Of a DNA stretch of 42,789 bases, positions 1 to 42,789 are shown in pieces (within the stretch, counting starts at the first letter, position 1; each line of letters opens with the position of its first letter). Source of the DNA: a virus (lineage: Duplodnaviria > Caudoviricetes); the IMG/VR virus record IMGVR_UViG_3300046048_000265, positions 1-42,789 of that record; one strand, given 5' to 3'. Both the position numbers and the translations under genes were made by a program. Below the pieces are notes generated by a model. It was not told where the DNA came from. It searched no databases and was given only the letters and a program-made list of their open reading frames with translations.

Positions 1-127
1 GACTATGGCTACACCGGCTCCGTTCTGCTGGGCCGCGAGGTCGGCGTGACCGGCGTTTATGACATCACGTTCACAGCGATTTTTCAGGAGTCGGACTACC
101 GCAACTACTTCGTCACCGTTGGCGGGG
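1..127. repeat. Terminal direct overlap, copy 1 (circular contig)
   Basis: Bases 1-127 are identical to 42663-42789 and fall mid-gene; typical assembler overlap. Confidence 0.95.
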
Positions 128-459
128 TGCTGTTTGACGACATCAACATCGGTGACAGTTATACCATTCGCACCCCTGACGCGCTCAACTTCTCCTTTGG
201 CTCTCTCGATGCCGTTGGAACCGCAGTTAACGGATTCAATCAGGCGGGCTATGAGTCGCTTGGCTCGTCTTTCGCTGTGTCGTGGATTGACGCTGACAGC
301 TTGCTTATCGGCTTCAACGATTCGTACACCGGCGACAATGATTACGATGACCTGGTGATTCAGGCGGACTTTGCCGAGGTGCCTGAGCCTATGCCTGCCA
401 TGCTGCTGGGATTGGGGCTGGTCGGTGTCGGCTTGTCCAGGCTCCGCAAGCGTGCCTGA
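1..459 (+). CDS. PEP-CTERM sorting-domain protein, 3' part (begins at 42558 across the circular junction; ~187 aa total)
   Basis: C-terminus VPEPMPAMLLGLGLVGVGLSRLRKRA = PEP motif + hydrophobic helix + basic tail; DUF4114-like GFND...DNDYDDLVI motif; frame continuous with ATG at 42558. Confidence 0.9.
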   Translation, partial: DYGYTGSVLLGREVGVTGVYDITFTAIFQESDYRNYFVTVGGVLFDDINIGDSYTIRTPDALNFSFGSLDAVGTAVNGFNQAGYESLGSSFAVSWIDADSLLIGFNDSYTGDNDYDDLVIQADFAEVPEPMPAMLLGLGLVGVGLSRLRKRA

Positions 460-622
460 TATAACGATGTGTACGGGGCAGCGGTCAGACGGCTACGGCG
501 ACAGTTGTCCCAAGCGGGATACGTGTTATCGCTATACAGCCATACCTGACCAATGGCAGTCATTCATGGAGCCACCAGAGGGCGACTGTAAAATGTACAT
601 GCCAGAAAGGGATAGTAAATGA
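452..622 (+). CDS. Small Cys-rich phage protein (56 aa, MPDITMC...CP...CYRYTA...C)
   Basis: GTG start overlapping the upstream stop; stop overlaps the next ATG; pattern resembles a common small phage family. Confidence 0.6.
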   Translation: MPDITMCTGQRSDGYGDSCPKRDTCYRYTAIPDQWQSFMEPPEGDCKMYMPERDSK

Positions 623-843
623 AAGATCAGCATACGTTGGTCAAGGGTTACCGGGATCTTAGTCAGGAAGAGATTGACCTGATGAACCGCATCAAGGAGG
701 AGGGCGAGAACATTGCCGACCTTATCAAGATGCTTGAGCTGATGCCTGAATGTGACCCACGATGGGTGTCAATAGGTCGTACTGACTTACAAAAAGGGAT
801 TATGTCGCTAGTCCGCGCCGTAGCAAAACCTTCAAGTTTTTAG
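619..843 (+). CDS. acb2: Anti-CBASS cyclic-nucleotide sponge Acb2 homologue
   Basis: QH..KGYRDLSQEEIDLMNRIKE and RW.SIGRTDLQKGIMSLVRAVAKPSSF closely match the Acb2 N- and C-terminal helices as I recall them; Y11 and K26 present. Confidence 0.88.
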   Translation: MKDQHTLVKGYRDLSQEEIDLMNRIKEEGENIADLIKMLELMPECDPRWVSIGRTDLQKGIMSLVRAVAKPSSF

Positions 844-863
844 GAGCAATAGCGCCAGACCTA

Positions 864-907
864 CGGCCCGTTGCTCTCCCTGGCTATGCTGGGCAGAGGA
901 CGGGCCG
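864..907 (+). terminator. GC-rich stem-loop after acb2 (possible weak terminator or processing site)
   Basis: CGGCCCGT...ACGGGCCG arms with internal pairing, followed by ATTTCGTTT. Confidence 0.4.
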
Positions 908-928
908 ATTTCGTTTATGGGGCATTAA

Positions 929-2815
929 ATGAGTAGAGTATTCACCGCCGGGAACTATTTTGAGCTGTCAGATGCCAGCGGGCTGTCACTGCCCATTGGG
1001 CCTCCGGGGCTAACGTTCTTCCTGTGGCTCAAGTACGACGTGACTGGCGACGTGAGCTTGCGCCGAGGATATTACAGGTATCAAGATGATGGTCCTCCGA
1101 AGACGCAATATATAGCCCGTGCAGGGTGGGATAGGGAGATTTGGACTCAGGGGTATGATGCTGCGGGGTACGGCAGAAACACCCCGTTCAATCCGATGGG
1201 CTATACGATTCCTGAAGATGTCTGGTTCCCGCTGGTAGTGTCCTATCGCGTTGAAGATGACTATGGTGCGAGAGTAGTAAACCCATATATTCCCGGACCA
1301 ACACCGATAACGTGGGGGGGATGTTATGTACTGGGGAATGTAGCCCCCACAATAAGAATTGGCGCAGAGTCGGGGAACTCACTTGTCGGCCGAATGGCGC
1401 ACTTCACCATTTATGGGCGCGGCCTGATTGATGCGGAGATTGATGCCCTTATGGCAGGGGCAGCCCCCCTGTCTATCGATGGCGCGGTGCATTACTGGCC
1501 TATGCTCGATGGCACAGGCGACATCACCGACACGGTGAATAATGTCACTGTGCCAATGGTTGGCACCGTTGAGACGGATGCCGCAGATAACCCGCCTGTG
1601 GAGGGCATAGGCGGCCCTGCTGTGCCTGACTTGCTGTTGAGTCTGTCGCCTGCTGCTGATGGCAACCAGAGAATCAGTGACCCGACCGGGGCACTCCCGC
1701 CTGCGCTGCCGACTGTTCCACAGGCTCCTGAGTCGCTGAGCGTTGATGACGTTGCGGCAAACTATGTCACGGTTTCGTGGGAGTACAAGGGCACGACGCA
1801 CACCGGCTTCAAGACGCAATACAGGCTCCCTGCTCAGGGAGGCGTCTGGCTTGACGGGGATACACTGAAGATTAGTGACAGGACGTGGACGAGGCTTGAC
1901 CTGCCGGCAGACACCAATGTCGATGTGCGGATCATGGCATTCAATGCTGTTGGCAACTCTGCTCCGGCAGATATATCGACGGTTACAGGGCCGCCAAACA
2001 CCGAGACCAACCTGGACAAGATACTGGTATATGAGAACCTGGCTGGCATCCCACTAAATCTGAACTGGAATGGGTACGTGCCTTTTGGCACAAGCTCGAC
2101 CAAGGGGTCGCAGGAAGTCGCGTCACTGACCGCTGATCGCGTTGGCATGAACGAGATAAAGGTTGGCGAGGACGGGTTTGGTAAATGGGGCTTTACCTAC
2201 GACACTCCATCATTTTCTGCCCGCGAGGGCGACGAAATATGGTTTCGCGTCTATGAGCTGCATCCGATTGGCTATGACCATTATGCTTATGGCGGCGGCG
2301 GCCGACTGAAGTGGTTCAGGTTTCGCATGGCCCAAATAGAGGGCGGTGCAATATCGGGGTATAACGAGCTATACATGGACTATAAGGAAAACTCCAGGTG
2401 GGTCAATCACAAGGAGGGGGCAACTGACACCAAACCTGCGTGGATGCCTATGGGAAGCTTCGACCCTGAATTGCTGTATGCGGACGGCAAGTGGCACTCA
2501 TTTGAGGTCTACGTTAAGTTCTCAATGGATACTGACGTAGGAGAGATGCGTTTTTGGATAGACGGAGAGCTGATGGGGAAGGCGAACCGCGCTACCCTGG
2601 ACGACCCTGCGAAATCAGCATTCCCAGAGCGCGGGCCTTTTCACTGCGTTGCTCTGTACTATCACACTTACTGGAACGGTCTCGCCCCAAAAACACAGCG
2701 CACGTATTACGACAACATAGCAATTGCTATGAATATAGCGGGTGGCCACAGTGACCGGCAGTGGCTGGAGGCTGACGCTTCTGGATTCCCATTTATCGGG
2801 AGTAAAGTGCAGTGA
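929..2815 (+). CDS. Multidomain LamG-like + FN3 + polysaccharide-lyase-like protein (putative RBP/depolymerase)
   Basis: N-terminal LamG-like end (IGAE..G.MAHFTIY.R.L...EI); FN3 (VSW...VRIMAFNAVGNS); C-terminal jelly-roll motif GG.LKWFR...WHSFEVYVK...RFWIDG. Confidence 0.6.
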   Translation: MSRVFTAGNYFELSDASGLSLPIGPPGLTFFLWLKYDVTGDVSLRRGYYRYQDDGPPKTQYIARAGWDREIWTQGYDAAGYGRNTPFNPMGYTIPEDVWFPLVVSYRVEDDYGARVVNPYIPGPTPITWGGCYVLGNVAPTIRIGAESGNSLVGRMAHFTIYGRGLIDAEIDALMAGAAPLSIDGAVHYWPMLDGTGDITDTVNNVTVPMVGTVETDAADNPPVEGIGGPAVPDLLLSLSPAADGNQRISDPTGALPPALPTVPQAPESLSVDDVAANYVTVSWEYKGTTHTGFKTQYRLPAQGGVWLDGDTLKISDRTWTRLDLPADTNVDVRIMAFNAVGNSAPADISTVTGPPNTETNLDKILVYENLAGIPLNLNWNGYVPFGTSSTKGSQEVASLTADRVGMNEIKVGEDGFGKWGFTYDTPSFSAREGDEIWFRVYELHPIGYDHYAYGGGGRLKWFRFRMAQIEGGAISGYNELYMDYKENSRWVNHKEGATDTKPAWMPMGSFDPELLYADGKWHSFEVYVKFSMDTDVGEMRFWIDGELMGKANRATLDDPAKSAFPERGPFHCVALYYHTYWNGLAPKTQRTYYDNIAIAMNIAGGHSDRQWLEADASGFPFIGSKVQ

Positions 2816-3507
2816 AAATAGTTAGCGGTGAGCCTGTTGTTGTTGAGGGCGACGATGTTGGTAAAGTACACACGGTGACGGTAGGTGGACACCAGATTAA
2901 CGTACAGTCTGCTACGCGCTCTGCTGCTGTGTGTGAGCCGTTCGACATCTTCAGCTCGCCATTTGCGTTTGGCGACATCGTGCCCGTGGTTGTCGTCGGC
3001 ACCAAAGGAACGAAGCGCATAGACGCAAAGCTGATGCCACCAGAAGGCTTGCAGTTTGTAGTGGTTGCCAACGCTCAGCCGTATTTGTCTAAAGACATCG
3101 CTATTGCTGATGGCGACCAGATGGCGACTGAGACAGCCATAGACAGAACCACGATTATTCTGACGCCAGATACCGACGTAACGTACTTCCCCGCCCTTCC
3201 TACTGGCACAGTGCATACGCGCTATTGGTACGACGCCAGCAGCAGTGAGTGGTCGTCAGGACCGGTAACGGTTAATGGCGGCCTGGTACAAGGCGACCCC
3301 ACTATCTACAGCTTTACCGTTGAGAAGAAGTCAGCCAGCGAGGCCGTGCTGCGGGGCAAGTCAGACACCACCAGCGGGACCGTCTACGGCATCGTTGACA
3401 CTAACCCCAACCGCCCGACCAACGAGCAGATTAAGAACGGTTTAAACGCGGCTGGACAGCCAGCGCTTGCAACTGGCAGCGCCATAGTTTCCCCTGGAGG
3501 TGGTTGA
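2812..3507 (+). CDS. Putative virion accessory protein ending in the first part of an FN3-like domain
   Basis: GTGA coupling to the previous gene; beta-rich; C-terminal SGTVYGIV...PT..QI..G..AAG..A..GS pattern. Confidence 0.55.
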   Translation: MKIVSGEPVVVEGDDVGKVHTVTVGGHQINVQSATRSAAVCEPFDIFSSPFAFGDIVPVVVVGTKGTKRIDAKLMPPEGLQFVVVANAQPYLSKDIAIADGDQMATETAIDRTTIILTPDTDVTYFPALPTGTVHTRYWYDASSSEWSSGPVTVNGGLVQGDPTIYSFTVEKKSASEAVLRGKSDTTSGTVYGIVDTNPNRPTNEQIKNGLNAAGQPALATGSAIVSPGGG

Positions 3508-3510
3508 GAA

Positions 3511-4281
3511 ATGAGCAGAGTGCTTTCGCCAGGAAACTATTTTGAGCTGCCAGACGCCAGCGTGTTGTCACTGCCGGTGCAGGCAGGGCTGTCGATTACG
3601 GCATGGGTTAAGTACGACGTGACTGGCGACCTGTCTTTGCGCCGAGGAGCCTATCAATATAATGACGAAGGCGGCGCGACAATATCGCGGATCTCGCTCA
3701 CAACCGCTTATAACCGAGAAGTACGGTCGTCAATTTATGACAAAAATGGCTATCCGAGAAATACGCCAAATAGCGAGCGCGGTGAAACGGTCCCAGAGGA
3801 TGTGTGGTTTCCTTTTGTTGTTTCCGTCAGGGAAGAAGATAACTATGGCGGTCGATTGGTCCACCCCTATCTTCAATCTCCGCTCACGCCAACTGGCGGT
3901 GATACGTGGATTCACAGCATCGCCACGCCAGAAATGAGAATCGGTGCAGAAGTGGCGGGCTGGGGCTTGCGCGGCAAGATGGCACACTTCACCATCTACG
4001 GGCGTGGCCTGACTGACGACGAAATCGACAACATCCTGGCGGGCAGACACCCGCTTACTATCGATGGGGTGGCCCACTATTGGCCTATGACGGAGGGCAC
4101 AGGAGACATCGTTGACTTGATTAACGGTGTTACTGTGCCAATGGTCGGCACTGTTGGAGAAGATGTAGAAGATAACCCGCCAGTCGATACAATCGTTTTG
4201 CCGGAGGCCAACCTGGCGGTCACTATCACCGGGCTGCCGCCCGATACGCTGCTGTATGGCTGGCTGGCGCAGTGGGTGTAG
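3511..4281 (+). CDS. LamG-like protein, paralogue of the N-terminal domain of 929..2815
   Basis: Shared blocks GNYFEL.DAS.LSLP, KYDVTGD.SLRRG, PEDVWFP, MAHFTIYGRGL, VTVPMVGTV, DNPPV; GGAGG upstream. Confidence 0.75.
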   Translation: MSRVLSPGNYFELPDASVLSLPVQAGLSITAWVKYDVTGDLSLRRGAYQYNDEGGATISRISLTTAYNREVRSSIYDKNGYPRNTPNSERGETVPEDVWFPFVVSVREEDNYGGRLVHPYLQSPLTPTGGDTWIHSIATPEMRIGAEVAGWGLRGKMAHFTIYGRGLTDDEIDNILAGRHPLTIDGVAHYWPMTEGTGDIVDLINGVTVPMVGTVGEDVEDNPPVDTIVLPEANLAVTITGLPPDTLLYGWLAQWV

Positions 4282-4285
4282 GCAA

Positions 4286-4651
4286 ATGGATAGGCGGTCG
4301 CTGCTGGTCCTGCTACTCGTCTCCGCGCACAGCGCGGCAGAGGACCGACCGTTGACGTTCTCTTGGACGGCGAAATTGACTCAGACCAATGGCACTGTCA
4401 TCGCGCCAGCGGACCTTGTGGTCACGGTGTACGACCAGTTCGACAACGAGGTTTGCACCGGAACGCACGATGGCGGCTGCGCGTCCACGCAACCGTGGGA
4501 TACGTGCGTCACTTACTACGCTGTGGCCACGCAGCTATCGACTACGCTGCAAAGCGCACCGAGCAGCGGGGTGGAGTCGTGCACTGGCCCTTTGCCCGTG
4601 TACGACACGCCGCCAAGCGCGCCTGCGCTGAATATCGAGCTGGGGCTATGA
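4286..4651 (+). CDS. Signal-peptide-bearing FN3-like small protein
   Basis: MDRRSLLVLLLVSAHSAA resembles a Sec signal; SWTA..TQTNGT...YYAVAT...SAPS FN3-like pattern; 4 Cys. Confidence 0.6.
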   Translation: MDRRSLLVLLLVSAHSAAEDRPLTFSWTAKLTQTNGTVIAPADLVVTVYDQFDNEVCTGTHDGGCASTQPWDTCVTYYAVATQLSTTLQSAPSSGVESCTGPLPVYDTPPSAPALNIELGL

Positions 4652-4759
4652 AGCTGCAATGTGTGCTGGAGTACATGTCTAAATGACCGGGGGCTACCCC
4701 TCGCATGCTTTGAATCAGGTTGATGGCGCGACCCAAACACTACCGTGGACGGCTCCATA

Positions 4760-6835
4760 ATGGCATTTGATCCGATTGACCCTAGAACTCTTGCGGCGTG
4801 TAAAGCAGTATATTTAGCTGATGATGCGTCTACACTAGATTTAGACGGTGATCTGGTAACTCAGTGGCGGCCAGTTTCCGGGTATGCCTCTGGCTCCGCG
4901 TTCACGCACTTTACCCCCAATATGCCGGGCATTACTAGCGGCAACGCTACAGTGAACGGGCGTAATGTATTAGAGAACTCTGTTGTTGCCAATCGCGGCT
5001 TGTTGGGAGAAACCTTAGCCGACAACGGTGGCAACCAAGTAACTATCCATATGGCTATGGCAATAGATCTTGCGCCAGATGCGGAGCAATACTTTTTTAC
5101 TTATAGAGGACTTTCTACTGGGCGTCCGCAGCACTATTTTGGGGTGGATGGGCTACGTATTCAGCTGATCGGCACTATTCCATACGATGAGGCGCCGGTA
5201 GGAGAGTTTTTTATACTCTCGATTCAACATTCAGCTACGTCCAATGTATCCCGCGTGGCTATAAACGGAAAAGTTGTTCTTACCCAGAGCACTACAACTG
5301 CTATATGGAGCAGCACATACGCAGCGCTATGGGGGTATGAAAACGGGGCGGATAGCTTTGTAGGCCGAATGGGCGCGCTGGTATTTTTTGATAGCGGTCA
5401 AGCAGCTACTGATGAAGAGTTTTTCGGCATAGCAGAATGGCTCAAGGCGCGGTATGGCCTCCTTGATAGCCCATATTCCGGCCTCCACACCGTCACCAAC
5501 ACCGACAACGTCACAGACCCCAACTGCATCTACTTCGGGCAGGACATCGAAATTGGCGACGTGTTCTCCTTCAAAGAGACATCCGAGATCAACGGCTGGG
5601 GAGTCAGTATAGACGCTGACGGCTACCCGATTATCGACAGCGGCGGCGCGGAGGGCACTGACTCCTTCCTGTTCGACATTGATAAGGGTGCTGGCTTCGT
5701 TAATCCAAGCGAGTGGACGTTTACCATTGGCGGCGGGGACGGAGGCTCCAACGTCATAGGCGGGCCATTCCGCACTAGTGGGGCAGGCACAGAAGCGCCA
5801 ACGTACACCACGCGCACGACACAGACGTATGCACAAGTCAGCGTTGACCTGTCGGTAGGATGGGTGCTTGCTGACGCTGATGGGTTTGCGGCCAACCGGC
5901 TGCCCGCTGGTCTCAGTATGTCTCCGCAGGGACTGGTCACTGGAACGTCGCAGTCTGTGCAGTCTGTTACCGGCATTGTGGTTAGCAACAGCGGTGTAAA
6001 TTCCAACGCATTTACATGGGACGTGACACTTGGTGCTGCCATAGCGCCTAGCTATGAAGCCAGAAATATCACTGTTAATGTGCCTCACAGCGCCAATTTG
6101 GCGTCAGGCTGGCAAAACACTGATGGCTCTGGCTTCACTATTGATGCCCTGCCAACTGGGCTGGCTATGAGTTCTGCTGGAGCCGTTACCGGCACACCGA
6201 CAGTATTAGATGAAGTGGTCGCGTCCCGCGTTACTCACCGAGGCGTTTCATCCGCCGCGTTTACGTGGACTGTTGTTGGCAATCAGACAGTAGCGCCAAG
6301 TTACTCAGACCGCGAGGTAACTGTCGATGTGCCAGTTTCGGTCAACTTGGCTGTTGGCTGGCAGAATGCCGACCCGTCAGGGTTCACCATAGACGCTCTA
6401 CCCACTGGGCTGTCGATGAACACGATAGGACTCGTCACTGGCACTCCGACGGTGCTCAACGAGACTGTCGCGTCCAGCGTCACCAATAGTGGGGTTACGT
6501 CCAATGCGTTTACGTGGGATGTAGCTGGCAAGCCTGTGGTGGTGCCGACATACACCAACAGGCGGGTGATTGTTGATGTGCCGTATACCGTTGACCTTTC
6601 AATAGGGTGGCAGAACTCAGACGGCTCCGACTTCACCATCGACGCCCTACCAACCGGGTTGTCTATGAGTACGGCAGGCGTCGTCACCGGTACACCTACG
6701 GTGCTGCCAGAGGTGACCGTCTCCACCGTTTCGCACATGGGGCTGACCTCCAATGCCTTTACGTGGACGGTCTATGAAGCTACTGATAGTGGGTCTGGTG
6801 CTGGTTTACAATTAGGTTTGAAACTGAGGATATAG
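4760..6835 (+). CDS. LamG-like + four putative Ig-repeat virion decoration/adhesin protein
   Basis: N-terminal LamG-like region ending WLKARYGL; four 83-aa LP.GLSM..G.VTGTP repeats; ATG at 4760 chosen as start. Confidence 0.7.
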   Translation: MAFDPIDPRTLAACKAVYLADDASTLDLDGDLVTQWRPVSGYASGSAFTHFTPNMPGITSGNATVNGRNVLENSVVANRGLLGETLADNGGNQVTIHMAMAIDLAPDAEQYFFTYRGLSTGRPQHYFGVDGLRIQLIGTIPYDEAPVGEFFILSIQHSATSNVSRVAINGKVVLTQSTTTAIWSSTYAALWGYENGADSFVGRMGALVFFDSGQAATDEEFFGIAEWLKARYGLLDSPYSGLHTVTNTDNVTDPNCIYFGQDIEIGDVFSFKETSEINGWGVSIDADGYPIIDSGGAEGTDSFLFDIDKGAGFVNPSEWTFTIGGGDGGSNVIGGPFRTSGAGTEAPTYTTRTTQTYAQVSVDLSVGWVLADADGFAANRLPAGLSMSPQGLVTGTSQSVQSVTGIVVSNSGVNSNAFTWDVTLGAAIAPSYEARNITVNVPHSANLASGWQNTDGSGFTIDALPTGLAMSSAGAVTGTPTVLDEVVASRVTHRGVSSAAFTWTVVGNQTVAPSYSDREVTVDVPVSVNLAVGWQNADPSGFTIDALPTGLSMNTIGLVTGTPTVLNETVASSVTNSGVTSNAFTWDVAGKPVVVPTYTNRRVIVDVPYTVDLSIGWQNSDGSDFTIDALPTGLSMSTAGVVTGTPTVLPEVTVSTVSHMGLTSNAFTWTVYEATDSGSGAGLQLGLKLRI
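5795..6780 (+). repeat. Four intragenic 249-bp repeats (Ig-like domains)
   Basis: Repeat starts at 5795, 6044, 6293 and 6542, exactly 249 bp apart. Confidence 0.85.
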
Positions 6836-6836
6836 T

Positions 6837-7067
6837 ATGGCCACCGTATTGAAAAAAGATTTTTCTGCTTTCATGTTCACTCAAGATTCTGATGTTACAC
6901 TGCTGGACAGCGGAGATACGTTTCTTGCTGTGGCGAATGTTCCTTATACTACCTCACAGTCTGGGTTTTCAGCTGTTGGCACAGTTATGCTGATGCATAA
7001 TGGTAGAAGGACTGGACATGATCTTTTACAGTGTTTTTCAGTTGATGAGATCAGGGCATTAGTATGA
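6837..7067 (+). CDS. Hypothetical protein
   Basis: 76 aa ORF tightly packed in the operon; ATGA overlap with the next gene. Confidence 0.6.
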   Translation: MATVLKKDFSAFMFTQDSDVTLLDSGDTFLAVANVPYTTSQSGFSAVGTVMLMHNGRRTGHDLLQCFSVDEIRALV

Positions 7068-8023
7068 CTCTCAGATTGCCAACTAGAATGACATCTGGAG
7101 GCGGAGGACTATCCTCTACTTCCTATGTCTCAGAAGGTCCGCCAGTGCTAACTCGGCCCTATCCGAATCTTCTTAACTTTGTTGGAGTTCCTCTTTATCA
7201 GAACCTCCTGCATGGTTGGGTTGGCACTATGCCAATGACTGTGACTATGGCAGCCCTACCTGGCGGATTGACGTTAAATGAGGACAATGGCGACGTTACT
7301 GGCACGCCAACTATGAATCAATGGCTAAGATCTTCTGAAGTAATTGTGACAAATAGCCAAGGTTATAGTACTGCTATGCTCAACTGGTCAATAGATACTT
7401 TGCCAGTTGCTCCGCAAGCGCCAATTACTAAATCTAAGCTATTTGATTTAGTCAAAACTTTCTCTGATAGATTTGATTCAGAAGTTGTAAGTAATCTTGC
7501 TAACTTGCTACTGCTGGCAGAGGGCCGCTTGTCCAGAATGCTAAGAGTTAGAGAGATGGCAGATAAGATATACATACCTATAATGTCTGGCGTGGAATAT
7601 TATCCATTGCCAAATGACTTTGCTGGTATGCGAAATATTCAAATTATTCAAGATAATGGATCTAGTGTAACACCGATATTTATTAATCCTGAGCTTGGTA
7701 ATAGGGCGACTACAGGATGCTACTATACTATTATCAATAACCAGCTGAGACTCAGACCGCCGGTTACAGGCGAAGGCCATATAGAAATCACTTATTTTAG
7801 ACGAATTCCAAATCTAGTGAAGGATGATGATACTACTTGGTTGCTCAATTTAGATCCTGATATATATGTTTCTTCACTAATGATGGAAATAGAACTATTC
7901 GCCAAGAATGATGAACGTGTTCAAATTTGGTCTGAAAAACTCAATAGTGGTTTTGAAGAGATTTCCCAAAGAGACAAAGTTGATCGCTGGAGCGGTCATG
8001 CTCTGACAATAGGAGTATCGTAA
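7064..8023 (+). CDS. Head-tail adaptor with an N-terminal Ig-like extension
   Basis: C-terminal LAEGRLSRMLRVREM...YYPLPNDF...YFRRIP.L...TTWLL..PDIY adaptor pattern; N-terminal LPGGLTL..G.VTGTP. Confidence 0.7.
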   Translation: MTLRLPTRMTSGGGGLSSTSYVSEGPPVLTRPYPNLLNFVGVPLYQNLLHGWVGTMPMTVTMAALPGGLTLNEDNGDVTGTPTMNQWLRSSEVIVTNSQGYSTAMLNWSIDTLPVAPQAPITKSKLFDLVKTFSDRFDSEVVSNLANLLLLAEGRLSRMLRVREMADKIYIPIMSGVEYYPLPNDFAGMRNIQIIQDNGSSVTPIFINPELGNRATTGCYYTIINNQLRLRPPVTGEGHIEITYFRRIPNLVKDDDTTWLLNLDPDIYVSSLMMEIELFAKNDERVQIWSEKLNSGFEEISQRDKVDRWSGHALTIGVS

Positions 8024-8727
8024 TGGGACTAGAATTGTCACCACAGTTTATTTCAGATCTTGATGTTAACTGGCCACTAGGTACAGATCCTACCCTTGAT
8101 GGTGACAATCATATCAGGAATATCAAATCTGTCCTCAAGAATGTTTTTCTTGGAGAAGGCGGCAATGGTTTCCAGAAACAGATAGTAGCTACAGAAGATG
8201 AACTGAATCATCTTGTAGGCACTACTGAGAATATTCAAACTGCTTTGAATGAGCTTAGGCTACAAGGCCGCACGTTCTTGAGTGCTCCAGAAGGATTGAT
8301 CTTAGCAGTTTTTAATAATAGCACTCCAGTTGGCTGGATCACTTCTACAGGTGTTCCTGACCATCTTATGATAATCTGTACAGATAGTAAATCTGGTACT
8401 TTAGATGGGACAGCAAGCCCTATTGACTTGGCTCACGTTCACACTAATGGAACTATAAAGATCACAGCTGCTAATTTGCCACCTCATGCTCATAGCATAC
8501 CCGCCCGCAATAACCAGCTGGTCGAGGACTCAGCCGGCGGAGCTGACAGCTATCCGTGGCAAGACCCAACATCTGGGCAGACCAAGGCAACGAACACGAC
8601 TGGCTCCGGATGGGGAACAAATACTTCAATACAGCTACCCAACACAGGCGGAGCAACTACTTCTTGGGACCCAAGAGTAGCTTATTATAGGAGCATTGAA
8701 AGGGACTATACAGATGATCCCGAATAG
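8023..8727 (+). CDS. Putative tail fibre protein
   Basis: N-terminal GDNHIRNIKSVLKN anchor motif; H.H fibre-tip motifs (HVH, HAH). Confidence 0.6.
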   Translation: MGLELSPQFISDLDVNWPLGTDPTLDGDNHIRNIKSVLKNVFLGEGGNGFQKQIVATEDELNHLVGTTENIQTALNELRLQGRTFLSAPEGLILAVFNNSTPVGWITSTGVPDHLMIICTDSKSGTLDGTASPIDLAHVHTNGTIKITAANLPPHAHSIPARNNQLVEDSAGGADSYPWQDPTSGQTKATNTTGSGWGTNTSIQLPNTGGATTSWDPRVAYYRSIERDYTDDPE

Positions 8728-8992
8728 GAAAGTGTGCCCTCTTGGTAGCGAGTGTGAGAGGATCATTGACGGTAAATTAGAATCATGTATGTGGTACATT
8801 GATATTAAAGGCAGGAATCCGCAGACTGGAGAGCATGTTGACAAAAAGGATTGTGCTATAGCAGTTCTACCAATCCTGATGGTGCAGGCTTATTCTGCAT
8901 CTGAACATATAGCCACATCAGCGGAATCTGTGCGCAACGCATTGGTGGGTATGTCTCGTGTATCAGATTCTACGAATAAACGACTTCGGTAG
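8714..8992 (+). CDS. Cys-rich tail-fibre-associated protein
   Basis: CPL..C...C.W....G.NPQTGE..D..DCAIA pattern, often found next to fibre genes. Confidence 0.55.
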   Translation: MIPNRKVCPLGSECERIIDGKLESCMWYIDIKGRNPQTGEHVDKKDCAIAVLPILMVQAYSASEHIATSAESVRNALVGMSRVSDSTNKRLR

Positions 8993-10508
8993 TAATGGTC
9001 TAAACACAGACCTACCAGCAGCGGAACTCCCGCCAGGTTTCGTTACTGATGGGCGCAACTTCTGCGTCATCAATGGCAACATTAGGACTCGTGGCGGGTT
9101 CTCATTTGGTTCAGACACTCCTGCTGATTTTAAATTCATGTACCCTATGGATGCTGATAGGGACGTATGGATCCTATTTTCTGATACTGAATGCTATTTG
9201 TTTGATGGAAATAGTTTTACAGACATCACTGGTGCAATTCCTTTAGACCCTGACGCATACTCATGGGTTGGCACTAGCATTGGCAGGATCTCTGTATTTT
9301 CTAGTGAAAGCAATTATCCGATGTATTTATCGGATACAAGTGGCAATAGCACATTAAGTGATTTGCCCTATGACGTAGAAGGATCCTCCACCTGGCGGAG
9401 CGTTGGATTAGTAGCCAGGAGCATTCGTAGTGTTGGCCAGTTCTTGGTAGCAATGAATATTACTGATGGAGGCACTCACTATCCTGATTTGATTCATTGG
9501 TCTCACCCAGCTGATGTAGGTGGCTTACCAAACTCTTGGGATTATTTCAGAGATGATAGGCTTGCTAATAGAGTCGCACTCGGCGGTAATGGAGGCGATA
9601 TAATAGATGGATTTGCATTAAGAGATGGTATGCAAATCTATAGGCATAATGGAATCAGCACTCTTAATTTGACTAGAGATGAGTATGTCTTTTCTATTCG
9701 TCATCTAACTGAGATTGCATCTGCTGCTAATGTCAGGTCTATAGTTGAAATCAAAGGCGCACATTTTGTAATGACAAATGATGACATAGTTGTCAATGAT
9801 GGCAACTCTGTACAATCAATTGTGCATCATAAAATCCGCAGAGCGTTTATAGAGCGTTTGAATGGAGAGAATATTCATACAGCGTATGCTATGAAGAATC
9901 CTCTTGCTAAAGAGATATGGTTCTGTATTCCTGAAACTTCTGAACTTTGCACAACTGCATTTATTTATAATTGGAGAGATGATTCTTGGGCAGTTCGAGA
10001 CTTGCCATCAGTTAGGCACTCTGACTTTGGCGTCGTTAAGAGCGAGTCTAAAACTTGGGATGCTTGGCTAGAACTTTGGAATGCTAGTACAGGTATCTGG
10101 AACCAAGGAAGAACATCTGTAAACGATAAATCTGTGGTGGCATGTTCACCTGTCAGTACTATCAATCTTGACATTGAATTCTCTAACTCTGAAGGTGGGA
10201 CTGAATTCAATACATATATTTACAGAGATAATCTGGCAATAGCTGGCCACGACAATGTCACTGCTATACAGAGAATCTATCCTCACATCAGCGGAACTCA
10301 AGAAGTGCTGATTGAAGTTGGTAGTCATGACCATGCTTATGGGCCAATACGATGGAAGCCAGGCGTAAAGTTCCGCCCTGGGATAGATAGAAAAGTAGAT
10401 ATTAGAACAACTGGAGAGCTTCATGCTTTCCGTATATCTTCAACTGGCACTGAGCACTGGAAGTGTAGTGGCATGGATATTGAATATGCCCTGGCTGGTA
10501 AGCGATGA
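8958..10508 (+). CDS. Tail nozzle / DNA stabilisation protein
   Basis: 516 aa beta-rich protein after the adaptor; GLNTD.P..LP, WS...P.SW and EIWF motifs. Confidence 0.6.
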   Translation: MYQILRINDFGSNGLNTDLPAAELPPGFVTDGRNFCVINGNIRTRGGFSFGSDTPADFKFMYPMDADRDVWILFSDTECYLFDGNSFTDITGAIPLDPDAYSWVGTSIGRISVFSSESNYPMYLSDTSGNSTLSDLPYDVEGSSTWRSVGLVARSIRSVGQFLVAMNITDGGTHYPDLIHWSHPADVGGLPNSWDYFRDDRLANRVALGGNGGDIIDGFALRDGMQIYRHNGISTLNLTRDEYVFSIRHLTEIASAANVRSIVEIKGAHFVMTNDDIVVNDGNSVQSIVHHKIRRAFIERLNGENIHTAYAMKNPLAKEIWFCIPETSELCTTAFIYNWRDDSWAVRDLPSVRHSDFGVVKSESKTWDAWLELWNASTGIWNQGRTSVNDKSVVACSPVSTINLDIEFSNSEGGTEFNTYIYRDNLAIAGHDNVTAIQRIYPHISGTQEVLIEVGSHDHAYGPIRWKPGVKFRPGIDRKVDIRTTGELHAFRISSTGTEHWKCSGMDIEYALAGKR

Positions 10509-11197
10509 CACTTAACAAGGTTCAAGCTGTTCAGAACCCTCTTATTATAGAGGAGCAGCCACCTGCTACTACAGAAAAATCTTTGTCTGAGTATCTTGTC
10601 AGGATGTTCAGATATGCCAATAGTGCTCTTAGAAGGATATACGCAAGGTTACAACTGTTATTAGATTGGCAAAAAGATCATATTGATGTTGAAGGCAATC
10701 CGCACCCTCAATACTTAAAGATTGTTGATCTTCCTGAGCCTGTAGTTCAACACGTAGCATACGCGCATATGCGTATAGCTGACGCATTTGTGTCTACTAA
10801 TTTTACTGTAGGTCAAACTATAGCACCATACGATGTCCATGTTATTCCTCCATACAATCTTGGAACGAATCTTTCTACAGGAAAGATCACATTTACGCAA
10901 GATGATGTTGGCATCTATAGTTGCACATTAAGTGTATATGCTGCTTCTTCAACGACTGATTGCTCCTTCAGGATAAAAGGGTATATTAATAACCAGCCAA
11001 GTGTTATAGATTTGTATCTTAATGCTAAAATCGACCCTAATGCTCAAACTGCTTCCATTACAACTCTGATGACAATTACTGAACCTTCAACTATAGAATT
11101 GAGATTGTACTCTAGTAATCCTGCTGGCCAAACTCTGAAGGTTTACATTATGGACTTCCTAGTTGCTAGGGAATATGATTTGCCGCAGGCTACATAA
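10505..11197 (+). CDS. Putative tail needle/fibre-like protein
   Basis: Helical N-terminus, NPHPQY motif, beta-sandwich C-terminus; located in the tail module. Confidence 0.45.
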   Translation: MTLNKVQAVQNPLIIEEQPPATTEKSLSEYLVRMFRYANSALRRIYARLQLLLDWQKDHIDVEGNPHPQYLKIVDLPEPVVQHVAYAHMRIADAFVSTNFTVGQTIAPYDVHVIPPYNLGTNLSTGKITFTQDDVGIYSCTLSVYAASSTTDCSFRIKGYINNQPSVIDLYLNAKIDPNAQTASITTLMTITEPSTIELRLYSSNPAGQTLKVYIMDFLVAREYDLPQAT

Positions 11198-11391
11198 TGA
11201 TTAAATATATTGCAATTGCGTATGTTGTAGCAGTGATCACATCATGCACTCTTGTCAGTATAGAGACAATTGACAGGTGCTCCTACCAACAAGAAACTTG
11301 GATAGGTCTGCCAATATTCAAAAAGTTAGATTGTGATGATGTCAATAAGCCAGAGCAAACTAGCAAAGCGGAAATTATTTTAAAGAAATAA
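11197..11391 (+). CDS. Small putative lipoprotein
   Basis: MIKYIAIAYVVAVITSC hydrophobic leader with lipobox-like ITSC. Confidence 0.45.
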   Translation: MIKYIAIAYVVAVITSCTLVSIETIDRCSYQQETWIGLPIFKKLDCDDVNKPEQTSKAEIILKK

Positions 11392-11447
11392 CTATTGCCA
11401 GTGTTGCTAATATCTGCTATCATTGTACATATTAAGAGGATTTCCAA

Positions 11448-12290
11448 ATGTCTGTAATTAGCCTTGGTGGCGGCGCTAGCAAATCAAAGAGCAAGTCACA
11501 ATATAGTGAGAACGTATTTGACCCACAGGCACAAGCTCTTACTGGTTTGTATGGCAATGCTGCTCAATTATATGGTGGCCAGAACTTTGCTCCATTTATG
11601 CAGATGGCTCAGCAATTGCAGCCATGGATGTTTCAGCAAGCTCAGAATCTTCAACCTGCTATGCAACAGCAAGCTCAGGGCGGAATTCGTAGTCCAGAGC
11701 TAGAACAACAGCTTGCTGCTAACATGGGTGCACCTTCTCAGATGGGGCAAATGTATGCCAATATTGTTGGTGGTCAAGGGAATACTTATATAGATCCTTT
11801 GATCAACAATATGCGTACTGATATGCTCAATACTACCAACCGCCAAATTGGTACGCAGAATGATCTAAATGCTGCAATGGTAGGACAGTCTGGTAGTGCA
11901 AAGCATGGAGTTCAGAATGCACTGACTCAGCGATATGCTAATCAAGACTTCCAGACATCAGCCAATGCAGCCAGGGCGGGTGCTTACGATAAAGACTTGC
12001 AAATGAAAATGGCTATTGCAAAGAATGCTGATACCAATAGATTGCAATCAGCTCAACAATCAATGAATTACATGCAAGGACTGAATCAGAATCAACAAGG
12101 TGCATTTAATTTGGCTGGCAATATGCAGAATCTTGGCATGGGCGGATTCGCTCCATTGATGCAGGCATATCAGCAACCTTGGAATGCAATGAATCAATAT
12201 GCTGGTATCATTGGTGATCCTACTGTTCTTGGCCAAGGCTACAGCAAGGGCAGCTCTAGTGCCTGGAATGCTAATGGGAGTTTCATGTAA
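11448..12290 (+). CDS. Putative internal virion (DNA ejection) protein
   Basis: GGG.SKSKS N-terminus; Gln/Ala/Gly/Met-rich; located after tail genes. Confidence 0.6.
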   Translation: MSVISLGGGASKSKSKSQYSENVFDPQAQALTGLYGNAAQLYGGQNFAPFMQMAQQLQPWMFQQAQNLQPAMQQQAQGGIRSPELEQQLAANMGAPSQMGQMYANIVGGQGNTYIDPLINNMRTDMLNTTNRQIGTQNDLNAAMVGQSGSAKHGVQNALTQRYANQDFQTSANAARAGAYDKDLQMKMAIAKNADTNRLQSAQQSMNYMQGLNQNQQGAFNLAGNMQNLGMGGFAPLMQAYQQPWNAMNQYAGIIGDPTVLGQGYSKGSSSAWNANGSFM

Positions 12291-12718
12291 TGTGGGGATG
12301 GCTGGCGGGACTACTTAGTGGAGCAGGCGGAACAGGCGCAGCTGGTGCAGCAGTTAAGACAGCTGGGCAAGGCAACCTATTTGAGAAAGGTGTCCAAGGT
12401 TTGCTCAATGCAATTCCTGATGATAAATTTGATGCAATGAATGCTAGATTGGATCAAGTTAGTGACCTTTGGAATAATAGGGACACTAATGTTATTGGAG
12501 CAATAGCAGAAGGTGCTGGCAGTGGAAGTGGAGTGGAAGCACTTGCTGGTGGCAAATCTGCTGCTCCAGCAAATGCCCAAGCTGCTGATACATCTGGTGC
12601 CTATATGGGAATGAATGATTTCCGTCAGATGTTTAGCAATAGGGAGCGGCCAAGTTCACAGCGACCGCAACTAGACCCTGTGGTAAGTAATTATTTGAAA
12701 GGATTGCTCGGAGGTTAA
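12290..12718 (+). CDS. Putative internal virion protein
   Basis: Gly/Ala-rich N-terminus; coupled to neighbouring genes. Confidence 0.5.
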   Translation: MWGWLAGLLSGAGGTGAAGAAVKTAGQGNLFEKGVQGLLNAIPDDKFDAMNARLDQVSDLWNNRDTNVIGAIAEGAGSGSGVEALAGGKSAAPANAQAADTSGAYMGMNDFRQMFSNRERPSSQRPQLDPVVSNYLKGLLGG

Positions 12719-12719
12719 T

Positions 12720-14558
12720 GTGGGTATTCTTAGCAGAGCTATTGAAGGTTATGCAAGGGGAATCAACCCTAAATATGCAGCTCAGCAAGATGCTTATGAG
12801 CAGCGTGACGCATTGCAAAAAATCATAGAAGAACTAGGTCCAGCTCAAGCACATCACCCATTATACTTAGCTAATGCTATGGTGGCCAGTGGCAACCCTG
12901 CTCTTGTGGCAAAGGGCACTGAGATGATGGCTGGCTATCATACTGGCAAGACTGGGAATATAAAAGAATTTGAATATGGTCTGACTCTGCCACAAGAGCA
13001 GATGGACAATTTAAGGGCAGCCACTGGCAAGGGCTACAAGTTTTCAGCGACCAAGGACGTAGTAGTTAATGGCAGACCAATGTTATCCGTTACCATGGTA
13101 AATGATGCTGGTGATGTCAAGACTGTTGTTACTGACCTGCAAGTGTTCCAAGCGTGGAAGAAGTTGGCACTAGGCGGCGGCCAAGAGGGATATGTTGATA
13201 TCAATCCCACTGGATCTTCTACTGGTGGCACATACAGATCAGGTGAGGGAGTGCCAGCGCAATATCAATCTGGTGGCGCTCCTCAACCAATGCCACAAGG
13301 CGTTCCGCAGCAAATACCCGCTGGCGGACCTCCCGGTGGTGCTGCAATGCCTCCCGCTGGCGGGGCTGCTGTGCCTCCTGGCATAGATCCTGCAACTGGT
13401 ATGCCCATAGGCCAAGCTCCTGCAACCGCGCCTAACGCGCAAGGCGGGACGCAAGGCGGGGGCGCTACTACCCTACCGGCTAGCCCGCAAACGCCGCCTA
13501 CGCCGCATCCTGCGGCGCAGAACGGGGTAGCGCAAGGCGCACCTAGGACTATAGGGGCACCATCAAACACGTTTACTGATAATGTAATTGCTACTCATCT
13601 TGCAGAGGGCACTGCCAAAAGGGAAAATGAAAGAATAGAGAACAGAACACCAAGAAGAAATGCTGTTATTTCATTATATGAAACTGGTCGTAATGTTTCT
13701 GAAGCAATTCAAAATGCTGGCAAAATAGTTGATGAAAAACGTGGACATGCAGCAGGATTTTTTTATGGCATTAATCCACGATATAAAGGATTTGAACTCA
13801 CTGGTGGTAGTGAGATGGCCAATCTTAGATCAGAGATTGAAACCATTAAAGCAAATCTTAGTTTTGATAAAATGCAGGAATTAAAAGCTCAGAGTGCCCA
13901 AGGTGCCACTGGACTTGGACCGATTGCAATTCCTGAATTTATGGCATTGCAATCAGCCATTACAAACCTGGACCAAGGTAAAAGTTATGATGAGCTTTAT
14001 AAGTCGCTAAATACAGTAAATCGTACATATCAAAATTTAATGAAGAGATTAGAGGCTGACTATGTTGAGTCATATCCAGAGGATGTTCCTAATTTATATA
14101 GTCGTTTGGAAGATCTTAATTTAAAAGACTTTAGAGTTCCTGATCTCCCTGGCCTTAAAGAATTTTCACCTCAAAGGGTGGCTGCTGCTGATAGTTACGC
14201 GCCAATAGGAGCCGCCATTAGGAATGCTACTGATTCTGGACCACCCCATCCTACTGTATTCCAGGGATGGGAATCTGATATAAGAAGTGAAGTTCGCAAT
14301 TCTGCTGATGATGCTCTTGGAAGGGTATCTACTCTTATGAATCGTATAAGAAGGATGCGGAGTAATGGCACTACTTCACAGCAAGATATTAAGGACAACA
14401 TCGTTGATGAGATTAGTACCAAATCTCAATCTAACTTACCATTATCACAGAGGAACTTTCTAAGGAAACTGCCGATTGACGAGCTGGTGCAACTCCTTCA
14501 AGATATGGAGCGCACACCAGCTCGTCCAGAACGCCGTCCCTTTTCAGTCGTTAATTAA
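12720..14558 (+). CDS. Putative large DNA ejection protein with a P/G/A/Q linker
   Basis: 612 aa; IKANLSFDKMQELKAQS..GA.GLG...EF..LQSA helical motif; last gene of the late operon. Confidence 0.55.
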   Translation: MGILSRAIEGYARGINPKYAAQQDAYEQRDALQKIIEELGPAQAHHPLYLANAMVASGNPALVAKGTEMMAGYHTGKTGNIKEFEYGLTLPQEQMDNLRAATGKGYKFSATKDVVVNGRPMLSVTMVNDAGDVKTVVTDLQVFQAWKKLALGGGQEGYVDINPTGSSTGGTYRSGEGVPAQYQSGGAPQPMPQGVPQQIPAGGPPGGAAMPPAGGAAVPPGIDPATGMPIGQAPATAPNAQGGTQGGGATTLPASPQTPPTPHPAAQNGVAQGAPRTIGAPSNTFTDNVIATHLAEGTAKRENERIENRTPRRNAVISLYETGRNVSEAIQNAGKIVDEKRGHAAGFFYGINPRYKGFELTGGSEMANLRSEIETIKANLSFDKMQELKAQSAQGATGLGPIAIPEFMALQSAITNLDQGKSYDELYKSLNTVNRTYQNLMKRLEADYVESYPEDVPNLYSRLEDLNLKDFRVPDLPGLKEFSPQRVAAADSYAPIGAAIRNATDSGPPHPTVFQGWESDIRSEVRNSADDALGRVSTLMNRIRRMRSNGTTSQQDIKDNIVDEISTKSQSNLPLSQRNFLRKLPIDELVQLLQDMERTPARPERRPFSVVN

Positions 14559-15584
14559 TGTAGCAGTAGGGTGGAATGGTATGCCATCTTTAGTTAGATA
14601 GGCATACTCCACTCTTACTTGCTTTCCTATATATCGTCCTCTATTAAACATAACATGTTCCTTAAATTTCATATCTCCTGGCGCCGATACTGTAAAAGTA
14701 ATTTCTTCATCAGCGCATACTAGCCTCGCCCATCCATCTTTCGATGGAACTATATCAATAATAGTAAAGTCTTTGTCATGCCACGCCTTTACTTTAAGTA
14801 GTGATTTGCTTCTTTTACCCACTTCATATCCGCAATTATCAGATCTTACTATTAAGCCTTCATATCCATAGGCCAGAGCATCAGATAATTGCTGCTTCAT
14901 GTTACTAATAGCCTCTATTGGCCAGGCCGGCGCTAGCACAGCGGAACCTTTTAAGCTATAGTGCCGCAACTTCTGATACCGTTCCCTGAATGGCTCAGAA
15001 CTTATCATATCATATACTACATACGCCAATTTGTTAGTGTCCTCCTGTTTCCTTTTAATTAAAGATACTATTTCTTGCAGAGATAGATCATGATTATATA
15101 TCTCTCCATCTAGAGTTGCACCTACTGGAATATCTATTCCAGACAAGATGTGATCTATAGTTTCAATTTTCTTGCCATTCCTACTATATGCTATTAAACT
15201 TTTCCCATCATTGTATATTAGGCACCTATTGCCATCATACTTATATTGAACCATCGCTCCATCTAAATTAGTTTTTACTTTCTCAAAAGTGTGTGCTAGC
15301 ATTGGCTTCATAAGGCTGATTGCATTTGTACCAGCCCCCTCTAATGCTTCTTCTATTGTTGACTTATACCCTGCGCTTCTTTTTACCCTCGCTCTAGATT
15401 CAATTCTTAATTGCACTTGCTCATCTATACTTCTGTTCGATCTATTAGTATTAACAAACTCGTATCTGACTTGCTGCTGACCGTTGATCACTCCATGTGT
15501 GATACATATTTCATCTACTCCAGTGCGCTCGCATTGCCATATACGCAACACATTCTTAACATCTTGTCTGTATAATTTAATCAT
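14544..15584 (-). CDS. ATP-dependent DNA ligase
   Basis: KPMLA, KYDGNR (KxDG), LDGEIY, EGLIVR, RSKSLLKVK motifs. Confidence 0.92.
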   Translation of the reverse strand: MIKLYRQDVKNVLRIWQCERTGVDEICITHGVINGQQQVRYEFVNTNRSNRSIDEQVQLRIESRARVKRSAGYKSTIEEALEGAGTNAISLMKPMLAHTFEKVKTNLDGAMVQYKYDGNRCLIYNDGKSLIAYSRNGKKIETIDHILSGIDIPVGATLDGEIYNHDLSLQEIVSLIKRKQEDTNKLAYVVYDMISSEPFRERYQKLRHYSLKGSAVLAPAWPIEAISNMKQQLSDALAYGYEGLIVRSDNCGYEVGKRSKSLLKVKAWHDKDFTIIDIVPSKDGWARLVCADEEITFTVSAPGDMKFKEHVMFNRGRYIGKQVRVEYAYLTKDGIPFHPTATLIND

Positions 15585-15895
15585 CTGTTGTCTCCTTCTC
15601 CATCAATTACGTTCCGCTTGGAGCGACACGCTAGTTTTCTTATATTTGCATTCATTACAGTTTCCATATCTAAGCCTAGCTCAGAGCAGCAGGCTGCCAC
15701 CATCCATAAAACGTCTCCTAACTCCTTCTCCATTTCAACTATATCAACATGCACAAATGCTGCTTCGTCTCCATATCTCCTTAACATTTTAGCTATCTTC
15801 CCTGCTACCTCTCCAGCTTCTTCCACCAGACCAAGGAAAGGATAGAATCTTGATTTATAAATAGCAAATTCCATTGCTTCATCTTGATAGCTCAT
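15581..15895 (-). CDS. MazG-like nucleotide pyrophosphohydrolase
   Basis: LGLVEEAGEVAGKI.K...KELGDVLW...N..KL..R..G.GDNR. Confidence 0.88.
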   Translation of the reverse strand: MSYQDEAMEFAIYKSRFYPFLGLVEEAGEVAGKIAKMLRRYGDEAAFVHVDIVEMEKELGDVLWMVAACCSELGLDMETVMNANIRKLACRSKRNVIDGEGDNR

Positions 15896-18642
15896 ATCTC
15901 TACTCCAAAGTGACGGTTAAGGTTTACTATCTCATCGCATTTAATACGTCGCCATTTCTCGTTCTCAATACCTCCTTTTATAAGATACCAGTCTTTGCCA
16001 ACCCTTCCATTCTCTGTAATATCATGACCTAATCTATCATAGTCATAACGGCTAACAGTACAGCTAATAAGGTCAGTATCATCCTCTACGGTAAAGTTCA
16101 GATACATAGGGAATTGTTCCACACGTTCCCCGCCCCTGCGCTCCAAGAACACTTGCTCATTTAGGTTACGTGGGTTCCTATCTAGTAGCCTACCTATGAA
16201 TATAAATGAACCTTCTCCATCTACGTCCTTAATATACATTGGCCGCATTATGCCATACTGCTCAGGATTCTCGTATAAGCCTCCCCAATAGTGCTTAGCA
16301 GGGAATAGTATATCAAATGGAGTCTTAGGATTCTTCAGATGCTTATATAGCGATGGCGTTATCTTCCCCTTACCTTGACGCATCTTTAGAACCTGCTTGG
16401 CTTTCTCTGGTCCTATTCCAATTATATTGGACAGTCCTCCTATAATCTTTTCTCCATCAGTCTTCCATCCTATTTCTGATAGGTCTGCATCTACTGGTAC
16501 ATAATCTATTCCTTCGTTGACGACAATATCTCGTAAATATCTAACAGTGCTTTCAAAATTATCATTGTGATTAAGAACAGCAACAGAAAAATGCAATGGA
16601 TAATTAGCTTTAAGATATGCAGTCCAATACGATACAATACCATAACTGACTGCATGAGATTTGTTAAAGCTCCAGCTACCACTTGAACTAATATCTGTCC
16701 AAATTGATTCAGGATCATCATACCCATTACTTTTAGCTCCTTCTATGAACCTTTCTCTATACTGTCCAAAGAACTCATCACCTAGTGATTTAGATGCGGC
16801 CCGCCTCAGTGTTGAGGTGTCCTCCCAACTGAACCCTCCTATCTTTCTAGCTATCTCCATCATTTGCTCTTGGTACACTACGATACCAAATGTCTCTCCT
16901 GTTATCTCCTTATGTATATCAGAGTGATACCTTGCAGTTTTCTCTCCATTCTTTGTCATTATATATCTAGCAGTACCGCCACTGTTTAATGCCCCTGGTC
17001 TTGCTAGTGCTGTTATTGCAGCTATATCGTCGAATCGCTCTACCTTTATCTTTTTACAAATCATTTGCAGAGCTTGACCTTCAAACTGAAATATACCAGT
17101 CAGGCGGTGGCTATTAATTAGATCATATGTTTTAGCATCATCCAGCGGGACATTATACATATCGCGAGGGTCCATACCTATGGACTTGCAGCAATCTTCG
17201 ATTATTGAAAGAGTCTTTAGTCCCAAGCAATCTATTTTCAGTAGCCCTAGTTCCTCTGCTGTTTTCTTATCTAGCATTACCACTCCGTCCCTAGAGTTGA
17301 CACTAGCATAGTTAGTTAATGGTTCCGTGGAGACTAAGATCCCCGCAGCGTGTTTTCCCGCGTGGCTGGCATGATCTTCTATACGCTCCACGAGCCGCAT
17401 TGTTGGATACTGCTCTATAAACTTTTTACCTGCATCAGTAGTGTTGAATGTATCAAGTATCTGCATCTGAGCTCGTGCATCGCCTGAACTTCTTTCTATT
17501 ATAGATTGTTTGACGTCATCAGTCTCCCAAGGAGGAATACCGAGTCCTTTAGCAAACTCTCCAATTGCAAGTTTTGGTTTAAAACGATTAATATTTGCAA
17601 GGCCAGCAACGCGGTCATTGCCATATGTATTCTTAATATGGTCAATAACTTTGTATCTTTCCCTATCAGGGAAGTCGATATCAATATCAGGCAAATCGAA
17701 ACGATTAACGTCGATAAAGCGCTCAAAAATAAGACCGTGTACAATTGGATCTACCTCTGTTATATCAAGAAGATAGCATACAAGCGACCCAGCGGAACTC
17801 CCTCGTGCTGGGCCTACGAGCATCTCTTGTTTGGCCTTCTTAACTATACTGGACACTATTAAGAAGTAATCAGTATAATCTTTTTCCTTGATTAGATTTA
17901 GTTCTCTTTCAAGTCTTTGGCTATAGTCTGAACTAGAAAGATCAACTCCTTTTCTATTAGCACCTTCAATGCACAAATCTAATAAACCAACTGTGCCTTC
18001 GGATTTAACCATTCCGGCGGTAGGTATCCTAAAATCTTCACACTGCCGAGCAATGGCCTTGGTCTTTGCATAGACTATACTTGGCAGTTCTATATTGTCT
18101 ATTATATATTGCCTACCTGCTTTTGTATTAAATTTGTACATGTACCCATCGCCTCTTTTGCTAGACCCTGCCATGAGCTGATATACTTTTCTATCTTCTG
18201 GTTTAGGATAGTAATTATCATCTATAAAAATCTCTCCTGGTCTATATGAATCATGAGTGAATATTTCTTCTGGTCTGATTACAATAATATCGTTTAGACC
18301 TTCCAGCTGGTCTTTATATATTCTTGGAATATAATAGAATTGATCCCATGCCGTAGAAACTAGCTTATAAAGTTTAATCAATCCCTCCCTATTCTTTGCA
18401 ATGAATATTGTGTGCTCATGGCACAATCTCTGCTTAGTATTCCGTTCGACTACGTTAAGTCTAACTCCAAACAGTGGCTTAAAGCCATGCTTGTCAGCTA
18501 GCTTTTGTAACGGAACGTGGCCATACGTATTGTTTATGTCTGCTATGCCCACTACGCCGTCCTTGGCGTAGTTTGGAACATAGCTCATAGGCATGAAACA
18601 CTCTCTGAAAGAGTATTCAGTCTTTAGAGCTATATGGATCAT
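15892..18642 (-). CDS. dnaE: DNA polymerase III alpha subunit (family C)
   Basis: PHP-like N-terminus, GPARGSSAGSLV, FERF, PDIDID, KHAAG, KID.LGL, FNKSHA; start at 18642 by ATGA overlap. Confidence 0.95.
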   Translation of the reverse strand: MIHIALKTEYSFRECFMPMSYVPNYAKDGVVGIADINNTYGHVPLQKLADKHGFKPLFGVRLNVVERNTKQRLCHEHTIFIAKNREGLIKLYKLVSTAWDQFYYIPRIYKDQLEGLNDIIVIRPEEIFTHDSYRPGEIFIDDNYYPKPEDRKVYQLMAGSSKRGDGYMYKFNTKAGRQYIIDNIELPSIVYAKTKAIARQCEDFRIPTAGMVKSEGTVGLLDLCIEGANRKGVDLSSSDYSQRLERELNLIKEKDYTDYFLIVSSIVKKAKQEMLVGPARGSSAGSLVCYLLDITEVDPIVHGLIFERFIDVNRFDLPDIDIDFPDRERYKVIDHIKNTYGNDRVAGLANINRFKPKLAIGEFAKGLGIPPWETDDVKQSIIERSSGDARAQMQILDTFNTTDAGKKFIEQYPTMRLVERIEDHASHAGKHAAGILVSTEPLTNYASVNSRDGVVMLDKKTAEELGLLKIDCLGLKTLSIIEDCCKSIGMDPRDMYNVPLDDAKTYDLINSHRLTGIFQFEGQALQMICKKIKVERFDDIAAITALARPGALNSGGTARYIMTKNGEKTARYHSDIHKEITGETFGIVVYQEQMMEIARKIGGFSWEDTSTLRRAASKSLGDEFFGQYRERFIEGAKSNGYDDPESIWTDISSSGSWSFNKSHAVSYGIVSYWTAYLKANYPLHFSVAVLNHNDNFESTVRYLRDIVVNEGIDYVPVDADLSEIGWKTDGEKIIGGLSNIIGIGPEKAKQVLKMRQGKGKITPSLYKHLKNPKTPFDILFPAKHYWGGLYENPEQYGIMRPMYIKDVDGEGSFIFIGRLLDRNPRNLNEQVFLERRGGERVEQFPMYLNFTVEDDTDLISCTVSRYDYDRLGHDITENGRVGKDWYLIKGGIENEKWRRIKCDEIVNLNRHFGVEI

Positions 18643-19175
18643 ACAATATAACCTTTCTCGATAAGAAACCTGAGACAAGTGTGCAGCGCTCTAACATCAG
18701 AGTCTGCTCTATGGTGGTTCTTAATCGGTTGCCCCGTGGCTAGTAAGTGCAGGTCCGCCAGTCCCTGCCGCTTCCCTGTTATAGGAATCGAGGCTTCTGC
18801 TGTGCAGATATGCACTGATGGCCAAGGAAACTTATACTCGCATTCTATCCGCATAAGTTCATACATTAGCATCCCCCTATCGAATGCTACGTTATGCGCC
18901 ACCATGATGGTTTCTCCTAAGAAGAACTTTGCAAGATCTGGATAGATACCAGAGAACAGCGGTGCCCTTGCTACATCCTTATCCGTGATTCCAGTTATCT
19001 TAGTTATTTCTTCAGATATTGGAATTGGCGGCTTTACCATAGAATGATACTCGTCTATCTTCTTCATCGAGTCATCTATTTTCATACAATATATTTCAGT
19101 TATATATGGTTGTTTCGATATATCAGAAGATTCAGGACATAGCAGTCCAGTAGTTTCAGTATCGAATAAGATCAT
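18639..19175 (-). CDS. DEDDh 3'-5' exonuclease (Pol III epsilon-like)
   Basis: DTETTG, AHN..FD and HRA.SDV motifs. Confidence 0.92.
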   Translation of the reverse strand: MILFDTETTGLLCPESSDISKQPYITEIYCMKIDDSMKKIDEYHSMVKPPIPISEEITKITGITDKDVARAPLFSGIYPDLAKFFLGETIMVAHNVAFDRGMLMYELMRIECEYKFPWPSVHICTAEASIPITGKRQGLADLHLLATGQPIKNHHRADSDVRALHTCLRFLIEKGYIV

Positions 19176-19681
19176 ACCAATGGTTTCCTTAGTTGAGTTA
19201 CTAAGCAAAGATTCTCAAGACGATCTCCCATGATCATATTAGTTGCTATCTCCATATATTCTACTTTCCCTTTGCTATAGTCTTTATTTTGAAATAGGTT
19301 GGTCCATATTTTTTCAGAGAACGTCCTTTTGTGGTCTACATCTGTATGTGCCATCGCTCCTAAGTAGTATGGTACGACTATATTTATGTGGCCACCAGGT
19401 AGTAGTACCCTCCTCATTTCCTGCATCAGCGGAACGATATTTTGTATATGCTCTAGGAAATGGTAAGCATGGATCTGTGCCACTGTCCTAGAAGGATATG
19501 GCAGAGGATCTGTTTCTGCATTCCATTCAGGATATTCTAGCTCCTCAGTAAATGGTATAGTCTTATTGCCCGGTCCAAGATTTACAACTCGATACTTAAT
19601 AGGATCAAAGTCCTCTAATATCTCATTGTACTCTCTTTGCATACCAAGATTAAATAGATCCATCAGTGTTTGCATAGTCAA
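19172..19681 (-). CDS. Small class I SAM-dependent methyltransferase-like protein
   Basis: NLGPG, LPYP, HFLEH, E.RRVL.PGG motifs. Confidence 0.7.
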   Translation of the reverse strand: MTMQTLMDLFNLGMQREYNEILEDFDPIKYRVVNLGPGNKTIPFTEELEYPEWNAETDPLPYPSRTVAQIHAYHFLEHIQNIVPLMQEMRRVLLPGGHINIVVPYYLGAMAHTDVDHKRTFSEKIWTNLFQNKDYSKGKVEYMEIATNMIMGDRLENLCLVTQLRKPLV

Positions 19682-19922
19682 ACTCCATCAATATTTTAAG
19701 TAAATGAATTGCCTTTTCAATATCTTGCTTTCCACCTTTCTCCTTGTGTCGGGTTACATACTTTATTACACTACTCTCTATTGGACCTATCTTATTTTTG
19801 TGGCAGTATTCAATCGGCTGTATCTTCAATTTCTTGTAGTGGTCGCCCCCTACTTGCACTTCCAATGGAGCAATATCTACAGACGATTCCTTCGTTTCTG
19901 TAAACTCTGAATGCTCGATCAT
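19650..19922 (-). CDS. DUF3310 (T7 gp1.7/SaV-like) protein; start uncertain
   Basis: QVGGDHY....QPIE...KY.TR...KGG.QD..KA motif. Confidence 0.75.
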   Translation of the reverse strand: MIEHSEFTETKESSVDIAPLEVQVGGDHYKKLKIQPIEYCHKNKIGPIESSVIKYVTRHKEKGGKQDIEKAIHLLKILMEFDYANTDGSI

Positions 19923-20196
19923 CCCAAAATTCCGCAAACTCCCTTCTTTTGACATTAGTAATCTCGCAATCTCCAATTCCTTGTCGTTCAAGCCAGAGAG
20001 AAATTCTTGAATACTGTTCTGCATAATCATCGCCTGATAGTCTTGCAGTGAAGATCCATACTATGTCGCCTTGTTGCATCCATTCCTTTACTCGTTGCAC
20101 CATATCATTAATAGGATCTCCAATCTCTCCGTTTCTCTGGCTCCTATCATAGTGTGCAAGTGTACCGTCTAAATCAACTGCAATATGCTTAGCCAT
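19810..20196 (-). CDS. HAD-superfamily phosphatase
   Basis: DLDGTL motif I, FTAR motif II, DDR motif IV. Confidence 0.8.
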   Translation of the reverse strand: MAKHIAVDLDGTLAHYDRSQRNGEIGDPINDMVQRVKEWMQQGDIVWIFTARLSGDDYAEQYSRISLWLERQGIGDCEITNVKRREFAEFWDDRAFRVYRNEGIVCRYCSIGSASRGRPLQEIEDTAD

Positions 20197-20926
20197 TATA
20201 TATACCTGGATCTGCTACGTGACTCTCTAGTGACCAAATTTCTTGTATCGTATCCTTTTGTAGCTGCGATATTTTTACTGTGCTTTCTTGTATTGGACAC
20301 TCCTTATAGTTAGGGAAACAGCAGGTGCCATGTTTAGCGCAATGCACTCTTATCATTCTTTCAAACTCTGGATATAGCTTTATAACTTCAGCTTTCATCT
20401 TCTTAAATACTTCCTGATATTCCCCTGCTGTTCTATAGCAGAGCCTAGTTTCTGCCATATGCGATAGCTCTCTGAGGTCTATCTTAGCAATGATAGAAGT
20501 TAGAACTCCAGTTGGCAAGATCTCTCTTGCATCTTGAATAGCATAGCCATTCAATAATAGTTCCTGGTAGTTATTTGCAGCCTCGTGGTACATTATGTCC
20601 AGCAGCGGAGTTGCATTTGGCGGCATATAGAATTGCTTATTTGACGCATCTACTGCTCTGAGCGATTCCTGAGCGTATGACGCGTTCCTCGTGCGGACCA
20701 ATTGGTGCGTAAAATTTCGACTAACGCCTGTAATAGAAAAAGTAAAATGAACAAACTCAAAGCTAGACTTAATAGTGCCGAGCATATAATTAAGTTCATC
20801 CATTTTTCTATCGTATGACCAATTCTTAATATCCTCGATTCCATACTGTCCTTGCAACCTCGTGCTTTTTGTAAGAATTAATTTCTCGATTGCATCAGTG
20901 GTGTAATCTATAATTTCTACTTCCAT
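20189..20926 (-). CDS. thyX: FAD-dependent thymidylate synthase ThyX-like protein
   Basis: SRNFTHQLVRTRNASYAQES (RxR-X7-S), QDAR.ILP, RLC motifs. Confidence 0.82.
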   Translation of the reverse strand: MEVEIIDYTTDAIEKLILTKSTRLQGQYGIEDIKNWSYDRKMDELNYMLGTIKSSFEFVHFTFSITGVSRNFTHQLVRTRNASYAQESLRAVDASNKQFYMPPNATPLLDIMYHEAANNYQELLLNGYAIQDAREILPTGVLTSIIAKIDLRELSHMAETRLCYRTAGEYQEVFKKMKAEVIKLYPEFERMIRVHCAKHGTCCFPNYKECPIQESTVKISQLQKDTIQEIWSLESHVADPGIYNG

Positions 20927-21834
20927 CGCATTGCCCTCTCATAAGGAGTAAGTTCGATCATATCTCTAATAATATACAGATCTTTTAAGACATTATCAAG
21001 TAATACTGATGGCCTCCAGCAAGCTACCCTTCCAAGAGAGTAGACGTTATGTAACATAGTTAATTGTGCGATTGCTTTCTGACGAGCAACTTCATCTATC
21101 TTTATCATCTTGCCTATTGTCTGTTTATAGTTTTTAATAATATGTTCCTTTATACTATTTATGCCAAGTGATTTTAAAATAAATCCAATATCTTCTCCTG
21201 TCCTATCTATTTCATAAATAGATTCTATTATTAATTGGTCACCTTCTACTGTTGCTCTATATATGTGCGTATTGCTATCAGGATAATATACTGTTTGGTA
21301 CAGGTCGCATCCATTTATCGTATATCTATTAACATATATCGAACTATATTTTGGATCATCAAAGGAGACTGGATCATTTATAGGGAAGATCTCATGGTTC
21401 TTTTTCATTTGCAGAGTAGTTATGATTGGAAGGTCCATAGACATTCTGCTAGAAAATTGGCAGATATTTTCTTCTACAAATATTCTATCCTGCACTGAAT
21501 TAATGAGTCGCTCTCCAAAGTCCACCGGCGCAATAAAGCGTTCCGCTGGCTGGCAGTTAGCAATAGACCGATCAGCATATCCTCCTGTAACTTTGAAGCT
21601 ATACATATTCATAGCTTTTATATTGGGATTTATATATTCACCGCCTGACCATATTCCCTTATACACTGTGACCTTTTTAAAGGGAATTCCAGTAAGCTTA
21701 GATATTGCATCAGAGCGAAATCTAAGCAATGCTTTGTGGCCAGAGCTTATAGTTTCTTTATCAACTACTGCTTCAGCATGTGGAAAGACCTTTAATGCTA
21801 GTGCAGCGGTCATACCATTTCCTAAAATCAGCAT
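20917..21834 (-). CDS. Putative flavoprotein/oxidoreductase-like protein
   Basis: N-terminal ILGNGMTA degenerate Rossmann motif, HKALLRFRS, C-terminal YSLGR.A.WR. Confidence 0.5.
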   Translation of the reverse strand: MLILGNGMTAALALKVFPHAEAVVDKETISSGHKALLRFRSDAISKLTGIPFKKVTVYKGIWSGGEYINPNIKAMNMYSFKVTGGYADRSIANCQPAERFIAPVDFGERLINSVQDRIFVEENICQFSSRMSMDLPIITTLQMKKNHEIFPINDPVSFDDPKYSSIYVNRYTINGCDLYQTVYYPDSNTHIYRATVEGDQLIIESIYEIDRTGEDIGFILKSLGINSIKEHIIKNYKQTIGKMIKIDEVARQKAIAQLTMLHNVYSLGRVACWRPSVLLDNVLKDLYIIRDMIELTPYERAMRWK

Positions 21835-21852
21835 TTTTCCTTCCCTATATGT

Positions 21853-21886
21853 GAAAAAAGAGAGGCTAGCACTAGGCCAGCCTCCC
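21853..21886 (-). terminator. Intrinsic terminator after the 201-aa gene
   Basis: Minus strand GGAGGCTGGC-loop-GCTAGCCTCTC followed by a T run. Confidence 0.6.
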
Positions 21887-21903
21887 TACTTTGGCGGTGC
21901 TTG

Positions 21904-22509
21904 TTATGCAACGCTTCCAATCAACCTCTTTGCGAAGGTAATGTAGCCCAGGAAATGGGTTTCGTTGCGCTTCGTGTTGTTGGAAGTTTCATCAAAGCCA
22001 TTGCGACCGTGGATGCAATCCTTAGCTTGATCTTGCGTAGGCAACTCTCCATTGGTGCCAAGAGTCGTAACGATCCAATCAAGATAACGCTTGGTGAAGC
22101 CAGTCGGTCCTGTCGGCTCTTTCTCAGGAACAAAGTAGGTCAGATCATTCTTTTTAGCATATCCACGTACCAGGGCACCAGCGGACCTTACTGTGATCTC
22201 GTTGATCTCCTCCATGATTGCTTCAATTGCTTTTTCATAACCTTCTTCCGTTGAAATATCTGAAGCGGTTACTGCTTTTGATACAATTGCGTCACGATCT
22301 TCTTTTGCAAGTGCAAGTCCAGCATCAATCATGAACTGATTGTACATGCGAGCTACGTTCTTGAAAGATGCTCCAGCTTGAATCATGGACATCTTAATTG
22401 AATCTTCATCTTTATTCGCAGCTACCGCCGCATCAAATGCTTCACGGATCTTGGAATCTGCATCTTGCTGTTCAGTTTGCTCTACTGCTTTCAGTTCTGC
22501 TACGCTCAT
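21904..22509 (-). CDS. Hypothetical protein (paralogue of 33039..33407)
   Basis: AAGGAG RBS; own terminator; helical 201 aa. Confidence 0.75.
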   Translation of the reverse strand: MSVAELKAVEQTEQQDADSKIREAFDAAVAANKDEDSIKMSMIQAGASFKNVARMYNQFMIDAGLALAKEDRDAIVSKAVTASDISTEEGYEKAIEAIMEEINEITVRSAGALVRGYAKKNDLTYFVPEKEPTGPTGFTKRYLDWIVTTLGTNGELPTQDQAKDCIHGRNGFDETSNNTKRNETHFLGYITFAKRLIGSVA

Positions 22510-22598
22510 CGGTAAACTCCTTGGTTAGAAAGCCCTATCTATAGGGTAGATATAGGATACTATACTACGTCTATGAAGTCTAGTATTTTATCGCTGAT

Positions 22599-24152
22599 TT
22601 AATATATTCTCTCCTTCACCTCAGGGTATTTATTTTCAATGTTGACTAGAATCTTTCTAGGTTTCCTAAACTTATCTACATTTTCCAAGAACTCCTGAAC
22701 AGTATTTACTATCATATTGCCCGCCTTCTTCATTATCTCATGAGCTTTGAACTGTGCATATCCAGTGTGCTCTGGGCACAGCCATTCGTTTATCTCTACT
22801 CCTTCACATTGATATGATACTTTAACAGTAGGTGGCCCAAATGGCTTCTTGTTCCTGCTGTAATTTATGTCATCTACTTTTATCCATATCATATTATTCT
22901 TTGGTCTATTGATAGGGCTACTGATTCCAAGTTTCGGATCTAAGTTGATCTTAAACTTAAACTCGAACTCACATTCTGGGCAGAGCTTAGTTTTAATGTG
23001 CACCAGTAAACTACATACTGGGCACTCTTTTACCATATCTGATCCAGTACCTCCTTTCTTTTTCTTAGTTATATTAACGTCATTGATAGGCCCGAGTCTG
23101 GTTATGTTCCCTGCGAAGTCAAGTACCAGACAATTAGACTTGTCAGGAGCAATCCGCATACCCCTGCCAATAGTTTGAACATGTAGAACCGGGGATTTTG
23201 TTGGCCTGAGTAATCCAATGAGATCAATATCAGGAACATCAAAACCTGTAGTGAGAATGTTAACATTAACAATACATCTGTAATTACCATCTTTGAACCT
23301 CCTTATAATCTGATCTCTGTCCTGGTCCATTTTAGAGTGTATGACCATAGTAGATATACCACACCTGATTAGCCCTTCGGCTATGTGTTCCGCGTGGTCG
23401 ATGTCTATTGCAAATATGAGCCACTTCTTCCTATCTGATCCTCTTGCTATTATTTCTCTTATACATTCATTCGTTATCTCGTCTCTGTCATTCTCCGCAG
23501 ATAGCTGTCTCTCATTATAGTCACCGCCGACTGTGCCTACTCCTTCGACTGACAGTTTCGTTCTAGTCCCTTTGGTAATAAGGTCACATAGGTATCCATT
23601 ATCGACTAATTTATTGAATTCCTCCTTGGAAGTACAGTCATATGCTAGGCAATCAAACAGCTGGTCCTTTCCATATATGTAACCTGACCCAAGGCGGAAC
23701 GGAGTAGCTGTCAGACCTATCTTTGTATGATCTCCTATTGCTTCAAAGAACTTATGGTACATGCTCTCGCTTCTTTTACTTATTAGGTGAGCCTCATCTA
23801 TTATCACTACATTGAAGTGCTTGAACTTATTTGGCTTTCTATATGCACTCTGTATCCCTGCTACCGTAATCTTCCCAATCTGCTTGCGATCTAATCCAGC
23901 AGAGTAGACGCTTACGTGCTGAGACAATGCTTTTTCAATGCTAACTTGATTCTGATGTAGGATCTCCTTTACATGAGATAGTATTAGGAAGTTTTCATTG
24001 CCAGCAGCTTGCAGTTGCTGAATGATAGCTGCTATTGTGTATGTCTTTCCTGCTCCAGTTGGTAGCGCGACCAGCGGATCTTTCCCTTCAAGCACTCTAG
24101 CTACTGCTAGATTGGCGGCTTTCTGCTGGTAAGGTCTTAGCTTTATTTGCAT
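22599..24152 (-). CDS. SF2 helicase (RadD/YejH-like) with C-terminal Zn finger
   Basis: LRPYQ, PTGAGKT, DEAH, TATP, QTIGRG.R, CP.C...CP.C motifs. Confidence 0.92.
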   Translation of the reverse strand: MQIKLRPYQQKAANLAVARVLEGKDPLVALPTGAGKTYTIAAIIQQLQAAGNENFLILSHVKEILHQNQVSIEKALSQHVSVYSAGLDRKQIGKITVAGIQSAYRKPNKFKHFNVVIIDEAHLISKRSESMYHKFFEAIGDHTKIGLTATPFRLGSGYIYGKDQLFDCLAYDCTSKEEFNKLVDNGYLCDLITKGTRTKLSVEGVGTVGGDYNERQLSAENDRDEITNECIREIIARGSDRKKWLIFAIDIDHAEHIAEGLIRCGISTMVIHSKMDQDRDQIIRRFKDGNYRCIVNVNILTTGFDVPDIDLIGLLRPTKSPVLHVQTIGRGMRIAPDKSNCLVLDFAGNITRLGPINDVNITKKKKGGTGSDMVKECPVCSLLVHIKTKLCPECEFEFKFKINLDPKLGISSPINRPKNNMIWIKVDDINYSRNKKPFGPPTVKVSYQCEGVEINEWLCPEHTGYAQFKAHEIMKKAGNMIVNTVQEFLENVDKFRKPRKILVNIENKYPEVKERIY

Positions 24153-24387
24153 GGACAAGTCCTCTGCTTAATAGTTTAGGATCACAAAAATATTCTTTAA
24201 TTGGATGGTTCTGCAAATCTATAACAGTATTTAGTCTTTTCTTTTCATTCCTCCTTTTATCATATCTACACATCTGACAGTTTTTTGAAAACTTAACATT
24301 GCCAAACCAGTCATATGCAAAGTCTATTGTCATCCGATCCTTTTTGCATCTTGGGCAATTAGGAAAAGTATTGATCATCAAGTGCAT
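24097..24387 (-). CDS. Small CxxC-CxxC protein
   Basis: CPRC...CQMC; fills the gap between nuclease and helicase; overlaps the helicase start. Confidence 0.45.
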   Translation of the reverse strand: MHLMINTFPNCPRCKKDRMTIDFAYDWFGNVKFSKNCQMCRYDKRRNEKKRLNTVIDLQNHPIKEYFCDPKLLSRGLVHANKAKTLPAESRQSSSS

Positions 24388-25174
24388 ATCTTTTACATCC
24401 GTCCTCTTGTTGCTGGTTATCTAAATCAGAGTGCGACAGTGAGCAATGCCACTTGCCTCCATTCATTATATCTACGTGCTTGCATGTACGACAGTTCCGC
24501 TGGATGGTGGCTCCGAAACATACATTCTTTGCATCACAGAATCTGCATTTGAAATAATCCTCCGTTGCCTTATCAATACGCGGCAGAAGTTTATCTGTTG
24601 TAATTATGTCTAGTCGGATACGCTCCAGCTGTCTGGCTCGCTCCTCATCATAATCTACTTTGATTATTGCTACTGTAGAATCATTTTTATTTATGGCTAC
24701 ATATACGCCTCTCTTTGGTATTTCTTTATGGCTCATGTAAGCCTGCATTTGATCATAGTGTTTGGGGAATGCTTTTTTGACTCCATGCTTTAAGAGTGCG
24801 TTGAAATTCTTTTGATTGTGAGTCTTGATCTCAAGTAAATTCTTTGTGCATTCTCCAGGTAGTTCAATGATTCCGTCTATATGACCAAGCCAGTGACCGC
24901 CAAGTGATTCGATAAAGATCTGGCGGCCGGTTATTTTACAGCCCAGAGCTTCTAGTTCATTGATGATGTCATCTTCACCATAGTGCCCTACGCGGAACAG
25001 TCTGCTGATTCTATTAAGGAGTCTCCGCTTGTATGCCCACCTCCATGCGTATTGCATTGACCGTAGGCATTCCTCACCATTGGCGGAAAGCCCTAGATAA
25101 TGTCTAGGATAGAACTCCTCACCATCACCATTATTAATTATGCTATCAATTCCTTTATTTGGTATCATTACCAT
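24359..25174 (-). CDS. Cas4-like PD-(D/E)xK exonuclease
   Basis: YLG.S..G.EC.R, GHIDG, LLEIKT, QMQAYM, C.FC....C and CRTC motifs. Confidence 0.85.
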   Translation of the reverse strand: MVMIPNKGIDSIINNGDGEEFYPRHYLGLSANGEECLRSMQYAWRWAYKRRLLNRISRLFRVGHYGEDDIINELEALGCKITGRQIFIESLGGHWLGHIDGIIELPGECTKNLLEIKTHNQKNFNALLKHGVKKAFPKHYDQMQAYMSHKEIPKRGVYVAINKNDSTVAIIKVDYDEERARQLERIRLDIITTDKLLPRIDKATEDYFKCRFCDAKNVCFGATIQRNCRTCKHVDIMNGGKWHCSLSHSDLDNQQQEDGCKRYALDDQYFS

Positions 25175-25191
25175 CTTATGATTCCTTAGAG

Positions 25192-25218
25192 AAAAAAGAG
25201 GGGCCACAGTGGGCCCCT
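25192..25218 (-). terminator. Intrinsic terminator after SSB
   Basis: Minus strand AGGGGCC-CACTGT-GGCCCCT followed by CTTTTTT. Confidence 0.65.
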
Positions 25219-25235
25219 AAACGATGGAGGATTAA

Positions 25236-25643
25236 TTATGCTTCATAGGCATCTTCTGGTAGGTACTTCTTGACCTTTGACTTTGCAGGGTATCCGTTCT
25301 GTGCTTCCTCAGTCACTACAATTAAGGTGATTCCAATGCCGTGGAGCTCAGCAGTGTCCTCGATTTCTTCAAAGCCACAAGCCTTGACTAGTTGTGCCAG
25401 AGTGCGGTTACCAATGTCCTCTGCTACCTTATTGGTATGAACAATGTTCATGATATCAAAGAGTGTGAAGCCTTTGTGTTGACCATCAATAATTTGAATT
25501 GTGAAGGCAAGATACTTTCCAGTACCTTTTGAATTGTCCTTCAGTTCACTTTTGATTACATGGCCGAGGTACATGCCCTCAGGGATAGTGGTATCGCTGG
25601 AAGGTGCATCGCTGGTTTTGAAAGTGTTAGGAAGCATTGCCAT
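25236..25643 (-). CDS. DUF669-type ssDNA-binding protein
   Basis: IP.G.Y...I..SELK...G.YL...I.DG...G..LF...N pattern; adjacent to Sak4-like gene. Confidence 0.75.
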   Translation of the reverse strand: MAMLPNTFKTSDAPSSDTTIPEGMYLGHVIKSELKDNSKGTGKYLAFTIQIIDGQHKGFTLFDIMNIVHTNKVAEDIGNRTLAQLVKACGFEEIEDTAELHGIGITLIVVTEEAQNGYPAKSKVKKYLPEDAYEA

Positions 25644-25644
25644 T

Positions 25645-26295
25645 TTACTTTACTCCAATTTTTGCGAAGATTTTACTAAGGTCAGGTGTTTCCATTTTGT
25701 CCAGTTTCCCGGATCTATCTTTACATACTCTATTTCTATCTGATTCTGTTTGCAACCACCTCGCTTTTTGTTTATCTTGCACCATACAAAACAGCTCATC
25801 AACCATATAAGGTAACTGATTGGGGAGCATCTGACCAGGGAGGATAGGACGATGTTGCATAATGTCCAGATCATCTACCCTAGATTCCATCTTTGTGACA
25901 AACACTACATGCTTGCCCTTCAGATCCCTGAAGTTGCGGATCATATGAAGCATTGCCTCCGCCATTTTTAAATAAGCCTGGCGAGGATCTTTTTCACCTT
26001 CCTTTAGTCTCTTGAGTACCAGCTCTGCTATCTCTGAAAGAGAGTCTAAGCATATGGTTTCATACTCACTAGACTTCAGCATTCTATATGCTGCGTCAAG
26101 ATCCTCCAGTGAAGACACTTCAATATAAGGAACATCTAATGAAGACAGGGACAAAAGCCCTGCCTCACTAGATACAATGATTGGCTTAGGTGCAGTAGCG
26201 CACAGCACCGTTTTGCCTATCCCAGCTGGCCCGTATACGACGACTTTAATAGCGTCTGCAACGTAATCGGCTGTTGTTTGTATCTTGATTGCCAT
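25645..26295 (-). CDS. Sak4-like AAA ATPase (ssDNA annealing)
   Basis: YGPAGIGKT Walker A, ETICLDSLSE, KDRSG motifs. Confidence 0.85.
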   Translation of the reverse strand: MAIKIQTTADYVADAIKVVVYGPAGIGKTVLCATAPKPIIVSSEAGLLSLSSLDVPYIEVSSLEDLDAAYRMLKSSEYETICLDSLSEIAELVLKRLKEGEKDPRQAYLKMAEAMLHMIRNFRDLKGKHVVFVTKMESRVDDLDIMQHRPILPGQMLPNQLPYMVDELFCMVQDKQKARWLQTESDRNRVCKDRSGKLDKMETPDLSKIFAKIGVK

Positions 26296-26322
26296 ACTTT
26301 AAGTTTCCTATTTCAATATGCT

Positions 26323-26351
26323 ATTATAACCTATTGCCTCGCTGAAAGCAA
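26323..26351 (-). promoter_or_regulatory. Sigma70-like promoter for the replication operon
   Basis: TTGCTT-17bp-TATAAT on the minus strand. Confidence 0.7.
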
Positions 26352-26401
26352 GCAAGCGACGGCAATAATAAGAGTCACGAACAGTAAGTCTATTCCATTG
26401 A

Positions 26402-26617
26402 TCATTCTTCGATGCTCCAGAGTGCGTCCCAGTTTTGTGGCACAAGTCCACTCATCAGGAATTCCCTTTCATCTGCACTCAGGTTATCGAATGCGTTTTG
26501 GATAAGCTCTCCATTGTTCCATCTGATGAGCCTTGCTCTGAATTCCTTCTGTTCCATGCCTAGAACTAAGCGGTTCATCTTGCCATCCAGTGGAGACTTC
26601 ATGTTAACTTTTACCAT
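26402..26617 (-). CDS. Conserved phage hypothetical protein
   Basis: LIQNAF.NLSA.EREFL.SG..P..W motif. Confidence 0.7.
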   Translation of the reverse strand: MVKVNMKSPLDGKMNRLVLGMEQKEFRARLIRWNNGELIQNAFDNLSADEREFLMSGLVPQNWDALWSIEE

Positions 26618-26765
26618 TTTTGCGGTCCTCTTTCATTTTCAATAGTTTGGCGAGTATTTCTCTTTCTTTCCTTGCATCAAAGTTATACGGTCCGCTCAGT
26701 GTGACGAGAGCCGCCAGGCGGACCTCTGTCCTCATTATTGATAGCTCTAGCATATCAGTCACCAT
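26604..26765 (-). CDS. Hypothetical 53-aa protein (absent from the ORF track)
   Basis: AAAGGAGG RBS then MVTDMLELSIMRTEV...; fills the intergenic gap. Confidence 0.6.
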   Translation of the reverse strand: MVTDMLELSIMRTEVRLAALVTLSGPYNFDARKEREILAKLLKMKEDRKNGKS

Positions 26766-26790
26766 GTTTCCTCCTTTAATAGTGCTTTCA

Positions 26791-27015
26791 TTACTCTGTC
26801 TCCTCAGGAGTAAATACGAAATAACTATCGTCCAACCAGCAGTGCAGGCAGTTCGTATGCTCTTTTAGTACCTGCATGACGGCTCGGCGCATAGCATTTA
26901 CTTCATCCTCACCTGGTGGCAGTTTGTAGCTTCTCAGCGCCCTGTCGTTTAAGCGGATAACGTACTCCGTCTCCCCGCCAACATTTCTTTCCCATATTGT
27001 AAAACGCATTTCCAT
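26791..27015 (-). CDS. Early hypothetical protein
   Basis: 74 aa; AGGGG RBS; co-oriented with the cluster. Confidence 0.6.
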   Translation of the reverse strand: MEMRFTIWERNVGGETEYVIRLNDRALRSYKLPPGEDEVNAMRRAVMQVLKEHTNCLHCWLDDSYFVFTPEETE

Positions 27016-27087
27016 AGTGTTTCCCCTGTTTAGCTGCGGTTATTGGTTACTTCGCCTCCATTGAAAGCGCCGTCCCTGGCGCACTCC

Positions 27088-27351
27088 TTAATTAGCCAAC
27101 GAGCGAAGCAGGGCACGATACCTGCGCAGAAGATGTTCGGGCTGGTACAGCTCATGCCCGGCGGCTTTTGTTTCAGCGGTGTATTGAGCAATCAACTCAG
27201 CGATGCGCTCGTTGGTGGCGTCTGGCTGGACGTCTTGTGCCATCGCATACTCCAGAAAATCCACAGTGCCCTGCCAGGATAATGGCTGGTAGATCTCGCT
27301 CACGTAGCGTGCCGTCTTAAGCCTTTCGATGATGTCTTCGTCCTTCATCAC
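27088..27351 (-). CDS. Early hypothetical protein
   Basis: 87 aa; AGAGG RBS. Confidence 0.6.
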   Translation of the reverse strand: MMKDEDIIERLKTARYVSEIYQPLSWQGTVDFLEYAMAQDVQPDATNERIAELIAQYTAETKAAGHELYQPEHLLRRYRALLRSLAN

Positions 27352-27408
27352 TTTGCCTCTTTAGGAATAGTTAATAGTGTGGGTTGGGGCGTCCTTGCCC
27401 AGAATTAA

Positions 27409-27699
27409 TTAGTCCATATCCAAAAGCAGGAACTTAGCCTCAAACTCCTTCATTTTTTGAGTCCTGCGTATCAATTCATCTTTCGCTTGCTGGATCTCAT
27501 TTGCTACGAACTCTATTCCAGCCTCTGCAATCCATTCTTTGGAGGGCTTATCTACCTCCAGCTCAACTATCATCCTTCTTTTCATAGTCCCGTCTGCTCC
27601 CAGATATTGCCAGTCCTCCATGGGAGCAATACGATAGGTCCAGCCATTGGTTGCCCATTCAGATATCTCTGCGTAGATTACAACAGTTTCTTTAGCCAT
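27409..27699 (-). CDS. Early hypothetical protein
   Basis: 96 aa; AAGGA RBS. Confidence 0.65.
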   Translation of the reverse strand: MAKETVVIYAEISEWATNGWTYRIAPMEDWQYLGADGTMKRRMIVELEVDKPSKEWIAEAGIEFVANEIQQAKDELIRRTQKMKEFEAKFLLLDMD

Positions 27700-27774
27700 T
27701 TCACACTTTCCTTTCGTTTACGATGCTACATTGCATCCTATAGTGCCCTCGTTCAGAAGGCACTAATAGATGCA

Positions 27775-28206
27775 TTACATTCCTATTTCCGCCTCGTATA
27801 TTTTTCCTTCTATATGCCTTCTGATAGTGTACTCTCCTATTTCATATTCTAAATCTATTTGTGAATGCGAGCATCCATGCACGAATGCAACTTCAATATT
27901 TATATCTAATCTGTCACGATCTTCTTCTTCGATAGAATAGAAAACAATAATAAGTATTCCTGCTACATTTATTTCTCTGGATACAGTGCTAGCACTGATT
28001 CCTTGAATTGTTACATAGAAATAAGGATTTGTAATAATACCTACTTTAGTTTGCCCATTGTAAGTATATTCATACTCTCCATATACTCCATCCATTGCCT
28101 GAACAGGCAAGTCTATTTTGCGATACATTCCATCTATAATCCCCTTTGCCTCAATATTTGTACTGGTATTTGCATATTCTATTGCTTGCCTAATGGTCAT
28201 TTGCAT
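27775..28206 (-). CDS. Early hypothetical protein (AT-rich)
   Basis: 143 aa; GGAG RBS. Confidence 0.6.
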   Translation of the reverse strand: MQMTIRQAIEYANTSTNIEAKGIIDGMYRKIDLPVQAMDGVYGEYEYTYNGQTKVGIITNPYFYVTIQGISASTVSREINVAGILIIVFYSIEEEDRDRLDINIEVAFVHGCSHSQIDLEYEIGEYTIRRHIEGKIYEAEIGM

Positions 28207-28250
28207 ATCTTTTCTCCAATTAGTTATGCGCCGTCCATGGCGCGGATAGT

Positions 28251-28508
28251 TTACCGTCCGGTTATAGTATCGAAAGCGTCTTTTGCAACTTCTGCCACAT
28301 CTATAGCTGCATCCATGCTTTCTCGTGCGAGTATATCGTATATCTCCATTTGTATAACTTCCTCCAATTCGGTTCCGTCGATCTCTAAATCATCAGTTCG
28401 GAATTCCTTGCCATTAAAGAACACGGCAGTCAATTCGATCCTATCATTAAAATAGGTATCGAAATGGACCTCGAAGATATTGCCGGATATTTCTACTTTA
28501 CGACGCAT
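28251..28508 (-). CDS. Early acidic hypothetical protein
   Basis: 85 aa D/E-rich; GGAG RBS. Confidence 0.65.
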   Translation of the reverse strand: MRRKVEISGNIFEVHFDTYFNDRIELTAVFFNGKEFRTDDLEIDGTELEEVIQMEIYDILARESMDAAIDVAEVAKDAFDTITGR

Positions 28509-28563
28509 ATTTTTAACTCCAGTTGGTAGGGGCTTCTCGGGTTGTGGCTGTCCGTGGCCTGGG

Positions 28564-28770
28564 TTAGGCTGTGCGGATGGCTTTCACAGTGTCTTCCAGC
28601 GCGTAGTAGCTGGCCATAGCGCGGAGATAGCGCTGTTGGGCTTTGTCGCGGGTTTCCTGGCTGACGCCTGCCACCAGCAGGCTCTGTAGCAGGTGCTCGC
28701 GCGCGTCGTCATACTCGTAACGCACTGATCGGTAGATGTCCTTTAGGTTCTCTGGTACGTCCATAAGCAT
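28564..28770 (-). CDS. Early hypothetical protein (GC-rich)
   Basis: 68 aa; GGAG RBS. Confidence 0.6.
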   Translation of the reverse strand: MLMDVPENLKDIYRSVRYEYDDAREHLLQSLLVAGVSQETRDKAQQRYLRAMASYYALEDTVKAIRTA

Positions 28771-28810
28771 TTACTCCAGTTGGTAGGGGGCTTCCTTGCC
28801 CCCGATTAGT

Positions 28811-28966
28811 TTACTTGCTCTCGTTTTCTTCTTTACGGATCCGTTCGATTTCGCGAACGGTTTGCTCCCAAGTCTCCCCTCCAGATACGATCTTCCTGCT
28901 CCAAAGATCGCAAGCCCAGATATAATAACCTTTCTTATCCTTTGCTTTAGTAATTGCAAGTACCAT
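28811..28966 (-). CDS. First early gene, 51 aa (MVLAITKAKDKKGYYIWACDLW...)
   Basis: AAGGAG RBS 7 nt upstream of ATG; stop just before an intergenic hairpin. Confidence 0.6.
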   Translation of the reverse strand: MVLAITKAKDKKGYYIWACDLWSRKIVSGGETWEQTVREIERIRKEENESK

Positions 28967-29043
28967 CTTTTTTCTCCTTCCAAATCGGATTTTTTAACTT
29001 GGGCAAAACGCCCGCCCCTCCGGGAAGCCCGAAAGGGAATCTA

Positions 29044-29072
29044 ATAGTACCCTAGATCGAATATGGAATAAA
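29044..29072 (-). promoter_or_regulatory. Sigma70-like leftward early promoter
   Basis: TTTATT-17bp-TACTAT on the minus strand. Confidence 0.45.
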
Positions 29073-29172
29073 GCACTATCGTCTCCATATAAGCTAATAT
29101 TTACCTGGTATTAAGAGTTACTAATATGTTATATTTCTTATCTAGATCCATTAATAAAATGCTTAATTGGAG

Positions 29173-29201
29173 TTGCTTTTAGGGATTAGATAAGGTACTA
29201 T
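29173..29201 (+). promoter_or_regulatory. Sigma70-like promoter for primase
   Basis: TTGCTT-17bp-TACTAT. Confidence 0.6.
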
Positions 29202-29251
29202 ATAGTAGAGAGAGGGAATAAACCCTCTTTTGTTCATTATAAGGAAGCCAG

Positions 29252-31516
29252 ATGACAGCATTTACTGTTACTCACTTCGAGAATATTATGGATCCCGCTG
29301 GAGGGCAACCAATTGATTATAGCGATCTGGAGGAATTTTATGGAGCGTTAAGCAAATGCAAGCTGGCTCCTACCGAGCTAGATAAAAAACGTTCCGCTGG
29401 GTGGGTGCGTGGCCCTCTCAAGGATAATTACCGCAAAAAGGAAAATATAACAGAAACTAGATTGCTTATTATTGATGTAGATAAGTCTCCGGCCAAACCA
29501 TATTGCATCAACTCTCCATTAGAAACCCATGAAGTATTAAAAGATTTCGGAATAAATCATATAATATATACCACATGGAGTAATAGAGGGAACGGAAAGT
29601 ATCGTTACAGGGTAGTTATTCCTGCATCAAGGGTGCTATCTGATGATGAAGTAGAGTTGAACAGTAGGAAGATAGTAGATATTCTCAATGGCGGAGGCTT
29701 ATCAATAGAATATGCAGCTGAGAATAAAGCAATGTCTCAGATGTGGTTCTATTCATCATCTCCGAATCCAAAGGAATGGTTCGAGTCTTATCTTTATGTA
29801 GATGGAACTGAATACAGACCGACTACTGTTGGCAAGTATTCTTCTTCTATAGTGGCAACTCCAGAGGATGGATACACTAAAAATATAGATATACTTGAGA
29901 TAAAACCGGATGTATGTGCGGTATCTAATGCGAGCCTCATAAGCAATATCCGTAATCATCACGAGATTCACTTCAGTATGCTGAATCTTAGCTATCAGAT
30001 GATTAAGGACGGTAATAGCGAGTACTGGATCAATACTTTCCTTGATAGTCTCTTAGGTCCGAACACAGGTGACAAGAGAATAGAGGACAGAAGGCTAGAG
30101 ATCCCTCGTTTGATCAGCGGTGCTAGAGAGCGCCTGGTAAAAGAGTCTGTTGTAAAGAAGGTAGATTGGTCAGTTGACAGGGGTTCCTACGTTGAACCAC
30201 CAGTTCCGCCTGGGATGCTAGGTCAGATGGTAAGGATGGCTCATGATCAGCAGAGCTATCAGAATATGACTGTAGCAGTAGTCGCCGCGATTGGTGCCGT
30301 ATCTGGTATAGCAGGCTATAAGTTCCAGTGTCCTGCGATTCCAAGCTTTGGTTGCAATAACTATTATCTCGTAAGTATGAAAACAGGCGGTGGCAAGGAC
30401 TTTATCAGTAAATTTATAATAAATCTTTACAGGAGAGCAGCTCAGGATGCGAGCTATCAGCAATTTGTAGGCGCTAAAAAGTTCACTGGTGGCAAGTCTA
30501 TCAGGAAACTGCTAGAGTCCAAGCCTTGCTGCGTATCAGTCATGACAGAGTTTGGTCAGATATTGCACGGCACCAGCGGAGATCCTGTCAGTACAAGACA
30601 GACTCTGTTGGAACAATATTCTAGGAGTGGTCCAAATGATGTATTAGGTGCTGAAGGGTACAGTAAAGAAGAAGATTCACTGAAAGAGTTAAATCACCCT
30701 TCTATGACTCTGATAGGAGAGAGTGAACCGTCATCTTTTATTGCTGCTCTGAATGGAACCAATAGTATAAATGACGGATTTGTGCCTAGGTGCCTGGTGC
30801 TTAGAGCTGATCAGGATACTCGGCCATATCTTAATAGGGAGACAAGTACAAAATTTGATAGTGATATAATAGAACATATCGCACATATGATGAAAGAATG
30901 CAAAGATGATACCATCCCTTATTTTATGAAATGGGAGAACATACAGTTGGAGAGGGATGTATATGATCATGCAGATATGTGGACTGATATCTATAATAAG
31001 TTTGATGGTAATGATCAGCTTAAGTGTGTATTGTCCACTCGTATGCACATTCATACCATTAAGGTTGCCACTGTCTGCGCTATCATGAATCGTAGAGCAT
31101 TGATTGTAAAGCGAGAGGATTGGGAATGGGCGGTTAAGTTCACTCAGTATTGTTTTGACAATGCGAACAGCTTTATGGAGGGAGGGAATGATCCGCTGAT
31201 GGGAGGTGACGGATCGATAGATGATGCTATTAAGGTAGCCGCCAGTAAGATTAGTAAACTATTTTGCGGGGATCTTTCTGGTGGCCAGTACTATTTGGAT
31301 GCGCACTGTAAGCAGCAAATGAACACAATTCCTGCGAATGTTATGTTTAAGTTGCTAGGAAAGGTTCCAGCTATAAAGAAGGTTGGGAGCAAGGCTCGTC
31401 CTGGATATAATCTTGTATTGGATTATTGCATTAAGGAGGGTCTGATGTTAAAGGAGAAGTATAAAGGGAAGGAATATTACATTATAAATGGTAAGATGAA
31501 GGAGTATATGGAGTGA
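29252..31516 (+). CDS. Primase-helicase-like replication protein
   Basis: N-terminal AEP-like IDVD and YTTWS...RYRVVIP; C-terminal P-loop TGGGKD, DGFVPR.L. Confidence 0.75.
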   Translation: MTAFTVTHFENIMDPAGGQPIDYSDLEEFYGALSKCKLAPTELDKKRSAGWVRGPLKDNYRKKENITETRLLIIDVDKSPAKPYCINSPLETHEVLKDFGINHIIYTTWSNRGNGKYRYRVVIPASRVLSDDEVELNSRKIVDILNGGGLSIEYAAENKAMSQMWFYSSSPNPKEWFESYLYVDGTEYRPTTVGKYSSSIVATPEDGYTKNIDILEIKPDVCAVSNASLISNIRNHHEIHFSMLNLSYQMIKDGNSEYWINTFLDSLLGPNTGDKRIEDRRLEIPRLISGARERLVKESVVKKVDWSVDRGSYVEPPVPPGMLGQMVRMAHDQQSYQNMTVAVVAAIGAVSGIAGYKFQCPAIPSFGCNNYYLVSMKTGGGKDFISKFIINLYRRAAQDASYQQFVGAKKFTGGKSIRKLLESKPCCVSVMTEFGQILHGTSGDPVSTRQTLLEQYSRSGPNDVLGAEGYSKEEDSLKELNHPSMTLIGESEPSSFIAALNGTNSINDGFVPRCLVLRADQDTRPYLNRETSTKFDSDIIEHIAHMMKECKDDTIPYFMKWENIQLERDVYDHADMWTDIYNKFDGNDQLKCVLSTRMHIHTIKVATVCAIMNRRALIVKREDWEWAVKFTQYCFDNANSFMEGGNDPLMGGDGSIDDAIKVAASKISKLFCGDLSGGQYYLDAHCKQQMNTIPANVMFKLLGKVPAIKKVGSKARPGYNLVLDYCIKEGLMLKEKYKGKEYYIINGKMKEYME

Positions 31517-31938
31517 ATGTTAGTAGCAATAGTCATGTAGAGTTATATCTGCCATATCCTCCGAGTGTGAACGATTACTATGGTCGGAATGGGCACAATG
31601 TTTATTTGAAACAGAAAGGAAGGGATTATATTGAGAGAGTAAGATTGGAGGTCAGTCAGCAACTCTCTGGAGGATTATCGGATCCTATCAGTGTCAATAT
31701 GTCCATTATTTTAGAGGTGACATTTCCTGTTATGAAGAGGAAGAGGGACTTGGATAATTTACTGAAAGCAACTCTTGATAGTTTAGTGAAGACAGGTGTT
31801 ATATTGGATGATAGTCTTATTAAGGTGCTGATAATTAGGGAGAGCAAGAAGAGACAGAGAGAATTATCAGTTCCTATAGGTGGTGAAAAGGATGGAGGAT
31901 TGAAAATAACTATTAATCCGATGGTGATGAAGCATTAA
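31513..31938 (+). CDS. rusA: RusA-like Holliday junction resolvase
   Basis: LPYPPSVN.Y, RKRDLDNLLKA.LDSL...G...DDS motifs. Confidence 0.88.
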   Translation: MNVSSNSHVELYLPYPPSVNDYYGRNGHNVYLKQKGRDYIERVRLEVSQQLSGGLSDPISVNMSIILEVTFPVMKRKRDLDNLLKATLDSLVKTGVILDDSLIKVLIIRESKKRQRELSVPIGGEKDGGLKITINPMVMKH

Positions 31939-32451
31939 TAAGAGGCCACATACGTATCTATAAATAGTGGTTAAAGTTCCGCTGGCGGTGGCTATTATAG
32001 CGCCGCCTTTTGGTAAAAAAGTTCTCTTTTCTCTAAAAGGGTTCCCTCGAAAATAGAGGTAAGTGCTTGATTAGTAAGGAATTCCTCTATTCTTGTTTTT
32101 TCGTCGAGGGTGTGAGCGTGCGAGGGAGAGAATGCGGAACGGCCTAGCATAGATCGCAAGCGAATGCAATAGAAAACCAAAAAATAAATCTGCGAGAAAA
32201 CAAGGGAATAAGAAAATAAAAAATACCCCCCTATATATATATATAGATCAAGCACTTAGACTTATTCCCCTGTTTTAGCTTTTTCCCCCGATTCCGATCC
32301 CCCCCTATTTACTTTTGCTAAAAAGTATGCTCCACACCTTTTCGCGGTCCTACCGCTTCTTTTTATCCTTTAATCTATCTGTCAGCCGAGCCAGCGGATT
32401 TGATTCACCCTCTAGGGGCTTAGTCCCGCCGGGATGGGATAGGCTACGGCC

Positions 32452-32662
32452 AACCACAGTGCGAGATTGGTTCCATGGGAGTGTGCTGAACCAACAGGAC
32501 CCTGTGGCCACCACAGTGGTATGGAAACAGAGTGCGAAACCAAACCAGAGTGTTGATTCCAACCACAGTGTGCAATTTGGTACCAGTGATGGAAACCAAA
32601 CCACAGTGCGCAACCAAACCAGCAGTGCCCCTGAAAACAGAGTGAGCAACCAAACCACAGTG
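32452..32662. repeat. Array of CCACAGTG / CAGAGTG motifs
   Basis: Exact CCACAGTG at 32454, 32511, 32563, 32601, 32655 plus variants at 32525, 32545, 32619, 32635. Confidence 0.8.
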
Positions 32663-32770
32663 CTGTGATTCCAGATGGGTGGTGATATTCCAGACAGGCG
32701 GCTGGCACCACCCCAGCGGACCTGCACCACCTGGTTCCGTGGGGAACATACCAGCTGTGAATTCCGGACG

Positions 32771-32796
32771 AAAAAAAGGCCGCTTTCGCGGCCTTT
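32771..32796 (-). terminator. Intrinsic terminator
   Basis: Minus strand AAAGGCCGC-GAAA-GCGGCC followed by T7. Confidence 0.85.
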
Positions 32797-32801
32797 CCGT
32801 T

Positions 32802-32975
32802 TTACTCGACTATCGTATGCCTCGATAGTAGCATTGCGAATTCGATAGCAAGATCTTCTAGATACTTGCAACCGTTGCAAGTTCCGCAACCGCAATCGTT
32901 GCGGAACGAACCCGCGAATAGCAATTGCTCGAATATCTCGTTTTCGACTTCGTCTAGCTCGATTACTTTAGGCAT
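32802..32975 (-). CDS. 57-aa acidic protein with a CGCGTCNGC cluster (absent from the ORF track)
   Basis: AGGAAAGGA RBS; MPKVIELDEVENEIFEQLLFAGSFRNDCGCGTCNGCKYLEDLAIEFAMLLSRHTIVE; terminator follows. Confidence 0.7.
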   Translation of the reverse strand: MPKVIELDEVENEIFEQLLFAGSFRNDCGCGTCNGCKYLEDLAIEFAMLLSRHTIVE

Positions 32976-33007
32976 TTTCCTTTCCTTTTTCCGGGTTTCG
33001 TTTAAGT

Positions 33008-33030
33008 AAAAAAAGGCGCTTCCTTGCGCC
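33008..33030 (-). terminator. Terminator hairpin with AAGGAA (CsrA-type) loop
   Basis: Minus strand GGCGC-AAGGAA-GCGCC followed by T7. Confidence 0.7.
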
Positions 33031-33038
33031 GGATACGG

Positions 33039-33407
33039 TTATATCGCTTCTAGTAACGCTTTAGCGAAAGAACCGTACGTCTTCTTATAGTAGTCTTCGT
33101 GCCGAATCGTATTACTTGCCTTAGGATCCTTTCGACCGTTCGGGTAATACCGATTAACGGTTTCCTCGAAAGTATCGTTTAGGATAGCGTCGTTAACGGT
33201 TTGCTCGTTTTCGACGATAGCCGAGATTAAGGCACGTTCGAACTCGGTTCGGAAAGTCTCTCTTCTAGCGGACGTAAGGCCCGCTTCTAGCAAAGCGGAT
33301 TCTATCTCCGTTTCCGAAAATCCCTTTTTCTTTAAAAGGGACTTAACTTGCCCGACCGTAAGACCGAGATCGATTGCCGAAGATACTACTTCGATTGCGT
33401 TTTGCAT
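33039..33407 (-). CDS. Putative immediate-early protein (122 aa)
   Basis: GGAG RBS; own promoter and terminator; similar to 21904..22509. Confidence 0.75.
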   Translation of the reverse strand: MQNAIEVVSSAIDLGLTVGQVKSLLKKKGFSETEIESALLEAGLTSARRETFRTEFERALISAIVENEQTVNDAILNDTFEETVNRYYPNGRKDPKASNTIRHEDYYKKTYGSFAKALLEAI

Positions 33408-33501
33408 TTTAATTAACTCCGATTAGGTTAACTAACCGGCCCGGTATTAGGCCGGTCCTATCGGTTCGGGCCTTTCCGTTTCGCCCCGAACCGATAAAAG
33501 A

Positions 33502-33531
33502 ATTATAGTCCGAATCCGTTTCCGATAGCAA
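33502..33531 (-). promoter_or_regulatory. Sigma70-like early promoter with A-rich UP region
   Basis: TTGCTA-18bp-TATAAT on the minus strand. Confidence 0.65.
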
Positions 33532-33560
33532 GAACTTTCTTCTTTTATTTTCTATCCAGT

Positions 33561-33642
33561 ATTAACATATCGTAATATTAACATATCGTAATCATTAACA
33601 TATGGTAATTATTAACATATCGTAATATTAACATATCGTAAT
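33561..33642. repeat. Five tandem copies of ATTAACATATCGTAAT
   Basis: Copies at 33561, 33577, 33594 (one mismatch), 33611, 33627. Confidence 0.95.
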
Positions 33643-33717
33643 ATTAGCCACTCCTAATGTACCAGGGGGGTATTGCAATTCCAGGTCAGCCGGACGTCAA
33701 CCTGACACAATTCTCCT

Positions 33718-33792
33718 AAAAAAATTTTTCAAAAATTTTTCAAAATTTTTTCAAATTCTTTTCAAAATTCTTTTCAAAATTCTTTTCAAAAT
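33718..33792. repeat. Phased A/T-tract repeat (CAAAATTYTTTT, 11-12 bp period)
   Basis: About six consecutive units. Confidence 0.85.
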
Positions 33793-34028
33793 CTATCCCC
33801 CACAATCCTTTTCCAATAAACTTTCCTCATTTCTTTTCCTTTCCTTTCATTCTAGCCCTCCCTACCTCTACCCCTACCTTACCCCTTGCCTACTGCTGCA
33901 ACGTGCCTAGAATCGGCTCCTGCGTGGTCCTATAGTGCCTTGCGCTACCTTGCGCGGTCCTTTGCGGCCTTTGCTCCCTTCCTTATAGGGACGCACCACC
34001 AGCGGAACGCCCCACCCTATTGCGGGGA

Positions 34029-34057
34029 TAGACTCGCGCCGTCCATTGTGCTATAAT
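34029..34057 (+). promoter_or_regulatory. Sigma70-like promoter of the packaging/structural operon
   Basis: TAGACT-17bp-TATAAT with extended TG; AGGAG RBS downstream. Confidence 0.65.
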
Positions 34058-34081
34058 AGCCTTGATTTTAGGAGAGTTGTC

Positions 34082-34456
34082 ATGAGCAATAGATTAGCAC
34101 TTACTTACAACAGATACGCCAATCTGCATAACTGTGAGAACTTTGATGAGGATATGCTAATCAGAATCGAAGATCTTGCGGCTGGACTATCGGAAACAGA
34201 AGCATTGTCATTCTGGGGACTCAAGGATGAAGACCTGAACAATGCAGAAAGGCGATACTTCAAACTTGCATATCAGAGAGGATTGGCCAAGGCAAAACAG
34301 GCTGCCACTGAAAAGCTGTTCTCGGCTATGAGCGACAGGAATGGTGGCGCATTGGCACTTCGTTATCTCCAGCTCTTTGGAGAAAAGTTCCCGGCTGATG
34401 ATGACGGACGACTGGCATCTGGAAATGGCTTCTCGCTCAAGATCGTAAAAGAATGA
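34082..34456 (+). CDS. Putative terminase small subunit
   Basis: Helical ~124 aa protein immediately upstream of and overlapping terL; AGGAG RBS. Confidence 0.6.
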   Translation: MSNRLALTYNRYANLHNCENFDEDMLIRIEDLAAGLSETEALSFWGLKDEDLNNAERRYFKLAYQRGLAKAKQAATEKLFSAMSDRNGGALALRYLQLFGEKFPADDDGRLASGNGFSLKIVKE

Positions 34457-35922
34457 TTGTGAGTCGAGTTAACACTACTGAGCGACTCTACGTGGCATCT
34501 CCTACGATGAGGAAATTCCACGCAGATTCTTCTTTTGTCAGAGCCCTGATGGGACCAATCGGATCTGGCAAATCAGTGGCTTGTTGCATAGAAATGAACA
34601 TAAGAAGCCAAGAACAATCACCAGATTCAATGGGCATAAGAAGATCCAGATGGGCGGTAGTCAGGAACACATATAGAGAATTGATAGACACCACAATGGA
34701 GACTTTCTTTGCATGGTTTCCAAAAGAAATCGGAATGTACAGAGCAGGAGATATGAAGTTCACACTTGCATATCATTTAGCTGATGGCACATCTGTGCAT
34801 TCTGAATTCTTATTCAGAGCTCTGGACAAACCAGATGATATCAAAAAACTGCTCTCTCTTGAACTTACAGGAGGGTGGATCAATGAAGCTCGTGAAATAC
34901 CTAAGCAAGTCCTTGATATGCTCATGGGCAGGGTTGGCAGATATCCAGCAGAAGGGTCCATATGGTCAGGTATAATAATGGACACCAACCCGCCAGATTC
35001 AGACCATTGGTGGTATAGGCTCTTTGAAGAAAGTCACTTGGAGCGTTATAAGTTATTTAAGCAACCAAGTGGGCTGTCTAAAGAGGCAGAGAACCTAGAG
35101 AACTTGCTACAGCCACCCGCAGCGGAACGCTCTTTACTTTCCATCGAGGAGCGCCGCGAGATTGGCCGCGAATACTATCATAGAATGGAAGAAGGAAAAG
35201 ACCAGGAATGGATTAATGTCTATATACATGGACAGTACGGTTTTGTAAGTGATGGCAAGCCAGTCTATCCTGAATATAAGGATGATACTCATCATACTGA
35301 TAAGAAGTTCACTCCTGATCCTACAAAACCAATCTATATTGGCATAGATTTTGGTCTTACACCAGCGGCCATATTTGGTCAGAAAAGCGCTGCTCATAGA
35401 TGGTATATATTCGATGAGCTTGTTTGTGAGGATATGGGAGCAAAGAACTTCTCTGAATTGCTCAATCAGATGATCAGTAACAAATATAAGGACTATGAAT
35501 TTGATATATATGGAGATCCATCTGGAGACTTCAGAGCGCAAACAGATGAGATCACTCCTTTTCAGATTCTACAAGCATCTGGCATAATGGCCACCCCAAC
35601 TTATACAAATGATTTTATTATCAGAAGGGAAGCGGTTGCAGCACCACTTATGCGCCTTGATTTCGCAGGCAATAGTGGCTTTGTGATTACGGATGGCGCA
35701 CCAATCACAAGGAAAGGTCTTGCAGGTGGATATAAATATAAAAGAATGGCAGTAAGTGGTACAGATAGGTTCCAAGATAAGCCTGATAAGAACAGATATT
35801 CGCATCCATGTGAAGCTTTGCAATATCTTATGGTCGGAGCTGGTGAAGGTAATGCTGTTATCAAGATCAAAGGATATGATCGTGATATAGATTACTCCAA
35901 TTACGATAGATTGGTGGTCTGA
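34453..35922 (+). CDS. Terminase large subunit
   Basis: GPIGSGKS Walker A, WINEARE Walker B, DTNPP, GIDFG, YGDPSG, SHPCEALQY motifs. Confidence 0.95.
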   Translation: MIVSRVNTTERLYVASPTMRKFHADSSFVRALMGPIGSGKSVACCIEMNIRSQEQSPDSMGIRRSRWAVVRNTYRELIDTTMETFFAWFPKEIGMYRAGDMKFTLAYHLADGTSVHSEFLFRALDKPDDIKKLLSLELTGGWINEAREIPKQVLDMLMGRVGRYPAEGSIWSGIIMDTNPPDSDHWWYRLFEESHLERYKLFKQPSGLSKEAENLENLLQPPAAERSLLSIEERREIGREYYHRMEEGKDQEWINVYIHGQYGFVSDGKPVYPEYKDDTHHTDKKFTPDPTKPIYIGIDFGLTPAAIFGQKSAAHRWYIFDELVCEDMGAKNFSELLNQMISNKYKDYEFDIYGDPSGDFRAQTDEITPFQILQASGIMATPTYTNDFIIRREAVAAPLMRLDFAGNSGFVITDGAPITRKGLAGGYKYKRMAVSGTDRFQDKPDKNRYSHPCEALQYLMVGAGEGNAVIKIKGYDRDIDYSNYDRLVV

Positions 35923-35923
35923 T

Positions 35924-37825
35924 ATGCCTGCTGTTTCTAAGTTAGATGAAGTTCTGCGAATTCTTCTGAATAGCAAAAAGCCGCCAAAGATCGATGATCT
36001 TGAAGGGTATTTGCTCAGTAGAGGCGTGAAGCCAGACGAGATTAAACACTCTGGCTTCTCTAGCATTATTGAAGCATTGCAATTTTCTGGAGTAACTGGT
36101 CCAGTTTCAAATAAGGATCTTGAGGACTTCATTAAATTAAGGACAGATCGTATTAAAGTAACACCTTCCGACAAATGGAAAATTGTTGCTCCAAATAAAG
36201 ATGAAGCTGGCAGAGCATTTTCAGAAGATGATTATTTTGGAAATGTATATAGGAGCGAAAAGGGTGATTTTGCCTTTAACAACTGGGAACTAGCAAGAGA
36301 ACCACATTCCTATAAATACAATGCGCCAGCATCTGTCCACTTTCCTGAGGAAGATTATATTGCTCATGCAAGAGGTTATGACACTCCTGAATCAAGGACG
36401 ATTTTCGAGCTTCAATCAGATGTTCATAATACTGGCAGCAGGGGTAGATATGGTGATCCATATTCTAATTTTGATTACAAGGATTTTGATACAGTTCATG
36501 AGTATAGAGAAAAACATGGCTCGTATCCAGATCGCGGAGAACTTTATGCAGCAGCAGCAGGACTAAACTCTGATCCTGAAATTGTTGCGCTAGCAAATAT
36601 ATTTGAAAGATATGGAAGAAGATATTCAGCAACGAATAATGGCGTCATGTCTGATCAAGATATAGTGAAGTTTTTTGATAGTGTTGCAGATGGAGATAAG
36701 CTATATACTGATCCTGTCAAGGGAGTTCCAGACGTTCCATTTAAGAAAGATAAGTGGGTTACAAGAACTCTTGAAAGAGAACTAGATACGGCAGTTAAGG
36801 CTGGTAAGCCATTAGAGGTATTGATGGATACTAGGGGCAAAACTCTCAGTAGTGCATCAAGAGGGCAATCATATCATGATAAGTATTATGCTCCTGGAAG
36901 AAAAATTGATCAATCTCTTAAAGCTCTGGCAGCTAAGCATGGCTTGAATATTGAAGATGTAAACACTGGAGGTATGGTTCCTGCTCCTAGAGATGAGGTT
37001 TTTGATAGATACATGGATTATACAAAGGATATGGAGGATCCTTTAGATAGACTGGCATTTCTGCAACATTTGACAACGTCTTTTGATTCACCGTTTAGCA
37101 ACGAATTGTATAATGCTAAAAATCATCCATATACTCTTGCATCTTATTACGCACAGAAGCATAGAGACAGAATCCCTGAGATTATTGAGAGGGGGGCGGC
37201 AATTGATGCAATGTATCCTGATAAGACTCCTGAAGAAATACTGGAGTTGATGGAGTCTGGTGCGGATAACCTTCCACCATATGCTTTTCACTATAAGACA
37301 TATTATGGATTAAATAACTTTGATAAATTTTTAGAAAAACATAAGAATAAACCAAAAGAGACATTTGATCCTGGTGCTAGGTATGTGAGGGTTACTGATC
37401 CAAAGAATAGGGCAGGAAAAGGACTGGATTATTACGAATATGGCAAATTGGATCCTGCTACAGCAGCAGCATTATCTGCCACCAGCGGAGCCTCTTATGG
37501 ACTCCAGCAGTTTTTGGCCAAGAAGCAACGTGAGCAAAAGACCGCTGAAGAATCTATGGGACTTGCTGCTGGTGATATGAGTAATTATGGAACTGCAAGT
37601 CAGGCTGGCAGCGGTCAGAATTTTGCAAATGCTGCTCAGAACATCGGTGTTGATTGGTTGGAGCAATATTATAAAGGAAAGAATAATATCGCTAGCATGT
37701 TTTATGCTGATGATCCAAATAAATATACATCAGAAATGGATTATGTCAAGCGATTAAGAGAAAAGTATGGTAATACTGAGGGCAATCCTGTTTACGATGT
37801 TGGCTCATTCCTTGTTGGACCTTGA
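35924..37825 (+). CDS. 633-aa protein between terL and portal, resembling polyvalent/ejection-protein domains
   Basis: GVKPDEIK.SG, HAR...FELQSD and VPDVPFK..W motifs; function uncertain. Confidence 0.5.
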   Translation: MPAVSKLDEVLRILLNSKKPPKIDDLEGYLLSRGVKPDEIKHSGFSSIIEALQFSGVTGPVSNKDLEDFIKLRTDRIKVTPSDKWKIVAPNKDEAGRAFSEDDYFGNVYRSEKGDFAFNNWELAREPHSYKYNAPASVHFPEEDYIAHARGYDTPESRTIFELQSDVHNTGSRGRYGDPYSNFDYKDFDTVHEYREKHGSYPDRGELYAAAAGLNSDPEIVALANIFERYGRRYSATNNGVMSDQDIVKFFDSVADGDKLYTDPVKGVPDVPFKKDKWVTRTLERELDTAVKAGKPLEVLMDTRGKTLSSASRGQSYHDKYYAPGRKIDQSLKALAAKHGLNIEDVNTGGMVPAPRDEVFDRYMDYTKDMEDPLDRLAFLQHLTTSFDSPFSNELYNAKNHPYTLASYYAQKHRDRIPEIIERGAAIDAMYPDKTPEEILELMESGADNLPPYAFHYKTYYGLNNFDKFLEKHKNKPKETFDPGARYVRVTDPKNRAGKGLDYYEYGKLDPATAAALSATSGASYGLQQFLAKKQREQKTAEESMGLAAGDMSNYGTASQAGSGQNFANAAQNIGVDWLEQYYKGKNNIASMFYADDPNKYTSEMDYVKRLREKYGNTEGNPVYDVGSFLVGP

Positions 37826-39930
37826 TTATGAAAGATGAAAGAGAAATTCTTGATATTATTGCCAATGAACTATCTCAATCAGATGGAGGTAGTGAAAACG
37901 GTTTTATATTGAGCAATATGAAGGACGCTCTTTCATATTATATGGGCGCACCTAATGGTCGTGAAGTGGAAGGTCGATCATCTGTAGTATCTACTGATGT
38001 TGCAGATGCTATAGAATGGATCATGCCACAAATCATGGATCAGTTCACAAAGAATAATGAGATCGTTACTTTTGATCCATTAGGTCCAGAAGATGAAAAT
38101 CAAGCTGCTCTTGAAACAAACATAACGTATGATATTTTGATGAAGGAGAATCCTGGCTTTATAATTCTTCATCATCTTGTAAAAGATGCACTTATGCAAA
38201 AGAATGGCTTGACTAAAACATATTATGAACAAATGGATCAAACAACGACTCAGCGATACACTGGCCTTACACAGTTTGGTTTGCAGGCCATTGCTTCAGA
38301 TGAAAAGAATGAGATTATAGAAAGAACTGAATATGTAGAGGGTGGAGTTCAGTTTTTTGATGTTAAGGTAAAAAGAACTGAAGTTGTTAAAAAGATTCGA
38401 GTGGAGTCTGTGCCTCCTGAAGAATTTAGAATCAATAAGCAACATAATTCAGTAGATCCTACAAAGGCTCGATTCTGTTCACATGTTGTCTTAAAAACTG
38501 CATCAGATCTTATCAAATCAGGAATACCTAAAGAAGTAGTTGATGATATTCCTAGAGGCGAAATGGATGAAAATAGAAGCTATCGTTTCAGTTCTCAAGG
38601 TGAAGATTATCTTCCTTATGGTGATGTATCAGTAGATCCTTCTCAGGATCAAATAGAAGTTGCAGAATGTTATCTTCATATTGATTTAGATGGGGATGGC
38701 GTATCTGAATTTATGAAAATTGAAGTGGCAGGTGGAGATAATCCAACTCATATACTTCGTATGGAAGAAATGGATGAAGAAGATCATCCTTTTGGAGCTG
38801 CTGCCGCCATACTTATGTCACATAAGTTTTATGGTATGTCAATATATGATAGGCTCAAGCAACTTCAAGATCAGAAAACGACTTTGCTAAGGAACATACT
38901 TGATAACCTTTACTTGCAGAACAATCAACGGACGGCTGTTGTAGAGGGTCAAGTCAATTTAGATGATCTTTTGATTTCCCGCCCTGGTGGCATTGTGCGG
39001 CAAAGACAGCCAGGAATGATTGAGCCAATGATTACTCCTGCTGTTGGGCAAGATGCCTATAATATGCTTGAGTATCTTGATCAGGTACGTGCTGGCAGAG
39101 CTGGTGTAACTCCAGAAGGGCCAATGCAAGTTGAAAATATAGGTGATCGAGTTGGCTCAGAGGGCATTGAAAAGTTGATGTCTGCAAAAGAGGCAATTGT
39201 TGGCCTTATTATACGTGTTATTGCAGAAACTGGCGTTAAGCCTCTGATGTGCAAAATAAGAAGGCTGGCAAGCAAGCATATTGATGCAGTACAGAACTAT
39301 AAGTTTAAAGGAGAATGGATTCAGTATAACCCACACGTATGGCCAATGCGCCCATCTACTACTGTTCGTGTTGGTACTGGATCAGGAAACAATAAAGAGC
39401 AGTTGATGGCATTGTCTCAGATTATTCAAGGGCAGATGATGCTGAAACAAGATCCTACTCAAACTCTTGTAGGAGACCAGCAAATATATAATTCTTGGAG
39501 AACATACTGCAATATATCTGGTCTACAGGGCGGCAATCATTACTTCCTTGATCCATCTTCTCCTCAAGGTCAGCAAGCAACTAGCCAGATATCCCAAATG
39601 CAACAAGAAATGAAACAGAAGCAAGATGAAATGGACGCTTCAATGATGAATATGCAGAATAAGCTTGCAGATGCTGAGGTTGGCAAGGCTCAGGCACAGA
39701 TGCAAAATGTCTCCCTTAAAGGAGAAATAGAGCAATTAAAGTTGCAAATCGAACAGTCTAAGGCTATAATCGAAGATACGCAGCAAAGTAAGGATCTTCA
39801 GTTCAAATATGAAGAGCTCATAAGAACATTGGAGTTCAAATACAGAGAATTGGCTGCTAAGATGAATATTGAGCATGAGAAGGTAGAGAGTGCGGAGACT
39901 AAGAGAACTGGATCTTCAGGAGGAGATTAA
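37822..39930 (+). CDS. Portal protein
   Basis: GRSSVVSTDVADAIEWIMP, KDALMQKNG, VPPEEF, LRN.LDNLYL.N, NLDDLL..RPGGIVR. Confidence 0.9.
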   Translation: MIMKDEREILDIIANELSQSDGGSENGFILSNMKDALSYYMGAPNGREVEGRSSVVSTDVADAIEWIMPQIMDQFTKNNEIVTFDPLGPEDENQAALETNITYDILMKENPGFIILHHLVKDALMQKNGLTKTYYEQMDQTTTQRYTGLTQFGLQAIASDEKNEIIERTEYVEGGVQFFDVKVKRTEVVKKIRVESVPPEEFRINKQHNSVDPTKARFCSHVVLKTASDLIKSGIPKEVVDDIPRGEMDENRSYRFSSQGEDYLPYGDVSVDPSQDQIEVAECYLHIDLDGDGVSEFMKIEVAGGDNPTHILRMEEMDEEDHPFGAAAAILMSHKFYGMSIYDRLKQLQDQKTTLLRNILDNLYLQNNQRTAVVEGQVNLDDLLISRPGGIVRQRQPGMIEPMITPAVGQDAYNMLEYLDQVRAGRAGVTPEGPMQVENIGDRVGSEGIEKLMSAKEAIVGLIIRVIAETGVKPLMCKIRRLASKHIDAVQNYKFKGEWIQYNPHVWPMRPSTTVRVGTGSGNNKEQLMALSQIIQGQMMLKQDPTQTLVGDQQIYNSWRTYCNISGLQGGNHYFLDPSSPQGQQATSQISQMQQEMKQKQDEMDASMMNMQNKLADAEVGKAQAQMQNVSLKGEIEQLKLQIEQSKAIIEDTQQSKDLQFKYEELIRTLEFKYRELAAKMNIEHEKVESAETKRTGSSGGD

Positions 39931-40144
39931 CACTGGCCTTGAAGCTAGCCTGTTAATGTCCAAACTGACATACTATTTTGATCAAGTTCGTGATGATCTT
40001 ATATCATCTTTCTTGGGAGCTACGCCAGATCCTGAAGCATTGCTCCATATCAAGATGAAGATTGATGCTTTGGATTCTGTGCGAGAGAATATCGAACGAG
40101 TTATTTTTGCTGGCAATCTTGCCAAATTTGAACTGGAGGAATAA
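39890..40144 (+). CDS. Small head-associated hypothetical protein
   Basis: Helical ORF between portal and scaffold ending GNLA; start uncertain. Confidence 0.55.
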   Translation: MRRLRELDLQEEINTGLEASLLMSKLTYYFDQVRDDLISSFLGATPDPEALLHIKMKIDALDSVRENIERVIFAGNLAKFELEE

Positions 40145-40146
40145 GA

Positions 40147-41160
40147 ATGGCTGATAGTGTGGCTACCAATAACGGCACCATAGAAGATGCCATAGAGGCT
40201 CGCCTATATGGTGAGCAAGAAGCTGAAGAACCAACTGAAGCCATCGAGGATTCTGAAGATACCCAAGATGCTGATCAAGAGGTTGAAGCTGATGAAGCAT
40301 TAGATGATTCCGAAGATGATGCAGATGATGCAGACATTGCTGATATCTTAGGGGTGCCATCAGATCAGGTCTATATGAATGATGATGGTGAAATCATTTT
40401 CAATGCAAAAGTTGACGGGCAAATTATTCCAGTATCAATCAAGGAGATGGTCAAAAGCTATCAACTTGATAAGCACGTCAACAATAAGTCAATGGAGCTT
40501 TCAGCTAAACAGAAAGAGTTTGAGGAGATGTCCAATAAGACGCTCCAAGAATATCAATCTAAGCTGGAAACTGCTTCGACAGTCGTTGAACTTCTCGAAA
40601 GGGAGCTTTACCAAGATATACAATCAGCAGATTTAGATCAGCTGAAAATGACTGACCCTCAACGCTATCTCATACTTAGGGATGATTTGGCATCAAGAGT
40701 TTCCAAGCTGAAAAGCGTTAGAGAAAAACTTGATGAATCCTCTCAATATGAAAAGCAAATGCTGCAAAATCAGCAGGCAGAGAATTTTCACAAGATTGTT
40801 AAATCTGAATATGAGAAGATGATTGCCAAGCATCCTTCTTGGGCAAATCCAGAAGTATTTGATAAAGAGCGACAGTCACTGTCTACTTTTTTGAAAGATT
40901 CTTATGGGTACAATGACCAAGAGATAAATGGGATTGTTGATCATAGGCTGATTGATATTATTGTGGATGCGAGAGCATATAGAGCTGGTCAGAAGGAAGT
41001 TTCTACTAAACTGGTGAAGCCTGTTCCTAAGTTTCAAAAGCCTGGTTCTGGTAAGAATCATCAACTTCAGAAAGCCCGAGCAATTAAGGCCAAACGTGAG
41101 GCTTTGCGCAAAAGCGGCTCTCAAGCTGATCTTACCAGTCTACTTCTTGATCGTATTTAG
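40147..41160 (+). CDS. Scaffolding protein
   Basis: Acidic N-terminus, KVDG...V...E..K.YQ, coiled coil, basic C-terminus; precedes the capsid gene. Confidence 0.8.
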   Translation: MADSVATNNGTIEDAIEARLYGEQEAEEPTEAIEDSEDTQDADQEVEADEALDDSEDDADDADIADILGVPSDQVYMNDDGEIIFNAKVDGQIIPVSIKEMVKSYQLDKHVNNKSMELSAKQKEFEEMSNKTLQEYQSKLETASTVVELLERELYQDIQSADLDQLKMTDPQRYLILRDDLASRVSKLKSVREKLDESSQYEKQMLQNQQAENFHKIVKSEYEKMIAKHPSWANPEVFDKERQSLSTFLKDSYGYNDQEINGIVDHRLIDIIVDARAYRAGQKEVSTKLVKPVPKFQKPGSGKNHQLQKARAIKAKREALRKSGSQADLTSLLLDRI

Positions 41161-41171
41161 AGGATTTTATA

Positions 41172-42170
41172 ATGGCACAAGCAGCTGGAGCTCATAGCTC
41201 ATATAGCGAACCGATTGGAACTGGTGGTAACAGGGAGGACTTGTCTGATCTGTTGTGGGACATCAGCCCTACTGAAACTCCTGGTTTGACTGCATGTGGT
41301 CGTACCAAATCAACTGCAACAGCTCATGACTATCTGACTGATCGTCTTGAGGAAGCAGGTGACAATGCTCATGTTGAAGGCGATGACGCTTCTCCTGTTT
41401 CTGCTGCGCCTCGTATCCGCTTGAGCAATTATACTCAGATTTTCAAGAAACATGCTGTTGTCACTGGCACTCAAGAGCGAGTGCTGAAGGGCGGTGGCAT
41501 CAAATCTGAGATGGCGTACCAGCTTGGCCGTCGAATGAAGGCAATGAAGCGCGATGCTGAGTTTGCGGTATTTGGCGCCAATACTGCTAAAGTTGCTGGC
41601 ACTAATTCTACAGCTCGTAAAATGGGCTCTTTTAGTGCTTATCTTGGCGATGAAGATGGCGACATTGAATTGCCTGGCAACAGCTTTATTAGTGCAACTG
41701 ACGGTACGCCACCTGGTGGTGATGGTGCTGATGCTCCTGGTGCTGGAGCTACCAAGGCGGAACTTACTGAAGACATGCTGAAAGCAGCACTCTCGCAATT
41801 GTGGAATCAAAGCGGTGGCAATGATAATATCATTGCTCTGTGTGGTTCTTATAATCGTGGGGTGATGTCTGAGTTCACTAGCGCCGCAACGCGGAACGTA
41901 TCTACTGATGACCGTCGGTTGGTTGCGTCGATTGACGTATATGATGGTGATTTTCATACTGTCACGATTACGCCTGATCGCTTTTCGCTTCCTGGCAATG
42001 TATTTCTGATCGACCCTGAGTATCTCAAGGTAGCAGATTTGCGTGCTATTAACTCTTATGATCTGGCAAAAACGGGTGATAGTTACAGAAAAGAGGTTAT
42101 TTGGGAATGGACTCTTGAGGTATGTAATCCTCGTGCCCACATCAACATCGCTGATCTGACGACTGGCTAA
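41172..42170 (+). CDS. Major capsid protein (SU10/DUF5309-like)
   Basis: GNREDLSD...ISPTETP, NYTQIF, K..KRD.E, LAKTGD, E.TLEV.N motifs. Confidence 0.9.
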   Translation: MAQAAGAHSSYSEPIGTGGNREDLSDLLWDISPTETPGLTACGRTKSTATAHDYLTDRLEEAGDNAHVEGDDASPVSAAPRIRLSNYTQIFKKHAVVTGTQERVLKGGGIKSEMAYQLGRRMKAMKRDAEFAVFGANTAKVAGTNSTARKMGSFSAYLGDEDGDIELPGNSFISATDGTPPGGDGADAPGAGATKAELTEDMLKAALSQLWNQSGGNDNIIALCGSYNRGVMSEFTSAATRNVSTDDRRLVASIDVYDGDFHTVTITPDRFSLPGNVFLIDPEYLKVADLRAINSYDLAKTGDSYRKEVIWEWTLEVCNPRAHINIADLTTG

Positions 42171-42185
42171 TTCGTGTGCCCGCTT

Positions 42186-42216
42186 GGGAGGTAGTTGCTA
42201 CCTGCCTCCCTTTTTT
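42186..42216 (+). terminator. Intrinsic terminator after capsid
   Basis: GGGAGGTAG-loop-CTGCCTCCC followed by T6. Confidence 0.8.
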
Positions 42217-42231
42217 ATCAAGAGACTACAG

Positions 42232-42558
42232 ATGGCAGAGCATCATATCAAAAAGACCTATGATCCCATCACTGGCTTCACAGATGAGATGTGGTATGAT
42301 GATATAGACAAAAAGATACATGTTAGAAGGACGCAGAAAGTTTCTGATGTGTATAAAGAAAATGAAAAGATAGCATTCAATAATGGGAAAGGCTTTAGTA
42401 ATGTTGATGGTCTTTATCACAAAGCTAGAATACCTAACGCCATTATTGAAAAATGGTTAATTGAAGATGGTTTCAATTGGTTCCGCTCTACTGATGCTGA
42501 GCGCAGAAAGAAGTTAAATGAAAACCCTCACTTCCATGTTAGGAAAGGACGTTTATAA
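42232..42558 (+). CDS. Conserved post-capsid hypothetical protein
   Basis: ARIP..IIEKW...G.N......KKLN motif; ATG lies after the terminator. Confidence 0.7.
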   Translation: MAEHHIKKTYDPITGFTDEMWYDDIDKKIHVRRTQKVSDVYKENEKIAFNNGKGFSNVDGLYHKARIPNAIIEKWLIEDGFNWFRSTDAERRKKLNENPHFHVRKGRL

Positions 42559-42789
42559 TGCGTAAGACGCTACTCGCACTATCCCTCCTGGCCGCCGCAC
42601 AGGCGCAGGCGACTATCCTCACCGACGGCAGTACCGATGTGCTGGCGGGCGTTGCTGGCGACGACTATGGCTACACCGGCTCCGTTCTGCTGGGCCGCGA
42701 GGTCGGCGTGACCGGCGTTTATGACATCACGTTCACAGCGATTTTTCAGGAGTCGGACTACCGCAACTACTTCGTCACCGTTGGCGGGG
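42558..42789 (+). CDS. PEP-CTERM protein, 5' part with Sec signal peptide (continues at base 1)
   Basis: TAATG overlap; MRKTLLALSLLAAAQAQA with A-x-A cleavage site; AAGGA RBS. Confidence 0.88.
   Translation, partial: MRKTLLALSLLAAAQAQATILTDGSTDVLAGVAGDDYGYTGSVLLGREVGVTGVYDITFTAIFQESDYRNYFVTVGG
42663..42789. repeat. Terminal direct overlap, copy 2
   Basis: Identical to 1-127. Confidence 0.95.

Follow-up and report, generated by a model that had tools for sequence, protein, structure and literature searches.

In a phage genome of the class Caudoviricetes, one stretch of about 0.8 kb (positions 32759..33557 of the window, by which we mean the whole DNA analyzed, 42,789 nucleotides) contains TG only as TGC on both strands, and this void is co-extensive with one predicted transcription unit. 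The reading that we prefer is that the phage hypermodifies thymine at TG and that its first-expressed unit has lost TG on both strands, so that the host RNA polymerase reads bare DNA; we estimate its probability at about 0.43. For the broader claim that a self-made TG modification drives the void, we put the odds at about two to one.

Extent and word content of the void

The first-pass annotation of this DNA had described a block at 32761-33555 in which CA and TG are allowed only as GCA and TGC. This description was confirmed: ACA, TCA, CCA, TGA, TGT and TGG (the HCA/TGD trimers) are absent from the block, as are CAG and CTG, and of its 26 CA and TG steps, all 12 CA steps are GCA and all 14 TG steps are TGC. 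The exact gap between HCA/TGD trimers, in 32759-33557, measures 798 bp, contains none of the approximately 75 expected, and is flanked by a TGA at 32758 and a CCA at 33556; the next-longest gap elsewhere in the 42.8-kb genome is 148 bp. The lowest CA+TG count per 800 bp in this phage is 27, versus 111 expected. Both DNA strands are equally empty of the avoided words, the untranscribed part of the promoter included, and the 253 non-coding bases of the void contain no HCA/TGD trimer.

Mononucleotide shuffling of the void (n = 2,000) gave 75.2 +/- 7.0 HCA/TGD trimers, with a minimum of 53. Recoding both void proteins with the codon usage of the genome gave 43.2 +/- 4.7 and reached zero in 0 of 10,000 trials, and shuffling the genes' own synonymous codons still left 18.9 +/- 3.1, with a minimum of 8. 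Thus, no codon-aware null gave zero in 10,000 trials, in agreement with the earlier statement that codon bias alone cannot account for the void, and these shuffling and recoding nulls exclude chance, codon bias and amino-acid composition. An assembly artefact is likewise excluded, since contigs of three other studies (X2, X3 and X4) include near-identical pieces that overlap parts of the void. Run X4 has three variants inside it, none of which creates a CA or TG, a number too small to carry weight. A DNA-level search of the region against 50,697 phage records gave no match.

The residual TG steps in the voids of this phage and of its relative L003 (see below) are distributed as TTGC 37, ATGC 12, GTGC 3 and CTGC 1, versus a genome-wide ratio of 532:405:285:388, which indicates that WTGC is the main tolerated context. 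Across the five void genes of these two phages, C follows in 7/7 Met codons and none of the stop codons is TGA; Trp codons are missing from the void genes. Since the dinucleotide is lost on both strands and the base after every Met is constrained, the agent responsible must act at nearly every TG. TGC itself occurs at the genome rate (26 versus 30), and TA steps are normal (60 in 795 bp). CG, which is scarce genome-wide in this phage (1,547 in 42.8 kb), is not scarce in the void but about threefold enriched there (82 versus about 29 expected). Taken as a whole, these results support the view that the void is under per-site constraint and covers one predicted transcription unit.

The predicted transcription unit and its flanks

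The source record is a complete 42.8-kb phage genome, for which the labels "early", "promoter" and "terminator" are consensus predictions. On these predictions, the void does span a promoter, two genes and two terminators with sharp edges, as had been proposed. All elements of the unit lie on the minus strand. A predicted sigma-70 promoter (33502..33531; TTGCTA-18-TATAAT, 10/12) is followed by a structured 5' leader with three hairpins (33410..33500; -44.9 kcal/mol, z -5.9), the gene for a 122-aa protein with two small helical domains (33039..33407), a terminator-like hairpin with an AAGGAA hexaloop and a U-tract (33015..33030), whose loop presumably resembles a CsrA/RsmA site, the gene for an acidic 57-aa protein with a four-cysteine cluster and no family (32802..32975), and a predicted intrinsic terminator (32771..32796). 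The upstream edge of the void lies at about -61 relative to the inferred start site, and the downstream edge 11 bp past the last U of the terminator.

Directly beyond the terminator is a repeat block (32448..32758), where CA+TG reaches its highest count per 300 bp in the genome (70 versus a mean of 41.5); it contains 34 CCA/TGG versus 10.8, and its counterpart in L003 is also rich in these words. On the other side, 16-bp and 11-bp tandem repeats lie between the promoter and the presumed small terminase gene (33560..33797), forming a candidate packaging or end region; this zone and the 150 bp before the promoter have ordinary CA/TG content. The large terminase gene (34453..35922, plus strand) encodes a protein with 58% identity to that of Vibrio phage VA-RY-3 and 56% to that of Cronobacter phage Ss1. 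Hence, the earlier placement of the void beside the probable packaging end holds in so far as the void adjoins the terminase genes and the predicted promoter points inward, which suggests early entry of this DNA; its edges, however, track promoter and terminator and not a DNA end. The two ends of the record overlap by 127 bp, likely as a result of assembly.

The void-encoded proteins do not decide between mechanisms. For the 122-aa protein, one protein search returned two relatives and a profile search 12 matches, six of which are long proteins aligned over short stretches; viral contigs yielded no further locus, and PHROG, NCBIfam and PADLOC no family. A hint of RecX was sub-threshold, fold searches gave nothing significant (Foldseek best E 0.56; VIA best Z 6.9), and similarity to Ocr was at background level (Z 5.3, rmsd 3.2, 70 residues aligned), with 19 D+E versus 16 K+R. 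Position and weak profile matches (E 0.006-0.065) link it to short paralogs of a 201-aa clade-conserved protein (21904..22509, minus strand); compared directly with the 201-aa protein, it gave no significant match (probability 0.3%). The 122-aa protein probably belongs, as a divergent member, to a family held at the same position across the clade.

Weaker CA/TG-poor zones in the same genome

A milder gap, lacking ACA, TCA, TGA and TGT, had been noted near 28740-29125 and is also present: it spans 390 bp (28738-29128) with 26 CA+TG versus 54 expected. It belongs to a weaker zone (28738..29240, minus strand) formed by a divergent promoter region and the 51-aa first ORF of the replication-side operon. 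The gene in this zone is likely that ORF (28811-28966); it has three Trp codons, which make some TG unavoidable. An intergenic zone at 31940..32400 contains 30 CA+TG versus 56 expected (34 versus 62 in its L003 counterpart), and the promoter region upstream of the 201-aa gene 5 versus 12.4. A genome-wide scan with the promoter consensus was flat (O/E 0.96 versus 0.99) and dominated by false sites.

Conservation of the rule in relatives

We analyzed 82 terminase-related sequences, many of them too short to reach the void region. A gap of more than 200 bp was found in one of the 82, L003 (TerL 80%), whose void is 1,000 bp long, lies at the same position, obeys the same TGC rule and contains three genes. 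One of these encodes the void protein shared by the two phages (41% identity); the two others, which take the place of the 57-aa gene, encode unrelated small proteins. The comparison with related phages that had been proposed thus gave a positive outcome, L003 following the same rule over a different sequence. The upstream edge of the L003 void is at -62 from the inferred start, and its downstream edge is 11 bp beyond the U-tract. This match is not fully independent, since the two phages share the sequence in which the downstream edge falls, and the upstream one falls in an A/T tract.

Other relatives show graded depletion. Most of the first gene is depleted in L006 (7 versus 39 CA+TG), the small first gene in VA-RY-3 (5 versus 17), only the first 150 nt of the first gene in L010, L014 and L020, and only promoters in Ss1 and G002; the genes of G035, L015, L023, L025 and L004 showed no CA/TG depletion. 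The -35 variants TAGACT and TTTACT were rejected as markers of the void, being also present in relatives that lack a gene-level void. VA-RY-3 and Ss1 are the phages closest to this one, and together with Bas100 and MyoSmar they are cultured relatives or module carriers.

Long CA/TG-free tracts number eight in VA-RY-3 and nine in Ss1, versus at most four for any other dinucleotide; most lie between genes, but each phage also has one within its ligase gene. Of the 11 intergenic gaps longer than 60 bp in VA-RY-3, seven contain at most about half the CA+TG expected, unlike the other four. Depletion at internal promoters and intergenic tracts of VA-RY-3 far from the end amounts to 13 versus 55, 3 versus 12.7 and 4 versus 10.4. 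The CA/TG counts upstream of the 201-aa gene are 3-8, versus about 12, in nine of the 11 sequences bearing the flavoprotein. The TG that remains in the weaker zone and in the first gene of VA-RY-3 lies largely where codons force it.

A candidate thymine modification module

The word absent from the void is also the context in which a phage-made thymine modification occurs, an explanation that the first-pass annotation had not considered. According to a preprint on F8 and 14-1 (bioRxiv 10.1101/2025.03.31.646159), these Pbunavirus phages carry a sugar-derived thymidine on about a quarter of T, and digests of F8 DNA assign the modified T to the TG motif. In F8, 27% of T lies in TG.

A 305-aa flavoprotein encoded at 20917..21834 (minus strand) is the candidate modification enzyme. 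It shares 33-38% identity with Lindbergviridae proteins and had no Pfam or NCBIfam match; in its structural model (pLDDT 90), the top Foldseek matches include UDP-galactopyranose mutases (E 3e-8, TM 0.56-0.64, 9-13% identity). As modelled, the protein has the FAD-dependent UDP-galactopyranose mutase fold, with a putative mutase activity. It matched 362 phage records, mostly from Pseudomonas phages, and Pbunavirus and other Lindbergviridae dominate among the 60 of these 362 matches listed; the flavoprotein also occurs in F8 (E 5e-48), Bas100 and MyoSmar. Next to it is a non-canonical ThyX (20189..20926, minus strand), in which VRTR replaces the RHR motif and which scored 80.5 bits against an NCBIfam thyX cut-off of 87.9 but passed Pfam Thy1; the thymidylate synthase of this phage is of the ThyX fold. 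HAD phosphatase-like, DUF3310 and class I methyltransferase-like genes follow (19172..20196, minus strand), a slot in which VA-RY-3 and G049 have what we take, by motif, to be a sulfotransferase-like gene. Together with the flavoprotein and ThyX genes, these three lie upstream of the DNA polymerase III alpha gene, which is accompanied by genes for a proofreading exonuclease and, downstream, a MazG-like pyrophosphatase (15581..19208, minus strand).

Pol III alpha (35%), exonuclease (38%), ThyX (42%) and flavoprotein (36%) are shared with Pbunavirus LMA2. No homologs of the LMA2 terminase or portal were found in this phage, which has a 42.8-kb genome versus the 60-72 kb of the Lindbergviridae myoviruses. 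In the annotation, dUMP hydroxymethylase, 5hmdU DNA kinase and aGPT-Pplase are not named among 53 ORFs compared with PHROGs or 25 compared with Pfam. According to PMC8989533, the ThyX route passes through an exocyclic methylene open to trapping by a nucleophile, and PMC13326640 lists a mutase gene among the candidates for the sugar-modified cytosine of phage RL38J1. The flavoprotein/ThyX/Pol III module would be a candidate maker of Pbunavirus-type sugar-modified T. A literature search, with most subscription journals outside its reach, found no report of a ThyX/mutase modification pathway.

Does the void track the module?

The lowest CA+TG counts per 800 bp are 22 versus 114 expected in Bas100 and 18 versus 115 in MyoSmar. 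The MyoSmar void does lie within the PhageTerm-predicted terminal repeat, whose first 200 bp contain 25 CA+TG; it begins just before the first -35 box, at 255. The residual TG in the Bas100 and MyoSmar cassettes follows no TGC rule. Of 38 genomes that are complete or nearly so, three have a trough deeper than z -7.8, namely this phage, Bas100 and MyoSmar; deep voids occur in 3 of 28 module-bearing whole genomes, all three being the index genome or pre-chosen leads.

A further test, on the deepest 300-bp trough, used carriers that had not been picked for gaps and left out this phage, four gap-picked genomes and the two leads. Troughs were deeper in 19 carriers than in nine tblastn-negative terminase relatives (p = 0.009). 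Two of the latter, G035 and G049, have a diverged flavoprotein in the same slot, and both show troughs; after they had been moved, a post hoc reclassification, the comparison of 21 carriers with seven module-lacking terminase relatives gave p = 1e-4, with the genomes in the test being related. These seven show no trough (z300 -1.9 to -2.8).

No void was found in F8 and LMA2 (56 and 62 versus 98 expected per 800 bp) or in M6, ViI and phiW-14. The intergenic/coding TG ratio of 71 flavoprotein-bearing sequences was 0.91 versus 0.89 in controls, which shows no general depletion. Among the scored loci of at least 5.5 kb that had been selected by Pol III, and that mostly lack a genome end, five (from three distinct phages) had one long gap. 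Because F8, LMA2, M6, ViI and phiW-14 have no void and the intergenic and promoter scans are flat, the modification may make a void possible without forcing one.

Restriction data on Wifcevirus bear on the context of the modification. The motifs of EcoCFT_II and EcoP1_I are, we assume, CACAG and AGACC, and these motifs reproduce the published Wifcevirus site counts of 87 and 90. Despite the similar site numbers, Wifcevirus resists EcoCFT_II and is sensitive to EcoP1_I (PMC11990801). Resistance at CACAG with sensitivity at AGACC fits protection at TG. An EcoRI-resistant Wifcevirus carries 19 TG-free EcoRI sites, and TG modification does not explain that resistance.

Possible causes of the void

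In the explanation that we favor, the flavoprotein/ThyX/Pol III module would make a Pbunavirus-type sugar-modified T, which in this lineage would fall on TGA, TGG and TGT and largely spare TTGC and ATGC. A bulky group in the major groove would slow promoter binding and elongation by the host polymerase; in a large phage population, even a small cost per site could purge every avoidable TG from a race-critical first transcript, while later units would clear their promoters only. In favor of a TG modification are the conservation of the rule in L003 while the sequence is not conserved and the same depletion in two module-bearing myoviruses with a different virion; against it, most genes are still transcribed from TG-rich DNA. 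In addition, F8 DNA resists FspI, BsgI and ApaLI, according to the preprint (bioRxiv 10.1101/2025.03.31.646159). The FspI site was confirmed to contain TGC. The BsgI and ApaLI sites presumably do so too, and since such sites are protected in F8, the TGC exemption in our phage requires a specificity different from that of F8.

A more tentative extension is that the genome sequence acts as a mask, in which TG-free windows mark the first polymerase sites and the TG-dense block past the terminator is a base-J-like stop, in two unrelated virion lineages. Equally tentatively, the void would then be a negative image that predicts both the presence of the modification and its exact context (TGA, TGG and TGT, sparing WTGC).

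The same TG modification could instead be costly through modification-dependent host nucleases or glycosylases of the END or GmrSD type, the first unit being kept bare until an inhibitor is made, which we regard as somewhat unlikely. According to the same preprint (bioRxiv 10.1101/2025.03.31.646159), TG-modified Pbunavirus is restricted by END nucleases at an early stage of infection, and inhibitors are encoded by some of these phages; the deep voids are located at genome ends or close to them and carry small, swappable and often acidic ORFs, the span from promoter to terminator is also the unit that would need protection from cutting, and a host-dependent pressure would account for a void in only some carriers. 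However, nucleases leave unexplained why internal promoters distant from the end have CA/TG-free tracts of 100-190 bp, and the void directly adjoins the genome's densest TG block. Moreover, the family of the 122-aa protein keeps its position throughout the clade, whether a void is present or absent, unlike a patchy inhibitor. Polymerase is preferred over nucleases as the source of the cost because the void edges match a polymerase footprint, internal promoters are cleared, and the TG-dense block begins only 11 bp from the terminator.

Less likely again is the model of the first-pass annotation, in which first-injected DNA is freed of the targets of host defences (type I/III, BREX, CCA phosphorothioate) until inhibitors act. 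Many type I and III motifs contain CA or TG, and CACAG, a type III motif, was checked to do so. The position of the void next to the terminase genes favors the model, and in Autographiviridae, sensitivity to type I systems is determined by motifs located in the leading region, according to PMC12455610. The purge of host restriction words that it implies was not borne out by our test, which covered type II palindromes: these palindromes are enriched in the void (TCGA 12 versus 1.9 expected, CCGG 6 versus 1.0, GGCC 6 versus 1.9; 15 six-bp palindromes versus 8.9), which also contains GAATTC, GGATCC, AGATCT and TCTAGA. Their enrichment together with that of the otherwise scarce CG, and the AGACC site inside the void, count against such a purge. 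So do the erasure of a dinucleotide, which demands an agent at almost every TG, far beyond motifs of 5-7 bp, the lack of a trough in the seven module-lacking terminase relatives, and the normal CA/TG content of the DNA that separates the void from the likely end.

Mutation acting locally, with TG or CA turned into CG, is very improbable as a cause in place of selection. It would produce the threefold enrichment in CG, but so does synonymous selection, and it does not account for sharp edges at functional boundaries, for the absence of Trp and the C after all seven Met codons, or for residual TG being largely codon-forced. Most improbable is a cause at the RNA level or a physical one, either avoidance of an mRNA endonuclease word (ACA, the MazF word, is absent, and void and transcript coincide) or a stiffer DNA for ejection through loss of the flexible CA/TG steps, given the equal emptiness of both strands with the untranscribed promoter included, the normal TA steps and the genome-rate TGC.

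If host polymerase reading of bare first-unit DNA is indeed the cause, dinucleotide voids would be a sequence-only detector of hypermodification and of its context. The predicted fraction of modified T in this phage would be about 18% if only TGD is modified and about 25% if all TG is, a clade of small phages would join the therapeutic Pseudomonas myoviruses as carriers of the modification, and the resistance of Wifcevirus to the CACAG-cutting but not the AGACC-cutting enzyme would be partly accounted for. How the host polymerase reads the first genes of phages with bulky DNA modifications is rarely addressed.

Comparison with known systems

Motif avoidance in early DNA and hypermodification in TG context are each already known. 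A literature search, with most subscription journals outside it, found none describing a TG/CA-free early unit, modification-free promoters or a link to the phage's own modification. Pbunavirus F8 and 14-1 share with our phage Pol III alpha, the exonuclease, the non-canonical ThyX and the mutase-fold flavoprotein, and the word missing here is the modified context there; they differ in virion lineage, F8 and LMA2 lack a void, and in our phage the modification is predicted from genes and TGC is tolerated.

The kinase-type thymine hypermodifiers resemble the system proposed here in having a bulky T modification with a TG preference. M6, ViI, phiW-14 and SH-Ab 15599 use a 5hmdU kinase (PMC6449724, PMC13458397, PMC8989533), and the TG preference applies to M6, ViI and phiW-14 (PMC6449724, PMC13458397). 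These three phages differ from ours in lacking both the flavoprotein and a CA/TG void.

The terminal cassettes of Wifcevirus and Myosmarvirus are depleted to equal depth, hold small ORFs and host-type promoters without TTGACA, and belong to phages with the shared module. Those phages, however, are myoviruses with multi-promoter cassettes of about 1.5 kb, whereas ours has a single unit and a strict TGC rule, and its void genes, unlike those cassettes, are unmatched by the early-protein profile. The first-entry regions of T5 and T7 are comparable examples of leading DNA poor in restriction sites. The leading DNA of Autographiviridae, as described in PMC12455610, likewise combines a short end-proximal unit, a host promoter, small genes and a missing motif; in our phage, by contrast, a dinucleotide is lost on both strands, restriction palindromes are enriched, and the edges are those of a promoter and a terminator. 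Finally, base J of kinetoplastids, a sugar-bearing T, is linked to the stopping of RNA polymerase, and here a TG-dense block lies beyond the terminator; base J is eukaryotic and made by other enzymes, so that the likeness is one of analogy only.

Variants of the candidate modification module

The slot between the non-canonical ThyX gene and the exonuclease gene is occupied interchangeably by methyltransferase-like, sulfotransferase-like and FabG-like reductase genes (19172-19681 in the window, 21766-22521 in Vibrio phage VA-RY-3, 12634-13425 in the relative G049 and 6523-7206 in L322); the sulfotransferase-like label is based on a sequence motif. This gene exchange suggests lineage-specific tailoring of one base. 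G049 and the relative G035 both encode a highly diverged flavoprotein (10726-11613 and 12781-13674, respectively) and a third ThyX type (QQQLTRTR), which together possibly represent a second version of the module.

Within the clade, a 201-aa protein (window 21904-22509) adjoins the flavoprotein, and a short paralog is found in the early cassette. The gene for the short paralog is located upstream of TerS in VA-RY-3 (6119-6781) and Cronobacter phage Ss1 (100-723), and also in the further relatives L020, L010, L025 and G035 (L186).

TG-dense blocks and further CA/TG-poor tracts

In the window (32448-32758), in the relative L003 (7996-8296) and in the myovirus MyoSmar (2050-2350), the TG-free unit ends in a terminator with a repeat block dense in TG/TGG on its 3' side; Bas100 has no such block there. 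These blocks could serve as an entry stop or, if heavily modified, as a roadblock.

The DNA ligase genes of VA-RY-3 and Ss1 contain an internal CA/TG-free tract at an identical relative position (26486-26579 and 21727-21895, respectively), possibly marking an internal promoter or origin. Tandem repeats at 1275-1612 of L028 are rich in TGC/GCA and lack any other CA/TG, which is the TGC exemption of the window in a further relative.

Repeats, the 633-aa gene and the tail-fibre region

Tandem repeats of 16 bp and 11 bp, built around the motif GGGGGTATTGCAAT that is also present in L003, lie between the predicted promoter of the TG-free unit and the presumed small terminase gene (window 33560-33797), and are a candidate packaging signal. 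A 633-aa gene, for which no family was found, is flanked by TerL and portal (window 35924-37825); VA-RY-3 and Ss1 lack it at this position. The G+C content of the tail-fibre region (window 929-6835) is 53-57%, versus about 41% elsewhere, suggesting that this region was recently acquired.

Recurrent ANGGAN hairpins

Hairpins with a 5-bp stem and an ANGGAN hexaloop recur in the window (33030, 28802, 28243, 27082 and 18569, minus strand), L003 (8774, 8567 and 3324), G035 (403 and 8637) and G049 (6778). Most are located directly 3' of the stop codons of small early-side genes, before the next ribosome site. The hairpins resemble the consensus of CsrA/RsmA binding sites and may reflect Csr control or sponging.
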